In this document: positions 1 to 64,000 of the stretch, one piece after another
Position numbering within the stretch: the first letter of the stretch is position 1
Layout of the letters: each line of letters starts with the position of its first letter
DNA from: Clostridium algoriphilum
Lineage (GTDB): Bacteria > Bacillota > Clostridia > Clostridiales > Clostridiaceae
Reading direction: 5' to 3'
Length of the DNA: 64,000 nucleotides
NCBI RefSeq assembly: GCF_020443705.1
Contig: NZ_JAIZZK010000011.1
Coordinates: 10,810 to 74,809, forward strand
Notes under the pieces: generated by a model
Told to the model about the DNA's origin: nothing
What the model saw: the letters and a program-made list of their open reading frames with translations, nothing else
Databases searched by the model: none
Program-made: the position numbers and the translations under genes

Positions 1-176
1 CATATAATTTTTTTAATATTTCTTACTACTATAATACACTTTTATTAATACACTATCCAATATAATATTATTATCTATTTAGTAGAATATTATTATTTAT
101 TCAATAAGTAGCCGCAATATAATCACTTGCATATAATGTAATATTCATTTAACAATATAGTCATATAATATAAAAT

Positions 177-212
177 GCCCTTGTAATTTTATAAATTACA
201 AGGGCATTTTTT
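177..212. terminator. GC-rich 13-bp stem hairpin (gcccttgtaattt / aaattacaagggc) followed by T-run; bidirectional terminator at end of permease gene / upstream off-window gene
   Basis: Perfect inverted repeat 177-189/193-205 followed by atttttt on + strand. Confidence 0.6.
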
Positions 213-245
213 CAAATTACTATTCTTTACTAACCTTAATAAAAT

Positions 246-1637
246 TTAGTGTAGCATTTTCTTTCTTAGATCATCAACTTTTTTATCATCCTTATTATTT
301 TGAAGCATCATGTATAAGTAAATCGGGATGCCTACAAGCATTAGTATAAATCCAAACATTACAACCTCTGCACCGGTTCCATAAATTGCATATATAGTAT
401 ACCCAAAAGCAAGCAATGCTACAAATGAATTTTTTAAGAAATTCCATATATTAAAGTCTGAAGAATGTTTCTTTAAAAGCACTATATCTGCCGCTGCCGA
501 AAAAGCATAAGCAGGTAAAAATGCCAATGTAGCTAATAATAACATAAAGTTAAATGCTGCATTTAAAGTACTTACGTAGTTTAGTATGAGAAGGATATTA
601 GCTGCGACACCACTTATTACAAGTGATGCAACAGGTGTTTTATATTTGGGATGTATTTTTCCAAATATTTGTGGAAATAACTTATCTTTAGCAGCACCAT
701 ATGAACTTCTTGCAGTTGTTAATATCCATCCTGCAGTAGCTCCAAGTGTCGATATTATAGCACCTATTGCTATAAAGTTACCACCCCAAGTTCCACCAGT
801 TGCTGAGTTAATTATATCAGCGAGTGGCGCTTTTGAATTAGCTAATGTAGCTTGATCTAAAACTCCCATAGCAACTATTGAAACAATTAAATATATAGCA
901 GCTGAAATCAAAGTACCATATATTGTACTCTTTCTAATATTTACTCTTGGATTTTTAATTTCTCCTGCAGGTACTGTTGCACTTTCAATTCCTACAAAGG
1001 CCCAGAGAGCAATTGCAATTGCTGCGGGCAATGTACTCATCCCCGAAACCTTAGCACTAGATACTGTGTTAAGCATTGCAGGATTAAAGTGCATAGCTGC
1101 AATTACCACAAATACTACTAAAGCACCTACTTTTAATACTGTTGTTATAATGGTAATTATACCTGCTCCTTTAACGCCTAGAATATTTACAATGGTAAAA
1201 AACCACAATACCCCTGAGGTAATTAAGAATGCCATAAGTGGTGTAGCTGTTCCAGGAAAGAAGTATGTGAAATAAAGCATAAATGCAGTTATAATAGCTG
1301 CATTTCCTACCCATGCACCTACCCAATAGGTCCATGCAATTAAAAATCCTGCGAAATCACCAAATGCAGCCCTAGTATATACAATAGGTCCACCGGTTCT
1401 TGGCATAGCTGTTCCTAGACTAGCAAAGCTTAACGCAATTAGTAATGACCCAATAGCTGTAATTACCCAAGCAATTATAGCAGTTTTAGGGTTTGATGCA
1501 GAAGCTAAAGATGCAGCTGAGGTAAAAATACCTGAACCTATACAGTTTCCTACTACTATAGCAGTTGCTGCAGCGAGACCAAGTTCCCTTTTAAGCTCCA
1601 TTTTGTCTAAATTATTATTCTTATTGTTTTTACTCAT
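246..1637 (-). CDS. APC-superfamily amino acid permease (12 TM, amino acid/polyamine antiporter-like)
   Basis: 463 aa, highly hydrophobic, N-terminal motif GNCIGSGIFT typical of APC family permeases; polybasic/Asn-rich cytoplasmic N-terminus. Confidence 0.8.
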   Translation of the reverse strand: MSKNNKNNNLDKMELKRELGLAAATAIVVGNCIGSGIFTSAASLASASNPKTAIIAWVITAIGSLLIALSFASLGTAMPRTGGPIVYTRAAFGDFAGFLIAWTYWVGAWVGNAAIITAFMLYFTYFFPGTATPLMAFLITSGVLWFFTIVNILGVKGAGIITIITTVLKVGALVVFVVIAAMHFNPAMLNTVSSAKVSGMSTLPAAIAIALWAFVGIESATVPAGEIKNPRVNIRKSTIYGTLISAAIYLIVSIVAMGVLDQATLANSKAPLADIINSATGGTWGGNFIAIGAIISTLGATAGWILTTARSSYGAAKDKLFPQIFGKIHPKYKTPVASLVISGVAANILLILNYVSTLNAAFNFMLLLATLAFLPAYAFSAAADIVLLKKHSSDFNIWNFLKNSFVALLAFGYTIYAIYGTGAEVVMFGFILMLVGIPIYLYMMLQNNKDDKKVDDLRKKMLH

Positions 1638-2081
1638 AAATACCCTCCTTATTACTCTAATAAACTATTTTACGATAATTGTAAAATGTGTTCGCTTAAA
1701 TATTACTAAACTATAATTACTCATATTTATTTTTTAATTCAACACTATATATTTATTTCGTTATTATGCAGAACATTATTAAATTGTGTAATTAAATATA
1801 AATATATCATATTATCACAATAAAAACGATATTATTATTTAATTTACGTCTTTTTATAATTAATTATTTCCATTTTTGCTATTACAATGAAAAATTATTG
1901 TAAACTAATTACTTTTAGGTTATACATGTGCATCTGTATAAGCCAAAATGTTCATATATATTTTATACTAAATCGAGCAAACTATGTACAATTTTAATCC
2001 ATTATCTGAAAGGAGAATTTGCATAGCGTACTAGGAACAAAAACTAGATAATATTAAAGTAAAAAGAAGACAGTAAACATT

Positions 2082-2118
2082 AAAACACAGTAGATTTATA
2101 TTTATTCTACTGTGTTTT
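2082..2118 (-). terminator. rho-independent terminator downstream of GNAT gene (stem aaaacacagtaga / tctactgtgtttt)
   Basis: 13-bp inverted repeat with AT-rich loop; lies just 3' of the minus-strand CDS ending at 2149. Confidence 0.55.
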
Positions 2119-2148
2119 AATATTCCTATTACACTATGTTTTTAATGT

Positions 2149-2700
2149 TTATTCTTTTGTAGCACCTTCCCACTCAGGTCTCAACAATCCATATAAATAC
2201 ATGTCATACCTTCTACCATCCCTATGAATGAATTCTCTATAGACCCCTTCTCTTTTAAATCCTAATTTTTCATATAGTTTTATTGCAGGTTCGTTATATT
2301 CCAATACAGTTAGATATATTCTATGAAAATTCAGTTCCTCAAATCCAAACTCAATAGTTAATTTAAGAGCTTCTTTTCCATAACCACATCCCCTGTGCTT
2401 TTCATCTCCAATTCCTATATATATTAAAGATGTTCCGTTATTCCAAGATATATTTTCAAACCCTGTAACGCCAATTATTTCTTGTTGCCCAAGCTTCTTT
2501 ACAGCAAAAATGTATGCAGTATTACACTTTCTAACTTCACTAATCATCTCTAGTACATCTACAAGATTTTTAGGATTTGCACTTACTGTATCATAATTAC
2601 GCATGAAGAGTGCATCATTGTGCCAATCTTGAATTGTCGTAACATCATCTTCATTAATAGATGTAAGTTTTATTTCCTTACCACTCAAAAGATTTTTCAT
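2149..2700 (-). CDS. GNAT family N-acetyltransferase (RimJ/RimL-like)
   Basis: 183 aa; C-terminal acetyl-CoA binding region HRIYLTVLEYNEPAIKLYEKLGFKREG characteristic of GNAT fold. Confidence 0.75.
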   Translation of the reverse strand: MKNLLSGKEIKLTSINEDDVTTIQDWHNDALFMRNYDTVSANPKNLVDVLEMISEVRKCNTAYIFAVKKLGQQEIIGVTGFENISWNNGTSLIYIGIGDEKHRGCGYGKEALKLTIEFGFEELNFHRIYLTVLEYNEPAIKLYEKLGFKREGVYREFIHRDGRRYDMYLYGLLRPEWEGATKE

Positions 2701-2820
2701 TTTATCACCTTTCCTAATATCTAATTTTAAATTAAGTATAGTATATATTTCAAAAATAGACTAGCTGCATGCTAGTCTGTTTATTTGATGCTCACTAATT
2801 AATGATAATTTATATATTTA

Positions 2821-3723
2821 TTAAACATTTTCAAAACTAAAAATATATTTTTTCTCTAATTTAAAAGGATGATAAGATAATTTAGATTTCCTAAGACCAG
2901 CAATTCCAAGGTCCTGTTCCCTATTAATTATTTTAACATCACTAAAATTTCTATCAACAAAAGTTTTGTTAATGAAACTATAAACTCCACTATAATTCAC
3001 ATCTGCCTTTTCTATATGAATCACCGCCAAATCATCATTTAGTTTTTCACCTAAACTAAAAGCTACTATTCTTTCGTCTACATAAACAGCTATACCTTTA
3101 GTGTTTACAATATTAATATTTTTAAGTACATCTTTTATTCCTTGTAGTTCATAATTAAGTATATTATCATTGTTATTTCCTTTATTCCATTTTTCTGCAG
3201 CTATTATTACATCCTTTATTACTTCTACCTCTTTAATATCTTTAACTTCATAATCGTAACTCTTTATAAAGGAATTATAATGATTTCTTTTCCCATGAAG
3301 TTTCTTTCCTGAAAGCCTTGCAAGCTTTTCTGATTCATATAAATAATCGAAATTATCTCTATCTTCTTCTATATAGATACCTACAACGTCATCATATATA
3401 TCCCTTATTTCTTCCATAAACTCTTCATCGAGATCTTTAAATAAATATTCCATGTTGTTTTCCGTTTTATAAAGCATTAGTTCATCTATAATCTCTTTAA
3501 GATTTTCCTTATTATATCCAAGTGGCTGCATAAAGTAGTATTTGCCTTCAAAATCTTTTTTCTTAATTATTAAGGTATCTTTATCAATTGTAAAACAAAC
3601 ATCACAAGCTTTTCTCCATATATATAAAGTTGTAAAAGAATACTCACAACTTAAAAATTTATATGGACATATAAATTTTTCTATTATATTCTTATCTTCA
3701 ATCTCAAGTCTTTTAAAAATCAT
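2821..3723 (-). CDS. DUF2156 domain protein (homolog of the aminoacyl-phosphatidylglycerol synthase MprF C-terminal transferase domain)
   Basis: 300 aa; motifs YSFTTLYIW, KKLHGKRNHYNSF, VIHIEKAD..YSGVY, EQDLGIAGLRKSKLSYHP match the LPG_synthase_C/DUF2156 family; no membrane domain. Confidence 0.55.
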   Translation of the reverse strand: MIFKRLEIEDKNIIEKFICPYKFLSCEYSFTTLYIWRKACDVCFTIDKDTLIIKKKDFEGKYYFMQPLGYNKENLKEIIDELMLYKTENNMEYLFKDLDEEFMEEIRDIYDDVVGIYIEEDRDNFDYLYESEKLARLSGKKLHGKRNHYNSFIKSYDYEVKDIKEVEVIKDVIIAAEKWNKGNNNDNILNYELQGIKDVLKNINIVNTKGIAVYVDERIVAFSLGEKLNDDLAVIHIEKADVNYSGVYSFINKTFVDRNFSDVKIINREQDLGIAGLRKSKLSYHPFKLEKKYIFSFENV

Positions 3724-4123
3724 AATCTCAACCTTTCCCTTTAGGATATACCATAAATATTGTTATCTATTTATATTCATTCTTCATTTTAGTCTGTTAA
3801 ATCATTTTTTGCAAGTAGATACTTTTTAAGCCTCTAGTTACCAAATAGATACCTTCTGAATTAACATTAATGTAAATTTTATTTTACTGCATTTCTATTA
3901 ATAATAGTTTATATAACAGAACTCCTGTATAATATAACTACATAATATTATATCATTACCTGAATAACTTTATGTGGTTATATTAAATTAAAACCTCAAG
4001 TATATCTAGCTCTATACTTATGGAAATTGCATTTGCTAGGTCATAAATAACAATTTTATTTAATTATTTTTCATTTTATGATATAATTTTCTTAGGTTAT
4101 ATCTTAAGGAGTGTGAAAATATT

Positions 4124-5368
4124 ATGGACCCCGAAGGTACGTGGCAAATTATATCTTTAGTGATTTTACTAGGATTTTCAGCCTTTTTCTCTGCTTCTGA
4201 AACTGGATTAATGACTTTAAGCAAAATTAGATTAAGGCACATGGTAGATTCAGAAATCAAAGGTGCTGATCGACTTAATAAATTACTTAAAAAACCAAAT
4301 AAACTCTTAGGCGGCATTTTAGTTGGAAATAACATTGCAAATATTGGTGCATCCGCACTTGCAACCTCTTTAGCAATGAAATATTGGGGAGCTTCTGGAG
4401 TAGGTATTGCGACTGCTGGAATGACAATACTAGTATTAATTTTTGGCGAGATAACACCAAAGTCACTAGCTGCGCAAAATTCCGAAAAAATTTCTCTAAA
4501 GGTCGCTCGACCAATAAGTATAATTACCTTTATTTTAAATCCAATTATTGTAGTATTGATTTATATTACGAATAATTTTATAAAAATACTTGGTGGTGAA
4601 GTTGGTAAGCAGAAACCCTTTATTACTGAGGAAGAGTTAAAAACTATGGTTAGTGTAAGTCATGAGGAAGGAGTACTCGAAGTTGAAGAGAAGCAAATGA
4701 TTTATAATGTGTTTGAATTTGGAGATTCACAAGCAAAAGATGTTATGACTCCAAGAACTGATATGATTGTAGCGAATTCAAACTCAACTTACACTGAACT
4801 TATAAAAATCTTCAGGGACGAGCAATTCTCAAGACTTCCTATATATGAAGAAACTGTTGATAATATTATTGGAGTTTTATATATTAAGGACTTAATTTTC
4901 TTTGAAGAAGGAAAAGATGAATTTGATATTGTTAAACATATGCGTGTTCCTTACTTTACTTATGAATTCAAAAGCACTGTCGATCTATTTGCTGACATGC
5001 GTTTAAAACGAGTACCTATAGCCATTCTACTTGATGAATATGGGGGGACTTCCGGAATTGTTACAATTGAAGATCTAGTAGAAGAAATTGTTGGCGATAT
5101 AGACGATGAATATGATGATGATACAGATAAGATTCAAGTTATAAAAGAAGATGAATTTATTGTTGACGGCGATACAAAAATAAATATGGTTAATGAAATG
5201 ATAGGCTTAAATATTGAGTCGGAAGATTTTGACTCTATAGGTGGTTTTGTTACAGGTATTCTTGGACGTCTTCCAAAGACAGGTGAGACAATTAATTATA
5301 ACGATACAAAATTTATTATACAAAACACTAGTAAAAATCGTATAATGAAATTAAAAATTATAACTTAA
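4124..5368 (+). CDS. Hemolysin-family transporter TlyC/CorC (CNNM/DUF21 membrane domain + CBS pair + CorC_HlyC C-terminal domain)
   Basis: 414 aa; N-terminal 4 TM segments, central CBS-like repeats, C-terminal transporter-associated domain; RBS aggag 8 nt upstream. Confidence 0.8.
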   Translation: MDPEGTWQIISLVILLGFSAFFSASETGLMTLSKIRLRHMVDSEIKGADRLNKLLKKPNKLLGGILVGNNIANIGASALATSLAMKYWGASGVGIATAGMTILVLIFGEITPKSLAAQNSEKISLKVARPISIITFILNPIIVVLIYITNNFIKILGGEVGKQKPFITEEELKTMVSVSHEEGVLEVEEKQMIYNVFEFGDSQAKDVMTPRTDMIVANSNSTYTELIKIFRDEQFSRLPIYEETVDNIIGVLYIKDLIFFEEGKDEFDIVKHMRVPYFTYEFKSTVDLFADMRLKRVPIAILLDEYGGTSGIVTIEDLVEEIVGDIDDEYDDDTDKIQVIKEDEFIVDGDTKINMVNEMIGLNIESEDFDSIGGFVTGILGRLPKTGETINYNDTKFIIQNTSKNRIMKLKIIT

Positions 5369-5373
5369 TAACA

Positions 5374-5418
5374 AAAACTTAAGGTTAATTATATAAATTA
5401 ACCTTAAGTTTTTTATTA
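5374..5418. terminator. bidirectional terminator between convergent hemolysin-family and DEAD-box genes (stem aacttaaggttaatt / aattaaccttaagtt)
   Basis: 15-bp perfect inverted repeat followed by tttttatt. Confidence 0.65.
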
Positions 5419-5454
5419 TTTACATTATGTTGATCCAGTAAATTAAATAAATCA

Positions 5455-6561
5455 CTATAAAATTTTTCTAGGTATTTTACCCTTAATTTTCTTTTCTATA
5501 GAATCCAAGAGAAATTTGTCTTTTGGGGCTGCAAATAAATAGGTATATCCATCTTCTCCAGCTCTTCCAGTTCTACCTATTCGGTGAATATAAGCTTCAG
5601 CAGTTTCAGGTATATCATAATTATAAACATGACTAACTCCGTTTATATCAAGCCCTCTAGATGCTACATCTGTAGCAATTAAATATTGTATATCGCAGTG
5701 TTTAAACTCTTTCATTATCTTCTCTCTTTTTGATTGAGTTATATCCGAATGAAGTTTTTTGCAATTGTAACCTCTTTTATATAGAGCTACCTCTAGATCA
5801 TCAACTCGTCTTTTAGTTCTGCAAAATATGATAGCCATAAAAGGATTATCCTCATCCATTACCTTGCATAAATCTTCTTGTTTTCTTCTATCTGTGGTTT
5901 CTATTAAAAACTGTTTTATGTTTTTAAGTGTTGTCTCTTCTTTTTTAACAATTACTTCTTTAGGATCATTCATATATTTGTATGCCATTTTTTTTACGTC
6001 TGAGCTCATAGTTGCTGAGAAACATAAAGTTTGCCTGTTTTTTGGTGTTGTTTCTAATATATTTTCAATATCGTTTTTAAATCCCATAAGAAGCATTTGA
6101 TCTGCCTCATCTAAAACTACTGTCTTAAGATTATCCAGTTTAACCGTACCACGTCTAAGATGGTCTAATAATCTTCCCGGTGTTGCAATGACAAGGTGAA
6201 TATTTCCCTTAAGTTTTTTAAGCTGTGCACCTATATCTTTGCCACCGTAAGCAGCCAAAATATTCAAGTTTTTAACCCCTGCAATTTTCTTAGCTTCCTC
6301 AGTTATCTGTATGGCAAGTTCTCTTGTAGGCGTCACTATTAACCCTTGTATTGTAGTTATATCAGCCGACATATTGTCAAACATTGGAAGTAAAAATGCA
6401 AGTGTTTTTCCAGTACCTGTTTGTGCCTCAGCTATAACATCACTTCCACTCTTTATTAATTGAATACTTTGCTCTTGAACTTCCGTTGGCTCAGTTATTC
6501 CTTGAATTTTTATCATACTTAAAATATCATCATTAAGACCCAATTTTTTAAATTTTATCAT
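5455..6561 (-). CDS. DEAD-box ATP-dependent RNA helicase
   Basis: 368 aa; Q-motif region, Walker A AQTGTGKT, PTRELA, DEAD, SAT, HRIGRTGRAG motifs all present. Confidence 0.9.
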   Translation of the reverse strand: MIKFKKLGLNDDILSMIKIQGITEPTEVQEQSIQLIKSGSDVIAEAQTGTGKTLAFLLPMFDNMSADITTIQGLIVTPTRELAIQITEEAKKIAGVKNLNILAAYGGKDIGAQLKKLKGNIHLVIATPGRLLDHLRRGTVKLDNLKTVVLDEADQMLLMGFKNDIENILETTPKNRQTLCFSATMSSDVKKMAYKYMNDPKEVIVKKEETTLKNIKQFLIETTDRRKQEDLCKVMDEDNPFMAIIFCRTKRRVDDLEVALYKRGYNCKKLHSDITQSKREKIMKEFKHCDIQYLIATDVASRGLDINGVSHVYNYDIPETAEAYIHRIGRTGRAGEDGYTYLFAAPKDKFLLDSIEKKIKGKIPRKIL

Positions 6562-6711
6562 TTTTATTTACCTTTCCATTTAACCATATTTTTAATACAT
6601 TATATATAAGCTATTTAATTATATCAGATATTTATTATAATAAAAAGAACTTTATCAAATACATTTCTTATATATAGACATTATGGTTTATACACAATAT
6701 CCTTTAGTACC

Positions 6712-7983
6712 TTATTTTTTAACTAATGATTTTACTGATACATCTATCTTTTCTGTCTGTAATGAATTAACCTTCGACTTTTTATTACGCACAAGAATAC
6801 TCTTACATCCATTAAGTAATGAAGTATTCTGCTCCCTTGCAAGAGCATTTATTATAGCTGAGCAACCTATAAATAATAATGCAGCTTGTGGTGCAATCAT
6901 TGTAAAATCAACCAATCCATGCCCAATTATTACTGCTTGAACACCTGCTAGCATTGGAACCATTTTATTGTTTTGTGTATAAAGCACCTTTAAATTTCTA
7001 TATAAATTAACTTTTAAATACAAGTATATTGAAATTCCTACTACTCCAAGTGTGGTCATAAAAGTAATCCATATGTTATGACCATGGTATATGGTTGCAT
7101 AATAATAACTTCCCAAGAACTTTGCCCCATACTCAGAAATCCCCATAAGTCCCCACCCCGTAAGAGGCTTTATTTTTATCATTTTTAAACAACCACTCCA
7201 TATTCCAAAACGACTATCAAATGAACCATCGAAATCATGACCAGTTATATTATGTAAAATTTGTGATGGCATAAAAGTAATTGCAGCTGTAAGTACAAAT
7301 ATTGTTATAAAGAGCCACAAATCTTTTTTATTACGCTTAAGTAGATAAAAGATAAATACTCCAAACAATAGTCCTATAAAAGCACCACGTGATCCCGTTA
7401 AGTATAATGCAATAACAAATAAAAGTGTTGATGTTTGATAAAACAATTTTGTATTTTTAGTTGTAGTGCTACAAAAATATAGACCTACTAGAGTCATTAT
7501 TGAAAACCAATTGCCCGCTACATTCGGATTTCCAAAGGTGCTATATATTCTATCATTAAATATTGGTTGAGATGTAAATTTAAGAAATCCAGCCCAAATA
7601 TTAAAATCGAAACACACATATATAATTTTCTCAACAATCCCAAAGACTGCTGAAAACAGTGAAAAACAGACTAAATATCTATATAATTTTTTTACCTTAT
7701 TTTCATTTTGGCAATAATCTTGTATAAATATCCCAACGCATAAATACATAAATATAATAAAAGAAGTAATAATTGATGTAACACTATAATTTATAATTCC
7801 AACCATCAAAGACCATATAAAAAGTAAACAAAGTCCTATGTTCCAATGATTTTTATATATATTAACTTTTTTAAACATGACCACATATGTCATATATATC
7901 ACTGGGATAATTGTCATATAAGGTGAAATAATCGTTAATAAAACTAAAATCGCCATAATAAAACCTCCTGTGACTATAGTCAC
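6712..7983 (-). CDS. O-antigen ligase family (Wzy_C) polytopic membrane protein
   Basis: 423 aa, >10 TM; periplasmic-loop motif YLTGSRGAFIGLLFGVFIFYLL typical of O-antigen ligase/WaaL-RfaL superfamily. Confidence 0.6.
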   Translation of the reverse strand: MTIVTGGFIMAILVLLTIISPYMTIIPVIYMTYVVMFKKVNIYKNHWNIGLCLLFIWSLMVGIINYSVTSIITSFIIFMYLCVGIFIQDYCQNENKVKKLYRYLVCFSLFSAVFGIVEKIIYVCFDFNIWAGFLKFTSQPIFNDRIYSTFGNPNVAGNWFSIMTLVGLYFCSTTTKNTKLFYQTSTLLFVIALYLTGSRGAFIGLLFGVFIFYLLKRNKKDLWLFITIFVLTAAITFMPSQILHNITGHDFDGSFDSRFGIWSGCLKMIKIKPLTGWGLMGISEYGAKFLGSYYYATIYHGHNIWITFMTTLGVVGISIYLYLKVNLYRNLKVLYTQNNKMVPMLAGVQAVIIGHGLVDFTMIAPQAALLFIGCSAIINALAREQNTSLLNGCKSILVRNKKSKVNSLQTEKIDVSVKSLVKK

Positions 7984-8226
7984 ATAAGTAATAATAGATA
8001 ATTATGTGAAAAACTTCAATAAGAAAAGTAATTGTTAACACTTTGTCTTTATTATTTGTAACTTTATAAATTAGTATACATATTAATTTATTATAATTAA
8101 GATTTATACACATTATAATATTGATTTTGGAATAAAACGCATAAAAAATAGCTAACCCATTAATTTCCAATGGATTAGCATTTATCAATGTGAATAGTCT
8201 CCTACTTTTAAATATATTTATATAAC

Positions 8227-8787
8227 TTATTTTTTCACTGATTGAGTACCACTTATAGAACCGGTTTTATCTAATTTAAATGCAGATTTAAGTGCATCTG
8301 TTGCAAAGTAAACATTTCCTTGTACTTTAGCATCTTTTATAGTAAATCCTTTAGCTTCAACATATACATCTCCTACAAATGTTCCACCTTGTATTTTAGA
8401 GTTTTCGCTCTTAACTATTAATTTTGGTGCTGTTAAAGTATAGCTAGCAGTTTTTACTCTTTTATCATCTTGTGCATAAAGCGCAAATTTACGTCCTGCT
8501 GGAACTTGTTTTGTTTTATCTTTTTTGTCAGCCACTTTAAATGATCCTTCTAAAACAATTTCTTTATCGACCTTTAAATCTTTTGTTATTGCTATAATCC
8601 AAGATCCATCTTTACTTACCGCTTTTTGAAAAGCAACTTGTTGATCTACTATTGAAGCTGTTGTTACTACATCTGTTTTTGCTTTTGTAGTTGATGTAGG
8701 TACTGTTTTATCCGCTGCTTTAGTACCACAACCCACTAATAAAGTAGCACCTACCGCTAGTGATAATATTATTGCTTTAACTTTCAT
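8227..8787 (-). CDS. Lipoprotein of unknown function (lipobox LLVGC), likely partner of adjacent ABC exporter
   Basis: Start reassigned to MKVKAIILSLAVGATLLVGCG (GGGGG RBS 7 nt upstream); signal peptide + Cys; Lys/Thr-rich beta-rich body; longer ORF 8227..8901 extends through unlikely upstream Met. Confidence 0.55.
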   Translation of the reverse strand: MKVKAIILSLAVGATLLVGCGTKAADKTVPTSTTKAKTDVVTTASIVDQQVAFQKAVSKDGSWIIAITKDLKVDKEIVLEGSFKVADKKDKTKQVPAGRKFALYAQDDKRVKTASYTLTAPKLIVKSENSKIQGGTFVGDVYVEAKGFTIKDAKVQGNVYFATDALKSAFKLDKTGSISGTQSVKK

Positions 8788-8965
8788 ATGAATACCCCCT
8801 AATAATATTTTACTTACATGTACATTGCTTAACAATTTAAGTATATCACATGTGATAAAAATATAACAAGCTGTAATGTGGGAAAATGTAACTGTTTCCA
8901 CGTACTAAATGAACAAAATTAACAAACCATAATTTAATGCTAATTAAATTCTTAAAATATAGATA

Positions 8966-9661
8966 TTAATACTTTATTGTTTTAATATCCATATTAATTC
9001 TTCCGTCTTTTATTTCAATAATTCTATCAGTCTTTTCTGCTATCCTTCTATCATGCGTTATAATTATGAAAGTTGTATTAAATTTTTCATTTATGTCCCT
9101 TAGTATAGTATATATATTCTCCGTAGACTGCGAATCTAAGTTTCCTGTAGGCTCATCTGCAAGTATTATTTTAGGATTATTAATAAGTGCTCTAGCAATA
9201 GCTGTCCTCTGCTGCTGTCCCCCAGACATATTCGATGCCAAGTTATCTTTTACATTGTATATTCCAACCATATTCATAAATTCCTCAGCCCTCTCTATTA
9301 TTTCTTTAGAAGGTTTTGGATTATCTATCATATACGGAATAAGTACATTCTCTATTGCTGTAAATTCTGGTAGCAAATAATGAAATTGAAAAACGAACCC
9401 TATAGTTTTATTTCGAAGCTCAGCTAATGAATTCTTACTCATACCATCTGTTCTATCTCCGTTTATATAAACTTCACCACTAGTTGGTTTATCTAACGTC
9501 CCCATAATATTTAATAATGTACTTTTACCACTTCCAGATTGACCTATAATGGAATTAAAAGATCCTTCTTCAAAACTTAGATTCACATCAAATAACACTT
9601 GGGTTTTTACTAAAGACCCATAAACTTTATTTATATTTTTTAAAGCAATAATGTTAGCCAT
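8966..9661 (-). CDS. ABC transporter ATP-binding protein (MacB/LolD/FtsE-like)
   Basis: 231 aa; Walker A GQSGSGKST, signature LSGGQQQRTAIARAL, Walker B ILADEPTGNLD, H-loop ITHD; overlaps permease by 8 nt. Confidence 0.9.
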   Translation of the reverse strand: MANIIALKNINKVYGSLVKTQVLFDVNLSFEEGSFNSIIGQSGSGKSTLLNIMGTLDKPTSGEVYINGDRTDGMSKNSLAELRNKTIGFVFQFHYLLPEFTAIENVLIPYMIDNPKPSKEIIERAEEFMNMVGIYNVKDNLASNMSGGQQQRTAIARALINNPKIILADEPTGNLDSQSTENIYTILRDINEKFNTTFIIITHDRRIAEKTDRIIEIKDGRINMDIKTIKY

Positions 9662-10820
9662 TCTTAATCACCTCAATTGGTTCTAATTTTGAAGAGCTTC
9701 CTGCTGGTATAAGAGCAGCAATGGACGCGGAAGCTACTGCAATTACCCCTGATACAGTAATAAATCTATAGTCTATATAGAGTGGTACTATTGCTGTTCC
9801 ATCAGGATTTAAAGCAAAGTGTGAAAAGATAATCATAAGTGCAATACCTAGTATTATTCCAAGAATTGCCCCAGCAATGCCTAGTAAAAAACCTTCATAT
9901 AAGAATATTTTGCTAGCATCTCTATCTTTTATTCCCATAGCCTTAAGTATTCCAATTTGTTTTGATTTTTGAACTACTGTTACCGCAAGTACACTTGCTA
10001 TCCCAAGCGTCACAGAAATAAGTACAAACACTTGTATCATTAAACTTGAAACACTTTGACCGCTAAGTCCACTTAGTAATTCTTCGTTTTGATCTTTCCA
10101 ATTTTGTACTTCTATATCTTTATCGGCTAATTTTTCTTTTACCTTTATCGAGATTTCATCTGCCTTAAATACATCTTTAGAGTTTAGTTGCATCTCAATA
10201 GAGGTTACTTTATCCTTAAAATTAAATATTTCCTGTGAAGTTTTTAAGCTTGTTATTACCCATGATTTATTTATACTTGATACCTTTAAATCATAAAAAC
10301 CAGTTATTGTAGCATCTTTAGTTTTTCCGTTAGGCGTAATTAACGATATCTTATCTTTAACTTTTAACTTTAAGTCCTTTTGCAAATCCTTACCTATTAG
10401 TACTTCATATGATTTTTTAGGAATACTACCTTGATATATTTTAGATTTTATATTATATAAATCCTTTTCCTTATCCAGATTTAGTCCCCTTACTATTATT
10501 GGATCAGTTTTATCACTATATTTAATAAACGCAGGGGAATCAGCAGCAGGTGATACTTTTTCTATTCCATTACCTATTCCATTTATTTGGGATACTTTTT
10601 CTTCCCAATTTTCTACAGTTTTGTTCTCTTTATTTGATATAACTGTTATTTGAGATGAATTCCCTATAGTTTTATCTATAAGACTTTTCTGAAGACCTTG
10701 TATTAATGAGCCTATAAAAATTTGAACCGAAACTCCAATAGCTATCCCTACAACTATTAGAAGTGTTTGTCCCTTACTAGACTTCAGAAATCTTACAGCG
10801 ACTTTAAATGGTAAATTCAT
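9654..10820 (-). CDS. ABC transporter permease, FtsX/MacB-like (N-terminal TM, large extracytoplasmic domain, 3 C-terminal TM)
   Basis: 388 aa; topology and C-terminal FtsX-type helices; translationally coupled to ATPase. Confidence 0.8.
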   Translation of the reverse strand: MNLPFKVAVRFLKSSKGQTLLIVVGIAIGVSVQIFIGSLIQGLQKSLIDKTIGNSSQITVISNKENKTVENWEEKVSQINGIGNGIEKVSPAADSPAFIKYSDKTDPIIVRGLNLDKEKDLYNIKSKIYQGSIPKKSYEVLIGKDLQKDLKLKVKDKISLITPNGKTKDATITGFYDLKVSSINKSWVITSLKTSQEIFNFKDKVTSIEMQLNSKDVFKADEISIKVKEKLADKDIEVQNWKDQNEELLSGLSGQSVSSLMIQVFVLISVTLGIASVLAVTVVQKSKQIGILKAMGIKDRDASKIFLYEGFLLGIAGAILGIILGIALMIIFSHFALNPDGTAIVPLYIDYRFITVSGVIAVASASIAALIPAGSSSKLEPIEVIKNG

Positions 10821-11044
10821 TTTACTTCTCCTTTCGCAAGTTTTTAAGTTAAAGTTTTATACACAATTATGATTATTAATCTTTTATTTACAGAATACTA
10901 CAATTTTGTTAATTTGTAAATATACTTGATAAATATCTTAAAGCATGCTTTTTTTTATACTTTGTTAATAATAAATCAATTATTGCAGGTATATAAGATG
11001 CTGTGGTAATATTACTTAGCTAATAATATTTAGGAGGTAATTTT

Positions 11045-12283
11045 ATGGGAAAAAATTTAATAACTGAGGGAAAAAGGTGCATGCAGTGTGCTAATCCTAG
11101 ATGTAGCAAAGGTTGCCCTGTAAATACTTCCATTAAAGACATGATAAACATGTTTTTAGATGGTGACATTATGGATGCTGGGGAAATGTTATTCAACAAT
11201 AATCCACTTTCTTTAGTATGCTCACTTGTATGTCCACATGAAAAACAATGTGAAGGCCATTGTGTACTTGCAATAAAAGGTAACGGTGTACATATAAGTG
11301 GCATCGAAAATTATATCTCTGATTACTACTTGAATTCATTCAAGCCAAATTACGTAAAACTACCTGGTAAAAAAGCTGCCATTATAGGGGCTGGGCCTGC
11401 AGGAATAACTATTGCATTTATACTGGCATCTAAAGGCTATGATATTACCATTTTTGAAGCTCATGATAAAATTGGTGGAGTTTTGATGTATGGCATTCCA
11501 GAGTTTAGGCTTCCTAAAGCTTTGCTCGGTAGAATAAAAGACAAAATGATTGAAATAGGTATAAAAATTAGATTTAATACTTTAATTGGCCCTGTGCTAA
11601 CAGTAGATAACCTATTTCGCGATGGCTACAAGGCTGTATTTATTGGAACAGGAGTATGGAAACCAAAACCACTTAGTATTAAGGGTGAGAGTCTTGGCCA
11701 TGTCCATTATGCAATTGATTATCTAAAAAATCCTAATGTTTATAGTCTTGGAAATAAGTTATGCATCATTGGCGCTGGAAATGTTGCAATGGATGTAGCA
11801 AGAACTGCACTAAGAAACGGTGTTCGCGATGTTTCTATAATGTATAGGGGCAACATGGATAGTATTACAGCAGACAAGAGTGAGCTTGAATACGCTAAAA
11901 TTGATGGTGTTAAATTTGAATTATTTAAAAGCCCTGTAGAAATAACAGATGATGGAATTATCTATATACAAACTTTTGTTAATGTAGATGAATTAGGAAA
12001 AGAAACCTTTGAAACTGTTACGGGTACTGAAGATTTATTCAAAGCAGATTCTGTAATTATTTCCATAAGCCAAGGTCCAAGGGATAATATTGTTTCCACC
12101 ACAAGTGGTATAAATATAAGCAACAGAGGTCTTGTTTCTACTGATGTTAGTGGACGAACAACAAGAGAAGGAGTTTTTGCATCTGGCGATGTTGTCACTG
12201 GTGCCAAGACAGTAGTTGAAGCCGTACGTCTATCAAAGCATGTTGCTGACGCAATAGATGAGTATGTATTGGCTCATATGTAG
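11045..12283 (+). CDS. Glutamate synthase small-subunit (GltD)-like NAD(P)H-dependent FAD/Fe-S oxidoreductase, stand-alone
   Basis: 412 aa; N-terminal two Cys clusters (CMQCANPRCSKGCP; CSLVCPHEKQCEGHC), two Rossmann GxGxxG motifs (IIGAGPAG, IIGAGNVAMD); RBS ggagg. Confidence 0.75.
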   Translation: MGKNLITEGKRCMQCANPRCSKGCPVNTSIKDMINMFLDGDIMDAGEMLFNNNPLSLVCSLVCPHEKQCEGHCVLAIKGNGVHISGIENYISDYYLNSFKPNYVKLPGKKAAIIGAGPAGITIAFILASKGYDITIFEAHDKIGGVLMYGIPEFRLPKALLGRIKDKMIEIGIKIRFNTLIGPVLTVDNLFRDGYKAVFIGTGVWKPKPLSIKGESLGHVHYAIDYLKNPNVYSLGNKLCIIGAGNVAMDVARTALRNGVRDVSIMYRGNMDSITADKSELEYAKIDGVKFELFKSPVEITDDGIIYIQTFVNVDELGKETFETVTGTEDLFKADSVIISISQGPRDNIVSTTSGINISNRGLVSTDVSGRTTREGVFASGDVVTGAKTVVEAVRLSKHVADAIDEYVLAHM

Positions 12284-12398
12284 TTAATCATATTATAAAT
12301 AATACTACCTTTCATTAAAAATATTATATGACACATGTATACTGTTTTACATTGTGTCAATAATTTTAATGTGTGATTCACGTGAAAGGGGCATGTTA

Positions 12399-13106
12399 AT
12401 GAAAAATAGTATTAACTTAATGAGTGATGAAACTCTAGTTAAGGAATATATAGAAAGAGGTAAGGGTCTTTTTAATGATGGAGAAATTGAAAAGGCATTT
12501 AAGGATTTTAATAAAGCAATTTTCCTCAATAATTTTTATGCGGAGGCTTATTTTGTCAAAGCTCAGGCTCATATTGAAATATACGAAGCTTTTGAGGCAG
12601 AAGAATGCATAAAGAAATATCTAAAACTAGTTCCAGATGATCCAAAAGGATACTGGAAGTTAATTGAAATAAACGATTTAACTGGTGACTTTGATACATG
12701 CATTTACTATTGTGAAAAACTTCTTGAATGGGATAATAAAAATGCAACCACATATTTTAAAAAAGCAGAATTTTTAGCTATTCTTAACGATTTTAATAAA
12801 GCTTTGGAATGCTTTGATATATGTCTAACGTTAAGTCCTTACTTTTATGATGCTTTATGTGGTAAAGCGAGAGTACTTTTCTCTCTACATAATAGAAAAG
12901 AAGCTATTGATATATACAGTAAAGCAATAGGTGTAGATAATTCTAAAAGTATTGCCTATTTTGGCATGTCTGAAGTACATATGTCTCTTGGTAATAACAT
13001 AATTGCCTTAGAATTTGCAGAAAAAGCATATAAAATCGAGCCTACAAACGAATGGTATAAATGTCATTACAGCATATTAAAAGATATAAATACAAGTATT
13101 AAATAA
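12399..13106 (+). CDS. TPR-repeat protein
   Basis: Repeated 34-aa A/Y/F-rich helical repeats (AEAYFVKAQAH.., ATTYFKKAEF.., YFYDALCGKARV..); start placed at MKNS with gaaagggg RBS (ORF track extends 15 codons upstream). Confidence 0.6.
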   Translation: MKNSINLMSDETLVKEYIERGKGLFNDGEIEKAFKDFNKAIFLNNFYAEAYFVKAQAHIEIYEAFEAEECIKKYLKLVPDDPKGYWKLIEINDLTGDFDTCIYYCEKLLEWDNKNATTYFKKAEFLAILNDFNKALECFDICLTLSPYFYDALCGKARVLFSLHNRKEAIDIYSKAIGVDNSKSIAYFGMSEVHMSLGNNIIALEFAEKAYKIEPTNEWYKCHYSILKDINTSIK

Positions 13107-13150
13107 TGAAATGCTCCCACCTAATACAATGTGGGAGCATTTCATTATTT
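13105..13150. terminator. bidirectional terminator between convergent TPR and SNF2 genes (aatgaaatgctcccac / gtgggagcatttcatt)
   Basis: 16-bp perfect inverted repeat, T-run after. Confidence 0.65.
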
Positions 13151-13205
13151 AATATCTGTATTTTGAGCATATGGTAATTGCATTATACAAAATAATTTTA
13201 AATAC

Positions 13206-16200
13206 TTATTCCTTGATTTGAAACAACCCAAATATATCTTCCTCACTTAAAGATGCAAAACCTTTGCCACCCGATAACTCATCTCCCATAAGCTCTGATA
13301 TAAGCTTTTTTTTCTCTTCTTGAAGTGACAGGATTTTTTCCTCTATTGTACCCTTAGCTATAATCTTTATAACACTCACTACATTCTTTTGACCTATCCT
13401 ATGAGCTCTATCAGTGGCCTGTTCTTCAACAGCTGGGTTCCACCAAGGATCAAAGTGAATTACTACATCTGCAGAAGTTAAATTTAGTCCTGTGCCGCCA
13501 GCCTTTAAACTTATTAAAAATACCGAGTTTCCACCCTCATTGAAGTCCTTTACCAAATCCATTCTCTTCTCGGAAGGTACTGACCCATCCAAATAACTAA
13601 AGGATATTTCCTCCAATTTAAGTCTCTTTTGTATATTCTTAAGTACAGAGGTGAATTGGGAGAAAACTAGTACTCGATGTCCCTCGTCTATACTTTTATG
13701 AAGATGTTCAACAAGAGCTTCTATTTTTGCGCTACCCCCAGTATATTCATTCATAAGTACAGTAGGATCTAAACATAATTGTCTGAGCTTAGTAATATAT
13801 GAGAGTATCTCAATTTTACTATTTTTAAACTCATCATTCTTTACCTTTTTTTCAATAAGCTCCATCGCATGGTTTGCATAAATCTTATAAACTTTCTTTT
13901 GCTCTTGCTTTAAATTTACTAGAAGTGTTTTTTCTATTTTATCAGGTAATTCCTTCAAAACATCTTTTTTTCTTCTTCTTAAAATAAATGGTTTTATAAG
14001 CCTATTTAAATCCTCTAGTATCTCTGGAGTTTCCTTAAGCTTTTTATGGTATCTTACACTAAACATCTTTTCATCATATAGGTATCCTGGCATTATAAAA
14101 TCAAAGATTGACCATAGGTCCATAAGAGAATTTTCTACAGGTGTACCTGATAGTGCAAATCTTGTCTTTGACTTTATTTCCTTCACCGCTACTGCATTTT
14201 GAGAGTTTGGATTTTTAATGTTTTGAGCTTCGTCTAATATGCAATAATCAAACTCCAATTCCTTATAATTTTCGCTGTCTCTCTTTAACAAGTTATATGT
14301 AGTTATAATCACATCAAAGTTTTTTATATTATTTATAATCTCTTCTCTCGTGTCCTTCGGTCCGTTAACTGCAGCCACTCTTAAACTAGGCGCAAACTTC
14401 TGAAGTTCACTTATCCAATTATATATTAGAGATGTAGGTGCTACAATCAAAGTCTTATTCCCAATGCCTGCTAATATAAAAGCTATAGCTTGAATTGTTT
14501 TACCAAGGCCCATTTCATCTCCTAATATCCCTCCAAATCCTAAATAGTCTAGTGTTTTAAACCAATTATATCCAACTTTTTGATACTCTCTTAGTTGTCC
14601 CTTTAGATCAGCTGGTTCCTTAAAATTTAGTTTTTCAATATTTTTAAGCTTATCTCTTACTTCTTTTAACCCTTTTTTGCCTTTAATATATCTTATGTTA
14701 TTATCCTCTAGATAACTATCTAGAAATATACCCTTACTTTTAGATATTTCCAGATGATTATTATCACCACCATTTGGAGCAATCACATCTAAAAGCTTTA
14801 AGAATTTGTTAAGCTCTAACTCTTCCAAATCAAGATATTCACCGTTTTTAAGTTTATAAAATTTGAGGCTATTTCTAAATGCCCTTAATATATTTATTGT
14901 TTCACGAGGCTCAATATCTCCTATTTTAAAATCCATTTCAAAGTAATTATATTTTCCACTCTTAATATCTCCACTAATACCTTTAGTTCCCAAAGATTTT
15001 ATACCTTTAAAGTTCTCTGAGTAATATACTTCTCCTATCTCTTGAAGCTTTTCTATATCACTTTTGAAAAACTTAAATATATAGTCCTCGCCACGCGCGA
15101 AAGAAAAGTCATTATTTATTTCCTGAAAGCCTAATGTTTTCAAAGTTGTAATAACCTGTGCTTCTTTTTTAGAATCTCTATATATTATTTTCTCAGTGCA
15201 ATCCTCAAATATATTAAATTCATAAGTTCCATACTTGACCTTTAATGTTAAAGTAATACTTTTTCCTTCCTGGTTAAAGTAAAAGTTAAATTCGCTCTTA
15301 GCCATTATTACTTTGCCTTTTATAGCCTTAGATAAAACAACACTTGGTGATAAAACATTAAGATCTGGAATAAGCCTTCTTAATATAGTCTCCTCCTCAA
15401 GGCTAGCCATAGTTACAACCTTTGCTTCATTAAATATTTGTAGGTATGGACTTATCTTATAGCAGAACTCATAATTGGGAAGATATATAGTGCTTCCATA
15501 CAAATATACATCATTTTTTGATCCTAAAGAAATAGGCATTCCATTTGAGGATTTCAGAACATAATTATCTTTTATAATTTTTAAATCAAAATCTATTGCT
15601 GGTGCCTCATATAAGATTTCTGTGTCCACAGGTCTATAAAAAAAGCCCTCATTTAAATAAACTCTATGCTTAGTTATAATTTCAAAAAATTCTCTAGTTA
15701 AGTATTTAGGAATATTAATATATTTACCATCCACATAACGGTCCTCACTCCTATTAACATGCCTTTGGTTTCCCTCCATTGTTTTTAACATTTCAATAAA
15801 ATCAATAAGCCTCTTATCTTTTGTATTTAATCTTTGATTTTCAGTATTAAAAGTAAAATTTTTGCTGTAATTTATAGGGAAATTGTTGTGATAGGCTAAT
15901 AAAAAATGATTTATGTCCTTTAAAATGTAAAGATTACTTGATGTCATGGAGTTTAGACCTATTTTAAACTCCGCTGTAAGGTTGTAGTTCCATTGATTTC
16001 TATTTATGTAAACCTCTATTTTAGTCTCATCTTTATGTTTTTGATCTCCTAAAAGCAAAGATAATACATTGCTATTGTCAATAGCTATACCCGGGCTTTG
16101 AACATCTTCATCGTTTAAAAGAGGGTGCTTAGCTAAATCTTCAAGTGCTTTATAAAATGTTGCAACTAAATGTTTGCAACAATAATTTTCTTTTTTAAAT

Positions 16201-16457
16201 TCATTATTTTCAAAATCAGGACAGCTACAAAATGTAGAAAAAATGCTTCTCTGAGCCGCATCCATCTCTATTTTAGTGTGATATTCATTAAAAAGCTTTT
16301 CTGAAATCACATTGCCATCTATACATATTAATTTATCCTCATTTGTAATATCTACAGAAGATACCAAATCATTGCTAAGAACCCTTTGTCCACTTGCATG
16401 ATTTTTACCACTTGTTCCTTCATTTAATATTTGTAACAACATATCTTCTTTCAACAT
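13206..16457 (-). CDS. SNF2-family helicase with N-terminal SWIM zinc finger (YwqA-like)
   Basis: 1083 aa; SWIM CxC..CxH (CSCPDF...CCKH) near N-terminus; C-terminal SNF2_N ATPase motifs ILGDEMGLGKTIQAIA, DEAQNIKN and helicase-C motifs (QATDRAHRIGQ). Confidence 0.85.
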   Translation of the reverse strand: MLKEDMLLQILNEGTSGKNHASGQRVLSNDLVSSVDITNEDKLICIDGNVISEKLFNEYHTKIEMDAAQRSIFSTFCSCPDFENNEFKKENYCCKHLVATFYKALEDLAKHPLLNDEDVQSPGIAIDNSNVLSLLLGDQKHKDETKIEVYINRNQWNYNLTAEFKIGLNSMTSSNLYILKDINHFLLAYHNNFPINYSKNFTFNTENQRLNTKDKRLIDFIEMLKTMEGNQRHVNRSEDRYVDGKYINIPKYLTREFFEIITKHRVYLNEGFFYRPVDTEILYEAPAIDFDLKIIKDNYVLKSSNGMPISLGSKNDVYLYGSTIYLPNYEFCYKISPYLQIFNEAKVVTMASLEEETILRRLIPDLNVLSPSVVLSKAIKGKVIMAKSEFNFYFNQEGKSITLTLKVKYGTYEFNIFEDCTEKIIYRDSKKEAQVITTLKTLGFQEINNDFSFARGEDYIFKFFKSDIEKLQEIGEVYYSENFKGIKSLGTKGISGDIKSGKYNYFEMDFKIGDIEPRETINILRAFRNSLKFYKLKNGEYLDLEELELNKFLKLLDVIAPNGGDNNHLEISKSKGIFLDSYLEDNNIRYIKGKKGLKEVRDKLKNIEKLNFKEPADLKGQLREYQKVGYNWFKTLDYLGFGGILGDEMGLGKTIQAIAFILAGIGNKTLIVAPTSLIYNWISELQKFAPSLRVAAVNGPKDTREEIINNIKNFDVIITTYNLLKRDSENYKELEFDYCILDEAQNIKNPNSQNAVAVKEIKSKTRFALSGTPVENSLMDLWSIFDFIMPGYLYDEKMFSVRYHKKLKETPEILEDLNRLIKPFILRRRKKDVLKELPDKIEKTLLVNLKQEQKKVYKIYANHAMELIEKKVKNDEFKNSKIEILSYITKLRQLCLDPTVLMNEYTGGSAKIEALVEHLHKSIDEGHRVLVFSQFTSVLKNIQKRLKLEEISFSYLDGSVPSEKRMDLVKDFNEGGNSVFLISLKAGGTGLNLTSADVVIHFDPWWNPAVEEQATDRAHRIGQKNVVSVIKIIAKGTIEEKILSLQEEKKKLISELMGDELSGGKGFASLSEEDIFGLFQIKE

Positions 16458-16649
16458 ATATTCTCCCTAATCCTAAATTTTATAATACTCTAATTATAAC
16501 ATAAACTCGAAAAGAACATAAAGCATAAGCGTTATGTTCTTTTATAAAAGTGTATTAGAGCATTCCTACTAATAACTGACCTAAAGCATTAACAAAATTT
16601 AAGTCCTCAAATTTAAATTCTTTAACTTTAGTAAAGGTGGTACAAAACA

Positions 16650-16679
16650 AGAAAGACAGTGAATATTCACTGTCTTTCT
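16650..16679 (-). terminator. terminator after M16 peptidase gene (agaaagacagtgaata / tattcactgtctttct)
   Basis: perfect 30-bp palindrome. Confidence 0.6.
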
Positions 16680-16697
16680 ATATAAAGATTTATAGCA

Positions 16698-19600
16698 TCA
16701 GTATTTAGTTTTTTTAATAGGAGCTATTATTTTATTGAATAAAATTTTATTTTCATTTATCTTAGTCTCGCTACCAACAACGCAATGTAAGTTCTGTTTT
16801 ATAACATCTTCTAGTAAATTAGCAGCGTTTTTTATGTCATCAGCAGTAGTTGATAATACCTCATTACGTAGCTTTTGAATGTCATCTTGAGTGGTTCCTG
16901 AAAAATACATACTGTCCCCCAATACGCCTATGGCATATGGGCTAGTTAAATTATCCATGCTCCCAATCGTCCCTATTATATAATTAGCCATTTCTTTTTC
17001 ACTTGCTTTAAAGTTTCTTAAATAGTTAACGACTTGATTAAAGGTATTTAAAGTTTCCTTTAAATTTGGGTCGCGGTAGGAATAGAATATAACCTCGTCC
17101 CTTGTAAAGCTCATAGCACCCCCATAGGCACCACCCTTTATCCTAAGTTCTGGCCATAGATAATCACTATTTAAAATATTTTCAATCACCTTCATATGAC
17201 CATTATAGTTGTATCCTTCTTTTTTAAAATTACCAGCCTTAACAACATATTGCACTTGTGACGGAATTACAAAAGCTTCATTCTTATTTGAGTAATCAAA
17301 AATATATTTTTGCTTCGATAATTTTTTATCCTTAATTTGTTTCCCAAATTTATTAAAAATGGTTATAAAATTTTTATAATCTTTTTCATCACCAGTATAA
17401 CTTACAACTAAACCCTCTTTGTTAAATACAATTTCACGAACATCATTTAAATTCTTAAATATTTCATTGTGCTTAACATCAAAATTATCATCTAAATCAC
17501 AAATAAAGTTATAGTAAGGCAAATAATCCAAATCTTTATACTTCCCACCATTTGACAAATAGGATAGTGTACGATTTGTTGCAAGTGTATTTCCTCCATT
17601 TACAAACATAGCTTCATAACTTACCCTCAAATTCCTTATTAAACTCTTCATACGATTTTCATCATCAAACTTAGTATTGTTTGTTATTTCGTTTAATATT
17701 TCAAACGCTTTAGGTAATGTACTGTTAAGAGCGTTTATGGAAACACTCATTTTAGGATCGTATTCATCACTATTGGTATTACTTTTAAATGCCGTTGACT
17801 TAAAACTAATTCCTCCAGTATTTTTCATCATTATATTTGACAGCTGAGCAATATTATATTTTTTTGTATTCACATTTCCTAAAACATTTGCAAGTAATTT
17901 TAAATATAATACTTTATCTTGAGGAACTTTTGAACTGTCAAAATATAAATTAGAATACGTAATTCCATTAGTAAATATAGGATGGCTTAATATTTTTATA
18001 GCTCCATCTTCTTTTTCTATTATTGGAATTTTTTCTGCTTTCAAATTGATATCTTTGCGCAAGAGTGATGGTACTTTAGATAACTTTTTCTTTGAATCCT
18101 TTGACCCCTGCCATTTCTTTAAATCTGCTGTGTCCGTTTTAATTTTAGCTAGTTCATCTTTTGTTAATGATTTCTTATAGCCTGCAAGTTTCTTTTTTAA
18201 CTTTTCTTCTTTTGCCTCATTTAAACCATTCGATGGTTTTAACACAACTAAAGAATTATGTTTATTTTCCAGCATGTATTTTTGTACTAATTTTTCAAAG
18301 TATCTATTGGATAATTGAGATTTTATTTTATTCAATGCAGGAGTAATTTCCAAATATTCTACAGGATTTTTATCATAATTCCAACAATTTAAAGCTGCAG
18401 ACATGTAATTCATGCCTCTATTAGCGTCTGAATTTTGAGTACGAAGGCTTAACTCTACAGCAGTGAATACCGAGTTTACTAATTCTTTATCAAACCCTTT
18501 TTTTACTACTTGTTTTAAAGAATCATCCACAAGTTTCTTAAATTCACATTTTTCTGATTCATTAGCATTTGTGGCAATTATACTGAAAGTTGGTTGCTTT
18601 GTAGACTGGTCAAAACTTGCATAAATATCCGCTCCTATACCTCTATCAAATAACGCTTTCCTAAGTGGTGAAGATTTAGTATTAAGAAGAATTTCTTGCA
18701 AAATTTGAAAACCTAAAACATTTTCAACATCTGTTACTTTATCTATTACGTAATTAGATGATAAATAAGTCATATTTGCTGTGCTTGCTTTAATTGACAC
18801 TGGATATAGTGCTGTTTTCTCAACATTTTGTGTGAATTTTTTTTGTGATTTGATTTCGCTATCCACAGTAGTTTTTTTACTTTTACTTAAATACTTATCA
18901 TTCATAAATTTTAATGTATGTTTAATATCTAATTTCCCATATAGATATATAGAGCTATTTGATGGAACATAGTATTTCTTATAGGTTTTTATAAACATAT
19001 CGTAGGTTAGGTCCGGTATATTATCTGGATTACCCCCAGATTCATAATTATATGAATTGTCACTAAAAAGCGATTGATTAATAGAATTTGTTAATAGTGC
19101 CTGCGGAGAAGAATTGTTCCCTTTCATTTCGTTGTATACTATCCCATTATAGTTTAACTCTCCTGTTTTACTATTAACTTCATAATGCCATCCTTCTTGT
19201 TTAAGTATTTTAGGATCTTTAGTTATATTGGGATAAAATACTGCATCCATATACACACTCATTAAATTATTAAAATCTTTTTCATTTTTACTTGCTACTG
19301 GATACATTGTAAAGTCTGGTCCTGTAAAAGCATTTATAAATGTACTTAATGATTGCTTAGTCATAATTAAAAATGGATCTTTAACAGGATATTTCTTCGA
19401 ACCACATAAAACTGAATGTTCAATAATGTGATTAACTCCAGTATTATCATGTACAGGAGTACGAAAACTTATTGAGAATACCTTATTTTCATCTTCATTC
19501 TGTAAATAAATAAGTCTAGATCCACTTTTATTATGTTTAAATATCATTGCAGTTGAATGTATATCTGCAATCCATTTTTTAGATTCTAGTTTAAACCCTG

Positions 19601-19814
19601 ATATTTTATCACCTATCGTTAAGTCTTCTGCCATATCTACTTCAATAGGACTATTTCTTAATTTTCCCTGTTTAGTTTGTAAATTTAGTGCAATTTGTTT
19701 ACCCTCTGCAATTTGCGCACCTAATGAAGGTTGCGTTCCTGGTGCGCCATTACCAAAAGTAAATAATAATAAACTTAGCAACAATATTGATATTCTTTTT
19801 GTGAACTTCTTCAT
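16698..19814 (-). CDS. Secreted M16-family (insulinase/PreP-like, M16C) zinc metallopeptidase
   Basis: 1038 aa; N-terminal signal peptide MKKFTKRISILLLSLLLF; inverzincin motif HIIEHSVLCGSKKYP (HxxEH); size typical of M16C presequence-protease-like enzymes. Confidence 0.8.
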   Translation of the reverse strand: MKKFTKRISILLLSLLLFTFGNGAPGTQPSLGAQIAEGKQIALNLQTKQGKLRNSPIEVDMAEDLTIGDKISGFKLESKKWIADIHSTAMIFKHNKSGSRLIYLQNEDENKVFSISFRTPVHDNTGVNHIIEHSVLCGSKKYPVKDPFLIMTKQSLSTFINAFTGPDFTMYPVASKNEKDFNNLMSVYMDAVFYPNITKDPKILKQEGWHYEVNSKTGELNYNGIVYNEMKGNNSSPQALLTNSINQSLFSDNSYNYESGGNPDNIPDLTYDMFIKTYKKYYVPSNSSIYLYGKLDIKHTLKFMNDKYLSKSKKTTVDSEIKSQKKFTQNVEKTALYPVSIKASTANMTYLSSNYVIDKVTDVENVLGFQILQEILLNTKSSPLRKALFDRGIGADIYASFDQSTKQPTFSIIATNANESEKCEFKKLVDDSLKQVVKKGFDKELVNSVFTAVELSLRTQNSDANRGMNYMSAALNCWNYDKNPVEYLEITPALNKIKSQLSNRYFEKLVQKYMLENKHNSLVVLKPSNGLNEAKEEKLKKKLAGYKKSLTKDELAKIKTDTADLKKWQGSKDSKKKLSKVPSLLRKDINLKAEKIPIIEKEDGAIKILSHPIFTNGITYSNLYFDSSKVPQDKVLYLKLLANVLGNVNTKKYNIAQLSNIMMKNTGGISFKSTAFKSNTNSDEYDPKMSVSINALNSTLPKAFEILNEITNNTKFDDENRMKSLIRNLRVSYEAMFVNGGNTLATNRTLSYLSNGGKYKDLDYLPYYNFICDLDDNFDVKHNEIFKNLNDVREIVFNKEGLVVSYTGDEKDYKNFITIFNKFGKQIKDKKLSKQKYIFDYSNKNEAFVIPSQVQYVVKAGNFKKEGYNYNGHMKVIENILNSDYLWPELRIKGGAYGGAMSFTRDEVIFYSYRDPNLKETLNTFNQVVNYLRNFKASEKEMANYIIGTIGSMDNLTSPYAIGVLGDSMYFSGTTQDDIQKLRNEVLSTTADDIKNAANLLEDVIKQNLHCVVGSETKINENKILFNKIIAPIKKTKY

Positions 19815-19995
19815 TTTATTTCCCCCTGAAATATAAAATTTTTACTAATACTATTGTTTTTTATCTTGTAAATAGTATGTTTTATTTCTATTTTTTATAT
19901 TCAAGGCATTAATTAGTATATATTCTATTTTATTTCTAATAAAGAAATTTTTATTTACCTAATTTCATTTTATTATTCTAAAACATCTTTTAAAA

Positions 19996-20045
19996 ATAAT
20001 GAAACCCAGTAGAATATAAACTCTACTGGGTTTCATTATTTTTTT
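19996..20045. terminator. terminator hairpin (aataatgaaacccagtaga / tctactgggtttcattatt) 3' of S/N-rich hypothetical gene
   Basis: 19-bp inverted repeat followed by ttttt. Confidence 0.65.
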
Positions 20046-20055
20046 ATATTATTAC

Positions 20056-21003
20056 TTAAACATACTCTCCCTTAACCATATTAAGCATATCTTGCTTTTC
20101 TCTTGTGAATCTATTATAAACACTTTCTTTTATCTCAGCTGAACTACCTTTAAAATAAACATTAACCTTCTGACGTTCATTATATAAATCATTAATTATA
20201 TTACCATCGGTGTTTTTTAAATTAAGTTTTGAGAACACAGATAAAGCTCCTCCTACACCATGTTGAACTACTGTAGACAATAAACTTTCTTTTAGAGCTT
20301 CACTTTTCTTACTTATATCAAAACCATATTTTGATTTTAATGATTGAGCTGCAGAATCATAATAATTTTCCTTAATAGAATTTTGTTGCAGTTTTAGAAA
20401 TTTATCTTTGTTATATCTAGCTATACTAGTCCATGTTGCATCAAAATTTTCCCCGAATTTATTACCATCTTTAGCTTTTGCTCCTGTAAGTTTTGAATAA
20501 ATGTCTTTATCTTTTGTTTTCAGTGAGATTATAAAAGAATCTAAAGAACCTGTTTTTGAAGAAAATTGCCATGCTCCATACGACTTACCTCCAATATCCC
20601 CTGATGTATTACTTATCGTGCCTGGATTAATATTAGATTCATATTTAGCAGATGCGTACCCTACTCCATTGCTATTATTAAGTGCATCTTTACTAGTAGT
20701 ATTACCTACTAGTGACTTCAGCGCACCTCGTACATTTGTATTAAAATTACTAATAGCACTCAGTGAATCATCTAAACTAAAAGAACTTTGATTTGATAAA
20801 GCTGTAGACATAAGCTCTGCCATCATTGAATTTCCTGAATTATCCATCATTTGAACAAGCATTGTTTGAAATGCTGATTCCTGCATTGATTTTTCGTTTT
20901 CAACATCACTTGTTTTTTTATTTGCAATATTACTATTATTTTTTATTTGCAATGCATATTGCTTTAACAATGCATTATTAATCATATCTGTAGATAATGT
21001 CAT
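20056..21003 (-). CDS. Hypothetical Ser/Asn-rich protein, cysteine-free; no confident family assignment
   Basis: ORF 20056..21012 (GTG) with likely ATG at 21003 after gggtga RBS; low-complexity N-terminus, conserved-looking blocks GYASAKYESNINPGTISNTSGDIGGKSYGAWQFSS and LLSTVVQHGVGGA. Confidence 0.45.
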   Translation of the reverse strand: MTLSTDMINNALLKQYALQIKNNSNIANKKTSDVENEKSMQESAFQTMLVQMMDNSGNSMMAELMSTALSNQSSFSLDDSLSAISNFNTNVRGALKSLVGNTTSKDALNNSNGVGYASAKYESNINPGTISNTSGDIGGKSYGAWQFSSKTGSLDSFIISLKTKDKDIYSKLTGAKAKDGNKFGENFDATWTSIARYNKDKFLKLQQNSIKENYYDSAAQSLKSKYGFDISKKSEALKESLLSTVVQHGVGGALSVFSKLNLKNTDGNIINDLYNERQKVNVYFKGSSAEIKESVYNRFTREKQDMLNMVKGEYV

Positions 21004-21286
21004 CAATATCACCCGATTTACATATATTTTTTTCTGTACATAATATTATCTCATATAATATTATCATACGCTACAAAAATATAGCATAAACTTCATTGAC
21101 TAAACCTGTTGAATAGAAATAAAATATTTGCACATATTAAAGAAAATAAGCTTAATTATTCAAATAACTATTGATTCAACATAAAATCTAACTAAAATGC
21201 AATTTGTATGCAGTGGGCTTATTTATATATTAAAGATTATTTTGTATCATTATAAAGGGCCACTAATATGTTAAAGGGTGAGTAAT

Positions 21287-21619
21287 ATGCAAAATGAAAT
21301 TGATTATGCAAAAATTGGGAATCGAATAAGGATTGAAAGAGAAAAGTTCGATATGACTAGAGAACGTTTTTCAGAACTCTTAAACATTTCTCCTTATTTT
21401 TTAGGACAAATTGAAAGAGGAGAAAGAAAAATGAGTATTAACACTTTGATAAATGTTTCTGAATGTCTTCACATTTCCATAGATTACTTATTTTTTGGAC
21501 AAGTGAATGTTAGTGCAAATACTAATGTTTTACACTCGTTAATTGATAAGTGTTCAGAAAAGGAAGTCAAAGTAATTGAAGGGCTTATAAAGTTGTTATT
21601 ACCACACCTTGCAAGATAG
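21287..21619 (+). CDS. XRE-family helix-turn-helix transcriptional regulator
   Basis: 111 aa; HTH_3 signature ERFSELLNISPYFLGQIERGERKMSINTLINVSECLHISIDYLF; ATG at 21287 after gggtgag RBS. Confidence 0.8.
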   Translation: MQNEIDYAKIGNRIRIEREKFDMTRERFSELLNISPYFLGQIERGERKMSINTLINVSECLHISIDYLFFGQVNVSANTNVLHSLIDKCSEKEVKVIEGLIKLLLPHLAR

Positions 21620-21654
21620 GAAGTATTAAGAACCCATGTTTTTCAAAAGTGCAA

Positions 21655-21700
21655 AAAATATGCTAACTATATTTATATGCAGTTAGCATATTTTTTATTT
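21655..21700. terminator. terminator after XRE gene (aaaatatgctaact / agttagcatatttt + T-run)
   Basis: 14-bp inverted repeat followed by ttttttattt. Confidence 0.6.
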
Positions 21701-21754
21701 GTTTATTTTATATATGTTTAAAATATATGAATTAAAAAAATAATAATTATAATG

Positions 21755-21787
21755 ATTAAAAAAGAAGCTACCAAATGTAGCTTCTTT
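21755..21787 (-). terminator. terminator after aminotransferase gene (aaagaagctac / gtagcttcttt)
   Basis: 11-bp inverted repeat with A-run on + (T-run on - strand). Confidence 0.55.
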
Positions 21788-21797
21788 AAATTTCTTT

Positions 21798-23162
21798 TTA
21801 TACTTTAGAACTTACTTTCTTTATAGCATTTTCTAGTATATCTAATCCAGCATTTAATTGTTCATCTGTAATACATAGTGGCATTAAGCAACGAAGAGTG
21901 TTTCCGCGAACCCCACAGTCTAAAATCATTAAACCATTATTACTGCATTCTTTAATTATAGCCTTTACTTCATTTTTAGCTGGTTCTTTTGTTACTCTAT
22001 CAGTTACAAACTCAATACCCATCATTGCCCCTAGGCCACGAACATCTCCTATAAGATTATATTTTTTCTTCATTTCATTAAATCTGCTCATACCTATTTC
22101 TGCAATATGTCTTGCTTTAGCAGCATAATTATCTCTTTCCATAATTTCAATAACTTTTAAAGCTGCAATACATGAAACTGGGTTGCCACCGAAAGTTCCA
22201 CCAATTCCACCAGCTTGCGCGGCATCCATAACTTCTGCTCTACCAGTTACTGCACTTATTGGGAGCCCTGCTGCAAGTGATTTTGCACTAGTTATGATAT
22301 CTGCGTATATTCCCTTATCTGCCCAGTAATCACTAGCAAACATTCTACCTGTTCTGCAATATCCTGATTGTACCTCGTCAAATATTAATAATATACCAAA
22401 CTCATCACATATACGTCTAAGCTCTTTTACATACTCAGTTGGTACTGGAAGGAACCCACCTTCACCTTGTACTGGCTCAATAATTATTGCTGCAACATCT
22501 TCTGTATTTATTTGTTCTAAGAAGAAATTGTTTAATTTCTCAATGTAATAGTTAGTTGCGTCTTCTTCTGATACACCAACTGGACGACGGTATATATACG
22601 GAAATTCTGCACGATGAATTCCGGGAGCGAAAGGTCCGAACCCAAGTTTATATGGTTTTACTTTACTTGTCATTCCCATTGTCAAACTTGTTCTCCCGTG
22701 GAATCCACCTGTAAATACAACTATCTCCTTTTTTCCTGTATACTTACGAGCAATTTTTATAGCATTTTCTACAGCTTCAGCTCCACTATTAATAAACATT
22801 GTTTTCTTTTTAGATTTTCCTGGGACAATGTTATTTAACTTTTCAGCTAAACGTAGATAGGATTCATATTGAACTACATTTATACTTGAGTGAAAAAATT
22901 TAGAAACTTGCTCTTTAACAACCTCAATAACCTCTGGATTAGAATAACCTATGTTTAAAACTCCTATTCCACCAACAAAATCCAACATAATATTTCCGTC
23001 TACATCTTCAAACATTGCACCTTCCCCACGCTTAATAAAAGCAGGTGCCCCATAAGATACTCCACCAGGAACATTTTCTTCTCTTAGTTTTAATAATTCT
23101 TTTGCTTTTGGTCCTGGTAATGTAGTTGTCATTTTAGGTAAGCTAATTCTTAATTCTGTCAT
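21798..23162 (-). CDS. Class-III (omega) PLP-dependent aminotransferase, 4-aminobutyrate aminotransferase-like
   Basis: 454 aa; fold-type I AT-III architecture, GabT-like N-terminus; RBS gaggagg. Confidence 0.8.
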   Translation of the reverse strand: MTELRISLPKMTTTLPGPKAKELLKLREENVPGGVSYGAPAFIKRGEGAMFEDVDGNIMLDFVGGIGVLNIGYSNPEVIEVVKEQVSKFFHSSINVVQYESYLRLAEKLNNIVPGKSKKKTMFINSGAEAVENAIKIARKYTGKKEIVVFTGGFHGRTSLTMGMTSKVKPYKLGFGPFAPGIHRAEFPYIYRRPVGVSEEDATNYYIEKLNNFFLEQINTEDVAAIIIEPVQGEGGFLPVPTEYVKELRRICDEFGILLIFDEVQSGYCRTGRMFASDYWADKGIYADIITSAKSLAAGLPISAVTGRAEVMDAAQAGGIGGTFGGNPVSCIAALKVIEIMERDNYAAKARHIAEIGMSRFNEMKKKYNLIGDVRGLGAMMGIEFVTDRVTKEPAKNEVKAIIKECSNNGLMILDCGVRGNTLRCLMPLCITDEQLNAGLDILENAIKKVSSKV

Positions 23163-23500
23163 AATTAAATCCTCCTCGATTATATTTATTTAAGTTTATA
23201 TTTAAATTTTAAAATATACATATGATTTTTTTTAAAACTATTTTAACTACACATATAAAATGTGTTTTCTTTTATTTTGAATAATAACGTCTCCATTCAA
23301 ATCATATTTTAACCTCTATCTTAATATTATATTTCGACATTAAATAAACAAAACCCTTTTTATTAATTAAAATGGTTTTGTTTATTTACAATGGTTGAGC
23401 AACAATTTTAGGCATACTAAAAAAAATAAACCAGTATCTTAACTAGTTATTTTTTATATATGCCTTATTAAAATAATTAATAATTATTGACTACTTTAAG

Positions 23501-23902
23501 TTACAACCATTCTTTTAGTATACATTTTATCTTAGTATTAAATAAGATTGTAGAGCATGTCCTACTTAATTTCAATTTCAGATTATGTTCATATTCTTCA
23601 AATTGTGTCCCCATTTTTTGTTTAATTCTATTATGTAGAACGTCATGAGTATTATCCAGCTCATCATATGGAATATCTTCTATAACAAAAAATTCCAGTT
23701 CCTTTCCTGCAACACCTTTAATCTGAAAATTATTAGCCATTTTATTAATCATGAACCATTTTTTTATATTTTCATATTCTTTAATCATTTTTTCTAATGA
23801 CATGTTATATATAGCTTCTTCTAAAAATGGCACTTCGTGCAAACAATTCACATTCATAACATTCTCTTCTATGTCTTTTACAAAATAAAATATTTTCCCC
23901 AC
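23501..23902 (-). CDS. Hypothetical protein (133 aa)
   Basis: ORF only; no recognisable motif. Confidence 0.3.
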   Translation of the reverse strand: MGKIFYFVKDIEENVMNVNCLHEVPFLEEAIYNMSLEKMIKEYENIKKWFMINKMANNFQIKGVAGKELEFFVIEDIPYDELDNTHDVLHNRIKQKMGTQFEEYEHNLKLKLSRTCSTILFNTKIKCILKEWL

Positions 23903-24259
23903 CTCCGCAACCTTACATGTATTAATTAATGTTTATAAATTAAAACAATTATGTAATAGAAACATTGTAACAAATTTTCTTGTGATTTCATATTAATTCT
24001 TAAACCCAAATTGTAAACATTTTTACTGTTATTACATATATTCCTACTGGTTATTCAACCATTATAAAATGCAAAATAATATCTACTAGTCAGTATAATA
24101 ATAAGCTTATGTCTTAAATTATGGCATTCCCACTATTTGTTTTTATCCTTTTAAAGTGCTATTATTAAACTTATATATATTGTATGAAAGTGGAAGCTTA
24201 CATACATAAACGTATTGCTGTTTATTATAACAAAATTCAGTATAATTGGAGATGAAAAC

Positions 24260-24838
24260 ATGAGCATAAAAAACATTAAAACACTGGCTGATACAAGGTA
24301 TTTAAAACTTTATGATGCAGAGTATATTAATAAAAATGGTGAAACAAAAAATTGGTCCATAGCTTCTAGAAAGGATTTAGACACATTAAATAATATTTAT
24401 TTTCATGGATCAGAGTGCAGTATTGACGCTGTTGTAATAGTAGCTACTCATACTGATGAAAATAAATTGGTAGTTATAAAGCAGTTTAGGGTTCCTCTAA
24501 ATGATTATGTTTATGAAATTCCTGCTGGGCTTATAGATCCTGGAGAAGATTTCAAAACTACTGTAGGTCGTGAACTAAAAGAAGAAACAGGACTTGATCT
24601 GATAAAGATTGATTATGATAAGACAAAATCTAAGGCATATATTTCAACAGGTATGACAGATGAGTCTGTAGCTTTAGTTTATTGTACTTGTAACGGCAAA
24701 ATATCAAAAGCATTTTTAGAACCTGATGAGGATATTGAAATAATGCTATTATCAAAAAAAGAAGCTAAAAGTTTAATTACTTCTAATGAGAACATAGATA
24801 TTAAAGCTTTTCTTTGTATACAAAACTTTATAGGTTAG
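24260..24838 (+). CDS. Nudix hydrolase (ADP-ribose pyrophosphatase-like)
   Basis: Nudix box AGLIDPGEDFKTTVGRELKEETGLD (GX5EX7REUXEEXGU); start at MSIKN after ggag RBS. Confidence 0.8.
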   Translation: MSIKNIKTLADTRYLKLYDAEYINKNGETKNWSIASRKDLDTLNNIYFHGSECSIDAVVIVATHTDENKLVVIKQFRVPLNDYVYEIPAGLIDPGEDFKTTVGRELKEETGLDLIKIDYDKTKSKAYISTGMTDESVALVYCTCNGKISKAFLEPDEDIEIMLLSKKEAKSLITSNENIDIKAFLCIQNFIG

Positions 24839-24882
24839 ATGAAGTCCCTAACTATAAACAAAAGATAATTGATACTATAACA

Positions 24883-24918
24883 ACAAGCCCATCGGATATT
24901 TATTCTGATGGGCTTGTT
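24883..24918. terminator. bidirectional terminator between Nudix gene and hydA (aacaagcccatc / gatgggcttgtt)
   Basis: 12-bp GC-containing inverted repeat. Confidence 0.6.
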
Positions 24919-24967
24919 AATTTATATACACGAAACTAATTTATATTTATTTCAAACATAAAAGATA

Positions 24968-26656
24968 TTATTTCTTTGTGTAATCTACATGTAATAGCTT
25001 ATGAAGCTTATCTTTTAACAAACCATTATACAATGATGTCATTAGCGGATTTCCTTCTGATCGCCTTATGCTATTCATTCTATCTGCTTCATATAATAAT
25101 GCACCACGTTTTAATTTTCCCTTAGCTTTTACAAATGGTTGTCCTGCGCCACCAATGCATCCACCTGGGCAAGCCATAACTTCAACAAAATCATATTGAG
25201 CTTCGCCCTTTTGCAACTTTTTCACAAGCTCATCTGCATTTTTAAGTCCACTTACCACTGCTATCTTTATTACGCGTTCACCCACAGTAATGCTCGCTTC
25301 TTTAACTCCCCTCATACCCCTAACGCCATTAAAAGCAAGGGCACGTAATGCAGAAGTTGATTTATCTTCTTGCACTCGACGTATAACAGCCTCAGTAACA
25401 CCACCTGTCACTCCAAATATAACACCTGCTCCACTGCTAACCCCAAATGGCATATCAACTGCCTCAGGCAATATCTCTGAGAATACAATTCCTGATTCTT
25501 TTATCATTTGTATGAGTTCTTGCGTAGTTATTACATAATCTACATTTGAAACCCCATTTTCTTTAAATTCATCTCTTTGTGCTTCATATTTTTTTGCAGT
25601 GCAAGGCATAATTGCTACATGCACTATTCTTTTATTGGAATCTTTATATTGCTGCTTAATTACAGATGCAAACATTTGCATGGGCGAGCGACAAGAAGAT
25701 ACATTCTTCATTAAACTAGGATAAGTATTTTCGACATAGTTTACCCACGCAGGACAACAAGAAGTAAACAAAGGTAATTTCTCATTATTTTCAAGTCTTG
25801 AAAGAAACTCTGCTGTTTCCTCGAGTACTGTGAGATCGGCCCCAGTGGATGTATCAAATATTTCATCAACGCCCATTTTCCTAAGAGAACTTACTATTTT
25901 ACCCATCACATTTTCATCATTCTTTTGTCCAAGCTCCTGACTAATTCCTACACGTACTGCAGGAGCAATCTGAACTACAACCACTGTTTCCATATCACTA
26001 ATATCTTTCCAAAGCCTCTGCGAGTCATTTTTTACAATTATAGCACCAGTAGGACACACCGCTGCGCACTGTCCACAGCCAACGCAATTGGTTTCTGCTA
26101 GTGGTACATTAAAAGCAGTTCCTACGCTCATTTTTGAGCCCCTATTAACAAAGTCTATAGCTCCAACGTTTTGTACTTCTTCACACATCCGGACACAATC
26201 GCCACATAAAATACACTTACTTTTATCACGTGCTATGCATACTGACGAGTTGTCTATTGCCCTCTTTGCAGAAGTATTAGTGAATCTTACTTTTCTTATT
26301 CCAAAACGCTCAGCAAGCTCTTGCAATTTGCAATGACCACTTTTGTCGCAAGTGGTACAATCTCTACAATGATCTGCTAGGAGTAACTCAAGTATCATTT
26401 TTCTATATTTACGTAGCTTTGGTGTATTTGTATAAATCTCCATATTAGCTTTCGGAGGGGTAGAGCAAGAAGCTTCCATGCCTCCCCATTTGTTCTCCAC
26501 CATGCACATACGACAAGCACCATACACTGAAAGTTCAGAATAATAACATAAGGTAGGCAAATCAATACCAGCTTTTCTAACTACTTCAAGAATGTTTTTC
26601 TCTCCATTTATCTCTACGGGAATATCATCTATAAGCATAAACTGTCCATTCATCAT
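24968..26656 (-). CDS. hydA: [FeFe]-hydrogenase catalytic subunit HydA (multimeric NAD(P)-linked/bifurcating type)
   Basis: 562 aa; N-terminal 2Fe-2S ferredoxin domain, 4Fe-4S Cys clusters, H-cluster motifs TSCCPAWV, MPCTAKKYE, EVMACPGGCIGGAGQP. Confidence 0.9.
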   Translation of the reverse strand: MMNGQFMLIDDIPVEINGEKNILEVVRKAGIDLPTLCYYSELSVYGACRMCMVENKWGGMEASCSTPPKANMEIYTNTPKLRKYRKMILELLLADHCRDCTTCDKSGHCKLQELAERFGIRKVRFTNTSAKRAIDNSSVCIARDKSKCILCGDCVRMCEEVQNVGAIDFVNRGSKMSVGTAFNVPLAETNCVGCGQCAAVCPTGAIIVKNDSQRLWKDISDMETVVVVQIAPAVRVGISQELGQKNDENVMGKIVSSLRKMGVDEIFDTSTGADLTVLEETAEFLSRLENNEKLPLFTSCCPAWVNYVENTYPSLMKNVSSCRSPMQMFASVIKQQYKDSNKRIVHVAIMPCTAKKYEAQRDEFKENGVSNVDYVITTQELIQMIKESGIVFSEILPEAVDMPFGVSSGAGVIFGVTGGVTEAVIRRVQEDKSTSALRALAFNGVRGMRGVKEASITVGERVIKIAVVSGLKNADELVKKLQKGEAQYDFVEVMACPGGCIGGAGQPFVKAKGKLKRGALLYEADRMNSIRRSEGNPLMTSLYNGLLKDKLHKLLHVDYTKK

Positions 26657-26657
26657 C

Positions 26658-28532
26658 TTAATCCTCCTTTATAGCTTTGAAAGCACAAGCTTCAATACAG
26701 GCACCACACTTAATGCACTTTTCTTTATCTATTGTATAAGGTAATTTAATCTTGCCAGAAATTGCATTAACCGGGCAAATCCTTGAACACTTTGAACAGC
26801 CTTTGCAAAGATCTTTATCTATAAATATAGTTTTAAGCCCTGAACAAGTTTTTGAGGGACATTTCTTTTGATTTATGTGAATTTCATACTCATCGCGGAA
26901 ATTTTTAATAGTACTAACAACTGGTAAAGCAGCTGTTTTACCGAGGCCACATAAAGCAGTATGCGATATAGTATCTGCAAGTTCCATTAACATGTCGATA
27001 TCGGATATTTTCCCTTCACCCGAAGTAATATTTTTAAGAATTTCAAGCATTCTTTTAGTACCTTCGCGGCAAGGAACACACTTACCACAAGATTCATTTT
27101 GGGTGAAGGTCATGAAGAATTTTGCAACTTCAACCATGCAAGTATCTTCGTCCATAACCACAAGTCCACCAGAACCTATCATTGCACCTACTTTTTTAAG
27201 CGAATCAAAGTCTAGCCTTAAATCAAGATCTGATGTTATAAGACATCCCCCTGACGGTCCTCCTATCTGCACAGCCTTAAACTTTTTGCCACCTTTGATT
27301 CCTCCACCTATACCGAATATTATTTCTCTTAATGTTGACCCCATTGGAACTTCAATAAGTCCTGTATTTTCAATATTTCCAGTTAAAGCAAATGCCTTTG
27401 TACCTGGACTATTTTCAGGTCCTATAGATTTATACCACAGTGCCCCATTAATAATAATTAAAGGTACATTAGCAAATGTTTCTACATTGTTAAGTACTGT
27501 TGGTTTAGCAAAAAGTCCCTGCTCCACTGTTCTTGGAGGTTTTACTCTTGGCATGCCTCTTTTTCCCTCAATCGAAGCAGTAAGAGCACTTCCTTCACCA
27601 CAAACAAATGCACCTGCCCCTTTATTTATTTTTATATTGAAATTAAAATTTGTTCCAAGAATGTTTTCACCTAAGATACCGTAACTTGTTGCTTGACTAA
27701 TAGCATTCTTAAGTCTACTTACAGCAAGAGGATACTCTGCGCGCACATAAATATATCCTTCGGTTGCTCCACAGGCTATAGCTGCAATCATCATTCCTTC
27801 AAGCACTCTATGTGGGTCTCCCTCCATTACACTTCTATCCATAAACGCACCTGGATCACCTTCATCTCCATTGCATACAATATATTTTATATCCGTTTTC
27901 TGATTTTTTACTTGAGACCACTTGCGACCTGTAGGAAATCCACCACCTCCACGTCCTCTTAGATTTGACTCTTCTATTTCTTCAATGATGTTTCCTGCAT
28001 CCATATCAAATAATGCTTTTTCAAGTGCACTATAACCTCCTACAGCAAAATACTCTTCTATAGAAGTTGCATCAATATGTCCACAATGTTCAAGTGCAAG
28101 CCTAGTTTGGCTTTTATAAAAAGGTATTTCCTCTTGTTTCTTGTATATTTTCCCGTTTTTAGTGTATGCAAGCCTCTCTACGCACTCATCATGTAGTATA
28201 GTTTTTTCTAGTATTTCTTCACAATCCTCTCGTTTGACTTTTATATATAGATATCCCCAAGGCTCAATTTTTACAAGTGGGCCCATTTCGCAAAATCCAT
28301 GACATCCACTTTTTTTAATTCCAACTGATTCGTCATGCGGTTCCTTTTGGAGACCTACTTCACAATCTATCTTTTTATCCTTCATTAACCTTATAAGTTC
28401 ATCATAAATTTCGAGTGCTCCACCTGCAATGCAACCAGTACCTGCACATATTAGAATTTTTTTCTTTTCTTTTTGGAAACTATCCGTGTATTCATCTCTG
28501 ATATTAATTAAATCATCTCTATTAAGAAGCAT
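26658..28532 (-). CDS. hydB: Hydrogenase NADH-binding flavoprotein subunit HydB (NuoF-like, with thioredoxin-like 2Fe-2S N-domain and C-terminal 2x[4Fe-4S])
   Basis: 624 aa; FMN/NADH motifs GRGGGGFPTG, soluble-ligand-binding domain, CxxCxxCxxxCP ferredoxin motifs at C-terminus. Confidence 0.9.
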   Translation of the reverse strand: MLLNRDDLINIRDEYTDSFQKEKKKILICAGTGCIAGGALEIYDELIRLMKDKKIDCEVGLQKEPHDESVGIKKSGCHGFCEMGPLVKIEPWGYLYIKVKREDCEEILEKTILHDECVERLAYTKNGKIYKKQEEIPFYKSQTRLALEHCGHIDATSIEEYFAVGGYSALEKALFDMDAGNIIEEIEESNLRGRGGGGFPTGRKWSQVKNQKTDIKYIVCNGDEGDPGAFMDRSVMEGDPHRVLEGMMIAAIACGATEGYIYVRAEYPLAVSRLKNAISQATSYGILGENILGTNFNFNIKINKGAGAFVCGEGSALTASIEGKRGMPRVKPPRTVEQGLFAKPTVLNNVETFANVPLIIINGALWYKSIGPENSPGTKAFALTGNIENTGLIEVPMGSTLREIIFGIGGGIKGGKKFKAVQIGGPSGGCLITSDLDLRLDFDSLKKVGAMIGSGGLVVMDEDTCMVEVAKFFMTFTQNESCGKCVPCREGTKRMLEILKNITSGEGKISDIDMLMELADTISHTALCGLGKTAALPVVSTIKNFRDEYEIHINQKKCPSKTCSGLKTIFIDKDLCKGCSKCSRICPVNAISGKIKLPYTIDKEKCIKCGACIEACAFKAIKED

Positions 28533-28533
28533 A

Positions 28534-29010
28534 TTATTTTACCTCCTTAAGTGTGCTTAAAATTTCCATTGCCTTTTCTGGAGTCATAGCACCATGTACT
28601 TTGTCATTAATAGTTATAGCCGGTGCAAGTCCACATGCCCCAAGACACGAAACCGTTTCCACGGTAAAACTCAAGTCATCCGTTGTAATCTTAGATTCTG
28701 AAAGTCCTAACTCTGCCCTCATCTTATCTAAAATAGGAATAGACTTTCTCACATGACATGCTGTCCCATCACATATTTTTATAACATACCTGCCTTTTGG
28801 TTCTAAAGAAAAATTATCATAAAAAGTTGCTACCCCATATATTTTTGCCATACTCATGTCAAGCTTATCTGAAAAATATGCGAATACCTCCTTAGGTAAA
28901 TACCTATATATTTCTTGCGTATCTTGTAGTATTGCAATAATATTACTAGATTTAAACTCATGATTTTTAAGTATGTTATCTAAGTCACTATAATTAATTT
29001 GCATATTCAT
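28534..29010 (-). CDS. hydC: Hydrogenase 2Fe-2S subunit HydC (NuoE-like)
   Basis: 158 aa; NuoE thioredoxin-like fold with Cys ligands (CDGTAC...C..GAC). Confidence 0.85.
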   Translation of the reverse strand: MNMQINYSDLDNILKNHEFKSSNIIAILQDTQEIYRYLPKEVFAYFSDKLDMSMAKIYGVATFYDNFSLEPKGRYVIKICDGTACHVRKSIPILDKMRAELGLSESKITTDDLSFTVETVSCLGACGLAPAITINDKVHGAMTPEKAMEILSTLKEVK

Positions 29011-29311
29011 TATTCTTCCCCCTCGATAAATTATTAAATTGTATCTTGTTTTTATTTTACAATATTTAATTCAGTAATACAATATTAATAAATATTAACA
29101 TCCTTATTATTATATTTACTTTACTGTATAATTTCAGTAATACGATAAAATCTATAAATTTGTTTAAATTGCATTATATATGTCGTTGCATTTAATATCG
29201 TACTATAGTGTTTATTGCAATAACCATTATATGTTTATTGCAAAATTTATAAAATTGTGATAATATTAGACTTTATGTTGTATGATGTATTATCAAAATT
29301 AGGGGGAATTT

Positions 29312-30817
29312 ATGGAATTCATTATTAATAAAGTAAGCGGACTTATTTGGAGTAACGCACTGATCTTTTTATGTCTAGGTTCAGGTATTTATTTTTCACT
29401 TCGAACCCGATTTTTACAAGTAAGGCACCTTAAGCACATGGTAAGCTACTTATTTAATGGCGGTGACTCCAGTCACGGAGTATCTTCATTTCAAGCATTT
29501 GCAATGTCAGTAGCTGGTCGTGTTGGCACGGGAAATATAGCCGGCGTTGCTACTGCAATAGCCATGGGTGGTCCTGGTGCTATTTTCTGGATGTGGACTA
29601 TATCATTTCTTGGTGCAGGTTCATCTTTCATAGAATGTACTCTTGCCCAGGTTTATAAAGAAAACGTCGATGGAGAATATCGTGGCGGGCCCGCATACTA
29701 CATTGAAAAAGCTATGGGCGTAAAATGGTATGCAATTGCATTTGCTACCGTAACTGTAATTGGTATGGGTATTTTCGCTCCAGGCGTTCAATCAAATAGT
29801 ATTGTAGCTAGCGTAAATAACGCCTTTGGTATTAGTCCAATTATAACTGGCAGTATAGTAGTTATATTACTTGCTTTTATTGTATTTGGTGGTACAAAGA
29901 GGCTTGGAAAAGTTGCTGAAATTGTAGTACCTTTTATGGCACTTGCATACATATTAGTTGCTTTAACAGTTCTTGCATTTAATATTACAGCCGTACCTCA
30001 TATGTTCGCTTTAATAATTAAAAGTGCCTTTGGTGCTGAGCAAGCTTTTGCAGGTATACTTGGAGTTTCAATTCAATGGGGCGTTAAAAGAGGAATATAT
30101 TCAAATGAAGCTGGACAGGGAACAGGTCCACAATCAGCTGCTGCTGCCGAAGTATCCCACCCGGCCGTGCAAGGTTTAGTCCAAGCTTTTGCAGTTTATT
30201 TTGATACATTATTTGTATGTTCTGCAACTGCATTCATGATTTTATCAACTGGTAAATACAATGTTATAAATCCGGCTGGTGGATTTTTAGTAGAAAACAT
30301 TCCAAAAATACCAATCGGACCTGTATATACTCAAATTGCAGTTAGTACAGTCCTTGGGAAATTTGGAGGCCCTTTCGTTGCAATAGCATTATTTTTCTTT
30401 GCAATTACAACGCTTATGGCATTCTACTATATAGCAGAAACAAATTTAACTTATCTATTTAAAAATTCTAAATATAGCAAGGTCGTTACCAATGTACTAA
30501 GAATTGCAATTCTTGCTTCAACTTTTTATGGCTCTATTAAAACAGCAGAAACTGCTTGGGCACTTGGTGATATTGCTGTTGGAACCATGGCATGGCTTAA
30601 CGTTATTGCCATACTAATTCTTGGTAATGTTGGTCTTAAGGTTTTAAAAGACTATGAAAAGCAACTTAAAATGGGAAGAGATATAAAGACATTTATATTT
30701 GATCCCCAAAAACTAGGGATTAAAAATGCAAATGCTTGGTATAAAGTTAATGAAAGAAAAGTTAAAAGAGATGATAAAGAAGAACAAGCTATAATTGATG
30801 AACAAAATAATTCTTAA
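29312..30817 (+). CDS. Alanine/glycine:cation symporter (AGCS family)
   Basis: 501 aa; N-terminus MEFIINKVSGLIWSNALIFLCLGSGIYFSLRTRFLQ and overall composition typical of AgcS/DagA. Confidence 0.85.
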   Translation: MEFIINKVSGLIWSNALIFLCLGSGIYFSLRTRFLQVRHLKHMVSYLFNGGDSSHGVSSFQAFAMSVAGRVGTGNIAGVATAIAMGGPGAIFWMWTISFLGAGSSFIECTLAQVYKENVDGEYRGGPAYYIEKAMGVKWYAIAFATVTVIGMGIFAPGVQSNSIVASVNNAFGISPIITGSIVVILLAFIVFGGTKRLGKVAEIVVPFMALAYILVALTVLAFNITAVPHMFALIIKSAFGAEQAFAGILGVSIQWGVKRGIYSNEAGQGTGPQSAAAAEVSHPAVQGLVQAFAVYFDTLFVCSATAFMILSTGKYNVINPAGGFLVENIPKIPIGPVYTQIAVSTVLGKFGGPFVAIALFFFAITTLMAFYYIAETNLTYLFKNSKYSKVVTNVLRIAILASTFYGSIKTAETAWALGDIAVGTMAWLNVIAILILGNVGLKVLKDYEKQLKMGRDIKTFIFDPQKLGIKNANAWYKVNERKVKRDDKEEQAIIDEQNNS

Positions 30818-30818
30818 T

Positions 30819-30862
30819 AAAAAATCCAGTAGAATAATAAATTTATTCTACTGGATTTTTTA
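30819..30862. terminator. bidirectional terminator between agcS and SPFH gene (aaaaaatccagtagaataa / ttattctactggatttttt)
   Basis: 19-bp perfect inverted repeat flanked by A-run and T-run. Confidence 0.7.
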
Positions 30863-30883
30863 TTGTATTTAATGGTTAAAGTT

Positions 30884-33118
30884 CTATGATTTAATTTCAT
30901 GAGTATTTATTTCTTCAGCATTTATATTTTCTATACCTTTTGGCGACACTGCGCTTTTTTCACTTGCCATATTTGCAAGTACCATACTCATTATACCTTC
31001 CATTGCATTAGGTGTTTTTCCATCAGCCCCACCCATTATTATAGTTTGAGGTACAAGTGGAGATTTACTTATTTTTAATGCCTCTGCAAATGCTATCATT
31101 ACGCTTTGTCTAACTTGTAGATCTGGTCCACCATATGCCTCAACTAAAGCTTTTGCAGCTGTTCCCTTTGCAATTCCTACCTTTGTTTCTTGCTCAGCAG
31201 TAGCGTCCGCAACTGCTTTAATATTAAGTGCTGTTGCTTTACCTACTGTTTCAAGACTAAACGCCTCAGCACTAGCTTGTAGTTCTACTTGTTTAGCATT
31301 TGCACCGGCTGTTAATTCAATAGTTTTTGCCTGAGCTGCAGCCTGAGCTTCCCTTGTATATCTTTCCGCATCTGCTTCTTGAGTTCTTTTATATTTGTCT
31401 GCTTCAGCAAGTTTCTGCGTTTTTAATGCTAACTGTTCTGCTAACCTCAATTCAGATTTACCTTTATTATCAGCTACCTCTATGTCAATACTTGATTGTG
31501 TAAGCGCAGACTGTGCCATTGCTTTTGCCTGAGCCTCATTTAATTCCCTTTGCTTTTCAGCAGATTTTTGTTTAGCTTCATTTGTCTTAATTTCTTCCAT
31601 AGCTACTTGCCTATCTCTTAGTTGTGCAAGGATTTTCTCAATTCTTGTATCACTAGCTGAAGCAGCGGGTGTTCCAATTAGAACTTCTTGTAGCTCTAAA
31701 TCATATAATTTAAATTTACCTGTCATTTCATCTGCTGCCTGTTGCTGAATCTGACTTCGGTCCTGAACTAATTCTATAAGAGTTTTTGTTTGCCCAATAT
31801 TCTTGAAGTAACCAGCAATCATAGGATCAAGAGATTGCTCAATAAGCATTTTTATATCTCCAAATCTTTGTATAACTGATGATGCTTTTCTATAATCAAT
31901 ATTAAAGACTACTGTTAAAGGTAAATTTGGTTCAAAAGCATCCTTAGTTATTAAACTAATTTCTTTTAAGTTATCATCTAGCTTGTGTACTCCAGATTGA
32001 CCACTTATCCACTTTAATATTACATTAGTAGTAGGAACTGGCACAACTTTACCAGCATAAGTATTAAATGCGTACTTTCCTGGCATCATAGAATCTCTCC
32101 AAATACCTTTTTTACCTTGTTCTACAAGTTCTCCATGAGAGTAACCCGTACCTGAAACATCTTCACCCTTATCACCAAAATAGCTTACCACAACACCTAC
32201 ATATCCAATATCTATTATGCTTTTAGGTACTATATCAACATTTGCAAACATTCTATTAATGAAATAAACTCCATCAGTAAGTACTTGCATTTGCTTACCT
32301 TTTCTGCCATCTGCTGCTAAAAACTTCTCTGGCTCCTGAAAGTTATTGTGATAGAACTCATTATTTATACCATCACCAACAATAGGTGCTATAATTGCCC
32401 CATTGTCAGGAGTTGGTCCCTCATTAATAGTTACAATACCTATAGTATCTCGGCTACCTGGCTTATTAACTATTTTATTATATGAGGCTTCTATCTCACT
32501 ACCATCATCCTGCTGGGTATTTGGCTCAGAAGCCTTTGAACTTGATATAATTACAGGATTAAAACCACTTTGTTTTGCTAAATCACTTCGCATTGTTTCT
32601 ATTTGAGCTGTTTCATCCTTTGAAGTAAATATTGAGTGTACCCTATCTTTCGTAATTATAATAAATTGTGCTAAGTTAAATGCATAAGTACCCTCACGAA
32701 GAATTTGCCTTTGTGGTCCTTTTTGCCCACCATTATTTAAAAACGCTACAACATCTTGGAATGACTTACTTTGTGGTATAACCTTACCTAAAGTTTGACC
32801 ATCGCTTAAACTTTCTCCAGACCTCGAAAATACATAAGCTATTTGACCTTGTGGTATAGTTACGAGCCTTACTTTCTTAACCTTGTACTTGAATGGTGTT
32901 TTGAAATGAACACCAGCCCTTAGTACTTCTGGTTGGTAACCCGCTTCTCCTTTTAGTGCTATAAGACCATCAGCAGGTACTGATCCACCAGAGCTCCACC
33001 ATTTTTCAACAATGCCTACTTCATCTGGTCCTATGCTTGTGGACCCTATTCCATATGCAATTAAAATTAATATAATTATAACTATTCCTGCTATAATTAA
33101 GACTGTGTACAAACCCAT
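30884..33118 (-). CDS. Flotillin-like SPFH/Band-7 domain membrane protein, unusually large (744 aa) with inserted segments and long Ala/Glu/Gln coiled coil
   Basis: N-terminal TM helix, SPFH blocks, extended coiled coil, C-terminal flotillin-like tail. Confidence 0.7.
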   Translation of the reverse strand: MGLYTVLIIAGIVIIILILIAYGIGSTSIGPDEVGIVEKWWSSGGSVPADGLIALKGEAGYQPEVLRAGVHFKTPFKYKVKKVRLVTIPQGQIAYVFSRSGESLSDGQTLGKVIPQSKSFQDVVAFLNNGGQKGPQRQILREGTYAFNLAQFIIITKDRVHSIFTSKDETAQIETMRSDLAKQSGFNPVIISSSKASEPNTQQDDGSEIEASYNKIVNKPGSRDTIGIVTINEGPTPDNGAIIAPIVGDGINNEFYHNNFQEPEKFLAADGRKGKQMQVLTDGVYFINRMFANVDIVPKSIIDIGYVGVVVSYFGDKGEDVSGTGYSHGELVEQGKKGIWRDSMMPGKYAFNTYAGKVVPVPTTNVILKWISGQSGVHKLDDNLKEISLITKDAFEPNLPLTVVFNIDYRKASSVIQRFGDIKMLIEQSLDPMIAGYFKNIGQTKTLIELVQDRSQIQQQAADEMTGKFKLYDLELQEVLIGTPAASASDTRIEKILAQLRDRQVAMEEIKTNEAKQKSAEKQRELNEAQAKAMAQSALTQSSIDIEVADNKGKSELRLAEQLALKTQKLAEADKYKRTQEADAERYTREAQAAAQAKTIELTAGANAKQVELQASAEAFSLETVGKATALNIKAVADATAEQETKVGIAKGTAAKALVEAYGGPDLQVRQSVMIAFAEALKISKSPLVPQTIIMGGADGKTPNAMEGIMSMVLANMASEKSAVSPKGIENINAEEINTHEIKS

Positions 33119-33189
33119 AACTCCATCCCCCTTTGCAAACTATGTTTTGTTATATTATATGTCTGTATGATAGTATTAGTCTATAAAAA

Positions 33190-33222
33190 AAAACATCAAG
33201 ATCATAAGATCTTGATGTTTTT
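33190..33222. terminator. terminator hairpin 3' of tRNA-Lys (catcaagatcttatgatcttgatg)
   Basis: perfect palindrome flanked by A-run (T-run on - strand) and T-run on + strand. Confidence 0.65.
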
Positions 33223-33224
33223 TA

Positions 33225-33301
33225 TGGTGCTCCATCAGGGAATCGAACCCTGGACACCCTGATTAAGAGTCAGGTACTCTAACCAGCTGAGCTAATGAAG
33301 C
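33225..33301 (-). tRNA. tRNA-Lys (anticodon CTT), CCA encoded
   Basis: Reverse complement GCTTCATTAGCTCAGCTGGTTAGAGTACCTGACTCTTAATCAGGGTGTCCAGGGTTCGATTCCCTGATGGAGCACCA folds as cloverleaf: 7-bp acceptor, D-arm GCTC/GAGT, anticodon stem CCTGA/TCAGG with loop CTCTTAA, T-arm CCAGG/CCTGA with GTTCGATTC. Confidence 0.9.
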
Positions 33302-33417
33302 ATGTTCGACGTTTGACAACTTCTTTATTATATATCATTTAAAAGCATTTGTAAATACTTATTTATAAAACTAATAGATAAATATTATCCATTAGTTTTA
33401 TAAGATAAATATTTATA

Positions 33418-33978
33418 TTATTTTATATAATTTACGTTATTTTCTTTTCTTGCTGGGGCATTAGTTATCTCAATTTTTTTATATCCAAGGCAAAACGAAT
33501 GTATTTGTTTAAACCCTTCTGGTATTTCAAGTTCCTTAACAAATTTTTTACCCTCTTCGCTATTTAGTAGATAGGAAATAAGACCCACCCAACAACCACC
33601 AATTTCTAATGATTCTGCGGCTATCAGCATATTTTCCACTGCAACTCCACAATCAACCGAGGCATTGTCATTACTTTCGTCTCCAGATACTAATACTACT
33701 GTCGGTGCATTATAAAACACATGGAACTTTTCATTATCTGAAAATCTTCTAATATATTCATTATCAGATTTCATTGCAATTTCTTTAAAAGCCTCACTTA
33801 ATCTATCTATGATATCTTTTCTTTGAATTATGGTAAAGTGCCATGGTTGTTTATTAGTAGCACTTGGTGCATATAACCCTGCATCTATTATTTCTGTCAA
33901 ATCTGCGCCATTGACTTGCTCTGGTAAAAATGCTCTTGTACTTCGCCTGTTACGTATGTTTTTTAAAGTTTCATTCAT
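33418..33978 (-). CDS. Nitroreductase-family NAD(P)H:FMN oxidoreductase
   Basis: Start at MNETLKNIRNRRSTRAF (ggagg RBS); motifs RRSTRAF, APSATNKQPWHFTII typical of nitroreductase fold; ORF track extends 13 codons upstream. Confidence 0.8.
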   Translation of the reverse strand: MNETLKNIRNRRSTRAFLPEQVNGADLTEIIDAGLYAPSATNKQPWHFTIIQRKDIIDRLSEAFKEIAMKSDNEYIRRFSDNEKFHVFYNAPTVVLVSGDESNDNASVDCGVAVENMLIAAESLEIGGCWVGLISYLLNSEEGKKFVKELEIPEGFKQIHSFCLGYKKIEITNAPARKENNVNYIK

Positions 33979-34169
33979 TTTACTAGCCTCCATTTTCATA
34001 ATATATTCCGTTTTCATAATATGCTATTTTTAAATGTACCTTATATTTATTGATTTGTAAAGCCTTCGGGTAATATTATATTTCTTATATTGGGAGTAAA
34101 TATCCTATTTTTTTTGTTAGAAAAATATATGTATGATATAATTGAAGTTAATAAATTTAAACATAAGAG

Positions 34170-35804
34170 GTGAAACGAATGATAGAGATAAATGATACAA
34201 TAGCAGCTTTCATAGAAAATCTAAAAACTTCAGATGATAAACAAAGATCTGCTATAATAAATAAACTATCCTTAGATTATAATAATGCTATTCCCATGTT
34301 ATGGTCAAAAATAATAACTGAGGATGACCCACGAACATTACTTTCTGTTATGAGAGATATTCTAAAAAAGGAAAAACCAAAGGGAATGTTCAAAAGAACT
34401 ATTGGTAATTCAAGGGAAAAGCTTAGTGCTCTTCTTTCCCATTCTGATCCAAAGGTTCGTAAAAATGTATGTGGTGTTATTGGAGAACTTGGGGATCCTG
34501 CATATTTAGAGGCTTTGTACAGCGCTTACAACTCCGAAGAAAAACTATTTGTTCGATATTCCTATGTACTTGCAATAGGAAACTGCGGCAGTGCACATGA
34601 TGCAGAGAGGTTAAAGAATATGTTTGATGAAGTAGTTAAAAATGAAAAAGCTTCTAAAGACAATGACTCACGAGTAACAACTAATAAACATATTAATGAG
34701 GAAAAGCTTGCACTTACGAGAGCAATAGATAAATTATGCCCAATGCCACGTCATGAATTTAAGGGGTTTGAAAATCCCGTATCCATATTACTCACAGTTA
34801 TGAATTATCAGTATCAACTTACAATAAAGGAACTTGATGATAAATTAATTGATGGCAGACTCATAGATGATGGTATCCTTATATTTGAGAAGGATATAGA
34901 CAAAGTTTACACTTGCAGGACATTTTATGAACTATTATATCCTTTAGCTGATTGTAATGATTTAGAATTTGATTATAAGGTAATAGCTTCGGAAATTATG
35001 AATGCAAATATAGTAGGCTTTTTAAAGGAGTGTCATTATAGTGATATTAAATCTCCTTTTGGTTACAGAGTTGAATTTAAAACTATGGATTCTAATAGAG
35101 ATCGGTCTGATTTTGTAAAAAACTTGTCTAGAGAATTAGATGAGCTTTCCTGTGGAGACTTAAAAAATAGCCCTTCTTCTTATGAAGTTGAAATTAGAAT
35201 ACTTGAAAAAAATAATCTATGTAATGTTTTTGTAAAGTTATATTCCTATAAGGATAATAGGTTTGAGTACAGAAAAAATGATTTAGCTACCTCTATAAAT
35301 CCAGTAACTGCAGCTATCGTTATAAAATCCATACAAAAATGGTTAGAACCAAATGCTAACGTTATAGACCCATTTTGTGGTGCTTCAACAATGCTTATTG
35401 AAAGAGCTAAGTTAGAACAGTATCAATCTTTAACAGGCGTTGATATATTTAGAACTGCTATAACAGCTTCAACAATAAATTCCAAGTTAGCTAATGTAAG
35501 TATTGAGCTTATAGCCGACGATATACTGGAATTTAGGCCTTATGACCTATATGATGAAATTATAACAAATATGCCATTTGATAATAAGTCCACTACCCAT
35601 AATAAGTATGCTGAGTTATATAAAGAATTTGTAGACAAAATACCTAATCTTATTAAACCAGAAGGAATAGCATTTATCTATACAATAGAAAAACAATTAT
35701 TTAGGGAAGTTCTCTTAGATAATGATCAGCTTGAATTACTTCAAGAAATAAAAATTGAAAGTGGCAGGCTCACACCTCATGTATTTGTTTTAAAGTTAAA
35801 ATAA
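34170..35804 (+). CDS. Fusion protein: N-terminal HEAT/PBS-lyase-like repeats + C-terminal class-I SAM-dependent methyltransferase (Trm11/RlmL-like N6-adenine/N2-guanine MTase motifs)
   Basis: 544 aa; HEAT-like repeats HSDPKVRKNVCGVIGELGDPAYLEAL; MTase motif I VIDPFCGASTMLIE and motif IV ITNMPFD (NPPY variant); aagaggtg RBS. Confidence 0.55.
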   Translation: MKRMIEINDTIAAFIENLKTSDDKQRSAIINKLSLDYNNAIPMLWSKIITEDDPRTLLSVMRDILKKEKPKGMFKRTIGNSREKLSALLSHSDPKVRKNVCGVIGELGDPAYLEALYSAYNSEEKLFVRYSYVLAIGNCGSAHDAERLKNMFDEVVKNEKASKDNDSRVTTNKHINEEKLALTRAIDKLCPMPRHEFKGFENPVSILLTVMNYQYQLTIKELDDKLIDGRLIDDGILIFEKDIDKVYTCRTFYELLYPLADCNDLEFDYKVIASEIMNANIVGFLKECHYSDIKSPFGYRVEFKTMDSNRDRSDFVKNLSRELDELSCGDLKNSPSSYEVEIRILEKNNLCNVFVKLYSYKDNRFEYRKNDLATSINPVTAAIVIKSIQKWLEPNANVIDPFCGASTMLIERAKLEQYQSLTGVDIFRTAITASTINSKLANVSIELIADDILEFRPYDLYDEIITNMPFDNKSTTHNKYAELYKEFVDKIPNLIKPEGIAFIYTIEKQLFREVLLDNDQLELLQEIKIESGRLTPHVFVLKLK

Positions 35805-35838
35805 GGACATGAAACATATTACGAATTAAAATTATAAA

Positions 35839-35880
35839 GGAATAGATGCACCTAACCATTAGGCGCATCTATTCCTTTTA
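35839..35880. terminator. terminator (ggaatagatgcacctaa / ttaggcgcatctattcc) between MTase-fusion gene and nadE copy A
   Basis: 17-bp inverted repeat, one mismatch, T-rich tail. Confidence 0.6.
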
Positions 35881-35885
35881 CTATA

Positions 35886-36689
35886 TTATTTAATCCACCA
35901 AGTATCTTTTGGGGAAACTGCCGAATGTCTTTTATGTTTAGACACTGTATATAATTTTAAAATTTGCTTCTCGTATTCTTCTGATATATCTTCACCTCTT
36001 AAATACATACAAACCTGATGATTTAAGGCTGTTACTTCATCTAAATTAGATTTATTGTCCCACATACCAGTAGTTGGGATTTTATTAATTATAGACTGGG
36101 GTGCCTTAAATATTTTTGCCATTTCACAAATTATACTTTTTGTTATTCCAGCTAGTGGTTTTACATCTGCTGCATCGTCGCCATACTTAGTAACCATTCC
36201 TAGAGTTAGATTAGTTACACTTGAATAACCAGCAACTAGAACATCATAAACTTCAGCTATTCTATATATTACGGTCATTCTTATTCTTGATTTTGTGTTT
36301 CCTATGTCTACTTTTGATGAAGGTAGATTATGAAGAAGATCAATGGATTCATTTACGGGACCCATTATATCATATGTCCTAAATACATCTGGTTTTATAA
36401 TACGTATTGCAAGTTCTACATCAGCTCTGTCTGGTTCAATGCCAAATGGAAGTGATAAACTAATTAGCTCAAGTCCTGATTTTTTTATAAGCATACTTGT
36501 AACAAAACTATCTATTCCACCTGAAAGATGGCAAACATAACCTTTTTTTCCAGTGCTTTGAGCGTAATCTTTCAAAAAAGTAGTGATTTCTTCTATCATT
36601 CTATATGCATACTTTTCATCTGACTCATCTTGCAGAGGAGTAGGTATACCAAATTCATTAACTATTTCTTGTTGTTTTACTTTATCCAT
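35886..36689 (-). CDS. nadE: NH3-dependent NAD+ synthetase NadE, paralog A
   Basis: 267 aa; PP-loop HLSGGIDS at residues ~54-61, block VTKYGDDAADVKPLAGITKS matching NadE FTKYGDGGADLLPLTGLTK, C-terminal ...SKHKR...DTWW as in NadE (HKRQ...DDWWK); taaggagg RBS. Confidence 0.75.
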   Translation of the reverse strand: MDKVKQQEIVNEFGIPTPLQDESDEKYAYRMIEEITTFLKDYAQSTGKKGYVCHLSGGIDSFVTSMLIKKSGLELISLSLPFGIEPDRADVELAIRIIKPDVFRTYDIMGPVNESIDLLHNLPSSKVDIGNTKSRIRMTVIYRIAEVYDVLVAGYSSVTNLTLGMVTKYGDDAADVKPLAGITKSIICEMAKIFKAPQSIINKIPTTGMWDNKSNLDEVTALNHQVCMYLRGEDISEEYEKQILKLYTVSKHKRHSAVSPKDTWWIK

Positions 36690-36744
36690 ATCGAGCCTCC
36701 TTAAACTTATTTATACATTTAGTATAACACACTCTGTCTACAGT

Positions 36745-36762
36745 ATGTTAAAATATTAACAA
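36745..36762. promoter_or_regulatory. Candidate Rex operator (aTGTTAAaataTTAACAA) 56 bp upstream of nadE copy A
   Basis: 17/18 match to firmicute Rex consensus TTGTTAA-N4-TTAACAA. Confidence 0.5.
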
Positions 36763-36798
36763 TATTATTTTATATCTTTGAGTGCATACACAAGTAAA

Positions 36799-36838
36799 GG
36801 AAAGAGATGCTTCTAACCATTAGATGCATCTCTTTAAC
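36799..36838 (-). terminator. terminator after nadE copy B (aaagagatgcttctaa / ttagatgcatctcttt), near-duplicate of the hairpin at 35839
   Basis: 16-bp inverted repeat; same ccattag loop core as the downstream hairpin. Confidence 0.6.
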
Positions 36839-36845
36839 TTAAATA

Positions 36846-37649
36846 TTATTTATTCCACCAAGAATCTTTTGGAGATACTGGTGAATTTCTTTTGTGTTTA
36901 GAAACTGTGTACAATTTTATGATCTTTTCTTCATATTGTTTTTCTATGTCCTCTCCTCTTAAATACATACAAACCTGATGATTTAATTCTGTAACTTCTT
37001 CTTGGTTCGCTCTATTGTCCCACATACCCGTGGTGGAAACTTTATCAATTATAGTTTGAGGAGCATTAAATATTTTTGCCATTTCATAAATTATGCTTTT
37101 TGTTATTCCCGCAAGCGGTTTTACATCTGCTGCATCATCACCATACTTAGTAACCATTCCTAAAGTAAGCTCGGCCACATTTGAGAAACCAGCAACTAAT
37201 ACATCATAAACTTCAGCTATTCTGTATAATACGGTCATTCTTATTCTAGATTTTGTATTACCTATATCTACTTTAGAAGATGGTAAATTACGAAGTAGCT
37301 CAATGGATTCGATTACAGGTCCCATAACATCATAAGTCCTAAAAACATCTGGCATTATAATTTTTTTTGCAAGCTCTACATCAGCTATATCCGGTTTAAT
37401 TCCAAATGGAAGTGATAGACTGATTAGTTCTAGCCCTGATTTTTTTATAAGCATATTTGTTACAAAGCTATCTACTCCACCAGTAAGATGACAGACATAA
37501 CCCTTTTTTCCAGAGCTCTTAGCATATTCTTTTAAGAAAGAAGTGATTTCTTCTATCATTCTAAATGCATACTTCTGATCTGACTCATCTTTATGAGGAG
37601 AAGGTATAGCAAATTCATTCATTATTTCTTGTTGTTTAAGTTTATCCAT
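36846..37649 (-). CDS. nadE: NH3-dependent NAD+ synthetase NadE, paralog B (~80% aa identity to paralog A)
   Basis: 267 aa; HLTGGVDS PP-loop; collinear with copy A over full length; identical RBS context ttaaggaggctc. Confidence 0.75.
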   Translation of the reverse strand: MDKLKQQEIMNEFAIPSPHKDESDQKYAFRMIEEITSFLKEYAKSSGKKGYVCHLTGGVDSFVTNMLIKKSGLELISLSLPFGIKPDIADVELAKKIIMPDVFRTYDVMGPVIESIELLRNLPSSKVDIGNTKSRIRMTVLYRIAEVYDVLVAGFSNVAELTLGMVTKYGDDAADVKPLAGITKSIIYEMAKIFNAPQTIIDKVSTTGMWDNRANQEEVTELNHQVCMYLRGEDIEKQYEEKIIKLYTVSKHKRNSPVSPKDSWWNK

Positions 37650-37704
37650 GTTGAGCCTCCTTAAATTTATCTATAATAATAGTATAACACATCACATGAA
37701 AATT

Positions 37705-37722
37705 TTGTTAAAATATTAACAC
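37705..37722. promoter_or_regulatory. Candidate Rex operator (TTGTTAAaataTTAACAc) 56 bp upstream of nadE copy B
   Basis: 17/18 match to TTGTTAA-N4-TTAACAA; same spacing to start codon as the copy-A site. Confidence 0.5.
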
Positions 37723-37767
37723 ATATTAATGGTTAATATTTTATTCACCTCCAATATAGATTATAAA

Positions 37768-37812
37768 GAGAAAAAGTTTCAAAATGTACAATAAATTTTG
37801 AAACTTTTTCTC
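37768..37812 (-). terminator. terminator after rnfB (agagaaaaagtttcaaaat / attttgaaactttttctct)
   Basis: 19-bp perfect inverted repeat. Confidence 0.65.
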
Positions 37813-37831
37813 TAAAAGCATATTATTCTCT

Positions 37832-38707
37832 TTAATCTGCGAGATTTTGATTTTTAACCACTTTTGCAGCTATACTTTGCTCTGGCATTTTTTCTATACG
37901 CCCTTCAATTGCGCCCGTTGGGCATTTATATAAGCATGTATTTTCACTACACAATGAAACACAAATTTCTGTATCAACTACTGCTAAGTTATTTTCAATT
38001 TTTATTGCATTATGTGGGCAATTTTTGACGCATAGGCCACATCCAATGCAACCAATACTGCAAAGTTTACGTGCCTTAACACCTTTGTCATGTGAATTAC
38101 AATTTAATGCTACATGAATTCCAAGAGGAACTAATTCAATAACTTTCTTTGGACAAACTGTTTGACATTTTCCACAACCTGTACACTTTTGTTCATTAAT
38201 AATTGGTAATCCTTCGTCACTCATTGTCATTGCATCAAAAGGACAGTTTTTAACACAGGTTCCAAAACCAAGACATCCATATTGACATCCCTTTGGTCCT
38301 CCCTGTAGTAATGAAGCTGCAACACAATCTTGCACGCCTTTATATTCATATGCCTTTTTAGCTTTACTTACTGAACCCGCACATTTTACAAAAGCTACCT
38401 TTGGTTCTATCTCCGCTGCTTTTTTACCAGTTAATTCTGCTACCAGTTTCGCAATAGGTGCTTTACCTGGAATGCAAAGATTTGGTTCTACATCTGGATT
38501 TATAACCACGGCTTCTGCATATGCCATACACCCAGCAAATCCACAAGATCCACACTGTCCTTTTGGTAATATATCTTCAACTATATGAATCAATGGATTT
38601 ACTTCAATGGCAAACTTTTTATTGGCAAACGCCAAAACTAAACCAAATACTAGTCCAACTAATGTCATTACAACTAAAACTGCAATTGCAATATCTATAT
38701 TACTCAT
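37832..38707 (-). CDS. rnfB: Rnf complex subunit B (polyferredoxin with N-terminal membrane anchor)
   Basis: 291 aa; N-terminal TM helix, multiple CxxCxxCxxxCP 4Fe-4S motifs; last gene of rnfCDGEAB. Confidence 0.85.
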   Translation of the reverse strand: MSNIDIAIAVLVVMTLVGLVFGLVLAFANKKFAIEVNPLIHIVEDILPKGQCGSCGFAGCMAYAEAVVINPDVEPNLCIPGKAPIAKLVAELTGKKAAEIEPKVAFVKCAGSVSKAKKAYEYKGVQDCVAASLLQGGPKGCQYGCLGFGTCVKNCPFDAMTMSDEGLPIINEQKCTGCGKCQTVCPKKVIELVPLGIHVALNCNSHDKGVKARKLCSIGCIGCGLCVKNCPHNAIKIENNLAVVDTEICVSLCSENTCLYKCPTGAIEGRIEKMPEQSIAAKVVKNQNLAD

Positions 38708-38727
38708 ATTAATTTCTCAGCTCCCTT

Positions 38728-39309
38728 CTATACTGCTATCATCCCAGAAAAACCTAGGAAGGCTAATGCTAACATACCTGCTAAAATAAACGCGATGCCA
38801 AGCCCCTCAAGTGGTTTAGGGACATCTGCGAGTCTTAATTTTTCTCTTAAACTTGCCATAAGTACAATTGCCAAAGCAAAGCCTAAACCGGCACCGACTG
38901 CAGATACTGTACTTTCTAAGAATGAATAACTATTCTCTACATTTAAAAGTGGTACACCAAGTACAACACAATTTGTAGCGATTAGTAATAAATAGATACC
39001 CCACATATTATATAATGTAGGTGCATGTTTTTTAATAATCATTTCTAAAAGCTGCACAAAACTAGCAATCAAAAGAACAAACACCGCTGTTGTTAAAAAT
39101 GTTAAATGAAAAGGAGCTAATACAAAATGATATACCACCCATGCGAGCATAGAACTTAGTGTCATAACAGAAGTTACAGCCATTCCCATACCAATAGAGG
39201 CGTTTAAACTTTTAGAAACTCCAAAGAAAATACAAAGTCCTAAAAATCTTGTTAAAACGTAGTTATTTACAATAACCCCACTTGCAAGAAGTGTTAAATA
39301 ATGACCCAT
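38728..39309 (-). CDS. rnfA: Rnf complex subunit A
   Basis: 193 aa polytopic membrane protein, RnfA/NqrE family composition. Confidence 0.85.
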   Translation of the reverse strand: MGHYLTLLASGVIVNNYVLTRFLGLCIFFGVSKSLNASIGMGMAVTSVMTLSSMLAWVVYHFVLAPFHLTFLTTAVFVLLIASFVQLLEMIIKKHAPTLYNMWGIYLLLIATNCVVLGVPLLNVENSYSFLESTVSAVGAGLGFALAIVLMASLREKLRLADVPKPLEGLGIAFILAGMLALAFLGFSGMIAV

Positions 39310-39932
39310 TATACTTCACCTCTCTCAAGTTTAACTTTTTCAGTGTGTTCAGTCCACATCTTAAAACCAGCTACCATGTAACCAATTAGTATAAATGCAC
39401 CTGGTGGTAAAATCATGATAAGTGCCGGATTATACCAAGAACCAAGAACTTTTATTCCAAATATAGCTCCTGTACCAAGAAGTTCACGAATTATCCCAAT
39501 AGATAAAAGCGCAAGTGCAAAACCACATCCCATTCCTAATCCATCGAAAAAGGATGGGGTAACTTTATTCTTTGAAGCAAAAACTTCTGCTCTAGCTAAA
39601 ATAATTGCAAAAACAACAATCAAAGCCAAATATATACCTAAAGCCTTAAAAAGCACAGGTAAATATGCCTGTAATACCAACTGTACCACCGTTACAATTG
39701 TTGCAACTGACGTAATATACACGGGTACACGTACCTTAGGATTTACTACTTTTCTAAAAATAGATACAATAACATTATTTACAGTAATAACAAACATTAC
39801 TGCAAGTCCCATAACTAGGGAATTTATCGCACTACTGGTTACAGCTAAAGCAGGGCAAAGACTAAGTGCAAGAACAAATATCGGGTTCTCTGCAATAATC
39901 CCTTTTTTGAATATATTCCATAGCTCTCTCAT
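39309..39932 (-). CDS. rnfE: Rnf complex subunit E
   Basis: 207 aa membrane protein, RnfE/NqrD family; start overlaps rnfA stop. Confidence 0.85.
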   Translation of the reverse strand: MRELWNIFKKGIIAENPIFVLALSLCPALAVTSSAINSLVMGLAVMFVITVNNVIVSIFRKVVNPKVRVPVYITSVATIVTVVQLVLQAYLPVLFKALGIYLALIVVFAIILARAEVFASKNKVTPSFFDGLGMGCGFALALLSIGIIRELLGTGAIFGIKVLGSWYNPALIMILPPGAFILIGYMVAGFKMWTEHTEKVKLERGEV

Positions 39933-39933
39933 A

Positions 39934-40518
39934 TTATTTTCCCCCTACAAACTGTGTAACTTGTTGCACAGCTTCTTTGATGCCTTTAGTTACCGCTTTA
40001 GACGAAATGGTAGCTCCAGTCATCGCTTGAATATTATTTACTTTTGTTGGGTCTTTTACAACTTCTAAATCTTTGACTGCTTTACCTTTGAATTGATTTC
40101 TAAAAGGATCTTTACTTGCATTATCTCCAAGTCCAGGTGTTTCCTTACTCTCTAATATATTAAAGTCAATAACTTCACCTTTTGGTGTAACTGATACAAG
40201 CATACTTATAGCTCCACCATACCCTTTGCTTTCTGCTGGTACAACATATGCAATTATTTTTCCATCTTTTTCTGCAGTAAACCAATCTGGTTTAGTTTTT
40301 ATCGCAGTAAAAGTTTGTGCATTTGTCACTAGTGACCTCATTGCATCAGTCTTAATTTTTGCTGCCGTTTTTACTGAAACTGGTGCTGTTATAAAATAGG
40401 TTCCAGCAATTATTGCACCTGATATAAAACAGGCAACTGTTAAATTTATAGCAATTTGAAAAATACTATACTTTTTTTCGTGATTAACCTTAGGATCAAT
40501 ATTATTCTCATCTGACAT
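39934..40518 (-). CDS. rnfG: Rnf complex subunit G (FMN-binding, membrane-anchored)
   Basis: 194 aa; single N-terminal TM, FMN_bind domain with conserved SGATISS flavinylation motif. Confidence 0.85.
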   Translation of the reverse strand: MSDENNIDPKVNHEKKYSIFQIAINLTVACFISGAIIAGTYFITAPVSVKTAAKIKTDAMRSLVTNAQTFTAIKTKPDWFTAEKDGKIIAYVVPAESKGYGGAISMLVSVTPKGEVIDFNILESKETPGLGDNASKDPFRNQFKGKAVKDLEVVKDPTKVNNIQAMTGATISSKAVTKGIKEAVQQVTQFVGGK

Positions 40519-41515
40519 TTTTCGCTACCCCCCTCGCTCCAAATTTAACTGGCTTCATAAAGCGATCAATAAGTGGTGTAACTGCATTCATTAATAAAAT
40601 AGAATAACAAACCCCTTCAGGGTATCCACCCTTAAGCCTAATTAGGACAGTAATCGCTCCAGCTCCAATTGCAAAGACTATCTGACCTTTCTTTGTGATT
40701 GGAATAGTAACCATATCTGTAGCCATAAAGAAAGCACCTATAATAAGTCCTCCAGCCATTATATGAAAGAGTGGATCTCCAGTGAATAAACCAGTTGGTC
40801 CACATACCCAAGTTAAAATACCTACAGTTGCAATCATAAATACAGGTACTATCCAATTTGCATAACCTTTATATATTAAATATATACCTCCAATTAGTAA
40901 TAAAACTGTAGAGGTTTCACCAATACTTCCATTACGAGCACCAATAAACATTGATTTATACATTTGAGGTGCACTTCCAAAAGTATCAATTAATTTTGAA
41001 TATCCTTGTTGTTTTAAAATACCGAGTGGTGTTGCAGAAGCTACTGCATCTACCTTTCCGCTCAAACTTGTCCAGGTTGTCATTGCTATTGGCCATGACA
41101 CCATAAGTGCAGCTCTACCTACATGAGCGGGATTAAAAATATTATACCCAAGACCACCCATAGAGTGTTTTGCTATAACAATAGCAATAAAAGAACCAAT
41201 TACTGCCATGTATGCTGGAATAGCTGGTGGTAAACACATTGAAAGCAAGAATCCTGTCAAAAATGCACTTCCATCAGATACTGTTATTGTCTTTTTTCTA
41301 AGTTTTTGCACTATGTACTCAAATGCCACTGCTGACAAACTTCCCGCAAGTAGTACTATTAAAGCAGGAGTTCCAAAGTGATAAATTGCAAAAATCGCTG
41401 CTGGAGTTAATGCCAGACTTACAGTCCACATAATTTTAGAAATAGATGCTTCTGCACGTATATGCGGAGACGTTGATATAGTAAAAAGATTATCTTGTAA
41501 TTTTATTTCACTCAT
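40508..41515 (-). CDS. rnfD: Rnf complex subunit D
   Basis: 335 aa polytopic membrane protein of NqrB/RnfD family; flavinylation-type motif TGATPLG. Confidence 0.85.
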   Translation of the reverse strand: MSEIKLQDNLFTISTSPHIRAEASISKIMWTVSLALTPAAIFAIYHFGTPALIVLLAGSLSAVAFEYIVQKLRKKTITVSDGSAFLTGFLLSMCLPPAIPAYMAVIGSFIAIVIAKHSMGGLGYNIFNPAHVGRAALMVSWPIAMTTWTSLSGKVDAVASATPLGILKQQGYSKLIDTFGSAPQMYKSMFIGARNGSIGETSTVLLLIGGIYLIYKGYANWIVPVFMIATVGILTWVCGPTGLFTGDPLFHIMAGGLIIGAFFMATDMVTIPITKKGQIVFAIGAGAITVLIRLKGGYPEGVCYSILLMNAVTPLIDRFMKPVKFGARGVAKNVR

Positions 41516-42849
41516 TTAGCTAGCGCCTCCTTTTTTTTTGCAGCATCAGCTGTGTTTCTCATCTTGCTGTATTTAATGTATTGTACGATATTGCGCTTAG
41601 CAGGACATACATAAACACAACTTCCACATTCTGCACAGTCAAATAGATTTTGTTCAAGTTTTGCTTCTTCATACATGTCTTTTTCTCCCAATATACTAAG
41701 CATACTTGGATTGAGTCCACAGGGACAAACAGTTACACATTTCCCACAACGAATACAAGGTGATTGCGTTCCGTTATTAATATCTTTTTTGTTTAATCCA
41801 AGGATCCCAGAAACTCCTTTAATAATAGAAATATCTAAATTTGATTGAGCAAATCCCATCATAGGACCACCCATAATAATCTTAGCTGGTTTTTCTGAAA
41901 ATCCACCACAATTATCTATTGCATCTTTAAATGTTGTTCCAATTCTTAAAAGAAGATTTTTAGGTTCTTTTACTGCACTTCCACTTATTGTAGTTACTCT
42001 TTGAATTAGTGGAATACCTTTTACCACTGCATCATTTATTGCAACAACTGTACCTATGTTTTGAACAACTACGCCCACATCCATTGGTAAACTTCCTGAT
42101 GGAACCTCACGATCAGCAATTACCTTAATTAGCATCTTTTCTGCTCCTTGTGGATATTTAGTTGGGATTGCCTTAACTTCCACTGTAGTTCCTTCAAATG
42201 CCTTTTGCATAACACTTACTGCATCAGGTTTATTGTCTTCAATTCCTATGACTGCTCTTTTAACTCCTAGAACCTGCATAATTATTTTTACACCAGTAAC
42301 AATTTGCTCTGGATACTCAAGCATCATTCTATGATCTGCTGTTAAAAACGGTTCACATTCTGCTGCATTTATAATAAGTAAATCAATTTTCTTTTCCTTT
42401 GGTGGTGACAATTTTACGTGAGTTGGAAATGTTGCTCCTCCCATACCAACGATACCTGCATCTTTAATGATGCCTTTTATTTCATTGTCATTTAATTTTT
42501 CCCAATCTCTTTGGACTGGAATTCCTTCTATCCACTCATCGAGTCCATCATTTTCAATAACAATAGAAAGACACTTACCAAATACTGGATGAGGATATTC
42601 TGCAACATCTGTAACAACACCAGATATAGATGCATGAGCCGGACTAGATACAAAAGCTGAACTATTTGCTATAACTTGTCCTTTTTTTACCAAATCGCCC
42701 TTAGCTACCATAGGTGCACAAGGCGCACCTATATGTTGCCTTACAGGAATAATAACCTTACTTGGTAGTAGGGCTATTTCTATAGACTTATCAGCTGTAT
42801 AACGTTTATTATCATTTGGATGTATTCCTCCACGAAAACTTTTAATCAC
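41512..42849 (-). CDS. rnfC: Rnf complex subunit C (NADH-binding, 2x[4Fe-4S])
   Basis: 445 aa; RnfC barrel, NADH/FMN-binding GxGGAxFP-like region (GMGGATFPTHVK), C-terminal CxxCxxCxxxCP pairs. Confidence 0.9.
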   Translation of the reverse strand: MIKSFRGGIHPNDNKRYTADKSIEIALLPSKVIIPVRQHIGAPCAPMVAKGDLVKKGQVIANSSAFVSSPAHASISGVVTDVAEYPHPVFGKCLSIVIENDGLDEWIEGIPVQRDWEKLNDNEIKGIIKDAGIVGMGGATFPTHVKLSPPKEKKIDLLIINAAECEPFLTADHRMMLEYPEQIVTGVKIIMQVLGVKRAVIGIEDNKPDAVSVMQKAFEGTTVEVKAIPTKYPQGAEKMLIKVIADREVPSGSLPMDVGVVVQNIGTVVAINDAVVKGIPLIQRVTTISGSAVKEPKNLLLRIGTTFKDAIDNCGGFSEKPAKIIMGGPMMGFAQSNLDISIIKGVSGILGLNKKDINNGTQSPCIRCGKCVTVCPCGLNPSMLSILGEKDMYEEAKLEQNLFDCAECGSCVYVCPAKRNIVQYIKYSKMRNTADAAKKKEALAK

Positions 42850-42922
42850 TTTCCCACACCTCTTTTAGCATATTTAAAATACATTGAATTATATAGATAT
42901 TTAAAATCTAGAATAATTTTAT

Positions 42923-43342
42923 TTAAGATATAATTTGAGTAATAACTGGTTGCATTTTGTCATTATTATGAGCATATCTATCAAATTTCTTTATACTGAG
43001 CATTGATAATACGAATGTTATTATTCCGCCACCTATTTGAAAACCTCGCATCGAATAACCAAGTTTTTTAGCTATTACTTGTCCAACAATAATACCTATT
43101 ACAACTGAAACTAATGGGGCTATATATACAACAAAAGCCGCCATTAACATATTTGTCTCTTTCATTTGGAACGAAATTCGTTGTCCAGTTTTAGCTCCTA
43201 TTGGATTTTTAGCTTCTATTACAACTGAACTGTCACCTGGGCATGCTCCACAATTTTTACACTCATTGTGCCTGCCTACTTTGACTTTTGCAATATTATT
43301 CTCAAATATTTCTATTATAATTCCTTCTTCTTCTTTTACCAA
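42923..43342 (-). CDS. RseC/MucC-family (SoxR-reducing system) small Fe-S/membrane protein preceding rnf
   Basis: 139 aa; N-terminal CxxC..C soluble domain (ECKNCGACPG) followed by two TM helices; gggggaggag RBS. Confidence 0.7.
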   Translation of the reverse strand: MVKEEEGIIIEIFENNIAKVKVGRHNECKNCGACPGDSSVVIEAKNPIGAKTGQRISFQMKETNMLMAAFVVYIAPLVSVVIGIIVGQVIAKKLGYSMRGFQIGGGIITFVLSMLSIKKFDRYAHNNDKMQPVITQIIS

Positions 43343-43819
43343 TTTTTCTACTCCTCCCCCTTGCTACAATACCAAATATATTATATTCACAGGGATAATT
43401 TCTATTCTAGTTACTCCACACCTCTTAACTAGAATAATAATTCTATTATAAGGTTACGATAAATTCTTATATATTACCTGTCGAATTATATATAAATTAC
43501 AAGTTCTATACCTCAAGATAGTTTTATTTCAGTTAAAAGTCAATAATAATCTATTTTTTAACAAGTATCTTTATAAGAGTTAATTAGGTTTATATAATAT
43601 AAACGCTTTTTAAAATGTATACAGCTTGTTAATTATCAATTTTTATTTTTGATAATATATTCTTGCATACTATTGTTTTTCACAATGTAGGAGAATAATA
43701 ATTCGTTACTATAATAAGAGTTTATAGATTGCTGTTATATTTATATCCTCCAGTACTAATACAGTGCTTGTAAATAATATTCTTTTATTTTATTATGTTT
43801 TAACTATTATTGCCGGATT

Positions 43820-43837
43820 TAGTTAAATATTTAACAA
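43820..43837. promoter_or_regulatory. Candidate Rex operator (TaGTTAAatatTTAACAA) in the long rseC-rnf leader
   Basis: 17/18 match to TTGTTAA-N4-TTAACAA, ~480 bp upstream of rseC start. Confidence 0.45.
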
Positions 43838-44175
43838 TCACTCATCTAGTGAATCTAAATTAGATATGCTTTTAACCTCAGTAATAGGCAAATTGCTGGG
43901 TTCATGCAAAGCTATTTATAATGTCTTAACCTTGAAAATGTACCTTATTCACTAGGTTATCTTAATTATATTATCCATTTAAGAAAAAGTTCTTTCTATA
44001 TAAGAAAGATAAATAGAGATACAATTTAATTGTATCTCTGTACTATAATTTATGTCTATGTTGATATTACTTCTCTTTTTTAAAATATTCTCGTTTTTAT
44101 ATTTGTAATTATAGATAAAGTGTATTAAATATGTTTTATTGATAATTATTTAACTAACTTCTATGATGTTATAAT

Positions 44176-44826
44176 TTATTCTAATATCATTTTATACATA
44201 AGTTCAGTTGGATCAAAAATAGGAATATCTGAATACTTTTTTAATTGATCATATAAATAAGGAAAGTGAGTGCATCCCAATATAATAGCTTCTACTCCGA
44301 TAGAATTATAAAACTCCATAACATTCCTTAATGCATATTTATCTACTATTTCTTTAGCAGATATACCTTTTTCTATTGCAACAACTATAGGGAGTATTCC
44401 TAATCCGATAACATCACAATCAGGATTTACACTTTGTATTACTTTTTCAATTCCTGCGGAGCTTTGATTATTAGCTGAAAGCACCCCAATATTGTGATAC
44501 TCACATGCAATTTTCTTATAAATATCGAATGGGGTTATTATTCTTATATCTTTTTTTCTAGATAACTTGTCCATATCAACTGCAGCACTTATAGAATTGC
44601 AATATATAACTACTGTATTAATGTTTTCATATTTTATCCGGTTTATTATATTACTAATTTTATTTGCAAGTTCAAATGGGGACAATATTTGCATCTTTGA
44701 TTGTTCCTCAGAGCACAAGGATACTGGGTATCCTAATGCCTTAATCCCTTTAGAATTCAAGAAATCCACTCCCATTTTAGTATCCACAGGAGTTCCTGCA
44801 ATAACCGCAACTAATATATTATTCAT
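44176..44826 (-). CDS. Asp/Glu/hydantoin racemase-superfamily protein
   Basis: 216 aa; N-terminal MNNILVAVIAGTPVDTKMGV and conserved Cys-containing halves typical of the Asp/Glu racemase fold. Confidence 0.6.
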   Translation of the reverse strand: MNNILVAVIAGTPVDTKMGVDFLNSKGIKALGYPVSLCSEEQSKMQILSPFELANKISNIINRIKYENINTVVIYCNSISAAVDMDKLSRKKDIRIITPFDIYKKIACEYHNIGVLSANNQSSAGIEKVIQSVNPDCDVIGLGILPIVVAIEKGISAKEIVDKYALRNVMEFYNSIGVEAIILGCTHFPYLYDQLKKYSDIPIFDPTELMYKMILE

Positions 44827-44875
44827 TTGTATTACCTCTCATCATTTTTTTTGTACATTTTATTCCATTCATTGG

Positions 44876-45502
44876 CTATATTAAATCTTTTATTAATACT
44901 ATCCTAGCAGGAGAACCATCTACGCCTTTAATTTTAAGTGGTAACGCACACATAAAATATTCTTCCTCAGTAATTTTTTTAAGTCTTACTCCTTCTATAA
45001 TAATTATCCCTTTATTAAAAAGTATCTTGTGAGTTTCATGATCCGGTTGAGCTCTCTCAATTCCAAAAGAATCTATAGCAACGCCTACTATACTTTTTTC
45101 TGCTAAATACTCAGCCCCACTCTTTTCAACATACACAAAACCAGGTTCAAATTCTTCTGTAAATGAGTTTTTAGTTTTTAGTAATAAGAATTCACCAGAT
45201 TTAATGTTTTTATCCATAAGGTCTTCTTTCGTAATACCACCTATTACTTTTGTTAGGTCTAAAACCCTACATTTTGTAATTAAATTATTTAAATCAATAT
45301 CATCAATGGTAGACCCCATATTATCTACGTGATATGGAGCATCTACATGAGTTCCTGTATGTAAATTCATATACATACTAGATTCATTAATACTATCCTT
45401 TGGAATTTTTCTTTCATATTTAATAACTGGCCTTTTTTCCTCTTTATTCTTATATACTCCCATTTTCGGCTCTATTGTCATAGATATATCATAAATGATC
45501 AT
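44876..45502 (-). CDS. Cyclase-family metal-dependent hydrolase (kynurenine formamidase-like, PF04199)
   Basis: Signature HTGTHVDAPYH (HxGTHxDxPxH); start set at MIIYDISM after aggag RBS (ORF track extends 15 codons upstream, overlapping zwf). Confidence 0.75.
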   Translation of the reverse strand: MIIYDISMTIEPKMGVYKNKEEKRPVIKYERKIPKDSINESSMYMNLHTGTHVDAPYHVDNMGSTIDDIDLNNLITKCRVLDLTKVIGGITKEDLMDKNIKSGEFLLLKTKNSFTEEFEPGFVYVEKSGAEYLAEKSIVGVAIDSFGIERAQPDHETHKILFNKGIIIIEGVRLKKITEEEYFMCALPLKIKGVDGSPARIVLIKDLI

Positions 45503-45503
45503 T

Positions 45504-47021
45504 TTATATCTCCTTATAAGGTGCAGTATTCCACCACTGTCTGCCATCCTTCTTAATTAAATTTATTGCTTCTTCTGGTCCTGGTGTGCCTGCTGCGTAA
45601 TTAGGATAATTAGATATATCGCTTTCATATCCCTTTTCTATGCTTTCAATAAATTTCCATGAATGTTCAAGTTCATCCCACCTTGTAAACAAAGATGAGT
45701 TATTTCTAATTGCCTCTAATAATAGCCTCTCATAGGCTTCAGGCGAATCATTTACATACTTACAGCTTTGGCAATAATCTAATTCCACCTTTTCCATTTT
45801 AAAATCATTACCAGGTTTTTTAGCATTTATCTGAAAGAAAAAGCCCTCTTCTGGCTGAATTTTTAAAACTAAAAGATTATGACCAATTTCATTAAATTCC
45901 TTATAATAATTGATCCCAGCAAGTTTCTTAAATTGAATAACTATCTCTGTACTTTTTGTATCCATTCTCTTTCCTGCTCTTATATATATGGGTACTCCTC
46001 CCCATCGAAAATTATCAATATATGTCTTAAGAGCTATAAACGTATCTGTATTAGATTCTCTTGACACTCTATCTTCTTGTCTATATCCCACTGCTTTTAT
46101 TCCATTGACGATTCCCTCCCCATATTGACCCCGAACTATGTCTTCCTTAACAGATTCCTCAGTAAAAGGTCTGAGTGATCGTAGAACCTTAACTTTCTCA
46201 TCTCTTATTGATTCAGGATCAAAGTCTACCGGAGGTTCCATTGCAATCATTGTTAACATTTGTAATAAATGATTTTGAAGCATATCTTTTAATATACCAG
46301 CCTTTTCATAATATGCCCCTCTATTCTCTACACCTAAAAGTTCATTAGATGTAATTTGAATATTATCAATATAATTTGCATTCCATAGGGGTTCAAATAA
46401 AGAGTTACCAAATCTGATTGCTAATATATTTTGAATCATTTCCTTCCCCAAATAGTGGTCTATTCTAAATATGTCCTCTTCTGGTATAAGTTTTGATATA
46501 TTATGGTTTAAAATTCTAGCTGTTTTCAAACTTGATCCAAAAGGTTTTTCGACCATTATCCTCTGCCATCCTGTTGCCATACATACCATATTATTATTCT
46601 TTAAATTTCTAATTATTCCTTCAAAAAATTCTGGTGCAACTGCTAAATAATATAATCTCCTACCTCCAGTTAAGTATTCAGTCTCCACATTTATTAAAAA
46701 TGAATCTAAATCCTTGTACCCTTCCTTGTCTGATGTAAAATCAAAGTTTTTATAGAAAATTCTTTTACTAAAAGTTCGCCACAATTTATCATTTAAAGGA
46801 AACCGGCAGAATTTTATTGCAAATTCGTACATTTCTTCTCTGTATTGTTCATTTGTTTTTTCCCGTCTTCCTATAGACACAATTGTAAAATTCTCTGGTA
46901 ATTTATTCTCGTACATCAAACTAAAAATAGCAGGAATAAGTTTTCTTTTTGTTAGATCGCCAGTTCCACCAAAAATTACAAACATACTAGAAAGTTCTTT
47001 ATTTATATCTTTCTCCATCAA
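45504..47021 (-). CDS. zwf: Glucose-6-phosphate 1-dehydrogenase
   Basis: 505 aa; NADP-binding FVIFGGTGDLTKRKLIPAIF and active-site RIDHYLGKE motifs. Confidence 0.9.
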   Translation of the reverse strand: MMEKDINKELSSMFVIFGGTGDLTKRKLIPAIFSLMYENKLPENFTIVSIGRREKTNEQYREEMYEFAIKFCRFPLNDKLWRTFSKRIFYKNFDFTSDKEGYKDLDSFLINVETEYLTGGRRLYYLAVAPEFFEGIIRNLKNNNMVCMATGWQRIMVEKPFGSSLKTARILNHNISKLIPEEDIFRIDHYLGKEMIQNILAIRFGNSLFEPLWNANYIDNIQITSNELLGVENRGAYYEKAGILKDMLQNHLLQMLTMIAMEPPVDFDPESIRDEKVKVLRSLRPFTEESVKEDIVRGQYGEGIVNGIKAVGYRQEDRVSRESNTDTFIALKTYIDNFRWGGVPIYIRAGKRMDTKSTEIVIQFKKLAGINYYKEFNEIGHNLLVLKIQPEEGFFFQINAKKPGNDFKMEKVELDYCQSCKYVNDSPEAYERLLLEAIRNNSSLFTRWDELEHSWKFIESIEKGYESDISNYPNYAAGTPGPEEAINLIKKDGRQWWNTAPYKEI

Positions 47022-47191
47022 GTGCCTCCTTCCTCCTATTTTTTTATAATATACTTTTTATCATATTCATTTTGTATTTTTATGTTCCAATTATCATTCT
47101 TAATGTATTACAAATTAATCAAAATAAAATAACTAACTTATTATAATTAATATTAATAAGTTAGAGTTTTAAAGTAAGGTTTATTTATGTC

Positions 47192-47872
47192 CTATAAATC
47201 TACAATTGATACACCTTTTCCAAATATAGTTTCAAAATCAGTTGTAAAATCCTCCACAGCCTTTTTAATTACAGGCATTTTGAGAGCAGTATGTAGAAGT
47301 GCTGGTTGGATTGTCGCCGTTTGTGCACCACACTCAAATGCTGTATTTACCTGTCCCATATTTTTAAAGCTTGCAGCAAGTATTGTGGTTGAGTAATTAT
47401 ACTTTTCAATCATCTTAGCAAAAGTAGTAATAACTGCCTTAGGATCTATATCCATGTTCTCCATACGATTGTAATAAGGAGCTATAAAATCTGCACCGGC
47501 CTCCATAGCAAGTAACCCTTGTACTTTTGTATAAATTGCAGTAGCAGTAACCCCAATTCCTTTTGCTTTTAAGGCTCTAATTGCTTTTAATCCTTGCTCA
47601 GTTACAGGCACTTTTATAAATACCTTATCATCAACATTCTTGATAATAGCAGCAGCTTCTGCCATTATGCCATCATAATCCTCTGAAACGACTTGAATAT
47701 GAAGAGATTTATTCATTCCTATAATTTTTCGAATCTCTTTGAAGTGATTAAAAAAATTAATTTTACCCTCTATTTTTATAATGCTTGGATTGCTAGTAAT
47801 CCCTGTTATTGGGTAAAACTCACTATAATGCTTAATATCCTCTATATTAATTGTGTCAAACATATATTTCAT
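47192..47872 (-). CDS. Transaldolase-family class-I aldolase of the Fsa/TalC subtype (fructose-6-phosphate aldolase-like)
   Basis: 226 aa; GITSNPSII, IKVPVTEQGLKAIRALKAKGIGVTATAIY (Schiff-base Lys region), ADFIAPYYNRM, ILAASFK align block-for-block with E. coli FsaA. Confidence 0.8.
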   Translation of the reverse strand: MKYMFDTINIEDIKHYSEFYPITGITSNPSIIKIEGKINFFNHFKEIRKIIGMNKSLHIQVVSEDYDGIMAEAAAIIKNVDDKVFIKVPVTEQGLKAIRALKAKGIGVTATAIYTKVQGLLAMEAGADFIAPYYNRMENMDIDPKAVITTFAKMIEKYNYSTTILAASFKNMGQVNTAFECGAQTATIQPALLHTALKMPVIKKAVEDFTTDFETIFGKGVSIVDL

Positions 47873-47892
47873 AGTTTAAAACTCCTTTTATA

Positions 47893-50298
47893 TTATATTT
47901 TGTGTTCGGTACGTTCTATTATGTCATCCTGAGTCTGTTTTGATAATACATTAAAGAATGCACTGTAGCCTGCAACACGTACAATTAAATCACGATGGTC
48001 CTCTGGATGTTTTTGTGCATCTAATAACACTTCTCTTGATACTACATTATACTGAACATGAAACCCATGCAATCGATTAAAGAAGGTACGTAGGAGCATA
48101 ACAAGCTTCATTCTATCTTCCTCTTTTTCAAGCATTTGTGGATTTACCTTTTGGTTTAAAAGCACTCCCCCAGTAATTTTTTCAGTAGGTAGTTTTGAAA
48201 CCGATTTAAACACAGATGTAGGGCCGTTTTTATCCATACCGTGACTTGGAGAACACCCTTCAGCAAGTGGAGTATGAGCTAATCGTCCATCCGGCGTTGC
48301 TGATGTAGAATCCCCTTGTGGTACATTTGCAGATATTGAAGATGTTCCTGCCGAATATATTCCACCAATAGGTCCACGACCATATCTAGTGTTATGGTAT
48401 TTTCCTATTTCATCAATGTATACATCATATGCATCTTTTAATAATAAATCAATATAGTCGTCGTCATTTCCATATTTTGGTGCATCATTTATTAGCGAAT
48501 TCTGTATTTTCTTTCCTTCTTCGCCTTCAAAATTGTTGCTTATTGCTACCCACAATTGAGATGTGGTAAAAAGTTTATCCTCAAATATACATTTTTTTAT
48601 AGCAGCCAGGGAATCTCCCAGATTTGCTATGCCAACCTGTAGTCCGCTAATAAAGTCATAAACTGCTCCACCTTCTTTTAGAGTTAATCCACGGTCAATG
48701 CAATCATCAACTAAGCTAGAGCATAAAACATCTGCAGCATCTTGCTCAAGTACTGTGTCTGCACAGTTATCAATAATAACGCTGTGACGTGTAAACTCAC
48801 GGATGATTTTATCCCAGGCCTCAAGCACTTGGTCAAATCTTTCCATATTTTTAAAATGACCAACCCCCTCGCATAATTTAATACCACTTTCAATATCAAC
48901 ACCATCATTCAATGCTATCATAAAGCTCTTAACAAAATTTAAAAAACTCATACCAGTGCATCTATATCCCCATTTTCCCGGCACCGCAACCTCAACGCAT
49001 CCAATAGCACTGTAATTGTAGGCATCAATTTCCTTAACACCTTTTTTTATAAAACTAGGAATGATAATTTCATCATTGTTAAAAGCCGGCATTCCTGTAC
49101 CTAACCGAACGACCTCTATACACTCCTTCATAAAGGTATCATCCAATCCACTATGATAACGAACTGTTAAATTAGGTTGTGGTAGTTTAACTTGTGCTAC
49201 ACTACGTAGTATTAGATACGATAGTGGGTTAACAGCATCCTTCTTAGAACTTGTTTGACCTCCAACTGTAACATTTTGATAAAGTGGACTACCAGCACTA
49301 AATTGAGTATGGCCCCAAGAACGAATTTTATTAATTGTATAAGTTTTTAGCCACAAATTGGTTAATAATTCACAAGCATAATCTTTTGTAACCGTTTTAT
49401 CAGCAAGGTCTTTCTTGTAAAATGGATATAAGTATTGGTCCATTCTGCCATAAGAAAGTGAGTGTCCATTAGACTCAATTTGTAAACATAAATGAACAAT
49501 CCACAATGATTGAATAGCCTCTTGCAAATTATCCGCACCAGCAAACGGAACCTTGCTAAGAATGTGACCCATATTTACAAGTTCTGCCCTGCGATTATCA
49601 TTTTGCTCAGTCCTCGCCTTCTCGAATGCACAATCTGCATAACGCTTAGCAAAATCAACTACTGCGTTTAGTACAATGATAATTCCACGATAAAAATAAG
49701 ACTTGTTTAATTTTTTATAGTCTGTTAAGTCTAGATCATTAAGTTTCTCCTGGGTACGCTTCTTGTAATCAGCTAGGCCGTATATTAAAATCTTTTCATA
49801 ATTAACGGCTAAATGAGCGTCTCCAGATGTAATATTTCCCTCAGCTTTAATTATACCTAAATCATAAAACACTTTGCTCTCAGCAGGCATAGCTGCTATA
49901 CCACGGTCTTTTAGTGTGTTATGCTCCCAGTATGGTGCAATTTTTCTTAGAGCCTGCTTATTTTCTTCTGTAATATAAAACCGATCTCCGTCACGCTTAT
50001 CAAACTCATCAAGCTCCTTTATTACCCAATCCATTGCATATTCCGGGAAAATAGGTGCAGAGCGATTAGAACATGCTTGATTACCTGCAATCAGAGTTTG
50101 AGGCTCAATATATATGCTCATATTTTTCAGCACATTCTCAAGCATTAATGCTCTACGCAAAACCATTGGTTTATCCGCATGTAGCTTGTAACTTTCTGTT
50201 ACAAGTTTAGCACGTTCTACACACACCATAGGTTTTGCGTTTAATAAATCTTCACGAAACTCTTGCATTCTTGTAGTTAATTTACCAAAGTAATTCAT
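47893..50298 (-). CDS. Glycyl radical enzyme, PFL2/dehydratase-eliminase class (single catalytic Cys in GCVE motif), substrate unknown
   Basis: 801 aa; C-terminal glycyl radical motif RVAGYSAFFNVL; active-site AIGCVEVAVPG (Cys-Glu as in glycerol dehydratase/CutC/HypD rather than the Cys-Cys of true PFL). Confidence 0.85.
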   Translation of the reverse strand: MNYFGKLTTRMQEFREDLLNAKPMVCVERAKLVTESYKLHADKPMVLRRALMLENVLKNMSIYIEPQTLIAGNQACSNRSAPIFPEYAMDWVIKELDEFDKRDGDRFYITEENKQALRKIAPYWEHNTLKDRGIAAMPAESKVFYDLGIIKAEGNITSGDAHLAVNYEKILIYGLADYKKRTQEKLNDLDLTDYKKLNKSYFYRGIIIVLNAVVDFAKRYADCAFEKARTEQNDNRRAELVNMGHILSKVPFAGADNLQEAIQSLWIVHLCLQIESNGHSLSYGRMDQYLYPFYKKDLADKTVTKDYACELLTNLWLKTYTINKIRSWGHTQFSAGSPLYQNVTVGGQTSSKKDAVNPLSYLILRSVAQVKLPQPNLTVRYHSGLDDTFMKECIEVVRLGTGMPAFNNDEIIIPSFIKKGVKEIDAYNYSAIGCVEVAVPGKWGYRCTGMSFLNFVKSFMIALNDGVDIESGIKLCEGVGHFKNMERFDQVLEAWDKIIREFTRHSVIIDNCADTVLEQDAADVLCSSLVDDCIDRGLTLKEGGAVYDFISGLQVGIANLGDSLAAIKKCIFEDKLFTTSQLWVAISNNFEGEEGKKIQNSLINDAPKYGNDDDYIDLLLKDAYDVYIDEIGKYHNTRYGRGPIGGIYSAGTSSISANVPQGDSTSATPDGRLAHTPLAEGCSPSHGMDKNGPTSVFKSVSKLPTEKITGGVLLNQKVNPQMLEKEEDRMKLVMLLRTFFNRLHGFHVQYNVVSREVLLDAQKHPEDHRDLIVRVAGYSAFFNVLSKQTQDDIIERTEHKI

Positions 50299-50317
50299 AT
50301 TTTTCTCCTTTTAGTAA

Positions 50318-51073
50318 TTATTGTGTATCTACTACTTGTACATCTAAGTTATTTTGAACTAATAGGCTTTCCATAACTTCAGGTATTTTGTTATCAGTAA
50401 CAAGAATAGTGACTTCATTAATTTTAAACTGTGATACTACACCTTGCATAAAAAATTTTCTAGATTCGGTTAACACAATAACCTTATTAGCATTTTCAGC
50501 CATCGTTCTTACTGTTTCTGTTCTCATGTGATTATTGCCTGTAAATCCTGCTAATTCAGTAAACCCATCTGTACCAACAAATAGCTTATCCACATAAAAA
50601 CTTTCAATACATTTGCGAGTAATTGGCCCAACCACAACCTGACTCTCCTTCTGGTAATCACCCCCAAGCAAAACTACCTTTCCATAAGGACATTCTCTTA
50701 TGTATGATGCTACAAATGCAGAATTAGTAATTATGGTGACATCACGCTTATTTGTTGCAAGCTCCTGGGCAAGTAATGCGCAACACGAACCAGACTCAAT
50801 CATCACCGTTTCACCATTTTCAACTAAATTTGCAGCTAAAATTGCAATTTTAAGCTTCACATCATAGTTACAGGCCAAGCGGTTATTAATATCGTCACTA
50901 CTAATCATTACGGCATAACCATGCTCTCTCTTTATAAGGCCTTTTTCTTCAAGTAATGCCAGATCCTTACGTACTGTAACTTGTGAAACCGCAAGCTTTT
51001 CAGATAATAAAGTAACTTCAATACGACCATTTGCATTTACAAGTTCTAATAGTTTTGCATGCCTTTTGTTCAT
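50318..51073 (-). CDS. DeoR/GlpR-family transcriptional regulator
   Basis: 251 aa; N-terminal HTH (RHAKLLELVNANGRIEVTLLSEKLAVSQVTVRKDLALLEEKGLIKR) + C-terminal sugar-phosphate-binding DeoR_C domain. Confidence 0.85.
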   Translation of the reverse strand: MNKRHAKLLELVNANGRIEVTLLSEKLAVSQVTVRKDLALLEEKGLIKREHGYAVMISSDDINNRLACNYDVKLKIAILAANLVENGETVMIESGSCCALLAQELATNKRDVTIITNSAFVASYIRECPYGKVVLLGGDYQKESQVVVGPITRKCIESFYVDKLFVGTDGFTELAGFTGNNHMRTETVRTMAENANKVIVLTESRKFFMQGVVSQFKINEVTILVTDNKIPEVMESLLVQNNLDVQVVDTQ

Positions 51074-51326
51074 GAAAAATCTTCCTTTCTTTCCTAAATA
51101 TTATGCAAATTATATCACAGTGGGTTTCAAAAATAAAGATATTAATTTCAAGTGAAATAGATCATCATTCGTTCACAAGTTAATTATAGCAAATATACTC
51201 TATAAATCAATTTATAGTTTCATTCGTAACTAATATAATTTTTATATGAAGCTTTTACTTTACTTTAAAATATGTCTATGCTACTATAACTTAAAATGAT
51301 AAAAAAAGTATATAAGGAGCTATCAT

Positions 51327-52229
51327 ATGAATAATCAAACTGCTTCCATCTTCAATATACAAAAATATAGTATTCACGATGGACCAGGTATTCGCACAGT
51401 AGTATTTTTTAAAGGGTGCCCTTTAAAATGCCTTTGGTGCAGTAATCCGGAGTCACAATATGGTAGTCCACAGCTATCCTTTGATGAAAGTAAATGTGAT
51501 GGATGCTTAAAATGCATGGAAATCTGTCCACATAAGAATATCGCTTTTATAAATAATAAAATCACTTTTAATGGGAATAAATGTACCGGTTGTTTGAACT
51601 GCGTTAAGACATGCCCTAAGTCAGCACTTACCATATTCGGAAAATACCGAAACCTTGATTATATTATGAAAGAAGTTATGAAGGATAAAGACTTTTATGC
51701 TGAGTCAAAGGGTGGTGTTACATTATCCGGTGGTGAGGTTTTAGTGCAACATGAATTTGCAATTGTTTTACTGCAAGAGCTAAGAGAACAAGGCATCCAT
51801 ACCGCCTGTGAAACTACAGGATATGCACCACCAGAAATTTTCCAAACGATTATTAAAAAAGTTGATTTACTTTTATTTGACATAAAGCATTATGATAGCC
51901 AAAAGCACTTTGCTTATACTAATGTTTATAACGAAACAATTATTTTCAACTTAAAAACTGCAATTGAACAAGGGAAAGATGTTATTATCCGAATTCCAGT
52001 GATACCCGACATCAATAACAGTTTGGAAGATGCACAGGGTTTTTGTAATATTTTAAAAGAAGTTGGTGCAATAAAAGTAAACCTATTACCTTTTCATCAA
52101 TTTGGTGAAAAAAAATACTCCTTATTGAATAAGAAGTACAGTTTTGCAGGTGTTTCCCAATTGCATGAAGATGATTTACAAGATTATAAAGAAATATTCA
52201 TTAAAAATGGACTAGATTGTATAATATAA
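51327..52229 (+). CDS. Glycyl-radical-enzyme activating enzyme (radical SAM, PflE/YbiY-type with extra ferredoxin-like clusters)
   Basis: 300 aa; radical SAM CPLKCLWCSNPE, two additional CxxCxxCxxxCP motifs (CDGCLKCMEICP, CTGCLNCVKTCP), glycine-rich SAM motif SGGEVL; aaggag RBS; divergent from deoR. Confidence 0.85.
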   Translation: MNNQTASIFNIQKYSIHDGPGIRTVVFFKGCPLKCLWCSNPESQYGSPQLSFDESKCDGCLKCMEICPHKNIAFINNKITFNGNKCTGCLNCVKTCPKSALTIFGKYRNLDYIMKEVMKDKDFYAESKGGVTLSGGEVLVQHEFAIVLLQELREQGIHTACETTGYAPPEIFQTIIKKVDLLLFDIKHYDSQKHFAYTNVYNETIIFNLKTAIEQGKDVIIRIPVIPDINNSLEDAQGFCNILKEVGAIKVNLLPFHQFGEKKYSLLNKKYSFAGVSQLHEDDLQDYKEIFIKNGLDCII

Positions 52230-52294
52230 TTTAGGTCATTTTAGTACTACTCTGTTTACTGATATAAAATAGTTAATTCTAATCTGCATTATTA

Positions 52295-54088
52295 TTATTT
52301 TTTTGTACCACTCACATTATCAGGAGTCATTTTCATTATTGGAAATAACTCTGAAAACAGCTTATTAGCTGCTGGTACAGCTGTCTGAGCCGCATAATAT
52401 TTAGCAGAGTTTGGCTCCTCTATAGTAACTATTAAGCTAACTTTTGGGTTACTTGCAGGGGCCATGCCTACAAATGATGATATATATTTACCAGATTCAT
52501 AACCTCCATTGGTACTATTAACTTTATTGGCAGTTCCAGTCTTTCCAGCTATGTGATAGCCATCCATATAAGTTCCAATTGCAGTTCCTTCTTCAACAAC
52601 CCTTTCCAAATACGTTCTTAATTGAGCTGCTTTTTCTTTGTCCATTATAGCTTTCTTATTAAAATCATTAAACTGCTTGTCTATAACTTTTTTACCATTT
52701 ACATTATGTGATACTTCTTTCATAACATGTGGTTTTATCCATGTTCCACCATTAGCTACTGCATTAAAAGCAGCAATATATTGTACCTGGGTAACCGCAA
52801 CACCTTGTCCGTAGGACATTGTAGCAAGATCAATAGGTGTGATTTTTTTTAAACTTTTTACTAAGCCTGTACCTTCACCAGTCAAATCGATATCGGTTTT
52901 TTCTCCAAACCCAGCCTTTTTTACAAAGTTATAAAGGTTTTCTTTTCCAATCATCTGCCCCAGCTTTACAAACCCGACATTATCTGAATTTTTAATTATG
53001 TCAGAAAAAGTCTCAACTCCATAATTCTCTTTGTTGTCACTATACAATGTTCTATCTCCGACCTTGATGCTTCCATCACTTACAAAGCGATCATTGTCAG
53101 TTAGAGCATTATTTTGAAGTGCAGCTGCAGCTGTTATAACCTTGAAAATTGATCCAGGCTCAAACACATTGCTGATAGCTCTATTCTTCCATGTTTCCTG
53201 TGTTTCTTTATCTGTTTTACCTTCCACATAAGGCTTGCTTAAATTATAGTCTGGTGCATTTGCCATTGCTAAAACCTCACCATCATTTGGATTCATAATG
53301 GTAATACTTACAGACTTTGCACCATTTTCAGTTAATGTTTCTTTAGCTACTCTTTCAGCTAACTCTTGAATTCGTTCATCTATAGTGAGAGTCAAATTAT
53401 TTCCGTCTATCGGCTTAACCGTTACTGCTTCCGTATAAGGCAGTTCATTACTTTCCCTATCTAACTCAACTACTTTTACACCAGGAATACCCGCTAAATC
53501 ATCATTGTAACTCATCTCTACTCCGTTGACTCCAGAACCATTTGAGTTGGTATGCCCTATAACATGAGATAAAAAACTATCATTTGGATAGATTCTCGCC
53601 ACATCACTTGAAATTATTATTCCCTTATATTTCAAATCTTTAATAGAATCTACCACTTCCTTCTCAACATTTCTTTTAAATGATACAAATTGAAGTGGTT
53701 TTCCTTTGCCATTGTCGGTATTTAATATCTTTTCAATTTCGCTCTTTTTAACATTAAATATCTTTGAAAGTTTTTCAGATGCTTGTCCCTGTGGTATTTT
53801 TTTATCTACCAAATATTTTTTTAATACACTTAAATCAGCATCTACCCTATAAACATTCATGCTTAATGCCAAGTCTAAACCATTTCTGTCCACAATTACC
53901 CCTCTCTTAGGAGCTACTTCTATACTTTTCGTCTGCTGTTGTAATGCTAATGCTTTATATTTAGAGCCATTAAGGGCCATTAAATATAATAACCTACCAA
54001 CAAGAGCACTAAATACTAAAGAAAATATAATACCAACAATAAAAATTCTTTTACCTCGCGACTTTCTTCTTTTCACTTTGCTCACCAA
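52295..54088 (-). CDS. Penicillin-binding protein 2-type peptidoglycan D,D-transpeptidase (FtsI/SpoVD-like)
   Basis: 597 aa; N-terminal TM anchor, PBP dimerisation domain, transpeptidase motifs SIFK (SxxK), SDN (SxN), KTGT. Confidence 0.85.
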   Translation of the reverse strand: MVSKVKRRKSRGKRIFIVGIIFSLVFSALVGRLLYLMALNGSKYKALALQQQTKSIEVAPKRGVIVDRNGLDLALSMNVYRVDADLSVLKKYLVDKKIPQGQASEKLSKIFNVKKSEIEKILNTDNGKGKPLQFVSFKRNVEKEVVDSIKDLKYKGIIISSDVARIYPNDSFLSHVIGHTNSNGSGVNGVEMSYNDDLAGIPGVKVVELDRESNELPYTEAVTVKPIDGNNLTLTIDERIQELAERVAKETLTENGAKSVSITIMNPNDGEVLAMANAPDYNLSKPYVEGKTDKETQETWKNRAISNVFEPGSIFKVITAAAALQNNALTDNDRFVSDGSIKVGDRTLYSDNKENYGVETFSDIIKNSDNVGFVKLGQMIGKENLYNFVKKAGFGEKTDIDLTGEGTGLVKSLKKITPIDLATMSYGQGVAVTQVQYIAAFNAVANGGTWIKPHVMKEVSHNVNGKKVIDKQFNDFNKKAIMDKEKAAQLRTYLERVVEEGTAIGTYMDGYHIAGKTGTANKVNSTNGGYESGKYISSFVGMAPASNPKVSLIVTIEEPNSAKYYAAQTAVPAANKLFSELFPIMKMTPDNVSGTKK

Positions 54089-54240
54089 CCTGCTTTATAT
54101 TTTAGTTTAAATATGTATATTCTTATTTAATGATTTTTTATTAACATGTTCATTCTACCCTTCAAATGTGGATAAATCGTTAATGTATACTAGTCAAAAT
54201 GTATGTAAACAAAGAATACTTTCCAACCATTATAATCGAA

Positions 54241-54280
54241 AAAAAATCCAAATACTACATATAGTATCTGGATTTTTTAA
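54241..54280. terminator. hairpin aaaaaatccaaatacta / tagtatctggatttttt in PBP leader / hypothetical-gene 3' region
   Basis: 17-bp inverted repeat (one mismatch) flanked by A/T runs. Confidence 0.5.
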
Positions 54281-54538
54281 ATTTAAATTTTGTTCACTGT
54301 TTATAATTACATTTTTGTTTATGTATTATAAATTAATTAATTAGACAGATTTATATTAGGTAATTATGCTTTGATCTAATACCCCTCTTAATATACTATC
54401 GGTGCACATGTTAGCAAACTGAAGGTATAATAATATACATTCATTACAAAACTTATGAGAAACGATAATTTAGCTTGTTAAACCGATATGAGGAATACAA
54501 CAAAATGGATATGTTTAAGAAATGAATGGAATAAAATT

Positions 54539-54580
54539 AACTAAGGTGAAGCATTAAAGTTTTAATGCTTCACCTTAGTT
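54539..54580 (-). terminator. terminator after 157-aa hypothetical gene (aactaaggtgaagcattaaa / tttaatgcttcaccttagtt)
   Basis: 20-bp perfect inverted repeat. Confidence 0.65.
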
Positions 54581-54589
54581 AATAAAACT

Positions 54590-55063
54590 TTATAAGTTAA
54601 TTACCCTTTTTAAGGTTGGTTTGTTTCCATTAATTGGATTAAATTCTATTACATCTGGTAATTTCCAGTTTCTTACTCCCCTATTAAACCTCTGTGGTAA
54701 TAGATATTGGGTTGTCTTATGTCCTTTTTTTCGGTGTCCCATTATCTCTTCCTCAAACATGTACTTTACCTCATTCATATGACAGCTGTTTATCTTAATT
54801 TGTTTGAAATTAAGCTCACTAACAATTTTTAAGAATCTGTCTACTTCACTTTCAAAAACCTTAGCAAAAAAAGCATTTTCCCTATTACCATCACAAATTA
54901 TTATTGGGTTTAGTTGACTATCATTAATAACAGCTTTTAATTTGTATACGCTTTTCTTGCTCTTTCCCATAAAATAGCCATAATTAAGATGATTGGGATC
55001 ATCATCTTCAGGAAAGATTACATTATATAATAATTCTTCTTCTTCTTTCATTTTAATCCTCAC
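54590..55063 (-). CDS. Hypothetical protein (157 aa)
   Basis: ORF with aggtgagg RBS; no recognisable family. Confidence 0.4.
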   Translation of the reverse strand: MRIKMKEEEELLYNVIFPEDDDPNHLNYGYFMGKSKKSVYKLKAVINDSQLNPIIICDGNRENAFFAKVFESEVDRFLKIVSELNFKQIKINSCHMNEVKYMFEEEIMGHRKKGHKTTQYLLPQRFNRGVRNWKLPDVIEFNPINGNKPTLKRVINL

Positions 55064-55210
55064 CTTTCTAATAAATTATTAGATTAATAAAACTAAAATC
55101 CTCAAAGCCTCTTTTGTATAAGGTTCTTTATTAAGAATGTATCTGTTACACCTATTATAGCAGTTCATTGTAAAGAATATGTTACTTATTTGTTTACAAT
55201 TGGTTAAATA

Positions 55211-56176
55211 TTAAAAATTGTGAAAATATTCTTTAAATTCTTTCTTAATAATTAAAAAGTCTTCTAAATCATTAAGAAATTGGAATAGTAATGCTCTATT
55301 CTCAAACTCATCTCTATTCTTTGGTAATTCCATCATTTCATAATATTTTCTAAGTGACGTGATCTTATTTATAAGCTCAATGCAATCATTATCTTCATGA
55401 ATATTAATTGCAACGTCATTTGTAAAATCTGATAATAACTTAGTTTGCTCATAGGTCATATAAACCCTTGAGAAATGTCTTTTCATTCTTTTTATTGCAT
55501 CTAATTGTATTAACCTCATATCTATATAACTTACATAATAATTATTACTCCTAAATAAATGGTTATTATTTATTATCTGTGCCATTAGCTTACTACTCTT
55601 AATTAGTTCCTCAACACTCAAAATTAACTTTTGCTCATAAATTGGTACAGCTTGGGTAACTAAACTTACTGCCATGTCAGATAATATCAATTTATATTGC
55701 TCTTCAATATCTTTTTTATTTTTCTCAAAATTTTCCTCAAATGACGCTGTATATAGGTTAAACACCATTGCAACCCCAATACCTATTATAGTTAGCTTTG
55801 CTTCATTTATTATCCAATAAATATTAATATTTGTACTTATCAAAAGATGTGTTGATAGAACTGCACCAACCACCATTCCTTCATTTGTTTTTAAAATATT
55901 AGTTATTGGTATAAATATAAGTAAAAATAGTCCAAATACAAAAGGATTATTACCAAGTAAAATATATAGCATAAAGGATAAAAGTATAGCTACCCCAGAT
56001 GCTATTAATCTCCTACCTCCAACTGTTAAAGCTTCTTTCTTAGTATCCTGAATACTTAATATTGCAATTATACCTGCAGTTACCCCAAAGTCTAATTTCA
56101 TGTAATTTGCTATAATAACTGCTATTGTGGCAGACATTGTTATTTTAAATGTTTTTGATTGTAAGTATTTTACCAT
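55211..56176 (-). CDS. Membrane protein, DUF939/aromatic-acid-exporter-like (N-terminal multi-TM + C-terminal cytoplasmic helical domain)
   Basis: 321 aa; 5-6 N-terminal TM helices then charged coiled-coil-like tail, architecture of YgaE/FUSC-like proteins. Confidence 0.45.
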   Translation of the reverse strand: MVKYLQSKTFKITMSATIAVIIANYMKLDFGVTAGIIAILSIQDTKKEALTVGGRRLIASGVAILLSFMLYILLGNNPFVFGLFLLIFIPITNILKTNEGMVVGAVLSTHLLISTNINIYWIINEAKLTIIGIGVAMVFNLYTASFEENFEKNKKDIEEQYKLILSDMAVSLVTQAVPIYEQKLILSVEELIKSSKLMAQIINNNHLFRSNNYYVSYIDMRLIQLDAIKRMKRHFSRVYMTYEQTKLLSDFTNDVAINIHEDNDCIELINKITSLRKYYEMMELPKNRDEFENRALLFQFLNDLEDFLIIKKEFKEYFHNF

Positions 56177-56389
56177 TCCTTAATCTTCTCCTACCACCAT
56201 AATAATATGGTATATTCTTGTATAATCGTTTTTTTTACTAGTCATTCTTATTTCTACCCATCAATGAATTAAGCATATATTAATTAAATATTACCTCTAT
56301 ACACTGAGAATATCAAACTTGAATATTATAATATTCAATATTCTTTATAAATTTACATTTACTAATAAAATATTATAAGTACTAAATTA

Positions 56390-56421
56390 AAAAGACTCTA
56401 GCATTTTTTGCTGGAGTCTTA
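56390..56421 (-). terminator. terminator after MORN-variant gene (aaaagactctagca / tgctggagtctt)
   Basis: inverted repeat with tttttt loop region. Confidence 0.5.
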
Positions 56422-56467
56422 CATGTTGTCTGTGTTATATGCTTTTAATTATTCTTTTATTTTGGAA

Positions 56468-57403
56468 TTATTTTTTCTCTATCTCATTATTAGGTAAGCC
56501 TATAAAAGTTTTTCTGACGAATTTATCAATATGGAATTTATTATCTTTTAGGTTATAATCAATCCCGCTGATTTTTACTTTCTCTAAGTTAAATTCAATT
56601 TTAAGTGGTATAATATCCATAATTAATTCGTTAAAATTATTTGGTTTAAGTTCTGGTTTGTATACAATTAGTTGTCCAAATATATCTTGAACTATGATTA
56701 TATCTGTTGATGTTGATAATGATTTTACTGTTCCATCCTCGTTAAAGTTTAAAGAGTTTCTATCTCCATTAAGTCCACTAGCTCCTAAATCAAATGCATG
56801 TAGTTCTCCAATAATACTATTAATAGCTGTGTGTTTTCTAGGTTCGCAAGATTTAATAACTCCATTTTGATATAGTGATAGTCCAATGCGGGTTTCAATT
56901 ACACCATAAATTGATGGTATATTAATAAAATCCCTTGGCCATAATGTTAAGCTCTTTACATCTCCGGATTCATAAAAATTGATACCAATAACCTTTTTCT
57001 TAAAATTACCAAACTTAAAATTAAAATCTAATTCCTCTGCTAATTCATATTCATTTTGCTCTGTCCAATAGGCAGTTATCTTTCCATTCAAGGGGAAAAT
57101 ACGTTTAACTTTTCCACCATCATAAAACAAAGCGAGTTCTGCTGGCAATTTACCAATACTCGTATCTATAACAGTTTGCTTCTGGAAGGATATACACTGC
57201 ATATTCCCACTCTCATAGAAAGCTAGAGATCTTTTATACTTACGTCTTACTTCTGATTCGTCATATTGAGGAATTAAATCTCCATACATCGTTTTAATTT
57301 TGCAATATTGACTTAATTTGCATTCTTTTATAACGCCTTCACTATAATATTCAATATTACTTATACCCTTAAGTTGTCCGTATTTAGTCAAGAATCCTTC
57401 CAT
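56468..57403 (-). CDS. MORN-repeat-variant protein (YwqK-like repeats)
   Basis: 311 aa; six ~23-aa repeats of form [YF]Y[ES][ENG]G.[IVM]K.... (YYSEGVIKECKL, FYESGNMQCISF, FYDGGKVKRIFP, FYESGDVKSLTL, LYQNGVIKSCEP, FNEDGTVKSLST). Confidence 0.5.
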   Translation of the reverse strand: MEGFLTKYGQLKGISNIEYYSEGVIKECKLSQYCKIKTMYGDLIPQYDESEVRRKYKRSLAFYESGNMQCISFQKQTVIDTSIGKLPAELALFYDGGKVKRIFPLNGKITAYWTEQNEYELAEELDFNFKFGNFKKKVIGINFYESGDVKSLTLWPRDFINIPSIYGVIETRIGLSLYQNGVIKSCEPRKHTAINSIIGELHAFDLGASGLNGDRNSLNFNEDGTVKSLSTSTDIIIVQDIFGQLIVYKPELKPNNFNELIMDIIPLKIEFNLEKVKISGIDYNLKDNKFHIDKFVRKTFIGLPNNEIEKK

Positions 57404-57439
57404 ATTATCGCCTCCACAATAAATTTCGTATACAATTTA

Positions 57440-58066
57440 CTACTCACCGCAACCCTTAGGATAAACTGTTATTTTAATCTCATCCTTACTTATTGACTCA
57501 CTTTTTGTAATTAAATTCAGCCTATTAAATTCAGCTTCAAACCAAGGAGGTATATGCCCACAAATTATTTCTAATTGATAAAAAACTGTAGTATCAAAAA
57601 ACGGTAACAATATTCCCTTTGAAGTAAGGTTGATATTATGCTCTTGAATCTTTTTTAAATTTAGAAAATAATAACCATCCCTGCTTTTCTGAATTAGAGG
57701 TAACTTATCTTTTGATTTTGACATTTCCATAGATTTTGTTTCTTCTTCTTCTTTTTCAAACACAAACTCCAAAAGATCCTTCGTTGTGCCCTCTAGTTCC
57801 CAGGTATTAAAGCCCATTGAATCAAGAACCGTATATGGGAGCCCTTTAATTTCTCTTCCGACAAAAACCTTGCAGTCCCCAAGGGTTTCTGCCATGTTTC
57901 TAATACTTTGACGAATTTCTTTTAAACTAGCTATATTATCAATTCTATATATAATTTCTTTAGTTATTTTCCATTCACCCATGTGTCTTGAATAAACTTT
58001 AACTATACCAGGTTCAACAAAGGATTGTGTTCTGCCACTATTATCTTGAAAAACTGCAATTTCCAT
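57440..58066 (-). CDS. Possible AnfO-like nitrogenase-associated protein (hypothetical)
   Basis: 208 aa; N-terminus MEIAVFQDNSGRTQSFVEPGIVKVYSR resembles AnfO-family starts; directly downstream of nifV in same orientation; assignment from memory of family, unverified. Confidence 0.3.
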   Translation of the reverse strand: MEIAVFQDNSGRTQSFVEPGIVKVYSRHMGEWKITKEIIYRIDNIASLKEIRQSIRNMAETLGDCKVFVGREIKGLPYTVLDSMGFNTWELEGTTKDLLEFVFEKEEEETKSMEMSKSKDKLPLIQKSRDGYYFLNLKKIQEHNINLTSKGILLPFFDTTVFYQLEIICGHIPPWFEAEFNRLNLITKSESISKDEIKITVYPKGCGE

Positions 58067-58131
58067 ATAATTCTCTATTTATCATATCAACAACAACTCT
58101 ATCATTAACTTGACAAATTATCCTCCTTATT

Positions 58132-58878
58132 TTAATGAGCTAGTACCCTATAACTTTTATTCCTATCTATTGCCTTTATAAGCTTAACGTAATCACAATT
58201 ACCTGCACGTTCACCTATTCCTCCAAATGTAGTATCCACAAATTCACATCCTGCCATAACTGCTGCTACAGAATTTGCTACAGCCATACCAAAGTCATTG
58301 TGTCCATGAAATTCTATTGATATATCGATCTCTTGTCTTATTTCAGTTATTAATTTAAAAATTTTGTTTGGGTATAATATTCCCACTGTATCAGCATATC
58401 TAATACGTTTTACACCAAGGGCCTTAGCTTCTTTAATAACATGTATTAAAAAATCAGTAGAAGTTCTTGAAGCGTCTTCAAGTCCCACTACAACTTCAAA
58501 GCCCTTGTCTTTGGCATAATAAACACTCTTCTTCATTTCATTAATAACCCAATCTTTATTTCTGCCAAGTTTCCATTTTATTTGTATATCAGAAACTGGT
58601 ACCGAAATGTGTATTATATCTACTCCGCAATCAATGGAGTGGTTTATATCATTTATGTTCATTCTATTCCATGCAGAAATTTTGCTATTTAAACCTAGAC
58701 TCATTAATTTTTCAATACTCTTTTTTTCTTCTCCTCCCATAGCAGGAGTTCCGGCCTCAATTTGATATACCTTTTTTGAGTCAATAATTTTAGCAAATTC
58801 AATTTTATCCTTAAATCCTAACTCCACTCCTGCCATTTGCTCACCATCTCTTAGCGTTGTATCAACAATTTTGCACAT
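58132..58878 (-). CDS. nifV: Homocitrate synthase alpha fragment (NifV-alpha), catalytic HMGL-like TIM-barrel half
   Basis: 248 aa; DTTLRDGEQ substrate motif, HGHNDFG metal-binding motif, GIGERAGN; typical clostridial split nifV. Confidence 0.8.
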   Translation of the reverse strand: MCKIVDTTLRDGEQMAGVELGFKDKIEFAKIIDSKKVYQIEAGTPAMGGEEKKSIEKLMSLGLNSKISAWNRMNINDINHSIDCGVDIIHISVPVSDIQIKWKLGRNKDWVINEMKKSVYYAKDKGFEVVVGLEDASRTSTDFLIHVIKEAKALGVKRIRYADTVGILYPNKIFKLITEIRQEIDISIEFHGHNDFGMAVANSVAAVMAGCEFVDTTFGGIGERAGNCDYVKLIKAIDRNKSYRVLAH

Positions 58879-58882
58879 AATG

Positions 58883-59938
58883 TTACCTCTTAATTCTTCT
58901 ACATATGTCTATAAAATCTTTATCTGATACTTCTGTTTTATTTGATATGCTTATATTTTTAACCTTGCCTAGAATGTTAAGAATTTCTAAATCACTAAAT
59001 TTATTATCCATATTGAGCTCTTTTAATTTAGAATTTATAGAATTTTTTCCTGAATGTTTACCTAAAGCGAGCTTTCGCTTCATTCCAACAAGTTCAGGCA
59101 TAAAAGGTTCATAGGTTACTGGATTTTTCTCAATACCAGCGACATGTACTCCTGATTCATATTTAAATATATTTTTGCCTATAATTGCCTTATTATCAGG
59201 TACATTTTTATAGGTTATTTTTTCATATTGCTCTCTCATTTCCGAGAGCAGACCAAGTTCTCCATTTACCTTTTCACCCATAATAACCTTTGTAGCAACT
59301 AGTAATTCTTCTAAAGCGGTTGTGCCATAAGTCCCATCCCTTCCACCAAATGCTGTGGTTATAGATTGTATACCTGAAGTCAAGCCCTGAAAACCTACAG
59401 CGGTTGCCATAGAGAATTCATCACTAGCATATATATTTATATTAACATTATATTTATCTTTAATATAATCATTAAAAACCCAATTACTCTCTCCTTTAAT
59501 TCTTATAGAAAAGAGTTTATTTATATCTATGTTTTCATTGATCTTTTGCATAAAGTCACTAGCACATGATTTAACATCTATTTCTAATATAATTTTAAAA
59601 TTATATTTCATTTCCAAATTACAAATTTTAATAATCTCTAAGTTCTCTTCTCTTATCAAGATATATTCTATGCCTCTTGCTTTACATATTTGCAATTGGC
59701 TAGCTTTATTAACTCGAAAAATAATATCTTTCGTTTTTATTGAAAGCTTTATAAAATTAAAAACTTCCTCATCGATTTCAAAAAAATCTACTCCTACTCC
59801 TTTTAAGTTTCTAATAAACTCTGGTAATCCCTTTTCATTAAAGCTTTTTTTTGTAATGTTCATTAATGTCCTATCAATAATAAATTTGTCTTTTTCTTTT
59901 ATAACTAAAGACATTAATAACACCCCTTTAAAAAGCAA
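58883..59938 (-). CDS. nifV: Homocitrate synthase omega fragment (NifV-omega), degenerate HMGL-like paralog
   Basis: 351 aa; HMGL-like barrel with degenerate motifs (TAFGGRDGTYGTT in place of GIGERAGN); immediately upstream of nifV-alpha with 4-nt gap. Confidence 0.7.
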   Translation of the reverse strand: MLFKGVLLMSLVIKEKDKFIIDRTLMNITKKSFNEKGLPEFIRNLKGVGVDFFEIDEEVFNFIKLSIKTKDIIFRVNKASQLQICKARGIEYILIREENLEIIKICNLEMKYNFKIILEIDVKSCASDFMQKINENIDINKLFSIRIKGESNWVFNDYIKDKYNVNINIYASDEFSMATAVGFQGLTSGIQSITTAFGGRDGTYGTTALEELLVATKVIMGEKVNGELGLLSEMREQYEKITYKNVPDNKAIIGKNIFKYESGVHVAGIEKNPVTYEPFMPELVGMKRKLALGKHSGKNSINSKLKELNMDNKFSDLEILNILGKVKNISISNKTEVSDKDFIDICRRIKR

Positions 59939-60030
59939 TTCATTATAACAGATAAAATATAAAACCTGAAAACATCAATGTTATCAGATTTCATATTATA
60001 AAGTTGAAATTTCTAAATTTATTTCTTTTA

Positions 60031-60339
60031 TCATATCTCTAGTCTTTTTACTATATTTCCATTTATTAAATGTTCTTCCACAATTTCATCGACATCATCG
60101 GGTGTTACCTTACCATACCAAGTACCTTCAGGATAAACAATAACTATCGGTCCATCATTACATAAACCTAGGCATCCTGTGTTAGTTACCATTACCTTAT
60201 CACTGATATCATTTTCCTCAATGGATTCTAAAAAATTTGTTACAATCTCACTAGATGCATTTGAATGACAATATCCCTTTTGTGTTCCATTTATTCTAGA
60301 ACTTGTGCAAACAAAAATGTGATATTCAGGTTTTATCAT
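60031..60339 (-). CDS. fdx: Thioredoxin-like [2Fe-2S] ferredoxin (C. pasteurianum 2Fe-Fd type)
   Basis: 102 aa; collinear with C. pasteurianum [2Fe-2S] Fd (HIFVCTS..C..NTGC.G.C..GPIV.VYPEG.WYG.VT.DDV.EIVE.H), four Cys ligands conserved (C11, C24, C56, C60). Confidence 0.85.
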   Translation of the reverse strand: MIKPEYHIFVCTSSRINGTQKGYCHSNASSEIVTNFLESIEENDISDKVMVTNTGCLGLCNDGPIVIVYPEGTWYGKVTPDDVDEIVEEHLINGNIVKRLEI

Positions 60340-62954
60340 GACACTGCCTCCCCTACAATTTTTCTAATTCCATTTCTAATTTCGTCACATAATAGATATA
60401 CTTTTATCTTTTTCTTTTCTAGTTTTTGTTTAGGTACATCTCCAATTCTAAGAGCAAGCACCCCACAACAATCCTCAATTGTTTTTATTATATAGTCAAT
60501 TTTATCTTCGTGACTATCATCACAATCATCTACACCTGTACAAAATTTAGGTATTTTCCTTTTTTCAATAAATGTTGCGTCACCATTTGTAAAATCATAT
60601 ATATAGAACTCCGCTGCATGTCCAAAATGCTGATCTACATTAAGGCCTGATTTAGATGCAACTGCAAATCTCACAGGTTTAATATCATCACTTTGAGATA
60701 ATTCTGTCACTCCTGCTGTTTGCGATATATCATTTCCAAGAGTTCCTACAGCATCCGCTCTACATTGTTTACAGTGATACATTTGTTTAAGATCTATTTC
60801 ACATTTTTTTCTCATTACTAACAATTCTTCATTATTAACTGTTTTAATGTGTTCAAATTTACTTCCTGGCGCATTTATCATTGGCATAATATTTGTCATA
60901 AAGGCTCCACATTCTTTAACTTTTTTAACAGTATCTTCTATCCCAATATCATTAATACCTTTTACATAAACTATGTTTACCTTGCAAATAAGACCTTTCG
61001 AAGTAAGGTACCGAAGACCTGATAATTGATTTTGTAATAAAATACGAGCTCCCTCAATTCCTGTATATTTCACCCCAAGATAATTAATTTCCTTATAAAG
61101 TTTCACGCCTATTTCTGGATCTATGGTGTTTATTGTTATTGTAATATGCGAAACACCGAGTTCTAATATTTCGTTTGCATAGAAAGGTAACATTAATCCA
61201 TTGGTAGATAAACAAAATGTAATATCAGGACTCTCTTTTCTAATTAATTGGATGGATTCTTTAACCACATCAAAGTTTGCTAAAGCATCTCCCGGACCTG
61301 CTATACCAACTACTGTAAGATTTTTAAGTTTACTTTTAAATTCTTTAAACCTTTCTAGTGCCTGCACCGGAGATAAGATTGAACTTGTAACTCCAGGCCT
61401 ACTTTCATTTACACAATCAAATTTACGGCTACAATAGTTACAACTAATATTACAAGCTGGAGCTACAGGAATGTGTATTCTGGCATTGTCATGAGCACAG
61501 CCATTAAAACATGGGTGACTTTTTGTTCTCTCCTCCATACTAATTACTTTTTTAACTTGAACCGCAATAGAAGGCTTAACTTCATCTAATCCATTATCGT
61601 AATATTTATCATACATATCCTCTCTGTAGCCCCTTTCTTTTCTTTCCAATATAGCATTAGTGATTTCATCTAAGAATCTTAATGAACCATAATATCCTAC
61701 ATTAACTGCTCTTTGAGCACCTACCCTATCATGAATAGGAAATCCGATCCTTATTAGTTTAATTCCTAATTTTTTCTCGAGACGTCTTCCATTAGAATCC
61801 CCGATTAATAAATTAACCTTGAGATCCTTAGTATATTTCTCTATAATTTCAAAATCACTATCATCTATAATAATAGGTTGCTCTTCAAGGTCTTTTGTAA
61901 GTTCTTTTAAATTACCTGCTAAAATTTTATTCTTAGAACCAGTAGCTATAAGTAGAGGCTTAATACCATTTTCAACACATAGGGCAGTAACTGCATACAC
62001 TATTTCAGGCTCTCCGAAAATAACTGCTCTTCCTTCGCCATTATATTTGTGAGAATCTATTATTCCATCAAGGTAACGACTTCTTTCTTTCTCTAATACT
62101 TTAGGAACTGACTTTTTACTAATTTTAGAAATTAAATTAATAAAAACATCTGTTGCTTTTATTCCTATAGGAACTGCACATTTAAATATGGGAACTCCGA
62201 AGGTTTCAAATAAATAATCTCCAGCAGTAGAGCCAATTTCAGCGCTACAATCCATCTCTATAGTAGCTCTGGCTCCTCCCATTAAAGCTATATCATGAAG
62301 GCTCGTACCTCCTTCTGGAACTTTATTGTAATTTTTATTGTAACCGGAGTCCAATGTATCTGATATATCTGGTAATATTGTATATTCCACTTTAAAAGCA
62401 TCTAAAATATATTTCAATTGCCTTATATCTCCTGGATTTATATTTGCAGCAATTACATTTATCCTATCGCTTTTTATATCATCCTTACTTAAAAACTCAA
62501 CTAATCTTCTAAGTGCTTTATAGTAGCCCTCAGATTGGGTACCTGAATAAGCAGGTGTCGATATTGGTATAATCTTAATATCACTAGTTGTAGAATTCTC
62601 TTCTTGAAATTCTATAATTATACGTCCTATATCCTCTCCAATAGTTTCTGCAAGGCACGTTGTTAGAACACCAATAACACTTGGATTATATAATTTAATT
62701 ATATTTTTAAGTCCTAATTTCAGGTTTTTAGCACCCCCATAAATTGTTCCATCTTCAGTAAGTGAAGATGAAGCTATATCTATTGGTTCATTAAAATGAG
62801 TTGCCATATGCCTTCTTATATATGTGCTACAACCTTGAGATCCATGTAGAATTACCATACTATTTTCAATTCCTTTAAGAGCCATTACACCACCAAGCGG
62901 CATACACATCTTACAAGGATTAACACTCAAATTTACAGAATTTTTGATTACCAT
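60336..62954 (-). CDS. nifN-B: NifN-NifB fusion protein (FeMo-cofactor scaffold subunit NifN fused to radical-SAM NifB with C-terminal NifX/NafY-like domain)
   Basis: 872 aa; N-terminal nitrogenase component-1-like domain (CKMCMPLGGVMALKGIENSMVILHGSQGCSTYIRRH), central radical SAM CNISCNYCSRKFDC + GIAGPGDALAN, C-terminal dinitrogenase FeMo-co binding domain; overlaps fdx by 4 nt. Confidence 0.9.
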   Translation of the reverse strand: MVIKNSVNLSVNPCKMCMPLGGVMALKGIENSMVILHGSQGCSTYIRRHMATHFNEPIDIASSSLTEDGTIYGGAKNLKLGLKNIIKLYNPSVIGVLTTCLAETIGEDIGRIIIEFQEENSTTSDIKIIPISTPAYSGTQSEGYYKALRRLVEFLSKDDIKSDRINVIAANINPGDIRQLKYILDAFKVEYTILPDISDTLDSGYNKNYNKVPEGGTSLHDIALMGGARATIEMDCSAEIGSTAGDYLFETFGVPIFKCAVPIGIKATDVFINLISKISKKSVPKVLEKERSRYLDGIIDSHKYNGEGRAVIFGEPEIVYAVTALCVENGIKPLLIATGSKNKILAGNLKELTKDLEEQPIIIDDSDFEIIEKYTKDLKVNLLIGDSNGRRLEKKLGIKLIRIGFPIHDRVGAQRAVNVGYYGSLRFLDEITNAILERKERGYREDMYDKYYDNGLDEVKPSIAVQVKKVISMEERTKSHPCFNGCAHDNARIHIPVAPACNISCNYCSRKFDCVNESRPGVTSSILSPVQALERFKEFKSKLKNLTVVGIAGPGDALANFDVVKESIQLIRKESPDITFCLSTNGLMLPFYANEILELGVSHITITINTIDPEIGVKLYKEINYLGVKYTGIEGARILLQNQLSGLRYLTSKGLICKVNIVYVKGINDIGIEDTVKKVKECGAFMTNIMPMINAPGSKFEHIKTVNNEELLVMRKKCEIDLKQMYHCKQCRADAVGTLGNDISQTAGVTELSQSDDIKPVRFAVASKSGLNVDQHFGHAAEFYIYDFTNGDATFIEKRKIPKFCTGVDDCDDSHEDKIDYIIKTIEDCCGVLALRIGDVPKQKLEKKKIKVYLLCDEIRNGIRKIVGEAVS

Positions 62955-62970
62955 ATTAACACCTCCCTCT

Positions 62971-64000
62971 TTATATAAGATTCCAAACCGGACTATTTAT
63001 TGTTAGATCTACTTCCTTTGCAAAGTTAACCGCTCCTTCAAATCCAGCTAGAGCATGCTTTCTTTCATGATTATGGTCACAAAAGGCAACTCCTAACTTA
63101 TAAGCTAAAGGTCTTTCTTTAACTCCTCCAACTAAAATATCTGCATTTTTTTCAAGTATAAATTTCTCAAGTTCTGCTGGATTAGTATCATCTAAAATCA
63201 CTGTTCCTTCAAGAGTTATTTCTTTAATAATATTGTAGTCCTCTTCTTTACCTGTTTGAGTACCTACCATAACAGTTTCCATTCCAAGCTCCCTAAATTG
63301 TTTTATTAATGAGATGGCTTTAAATCCACCACCTACATATATAGCAACCTTCTTGCCTGTTAATCTCCTTTTATAGTAATTTAATGTTTCCTCAATTTGT
63401 TTTTCTTCAGTGAATATCAGTTCTTTTGTTCTTCGCAATATATCTTTGTCTTTCGTGAATTCTGCTATATTCGTTAAAGATGCTTTAATATCCTCAAGTC
63501 CTAAAAAGCTAACGTTAATGTACGGTATTCCAAATTTCTCGGTCATTTGATTGGCAAGATAATGCATTGAACCAGCACACTGTACAATGTTTAAATTGGC
63601 TGTAGGAGCCTTCTTTATCTCATCAGTTGTACTATCACCTGTGATTCTTGCAACCACTTTAACACCTATTCTCTTAAAATAATTTTTGATAATCCACATT
63701 TCTCCGGCTAAGTTAAAATCGCCCAAAATGTTTATTCCCAAAGTCTTTGGATCATTATTTTCACCCATAAGATTTAATAGTGCATTGCAAGCAGCTCTAT
63801 ATCCTACTGCTTTATTTCCTGAAAATCCAGGTGCCTTTACTGGAATAACTCTAATATTATGTTTAATCTCAGCTGCCTTACATACAGCATCAATATCATC
63901 TCCAATTACGCCCACTATACAAGTTGAATATATAAAAATAACTTTAGGAGTGTTTGCAGCTACTATCTCATCGATAGCAGCTGCAAGTTTCTTTTCACCC
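62971..64000 (-). CDS. nifE: NifE (FeMo-cofactor biosynthesis scaffold), 5'-truncated by window end
   Basis: Frame remains open to position 64000 (upstream translation ...GEKKLAAAIDEIVAANTPKVIFIYSTCIVGVIGDDIDAVCK...), nitrogenase component-1 family motifs; ORF-track start at 63915 is an internal GTG. Confidence 0.85.
   Translation of the reverse strand, partial: GEKKLAAAIDEIVAANTPKVIFIYSTCIVGVIGDDIDAVCKAAEIKHNIRVIPVKAPGFSGNKAVGYRAACNALLNLMGENNDPKTLGINILGDFNLAGEMWIIKNYFKRIGVKVVARITGDSTTDEIKKAPTANLNIVQCAGSMHYLANQMTEKFGIPYINVSFLGLEDIKASLTNIAEFTKDKDILRRTKELIFTEEKQIEETLNYYKRRLTGKKVAIYVGGGFKAISLIKQFRELGMETVMVGTQTGKEEDYNIIKEITLEGTVILDDTNPAELEKFILEKNADILVGGVKERPLAYKLGVAFCDHNHERKHALAGFEGAVNFAKEVDLTINSPVWNLI

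What the first reader, a model, noticed from the sequence alone, without database searches (positions are those of the whole stretch)
35839..37740. Tandem duplicated NH3-dependent NAD synthetase (nadE) paralogs, each with its own Rex-type operator and terminator
Two 267-aa PP-loop proteins (SGGxDS, NadE-like C-terminus ..HKR..DxWW) about 80% identical sit head-to-tail. Each is preceded by an identical RBS context (ttaaggaggctc) and a near-perfect palindrome TTGTTAA-aata-TTAACAA exactly 56 bp from the start codon. Each is followed by near-identical hairpins sharing a ccattag loop. The whole gene plus promoter plus terminator unit has therefore been duplicated and then diverged. NAD synthetase is normally single-copy, so two diverged, separately Rex-controlled copies imply redox (NADH/NAD+)-responsive tuning of the final NAD biosynthesis step, or sub-functionalisation (e.g. 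altered substrate or heterodimer).
Basis: partly seen in the sequence, partly recalled or inferred. Interest (0 to 1): 0.55.

Follow-up and report, generated by a model that had tools for sequence, protein, structure and literature searches.

The report
Tandem NAD synthetase paralogs with Rex boxes
A cold-loving Clostridium carries two adjacent, separately transcribed copies of a divergent NAD synthetase gene behind redox-repressor (Rex)-type DNA boxes, and the second copy has lost a magnesium-binding residue that is otherwise nearly invariant in this family, yet it is still kept by selection.

Summary
Two 267-aa NadE-family ORFs (36846-37649 and 35886-36689, minus strand) are 81% identical. 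Each has an 18-bp palindrome one mismatch from the clostridial Rex consensus, an extended -10, the same Shine-Dalgarno context and its own terminator hairpin. The window is Clostridium algoriphilum, and the pair lies just downstream of rseC-rnfCDGEAB.

Comparative data change the story. The duplication is old (dS about 0.7) and is shared by at least six relatives. The Rex-type box is conserved upstream of copy 2 in all nine orthologues, but upstream of copy 1 in only three of eight. It is absent from all four single-copy species.

The proteins are a divergent NadE clade that scores below the NCBIfam equivalog cut-offs. Their nearest relatives are NadE fused to nicotinamidase-like or Nudix domains.

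Copy 2 here has Asn where the Mg2+-ligand Glu162 (B. subtilis numbering) sits. That position is Glu in 268 of 269 diverse NadEs. Sister lineages add D50N, or carry E162K with S46A. Even so, dN/dS stays near 0.1.

Best reading: copy 1 is the working NH3-type NAD synthetase, and copy 2 is a retained, ATP/Mg-site-altered paralog. Both are probably repressed by Rex. This is a new variant of known kinds, of moderate interest. Rex binding and enzyme activity are untested.

The parts
36846..37649 (-). Copy 1: a 267-aa single-domain NadE-family protein. PP-loop TGGVDS, Glu at the Mg-ligand position (codon 160, 37170-37172, GAG).
   Evidence: It is 100% identical to 'NAD(+) synthase [Clostridium algoriphilum]' (P0001).
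35886..36689 (-). Copy 2: a 267-aa NadE-family paralog. PP-loop SGGIDS, but Asn (AAT, 36210-36212) replaces the Mg-ligand Glu162 (B. subtilis numbering).
   Evidence: AlphaFold2 model pLDDT 90.7; Foldseek TM 0.86 to B. anthracis and B. subtilis NadE.
37705..37722 (.). Rex-type 18-bp palindrome of copy 1 (GTGTTAATATTTTAACAA on the gene strand; one mismatch).
36745..36762 (.). Rex-type 18-bp palindrome of copy 2 (TTGTTAATATTTTAACAT on the gene strand; one mismatch).
   Evidence: The core GTTAAT-TTTT-AC is invariant in nine orthologous promoters.
37681..37691 (-). Extended -10 promoter element TGTGTTATACT of copy 1. The palindrome ends 19 nt upstream of the hexamer, so it covers the -35 region.
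   Evidence: Read from the sequence. Conserved in all orthologous upstream regions. The TTGACA-based scan did not list it.
36721..36731 (-). Extended -10 promoter element TGTGTTATACT of copy 2.
37656..37662 (-). Shine-Dalgarno AAGGAGG of copy 1.
36696..36702 (-). Shine-Dalgarno AAGGAGG of copy 2.
36801..36835 (-). Hairpin after copy 1 (-20.2 kcal/mol including the outer stem), followed by UUUCCUUUACUU.
   Evidence: z -5.1. It did not pass the strict terminator scan.
35836..35878 (-). Intrinsic terminator after copy 2 (20-bp stem, -30.1 kcal/mol, U-rich tail).
37770..37810 (-). Hairpin after rnfB (16-bp stem plus T-rich tail). It separates the rnf operon from copy 1.
   Evidence: z -3.5.
43820..43837 (.). 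Third Rex-type box (TTGTTAAATATTTAACTA on the gene strand), in the 830-bp intergenic region upstream of rseC-rnfCDGEAB.
   Evidence: RseC and the Rnf context.

Best explanation
The locus holds two monocistronic genes for a divergent, single-domain (ammonia-type) NAD synthetase clade. The clade is confined to the Clostridium estertheticum/psychrophilum/tagluense group, and the genes sit directly downstream of the Rnf (ferredoxin:NAD+ oxidoreductase) operon of C. algoriphilum.

Each gene has an extended -10 promoter whose -35 region is covered by an 18-bp palindrome of the clostridial Rex type. The inferred mechanism is as follows. At a low NADH/NAD+ ratio, Rex sits on the boxes and blocks RNA polymerase. 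When NADH rises, Rex leaves and both genes are transcribed, together with rnf if its upstream box is functional.

Copy 1 keeps all the canonical catalytic residues except Thr157. It is the likely working enzyme for NaAD + ATP + NH3 -> NAD+.

Copy 2 descends from an old duplication whose Rex box is conserved in every species examined. In the algoriphilum/psychrophilum sublineage it has lost the Mg2+-ligand Glu by the path GAA -> AAA (Lys) -> AAT (Asn). Relatives carry further PP-loop changes. It keeps the NaAD-site residues, a confident NadE fold and strong purifying selection.

I therefore read copy 2 as a retained paralog with an altered or disabled adenylation site. NadE is a homodimer whose NaAD sites lie across the dimer interface (established structural knowledge). 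Copy 2 most plausibly acts as a partner of copy 1 in a heterodimer, or as a low-activity isozyme.

What is shown: gene structure, homology, the motif match and its conservation, the residue substitutions and the selection values. What is inferred: Rex as the binding protein, the direction of regulation, the enzymatic activity of copy 1, and the impaired catalysis and heterodimer role of copy 2.
For: Homology:
- PF02540 at 131 bits; TIGR00552 at 147-156 bits against a cut-off of 63.65.
- B. subtilis NadE 1ee1 at E 2e-33.
- Copy-2 model TM 0.86 to 2pz8 and 1nsy.

Link to NAD metabolism:
- The nearest relatives outside the clade (38-44% identity) are NadE fused to isochorismatase (PncA-like) or Nudix domains.

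Operator:
- One mismatch to the consensus quoted in PMC4600107.
- 3 sites against 0.19 expected.
- In about 135 kb of related loci the core occurs only upstream of nadE copies.
- It sits at a fixed 54-55 nt from the ATG, with an invariant core amid diverged flanks, in 9/9 copy-2 promoters.
- One orthologue changes TTAACA to TTCACA, which is the general Rex half-site.
- NiaR, NrtR and NadR motifs do not fit, and no riboswitch was found.

Catalytic site:
- Glu162 is Glu in 268/269 diverse NadEs and Asp50 is Asp in 266.
- Copy 2 is Asn in the window, UBA4746 and C. psychrophilum.
- UBA4746 also carries D50N. Metagenome copy-2 proteins carry E162K plus S46A.
- R137, R139, K170, D173, D177, K186, T208, H257 and K258 are kept.

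Selection:
- Orthologue dN/dS is 0.06-0.15 for copy 1 and 0.09-0.18 for copy 2.
Against: - No Rex protein or rex gene was seen in the window, and binding is untested.
- The outer two bases of each half-site vary. C. frigoris has four mismatches to the 18-mer.
- The whole clade scores far below the NadE equivalog cut-offs (147 against 250). It has replaced the ATP-contact Thr157 with Phe, Tyr, Val or Ala, so even copy 1 might not be a standard NAD synthetase.
- Asn can ligate Mg2+ through its carbonyl oxygen, so copy 2 may still be active.
- I could not determine whether these genomes hold another, canonical nadE (one search was inconclusive).
- The roles of Glu162, Asp50 and Thr157 come from my recollection of the B. 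subtilis NadE structures and UniProt/HAMAP annotation. No paper read here confirms them (searches did not supply this).
Confidence: 0.6

Rival explanations
1. Both copies are ordinary, active NAD synthetase isozymes. The Glu-to-Asn change is tolerated, and the pair simply provides dosage or differently regulated isozymes (constitutive versus redox-induced) in psychrophilic clostridia.
For: Both ORFs are intact, are under purifying selection and have a confident NadE fold. Copy 2 of the estertheticum group still has Glu162. Several NAD synthetase genes per genome are known elsewhere.
Against: Glu162 is Glu in 268/269 diverse family members. The same lineage then accumulated further ATP-site changes: D50N in UBA4746, and S46A plus E162K in L013. 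A fully active enzyme would not be expected to do that.
Confidence: 0.25
2. The palindromes are operators of a regulator other than Rex, for example a nitrogen-specific or NAD-specific repressor.
For: No rex gene or binding data are available. The outer consensus positions are poorly conserved. NAD genes in clostridia are known targets of NrtR and NiaR. nif/anf genes lie nearby.
Against: The geometry is TGTTAA-N4-TTAACA. That does not fit the NiaR core TGT-N4-ACA, the 21-bp GT-N7-AC of NrtR, or the TGTTTA-N6-TAAACA of NadR. By my reading it is one base short of the TnrA/GlnR pattern TGTNAN7TNACA (motif recalled from memory). It matches the Rex consensus at 13/14 specified positions. A third site lies upstream of rnf, a plausible redox target.
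Confidence: 0.2
3. The whole clade has been neofunctionalised. These PP-loop proteins no longer make NAD, or they use another substrate such as NaMN, and a canonical nadE elsewhere in the genome does the housekeeping job.
For: The scores are below the equivalog cut-offs. Across the clade the conserved GTDH(A/T)E motif is replaced by G(F/Y/V/A)SN(V/A)AE, and GDG by GDD, whereas the nearest fused relatives keep the canonical motifs. The taxonomic range is narrow. Family members with a different substrate exist (F. tularensis NMN synthetase 3fiu).
Against: The NaAD-contact residues and the HKR...WW C-terminus are kept. In single-copy species such as C. tagluense the gene sits alone behind a conserved promoter. 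The nearest relatives are fused to NAD-salvage domains.
Confidence: 0.15
4. Copy 2 is a decaying duplicate on its way to becoming a pseudogene.
For: It has lost an invariant catalytic residue. Its dN/dS is slightly higher than that of copy 1 (0.107 against 0.061 versus UBA4746).
Against: It keeps a full-length ORF, promoter, operator, SD and terminator in at least four species carrying the substitution. dN/dS is 0.09-0.18, far below 1. The substitutions cluster at codons 157-160 rather than being scattered.
Confidence: 0.05

Closest known systems
NH3-dependent NAD+ synthetase NadE (B. subtilis 1NSY/1EE1, B. anthracis 2PZ8; PF02540, TIGR00552)
   Same: Single PP-loop synthetase domain of about 270 aa, with the same fold (TM 0.86). 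It conserves N133, R137, R139, K170, D173, D177, K186, T208, H257 and K258, and has the HKR...WW C-terminus.
   Different: Only about 30% identical and below the NCBIfam equivalog cut-offs. Thr157-Asp-His is replaced by Phe/Tyr-Ser-Asn/Ser, and Gly174 by Asp. Copy 2 has Asn for Glu162. Copy 1 has Thr for the first PP-loop Ser.
NadE-isochorismatase (PncA-like) and Nudix-NadE fusion proteins from metagenome assemblies (P0037-P0041, P0044, P0045)
   Same: These are the closest sequence relatives outside the clade (38-44% identity, E 1e-50 to 1e-59). They share the long N-terminal helix and the C-terminal HKR...WW.
   Different: They carry a second NAD-recycling domain and keep the canonical SGGVDS and GTDHATE motifs. 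The window proteins are stand-alone and have lost GTDH.
Rex regulon of Clostridia and other Gram-positive bacteria (operator TTGTTAANNNNTTAACAA; general consensus TTGTGAANNNNTTCACAA)
   Same: An 18-bp palindrome with one mismatch, placed in the promoter. NAD-biosynthesis genes are listed among conserved Rex targets (PMC6391272). In S. pneumoniae, a rex deletion raises pncB and nadE expression (PMC6018154).
   Different: Here each of two tandem nadE paralogs has its own box. The box tracks one paralog lineage across species. No experimental evidence exists for this clade.
Bacteria with several NAD synthetase genes (Azospirillum brasilense and Herbaspirillum seropedicae NadE1/NadE2; the 'multiple N' genomes of De Ingeniis et al. 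2012)
   Same: More than one NadE-family gene per genome, under different regulation.
   Different: Those paralogs are glutamine-dependent two-domain enzymes regulated post-translationally by PII, or are distant paralogs. Here the pair is 81% identical, single-domain and tandem, and one copy has a mutated metal site.
C. acetobutylicum NrtR-controlled nrtR-pncA / pncB-nadD-nadE cluster
   Same: A clostridial nadE under dedicated transcriptional control (PMC2330246).
   Different: It has a different regulator (NrtR, a 21-bp GT-N7-AC motif), an operon context with salvage genes, and one copy.

Membership tests
NadE / NAD synthetase family (PF02540, TIGR00552) | Profile match above the curated threshold | tested here: met
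   PF02540 at 130.9 and 131.3 bits (cut-off 21). TIGR00552 at 147 and 156 bits (cut-off 63.65).
NadE equivalogs (NCBIfam NF001979 / NF010587) | Score above the equivalog cut-off, the level at which NCBI would name the protein as the orthologous enzyme | tested here: not met
   NF001979 at 147.6 and 139.4 bits against 250. NF010587 at 128 and 135 bits against 255.
NadE / NAD synthetase family | PP-loop motif SGGxDS | tested here: met
   Copy 2 reads SGGIDS. Copy 1 reads TGGVDS, a conservative Ser-to-Thr change seen in 1/269 diverse members.
NadE / NAD synthetase family | Mg2+ ligands Asp50 and Glu162 (B. subtilis numbering; roles recalled from the structures and UniProt annotation) | tested here: not met
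   Copy 1 has both. Copy 2 has Asp50 but Asn at position 162. That position is Glu in 268/269 diverse NadEs. The row is therefore met for copy 1 and not met for copy 2.
NadE / NAD synthetase family | ATP-contact Thr157 | tested here: not met
   Phe in copy 1 and Tyr in copy 2. Thr in 248/269 family members.
NadE / NAD synthetase family | NaAD-site and catalytic residues N133, R137, K170, D173, D177, H257, K258 | tested here: met
   All are conserved in both copies and across the clade.
NadE / NAD synthetase family | NadE three-dimensional fold | tested here: met
   The copy-2 AlphaFold2 model has pLDDT 90.7. The top 48 PDB hits are all NadE or NMN synthetase, with a best TM of 0.86.
NadE / NAD synthetase family | ATP-dependent amidation of NaAD to NAD+ | not testable with these tools
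   This needs an enzyme assay or genetic complementation.
Ammonia-type (single-component, type N) NADS | No fused glutaminase domain and no glutaminase subunit in the operon | tested here: met
   The 267-aa proteins have a single domain and are monocistronic. The neighbours are rnfB and a convergent methyltransferase.
Rex operator | 18-bp inverted repeat matching TTGTTAANNNNTTAACAA or TTGTGAANNNNTTCACAA | tested here: met
   One mismatch each. 3 sites against 0.19 expected.
Rex operator | Located in a promoter, and conserved upstream of orthologous genes | tested here: met
   The box ends 19 nt upstream of an extended -10. It is conserved in 9/9 copy-2 promoters and 3/8 copy-1 promoters.
Rex operator | A rex gene in the genome, and NADH-sensitive binding of Rex to the site | not testable with these tools
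   No rex gene was found among the window ORFs scanned. Binding needs an EMSA.
NiaR / NrtR / NadR operators | Motif geometry: NiaR TGT-N4-ACA core; NrtR 21-bp with GT-N7-AC; NadR TGTTTA-N6-TAAACA | tested here: not met
   The site is TGTTAA-N4-TTAACA, that is TGT-N10-ACA or GT-N10-AC.
NAD+ riboswitches and other cis-regulatory RNAs | Rfam covariance-model match in the leader | tested here: not met
   Only a tRNA reaches the gathering threshold. Nothing relevant appears at E <= 1 in 35700-44300.

The most novel reading that the evidence does not exclude
Copy 2 is a catalytically inactive pseudo-NadE kept for a non-enzymatic job. It would be a Rex-induced subunit that pairs with the active copy 1 across the shared NaAD-binding dimer interface, or that binds NaAD or NAD(H) itself. 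NAD synthetase output would then be tuned post-translationally to the NADH/NAD+ ratio. In relatives where copy 1 has lost its Rex box (UBA4746, the estertheticum group), only this modulator would remain redox-controlled.
Probability: 0.15. Interest if true: 0.65.

Novelty: new variant of a known kind. Interest (0 to 1): 0.4.

Why it matters
NAD synthetase catalyses the last, usually essential, step of NAD synthesis and is a drug target. It is usually treated as a constitutive, single-function enzyme. This clade offers a natural series:
- one gene;
- then two genes;
- then one copy under a redox-repressor box;
- then that copy losing its metal site while still being preserved by selection.

If the boxes are real Rex sites, NAD pool size is wired directly to the NADH/NAD+ ratio, next to the Rnf complex that uses NAD+. 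If copy 2 is inactive but functional, it would be, to my knowledge, a first example of a pseudoenzyme in this family, and a handle on how NadE dimers are regulated. If neither holds, the locus is an ordinary lineage-specific duplication.

Tried and rejected
1. Looking for a canonical second or third nadE in the same genomes. A word-indexed search with a typical clostridial short NadE (P0049) returned 6852 hits, of which only the top 120 are listed. None came from the C. estertheticum group, so the result is inconclusive.
2. Taxonomy of the fused relatives. The cluster look-up gave no names.
3. Literature support for the roles of Glu162 and Asp50. Two searches and one paper gave nothing usable. 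The roles therefore rest on my memory, plus the conservation count.
4. Zhang et al. 2014 (the Rex regulon in clostridia) is not held in the library. The consensus is cited second-hand from PMC4600107.
5. RNA-based regulation of the leaders was rejected.
6. NiaR, NrtR and NadR operators were rejected on geometry. A TnrA/GlnR site was rejected by inspection, because the spacing is one base short (motif from memory).
7. Copy 2 as a pseudogene was rejected on dN/dS and intact signals.
8. A recent local duplication was rejected (dS 0.73; the pair is shared by other species).
9. The sigma-70 consensus scan did not pick up the promoters I propose, because they lack a TTGACA-like -35. The extended -10 was read by eye and rests on conservation.
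10. Bootstrap supports of the NJ tree were computed but not printed. The monophyly of copy 2 therefore rests on the tree topologies, two shared substitutions and the shared operator.
Full report
**1. What is there**

The region holds two 267-aa ORFs on the minus strand. Copy 1 is 36846-37649 and copy 2 is 35886-36689. They are 81% identical (217/267) with no gaps.

Both match Pfam NAD_synthase (PF02540, E about 5e-38) and TIGR00552 nadE (147 and 156 bits against a cut-off of 63.65). They score well below the NCBIfam equivalog models: NF001979 gives 147 and 139 bits against 250, and NF010587 gives 128 and 135 bits against 255. The best solved relative is B. subtilis NadE (1ee1, E 2e-33, about 30% identity), including the C-terminal HKRxxP...WW. 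An AlphaFold2 model of copy 2 is confident (pLDDT 90.7). Its top 48 PDB matches are all NadE or NMN synthetase, with a best TM of 0.86.

Copy 1 is identical to 'NAD(+) synthase [Clostridium algoriphilum]', and copy 2 corresponds to a second entry from the same 117-kb contig.

Upstream on the same strand lies rseC-rnfCDGEAB (37832-43342). It is closed by a hairpin at 37770-37810. Downstream is a convergent HEAT/methyltransferase gene.

**2. The signals**

The two DNA units align from about 75 nt upstream of the ATG to the end of the terminator hairpin, and similarity is lost further upstream. Each unit has the following parts:
- An 18-bp palindrome, at 37705-37722 and 36745-36762. Each has one mismatch to TTGTTAANNNNTTAACAA.
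- An identical TGTGTTATACT (TG-extended -10), 19 nt downstream of the palindrome.
- The sequence TTTAAGGAGGCTC.
- An ATG 55 nt after the palindrome.
- A hairpin sharing CTAATGG. The folding energies are -20.2 and -30.1 kcal/mol, with z-scores of -5.1 and -8.6. Only the second passes the strict terminator scan.

Sites with at most one mismatch number 3 in 64 kb against 0.19 expected. The core GTTAANNNNTTAAC also occurs 3 times against 0.11 expected. All three sites are intergenic. The third (43820-43837) lies in the 830-bp region upstream of rseC-rnf. Of five sites with at most two mismatches, four are intergenic, although only about 13% of the window is intergenic. One small correction: the PP-loop of copy 1 is TGGVDS, not SGGxDS.

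**3. Comparative genomics**

Twelve genome loci and three metagenome contigs carry relatives.

Tandem pairs exist in Clostridium sp. UBA4746, C. psychrophilum, C. frigoris, C. estertheticum and C. frigoriphilum. In a metagenome relative (L013) the pair is split by an inserted LigB/AMMECR1 and radical-SAM cassette. C. tagluense, Clostridium sp. CF012 and C. lacusfryxellense show one copy at this locus, again right after rnfB in the first two. The short C. thailandense contig also shows one copy.

The copies within a genome differ by dS of 0.56-0.73, so the duplication is old. In NJ trees the copy-2 genes form one group (supports were not printed). They share the substitutions I113N and Q216L.

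The palindrome sits at the same distance from the ATG in all nine copy-2 promoters. Its core GTTAAT-TTTT-AC is invariant while the flanks have diverged. In about 135 kb of related loci the core occurs only at these positions. One orthologue reads TTGTTAATGTTTTCACAC, which swaps the clostridial half-site for the general Rex half-site TTCACA.

Copy 1 carries the box only in C. algoriphilum, C. psychrophilum and L013. UBA4746, whose copy 1 is 96% identical, lacks it. Its sequence looks like a deletion between the 8-bp direct repeat ATGTGTTA that occurs both in the left arm of the box and at the -10. Copy 1 of the estertheticum group and three of the four single-copy genes (not C. thailandense) instead share a different upstream element, TATGGnnAAATAGnATAAT.

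**4. Which regulator?**

The geometry TGTTAA-N4-TTAACA matches the Rex consensus quoted for clostridia (PMC4600107) and the general TTGTGAANNNNTTCACAA (PMC6391272). It does not fit the other NAD regulators:
- NiaR has a TGT-N4-ACA core.
- NrtR has a 21-bp site with GT-N7-AC.
- Enterobacterial NadR has TGTTTA-N6-TAAACA.

By inspection it is also one base short of TnrA/GlnR sites (motif from memory). No riboswitch or other Rfam family matches the leaders.

NAD biosynthesis is listed among conserved Rex targets. In S. pneumoniae, a rex deletion raises pncB 2.0-fold and nadE 1.6-fold. Rex is therefore the best candidate. No rex gene was seen in the window ORFs I scanned, and binding is untested.

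**5. The proteins**

An exhaustive HMMER search found only nine proteins at E <= 1e-30 among 1.8 billion cluster representatives. After the clade itself, the closest are fusion proteins at 38-44% identity. These are NadE fused to an isochorismatase (nicotinamidase-like) domain, and one Nudix-NadE. This ties the subfamily to NAD salvage.

Those fused relatives keep the canonical SGGVDS and GTDHATE motifs. The clade here has G(F/Y/V/A/S/C)(S/T)N(V/A)(A/S/T)E, and GDD instead of GDG.

I aligned 269 diverse NadE-family proteins to a profile. The counts for the key positions (B. subtilis numbering) are:

| Position | Residue | Count out of 269 |
|---|---|---|
| 162 | Glu | 268 |
| 50 | Asp | 266 |
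| 157 | Thr | 248 |
| 170 | Lys | 263 |
| 173 | Asp | 268 |

By my recollection of the B. subtilis structures and the UniProt/HAMAP features, Asp50 and Glu162 ligate Mg2+ and Thr157 contacts ATP. Both window copies have lost Thr157 (Phe in copy 1, Tyr in copy 2).

Copy 1 keeps Asp50 and Glu162. Copy 2 has Asn (AAT, 36210-36212) at position 162, as do its orthologues in UBA4746 and C. psychrophilum. UBA4746 copy 2 additionally has D50N. The L013-type copy 2 (P0007, P0011, P0033) has E162K plus S46A. The codons suggest the path GAA to AAA to AAT. Copy 2 of the estertheticum group still has Glu.

The fixed differences between copy 1 and copy 2 in this sublineage number 12. Three of them cluster at codons 157-160, and no NaAD-contact residue has changed.

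dN/dS among orthologues is 0.06-0.15 for copy 1 and 0.09-0.18 for copy 2. Copy 2 is therefore constrained, not decaying.

**6. Interpretation**

Shown:
- Two independent transcription units encode an old pair of divergent NadE paralogs.
- A conserved Rex-type palindrome overlaps the -35 region.
- Copy 2 has a derived change at a near-invariant metal-site residue, under continued purifying selection.

Inferred:
- Rex represses both genes at a low NADH/NAD+ ratio and releases them when NADH rises. If the 43820 box is functional, this would happen in step with rnf.
- Copy 1 is the working ammonia-dependent NAD synthetase.
- Copy 2 has an altered or disabled adenylation step. It is kept as a dimer partner or a low-activity isozyme. 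The heterodimer idea rests on NadE being a homodimer with NaAD sites at the interface (recalled structural knowledge), and on the nearly identical 121-156 segment in both copies.

Rivals: both copies are fully active (0.25); the boxes bind a regulator other than Rex (0.2); the clade no longer makes NAD (0.15); copy 2 is a decaying pseudogene (0.05).

**7. Novelty and score**

Several NAD synthetase genes per genome and Rex control of NAD genes are both known. Three things are new here:
- The clade itself.
- The tandem arrangement with one box per gene, where the box tracks one paralog lineage.
- The conserved metal-site loss in copy 2.

I rate this as a new variant of known kinds, with an interest of 0.4. 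Its own refutation criterion (a copy lacking catalytic residues) is met in letter but not in spirit, because the copy is not degrading.

Noticed in passing
window 43343-44175 (sites 43820-43837 and 44139-44156): The 830-bp intergenic region upstream of rseC-rnfCDGEAB holds a third Rex-type box with one mismatch, about 480 nt from the rseC start, and a weaker two-mismatch box. This suggests that the Rnf operon and the nadE pair share a regulator. No ORF of 30 aa or more and no Rfam match fills the region.
   Followed up: partly
L001:5860-6003 (Clostridium sp. UBA4746) versus window 37647-37800: The closest relative has lost the copy-1 operator. Its sequence looks like a deletion between the 8-bp direct repeat ATGTGTTA, which occurs in the left arm of the box and again at the -10. 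Only the extended -10 is left.
   Followed up: partly
L013:1397-3864 (metagenome ERZ27294312): In one relative the two nadE copies are separated by an inserted LigB/AMMECR1 fusion gene and a radical-SAM gene (an AmmeMemoRadiSam-type cassette). The flanking synteny is otherwise the same as in the window.
   Followed up: no
L005:4430-4574, L006:4816-4960, L008:4823-4967, L011:5520-5664, L009/L010/L004:5860-6003: Copy 1 of the estertheticum group and the single-copy genes of C. tagluense, CF012 and C. lacusfryxellense lack the Rex box. They share another conserved upstream element, TATGGnnAAATAGnATAAT, directly before the TGTGTTATAAT -10. This could be a second promoter or a site for a different regulator.
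   Followed up: no
L002:6920-7000 (C. psychrophilum copy 2 leader): A 24-nt expansion of the repeat ATAAATAT between the -10 and the Shine-Dalgarno moves the Rex box from 55 to 79 nt from the ATG.
   Followed up: no
window 37723-37739: A second palindrome, ATATTAACCATTAATAT (7-nt arms), abuts the copy-1 Rex-type box. It is absent from copy 2 and from the relatives.
   Followed up: no
proteins P0037-P0041, P0044, P0045, P0047, P0050: There is a set of uncharacterised fusion proteins of about 455 aa, NadE-isochorismatase (nicotinamidase-like), and one Nudix-NadE of 428 aa. They come from unnamed metagenome assemblies and would join the first and last steps of nicotinamide salvage in one polypeptide.
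   Followed up: partly
window 24968-29010: A three-gene HydABC-type [FeFe] hydrogenase (NuoE-like, NuoF-like and HydA-like subunits), the architecture of NAD-linked electron-bifurcating hydrogenases. No Rex-type box with three or fewer mismatches lies in its upstream region 29011-29311.
   Followed up: partly
window 55211-63915: A nitrogenase-related cluster. It contains a truncated NifE/N-like ORF, an 872-aa protein combining a nitrogenase component-1-type oxidoreductase domain, a radical-SAM domain and a dinitrogenase FeMo-cofactor-binding domain, split homocitrate-synthase-like genes (HMGL-like and HCS_D2) and an AnfO-family gene.
   Followed up: no
window 47893-52229: An 801-aa ORF that looked to me like a glycyl-radical (PFL-like) enzyme, next to a transaldolase/FSA-like ORF, a DeoR-type regulator ORF and a divergent activase-like radical-SAM ORF. 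All were identified by eye from the translations only.
   Followed up: no
window 33225-33301: A lone tRNA-Lys(CTT) gene on the minus strand, between the Band-7 gene and the nitroreductase gene.
   Followed up: yes
window 24215-24838: A 207-aa Nudix-domain protein. It has no room for the C-terminal winged-helix domain of NrtR regulators, so it is probably not an NAD regulator.
   Followed up: partly

What the first reader, a model, noticed from the sequence alone, without database searches (positions are those of the whole stretch)
44176..52229. Glycyl-radical-enzyme locus co-organised with an Fsa-type aldolase, G6PD, a cyclase-family hydrolase and a racemase-like protein, under a DeoR regulator
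The minus strand carries deoR -> 801-aa GRE -> fsa/talC-like aldolase with 19-20 nt gaps, then zwf -> cyclase -> Asp/Glu-racemase-like. A PflE/YbiY-type activase with extra Fe-S clusters is transcribed divergently. The GRE carries a single Cys in a GCVE motif, which places it in the dehydratase/eliminase class (CutC, HypD, glycerol/propanediol dehydratase) rather than true PFL. In E. coli the paralogous pairs ybiW(pflF)-ybiY next to fsaA, and pflD-pflC near fsaB, show the same unexplained GRE-Fsa linkage, and the physiological substrate of that GRE clade has remained unclear. Here the linkage is extended by G6PD, a DeoR sugar-phosphate-type regulator and two further enzymes. That suggests an anaerobic, radical-based route for a hexose/hexitol-phosphate-like substrate feeding triose-phosphate and NADPH chemistry. 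This is the most plausible under-described system in the window.
Basis: partly seen in the sequence, partly recalled or inferred. Interest (0 to 1): 0.75.

Follow-up and report, generated by a model that had tools for sequence, protein, structure and literature searches.

The report
Known anhydro-sugar radical pathway beside unrelated genes
The glycyl-radical enzyme, its activase, the aldolase and the DeoR regulator form a Clostridium copy of the 1,5-anhydroglucitol "anhydroglycolysis" pathway solved in E. coli in 2024, while the G6PD, cyclase-family and racemase-like genes are unrelated neighbours that only sit next to it in a few close relatives.

Summary
All seven genes exist as described; two proteins are 100% identical to Clostridium algoriphilum proteins.

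**Core module.** The 801-aa GRE is a full-length homologue of E. coli YbiW (52.5% identity; 913 bits against 606 for glycerol dehydratase). Ma et al. (JACS 2024) showed YbiW to be the 1,5-anhydroglucitol-6-phosphate C-O lyase whose product, 1-deoxyfructose-6-P, is cleaved by Fsa. The "unexplained" GRE-Fsa linkage is therefore already explained. In 80 related genomes the conserved set is AE / DeoR / GRE, often with Fsa, a ROK kinase and a sugar ABC transporter.

**The extension.** zwf, cyclase and racemase accompany this GRE only in the three closest relatives. C. estertheticum has zwf-cyclase at the same chromosomal site with no GRE module. In metagenomes this cyclase subfamily sits directly after zwf, often with gnd, and never with a GRE. 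The racemase-like gene stands alone elsewhere. A structurally conserved terminator hairpin follows fsa.

**Verdict.** This is a new member of a known system next to an oxidative pentose-phosphate pair by chance adjacency. The one under-described item is the cyclase-family protein, a candidate 6-phosphogluconolactonase.

The parts
51327..52229 (+). GRE-activating radical-SAM enzyme (300 aa), transcribed divergently from deoR
   Evidence: TIGR02494 PFLE_PFLC scores 350 bits against a cutoff of 174. CX3CX2C at residues 31-38 plus two CX2CX2CX3C ferredoxin motifs. 38-39% identical to E. coli YbiY and PflC. Next to the GRE in 60 of 80 loci.
51074..51326 (.). Divergent control region. It holds a sigma-70-like promoter for deoR-GRE-fsa (TTGATT, 16 nt, TATAAT, minus strand 51210..51183) flanked by two operator-like sites: TTACGAATGAAA (51218-51229, minus) and TTTCAAGTGAAA (51146-51157, plus).
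   Evidence: Promoter scan. The motif TTTCGAATGAAAC and its inverted copy recur in the same positions in the orthologous intergenic regions (22 aligned), from Clostridium to Propionispira. Two of the three window-wide matches fall in this 253-nt region, where 0.41 matches are expected in the whole 64 kb. DeoR binding is inferred, not shown.
50318..51073 (-). DeoR-family regulator (251 aa), first gene of the operon
   Evidence: HTH_DeoR + DeoRC. The best NCBIfam match is YciT-like but below its cutoff. Conserved beside this GRE clade in 60 of 80 loci.
47893..50298 (-). YbiW-type glycyl radical enzyme (801 aa), predicted 1,5-anhydroglucitol-6-phosphate C-O lyase (GRE 'isomerase' class)
   Evidence: PDB search: YbiW 8id7/8yjn 913 bits and 6xs4 916 bits, against glycerol dehydratase 606, PflD 478, CutC 437 and HypD 428. 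52.5% identity to E. coli YbiW over the full length, against 36.6% to PflD. Cys434/Glu436 align with YbiW Cys441/Glu443 and Gly777 lies in RVAGYS. Below every NCBIfam equivalog cutoff (CutC, HypD, HpsG, HpfG, PflD, PFL); it passes only the subfamily model TIGR01774.
47192..47872 (-). Fsa-type aldolase (226 aa), predicted 1-deoxyfructose-6-P aldolase giving glyceraldehyde-3-P and hydroxyacetone
   Evidence: NF009299 fructose-6-phosphate aldolase scores 316 bits against a cutoff of 214. FsaA residues D6, N28, Q59, K85, T109, Y131 and R134 are all conserved. Directly downstream of the GRE in most of the 31 loci that have it.
47121..47164 (-). Terminator-like hairpin (CTAACTTATTA-loop-TAATAAGTTAG) followed by TTATTTTATTTT, directly after the fsa stop codon
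   Evidence: Folds at -9.5 kcal/mol, which is weak on its own (z -1.16). However, a hairpin plus T-tract is kept at the same place with a different sequence in relatives (L003 and L001: GCCAACTTGTAA...TTACAAGTTGGC TTTTTT). Coordinates checked.
45504..47018 (-). Glucose-6-phosphate dehydrogenase (zwf, 504 aa from ATG 47018). A separate unit, not part of the GRE pathway.
   Evidence: TIGR00871 zwf equivalog scores 601 bits against a cutoff of 400. Strong RBS AGGAGGAAGGAGG. Present at the same backbone site in C. estertheticum, which has no GRE module there.
44876..45502 (-). PF04199 cyclase-family metal hydrolase (208 aa), start codon 1 nt after the zwf stop. Candidate 6-phosphogluconolactonase.
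   Evidence: HxGTHxDxPxH motif invariant. 100% identical to a C. algoriphilum protein. zwf lies immediately upstream in 17 of 21 metagenomic loci with at least 45% identity and enough flank, and gnd is present in 13 of 21. Below the KynB equivalog cutoff (123 against 223). Closest structures are the uncharacterised hydrolases 8HMO and 1R61.
44176..44826 (-). Asp/Glu-racemase-superfamily protein (216 aa) of unknown function; a lineage-specific neighbour
   Evidence: PF01177 scores 38.9 bits; far below the glutamate racemase cutoff (64 against 147). Absent from C. estertheticum at this site. Homologues are stand-alone genes in unrelated contexts.
44015..44039 (-). Terminator-like hairpin after the racemase-like gene
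   Evidence: 11-pair stem AGAGATACAAT/ATTGTATCTCT followed by a T-rich tail. Conserved in L081.

Best explanation
The region holds three independent units.

**Unit 1 (51327-52229 plus strand; 51073-47192 minus strand).** This is a Clostridium version of the 'anhydroglycolysis' module known from E. coli ybiW-ybiY/fsaA.
- The activase uses SAM and its [4Fe-4S] clusters to place a radical on Gly777 of the GRE.
- The radical passes to Cys434, which abstracts H from C2 of 1,5-anhydroglucitol-6-phosphate.
- Glu436 deprotonates the C2-OH and the ring C-O bond breaks, giving 1-deoxyfructose-6-phosphate.
- The Fsa aldolase (Schiff-base Lys87, Tyr133) splits this into glyceraldehyde-3-phosphate and hydroxyacetone.
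- The DeoR protein probably represses its own operon through TTTCGAATGAAA-type sites that bracket the promoter. It is probably released by the sugar phosphate.
- Uptake and phosphorylation are encoded elsewhere, as in E. coli. Many relatives carry a ROK kinase plus an ABC transporter, or a PTS, in the locus.

**Unit 2 (47018-44876).** zwf plus a translationally coupled cyclase-family metal hydrolase form an oxidative pentose-phosphate pair. The hydrolase occupies the slot of 6-phosphogluconolactonase.

**Unit 3 (44826-44176).** An orphan racemase-superfamily gene.

Units 2 and 3 are neighbours of unit 1 only in the C. algoriphilum / C. lacusfryxellense lineage.

**Shown here:** homology, motifs, synteny and co-occurrence statistics. 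**Inferred:** substrate identity, DeoR operator and effector, terminator function, and lactonase activity.
For: **GRE identity.**
- Best PDB matches are YbiW (913 bits, full length), far above all other characterised GREs.
- 52.5% identity to YbiW against 36.6% to PflD.
- The catalytic Cys, Glu and Gly align.
- At the positions equivalent to glycerol-dehydratase active-site residues, the window protein and YbiW are identical to each other. They share 'GYRCTGMSF', 'AGTSSISANV' and a YGRGP insertion that glycerol dehydratase lacks (the residue list for glycerol dehydratase is from my memory of the literature).

**Published function of YbiW, PflD and Fsa:** PMC13450708 and PMC12441222.

**Fsa signature residues** are conserved and the NCBIfam equivalog is passed.

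**Context of 80 GREs at 69-91% identity**: DeoR in 60 loci, AE in 60, ROK kinase in 38, Fsa in 31, sugar ABC transporter in 10-13. zwf is in 3, cyclase in 2 and racemase in 2, all among the closest relatives.

**Independence of zwf-cyclase.**
- C. estertheticum has PBP, a 406-aa protein, zwf, cyclase, RseC and rnf at the same site with no GRE module.
- zwf-cyclase-gnd or gnd-zwf-cyclase operons occur elsewhere.
- None of 84 cyclase loci contains a GRE, fsa, deoR, AE or racemase gene. 17 of 21 close ones have zwf directly upstream.

**Racemase-like homologues** sit in unrelated contexts.

**Hairpin plus T-tract after fsa** is kept through sequence change.

**Operator-like motif** is conserved and locally enriched.
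Against: - 52.5% identity does not prove the same substrate; YbiW and PflD differ only in the C2 epimer they accept.
- I could not read the primary paper or the ligand contacts of 8ID7, so the AG6P-binding residues were not checked directly.
- No transporter, kinase or hydroxyacetone reductase (gldA-like) lies in the 64-kb window.
- The window's own terminator hairpin is AT-rich and not significantly more stable than shuffles (z -1.16). Some read-through from fsa into zwf cannot be excluded.
- The zwf-cyclase-racemase block is retained next to the GRE module in every member of the closest lineage seen (L003, L015, L081-L083). A lineage-specific functional coupling is therefore not formally ruled out.
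- No gnd lies in the window, so the pentose-phosphate reading of zwf-cyclase is incomplete for this genome.
Confidence: 0.75

Rival explanations
1. One reading: all six minus-strand genes plus the activase form one DeoR-controlled pathway. A radical enzyme opens a hexose/hexitol-phosphate-like substrate, and G6PD, the cyclase-family hydrolase and the racemase-like protein carry out further steps or supply NADPH.
For: The genes are co-oriented and contiguous in the window and in the closest relatives (L003, L015, L081-L083). The generic scan found no strong GC-rich terminator between fsa and zwf. Hydroxyacetone reduction would consume reducing equivalents.
Against: zwf, cyclase and racemase are absent from 75-78 of 80 loci carrying this GRE clade, including two at 85-87% identity (L002, L004). 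zwf-cyclase occupies the same backbone site in C. estertheticum without the GRE module. None of 84 cyclase loci has a GRE or fsa. The fsa-zwf gap is 173 nt, against 19-20 nt inside the operon, and it holds a structurally conserved hairpin plus T-tract. 1,5-Anhydroglucitol-6-P has no anomeric hydroxyl for a G6PD to oxidise (chemistry, own knowledge).
Confidence: 0.05
2. The GRE belongs to the YbiW lineage, but the Clostridial clade has shifted to a different phosphorylated anhydro- or deoxy-sugar. Examples would be the mannitol epimer, another 1,5-anhydrohexitol-6-P, or a 1-deoxy/2-deoxy sugar phosphate. The product would still be a ketose phosphate cleaved by Fsa.
For: Identity to YbiW is only 52.5%. 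The Fsa protein is only 31-33% identical to FsaA and FsaB. No NCBIfam equivalog model exists to confirm the function. Neighbouring uptake systems differ between lineages: ROK + ABC, PTS + GH1, or none.
Against: The Cys loop and the other active-site-equivalent segments are identical between the window protein and YbiW. It is far closer to YbiW than to the epimer-specific PflD (913 against 478 bits). A ROK (glucokinase-type) kinase is the commonest extra neighbour, consistent with a gluco-configured substrate.
Confidence: 0.15
3. The GRE is a classical 1,2-eliminase/dehydratase (glycerol, propanediol, choline or hydroxyproline type), as its CXE motif first suggests.
For: The CXE motif is present. 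The subfamily model TIGR01774 'PFL2/glycerol dehydratase family' is passed. Glycerol dehydratase is the next-best solved relative (606 bits).
Against: It scores about half of every equivalog cutoff: HypD 575 against 1100, CutC 546 against 1050, HpsG 562 against 1000. It differs from glycerol dehydratase at the Asp447- and Tyr640-equivalent positions, where it matches YbiW. No microcompartment, aldehyde dehydrogenase or 1,3-propanediol dehydrogenase genes lie within 10 kb in the syntenic locus. The conserved partners are an aldolase and a sugar kinase.
Confidence: 0.03

Closest known systems
E. coli YbiW-YbiY with FsaA (1,5-anhydroglucitol-6-phosphate C-O lyase pathway, 'anhydroglycolysis'; Ma et al., JACS 2024; PDB 8ID7)
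   Same: The GRE is homologous over its full length (52.5% identity) and has the same Cys-x-Glu and Gly-radical motifs. The activase is of the same type, with extra Fe-S clusters. An Fsa-type aldolase with all catalytic residues lies adjacent. No transporter is encoded in the locus.
   Different: Here a DeoR regulator heads the operon and fsa is co-transcribed directly after the GRE; in E. coli fsaA is divergent and there is no DeoR. The activase is divergent rather than downstream. No YbiV-type phosphatase is present. The aldolase is only 31% identical to FsaA. Activity is untested.
E. coli PflD-PflC with Frw PTS, FsaB and GldA (1,5-anhydromannitol-6-phosphate pathway; PDB 8ID0)
   Same: Same chemistry class (GRE isomerase giving 1-deoxyfructose-6-P) and the same aldolase step.
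   Different: Only 36.6% identity to the GRE. The PflD equivalog model is failed (584 against 1109 bits). No PTS or gldA lies in the window.
B12-independent glycerol dehydratase and other GRE 1,2-eliminases (GD, PD, CutC, HypD, HpsG)
   Same: PFL-like fold, CXE Cys loop and the same activase family.
   Different: Much lower scores. The residues differ at the substrate-binding positions equivalent to GD Asp447 and Tyr640. The context is sugar-phosphate genes, not aldehyde-handling or microcompartment genes. The predicted product is an isomer of the substrate, not an elimination product.
Oxidative pentose-phosphate operons (zwf-pgl-gnd)
   Same: zwf passes the equivalog model. In related loci the order is gnd-zwf-X or zwf-X-gnd, with X immediately coupled to zwf.
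   Different: X is a PF04199 cyclase-family metal hydrolase, not a DevB/Pgl or YbhE-type lactonase. No gnd lies in this window.
PF04199 enzymes: kynurenine formamidase KynB, isatin hydrolase, trans-dienelactone hydrolase, esterase MGS0169; uncharacterised Geobacillus hydrolase 1R61/3KRV
   Same: The HxGTHxDxPxH metal motif is invariant. The closest solved structures are 8HMO and 1R61 (about 200 bits).
   Different: It fails the KynB equivalog cutoff (123 against 223). The genomic partner is zwf/gnd, not tryptophan-catabolism genes.

Membership tests
YbiW-type GRE (1,5-anhydroglucitol-6-P C-O lyase, GRE isomerase class) | C-terminal glycyl-radical motif RVxG[FY] and PFL-like barrel | tested here: met
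   PF02901 678 bits and PF01228 123 bits. RVAG777YS.
YbiW-type GRE (1,5-anhydroglucitol-6-P C-O lyase, GRE isomerase class) | Cys loop with Cys-x-Glu aligned to YbiW Cys441/Glu443, which contact C2 and the C2-OH of the substrate | tested here: met
   Window Cys434/Glu436 align with YbiW C441/E443. The roles of these residues are taken from PMC13450708.
YbiW-type GRE (1,5-anhydroglucitol-6-P C-O lyase, GRE isomerase class) | Closer to YbiW than to any other characterised GRE | tested here: met
   913 bits to 8id7, against 606 (GD), 478 (PflD), 437 (CutC) and 428 (HypD). 52.5% identity to YbiW against 36.6% to PflD.
YbiW-type GRE (1,5-anhydroglucitol-6-P C-O lyase, GRE isomerase class) | Substrate-contact residues of the AG6P complex (8ID7) conserved | tested here: inconclusive
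As a proxy, the window protein and YbiW are identical at all positions equivalent to the GD active site and share the segments GYRCTGMSF and AGTSSISANV.
YbiW-type GRE (1,5-anhydroglucitol-6-P C-O lyase, GRE isomerase class) | Converts AG6P to 1-deoxyfructose-6-P | not testable with these tools
   Needs anaerobic reconstitution with the activase.
YbiW-type GRE (1,5-anhydroglucitol-6-P C-O lyase, GRE isomerase class) | Linked to a dedicated activase and to an Fsa-type aldolase | tested here: met
   The activase is divergent and fsa lies 20 nt downstream. The linkage is conserved in 60 (AE) and 31 (Fsa) of 80 loci.
   HypD 575 against 1100; CutC 546 against 1050; HpsG 562 against 1000; HpfG 529 against 1000.
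   None within 10 kb in the syntenic annotated locus L081. The recurrent neighbours are DeoR, ROK, Fsa and ABC transporter genes.
Fructose-6-phosphate aldolase (Fsa; transaldolase subfamily 5) | Curated model score and the aldolase signature Gln59, Lys85, Thr109, Tyr131 (transaldolases carry Glu and Phe at the Gln59 and Tyr131 positions) | tested here: met
   NF009299 316 bits against 214. Q60, K87, T111, Y133 and R136 are conserved. The meaning of these residues is from my own knowledge of the Fsa/TalB literature.
GRE-activating enzyme (PflC/YbiY type) | Radical-SAM CX3CX2C plus two auxiliary ferredoxin-type clusters | tested here: met
   TIGR02494 350 bits against 174. Motifs at residues 31-38, 57-67 and 86-96.
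Oxidative pentose-phosphate module | zwf equivalog | tested here: met
   TIGR00871 601 bits against 400.
Oxidative pentose-phosphate module | A lactonase and gnd linked to zwf | tested here: inconclusive
   No gnd lies in the window. In related loci gnd-zwf-cyclase is the recurrent trio and no canonical pgl cluster appears. Lactonase activity of the cyclase-family protein is untested.
Kynurenine formamidase (KynB) | Equivalog score, with the HxGTHxDxPxH motif | tested here: not met
   The motif is present, but TIGR03035 scores 123 against 223. No tryptophan-catabolism neighbours are seen.
Glutamate racemase (MurI) | Equivalog score | tested here: not met
   TIGR00067 scores 64 against 147. The protein is 216 aa, against about 255-290 aa for solved MurI proteins.

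The most novel reading that the evidence does not exclude
The PF04199 'cyclase-family' protein translationally coupled to zwf (44876-45502) represents a widespread, uncharacterised subfamily. It would serve as the 6-phosphogluconolactonase of gnd-zwf-X operons in anaerobic Firmicutes and other bacteria: a third, non-homologous type of Pgl. Less likely, in the C. algoriphilum lineage its juxtaposition with the anhydroglycolysis operon could be functional.
Probability: 0.4. Interest if true: 0.45.

Novelty: new member of a known kind. Interest (0 to 1): 0.22.

Why it matters
For the finding as posed, little changes. The long-standing puzzle of why YbiW/PflD-type radical enzymes sit next to Fsa aldolases was solved experimentally in 2024, and this locus is a regular Clostridial example. 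It carries a DeoR regulator and co-transcribed fsa.

The analysis does add some detail. The conserved core of the pathway in Firmicutes and Spirochaetes is AE / DeoR / (ROK kinase) / GRE / (Fsa), with interchangeable uptake systems. There is also a candidate DeoR operator that could be tested.

The by-product may be more useful. A cyclase-family metal hydrolase is a consistent partner of zwf and gnd. This gives a directly testable candidate for the lactonase step in organisms whose oxidative pentose-phosphate operons lack a recognisable pgl.

Tried and rejected
- **Primary paper.** Ma et al. 2024 (doi 10.1021/jacs.4c07718) is not held, so substrate-contact residues could not be taken from it. 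I used two papers that summarise it.
- **RNA elements.** Rfam found no riboswitch or leader between 43200 and 47300, and only a tRNA in the whole window. An RNA element coupling fsa to zwf is therefore rejected.
- **Missing pathway genes.** tblastn of the window for ROK kinase, PTS EIIBC, sugar-binding protein, GH1, gldA and gnd found none. The only hit was an unrelated ABC ATPase at about 9000-9650.
- **Terminator scan.** The generic scan missed the hairpin after fsa because the stem has fewer than 3 G-C pairs. It was found by eye and by comparison with relatives.
- **Literature on the cyclase.** Searches for a cyclase-family / 6-phosphogluconolactonase link found nothing relevant.
- **Source contig.** A look-up of the C. 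algoriphilum contig through P0121 failed. The organism assignment rests on two proteins at 100% identity.
- **Considered and rejected.** G6PD acting on 1,5-anhydroglucitol-6-P (there is no anomeric OH). The cyclase as kynurenine formamidase and the racemase as MurI (both fail the equivalog cutoffs).
- **Not run.** Structure prediction and fold search, because sequence-level homology to solved YbiW structures was already unambiguous.

Full report
**1. Observation.**

- a PFL-like/Gly_radical protein of 801 aa;
- a TAL_FSA protein that passes the NCBIfam fructose-6-phosphate aldolase model (316 bits against 214);
- a zwf that passes its equivalog (601 against 400);
- a PF04199 cyclase-family protein;
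- a weak Asp/Glu-racemase-superfamily protein;
- a DeoR regulator;
- a divergent 300-aa GRE activase (TIGR02494, 350 against 174).

The 19- and 20-nt gaps, the GCVE motif (Cys434, Glu436), the RVAG777YS glycyl loop and the two extra CX2CX2CX3C motifs of the activase are all confirmed. Comparison with relatives gives refined starts: ATG 47018 for zwf (504 aa) and ATG 45502 for the cyclase gene (208 aa), 1 nt after the zwf stop.

The cyclase and racemase-like proteins are 100% identical to proteins named from Clostridium algoriphilum. The window is therefore from that species or a near-identical strain.

**2. What the GRE is.**

Against all PDB sequences, the best matches are E. coli YbiW (8id7/8yjn, 913 bits, full length) and a near-identical entry, 6xs4. 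These are far ahead of glycerol dehydratase (606), PflD (478), CutC (437) and HypD (428).

Direct comparison with E. coli K-12 proteins (loci fetched) gives 52.5% identity to YbiW and 36.6% to PflD. The protein fails every NCBIfam equivalog cutoff for CutC, HypD, HpsG, HpfG, PflD, PFL, IAD and HPAD. It passes only the broad subfamily model.

A 2026 review of glycyl radical enzymes (PMC13450708) and a 2025 review (PMC12441222) report the results of Ma et al., J. Am. Chem. Soc. 2024, 146:26187:
- YbiW cleaves the ring C-O bond of 1,5-anhydroglucitol-6-phosphate, and PflD that of 1,5-anhydromannitol-6-phosphate.
- Both give 1-deoxyfructose-6-phosphate, which aldolases split into glyceraldehyde-3-phosphate and hydroxyacetone.
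- Cys441 sits near C2 of the substrate and Glu443 hydrogen-bonds the C2-OH.

These two residues align with Cys434 and Glu436 of the window protein.

I also compared the window protein, YbiW and glycerol dehydratase at the active-site positions I recall for glycerol dehydratase (His164, His281, Ser282, Tyr339, Cys433, Glu435, Asp447, Tyr640; own knowledge). The window protein and YbiW are identical to each other at all of them. They differ from glycerol dehydratase at the last two, and they share a six-residue insertion, YGRGP(I/V).

The primary paper was not available, so the real AG6P contact residues were not checked.

**3. The aldolase, activase and regulator.**

The aldolase is only 31-33% identical to FsaA and FsaB. 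It nevertheless keeps Asp6, Asn28, Gln59, Lys85, Thr109, Tyr131 and Arg134 in FsaA numbering. This is the aldolase signature rather than the transaldolase one (own knowledge of the Fsa/TalB literature).

In the 253-nt deoR-activase spacer, a sigma-70-like promoter (TTGATT, 16 nt, TATAAT) is bracketed by TTACGAATGAAA and, inverted, TTTCAAGTGAAA. The same motif (consensus TTTCGAATGAAAC) occupies the same positions in orthologous spacers, 22 of which were aligned, from Clostridium to Propionispira. Two of the three matches in the whole 64 kb lie in this spacer, against 0.41 expected for the whole window. I read these as DeoR operators. That is an inference.

**4. Is the wider linkage conserved?**

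A scan of one genome per species returned 80 loci whose GRE is 69-91% identical to the window protein. They come from Clostridium, Treponema, Lachnospiraceae, Selenomonadales and others. tblastn and ORF clustering of these loci gave the counts below (families confirmed).

| Neighbour of the GRE | Loci (of 80) |
|---|---|
| DeoR regulator | 60 |
| Activase | 60 |
| ROK-family kinase, usually directly upstream of the GRE | 38 |
| Fsa | 31 |
| Ribose-type ABC transporter | 10-13 |
| PTS EIIBC with a GH1 glycosidase | a few (C. beijerinckii-like loci) |
| zwf | 3 |
| Cyclase | 2 |
| Racemase-like | 2 |

The zwf, cyclase and racemase cases are all among the closest relatives: Clostridium sp. UBA4746 at 91%, C. 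lacusfryxellense at 86%, and a truncated contig at 88%. Two loci at 85-87% identity (L002, L004) lack these genes.

**5. What zwf, cyclase and racemase are.**

*Same site without the GRE module.* In C. estertheticum the backbone is PBP, a 406-aa unknown protein, zwf, cyclase, RseC and rnfCDGEAB. This is the same chromosomal site as in the window, but with no activase, deoR, GRE, fsa or racemase gene. The GRE module and the zwf-cyclase pair are therefore separable, and they are adjacent only where the module lies in that intergenic site.

*More distant cyclase homologues.* These sit in 6PGD-zwf-...-cyclase and in a tight zwf-cyclase-6PGD operon.

*Metagenome scan.* A scan with an alignment of this subfamily gave 80 further loci.
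- Where the homologue is at least 45% identical and at least 1.5 kb of upstream flank is available, zwf lies immediately upstream on the same strand in 17 of 21 loci. gnd is present in 13 of 21.
- Below 40% identity the association fades: zwf is never immediately upstream and lies elsewhere in the locus in only 4 of 21.
- None of the 84 loci holds a GRE, fsa, deoR, activase or racemase homologue.
- zwf and a short (about 300-aa) gnd are the only recurrent neighbours.

*Likely function.* The subfamily keeps the HxGTHxDxPxH metal motif but fails the kynurenine formamidase equivalog. Its closest solved structures are uncharacterised metal-dependent hydrolases: 8HMO and Geobacillus 1R61/3KRV. PF04199 already includes a trans-dienelactone hydrolase and a Mn-dependent carboxylesterase (PMC5341072), so lactone hydrolysis has a precedent in the family. 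The most economical reading is an oxidative pentose-phosphate pair, with the cyclase-family protein in the 6-phosphogluconolactonase slot. No paper in the searchable library makes this link.

*Racemase-like gene.* Its homologues in Tepidibacter, C. tetanomorphum and Gudongella are stand-alone genes in unrelated contexts.

**6. Transcription units.**

The fsa-zwf gap is 173 nt, against 19-20 nt inside the operon. Directly after the fsa stop lies an 11-bp perfect inverted repeat followed by TTATTTTATTTT. Alone it is weak (-9.5 kcal/mol, z -1.16).

In C. lacusfryxellense and in L001, however, the same position holds a different, GC-richer hairpin followed by TTTTTT. The structure is kept while the sequence changes, as expected of a terminator.

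A second hairpin follows the racemase gene (44015-44039). Rfam found no regulatory RNA in 43200-47300.

**7. Mechanism proposed.**

- Shown for E. coli and inferred here: 1,5-anhydroglucitol is taken up and phosphorylated by functions encoded elsewhere. No PTS, ROK kinase or gldA lies in the window.
- The activase generates the Gly777 radical.
- The Cys434 thiyl radical abstracts H from C2. Glu436 deprotonates the C2-OH, the ring opens and the alpha-keto radical is quenched, giving 1-deoxyfructose-6-P.
- Fsa cleaves this to glyceraldehyde-3-P and hydroxyacetone.
- DeoR represses the operon until a sugar phosphate accumulates.

zwf-cyclase runs independently, converting glucose-6-P to 6-phosphogluconate.

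**8. Verdict.**

- The GRE-Fsa-DeoR-activase system is real, but it is a member of an already characterised pathway.
- The enzyme belongs to the newly defined GRE isomerase class rather than to the dehydratases.
- The extension to G6PD, cyclase and racemase is a lineage-specific adjacency.

Novelty: new member of a known kind. Interest is low (0.22). The cyclase-family candidate lactonase is the only lead worth following.

Noticed in passing
window 44876-45502 (-); related loci L086, L088-L132: This PF04199 'cyclase-family' subfamily is a consistent partner of zwf and of a short, roughly 300-aa gnd. zwf lies directly upstream in 17 of 21 close metagenomic loci. No canonical pgl recurs in these operons, so the protein is a candidate non-homologous 6-phosphogluconolactonase. 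The closest structures (8HMO, 1R61/3KRV) are uncharacterised.
   Followed up: partly
window 43343-44175: An 833-nt stretch without ORFs lies between the racemase-like gene and rseC-rnfCDGEAB. It has blocks conserved as far as C. estertheticum, for example TTGACTTTT...AAATAAAACTATCTTGAG...ATATAATTCGACAGG. There is no Rfam match. It may be a long leader or promoter region of the rnf operon.
   Followed up: partly
L001-L080 (loci with this GRE clade): A ROK-family kinase is the commonest extra gene (38 of 80 loci, usually directly upstream of the GRE), often with a ribose-type ABC transporter. C. beijerinckii-like loci instead carry a PTS EIIBC and a GH1 glycosidase. The uptake and phosphorylation route therefore varies between lineages, and it is absent from the window's locus.
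   Followed up: partly
L086 5046-6266 (C. estertheticum): A 406-aa protein with no Pfam match occupies the site between the PBP gene and zwf, where the window carries the activase-deoR-GRE-fsa module.
   Followed up: no
L002 20876-22402: A second, distant GRE paralogue (33% identity to the window GRE) lies about 8 kb downstream of the YbiW-type GRE in Clostridiaceae bacterium ES-bin-163.
   Followed up: no
window 38728-43342 (-): A complete rseC-rnfCDGEAB cluster lies immediately downstream of the region, syntenic in all close relatives. A tRNA gene lies at 33228-33301 (-).
   Followed up: no
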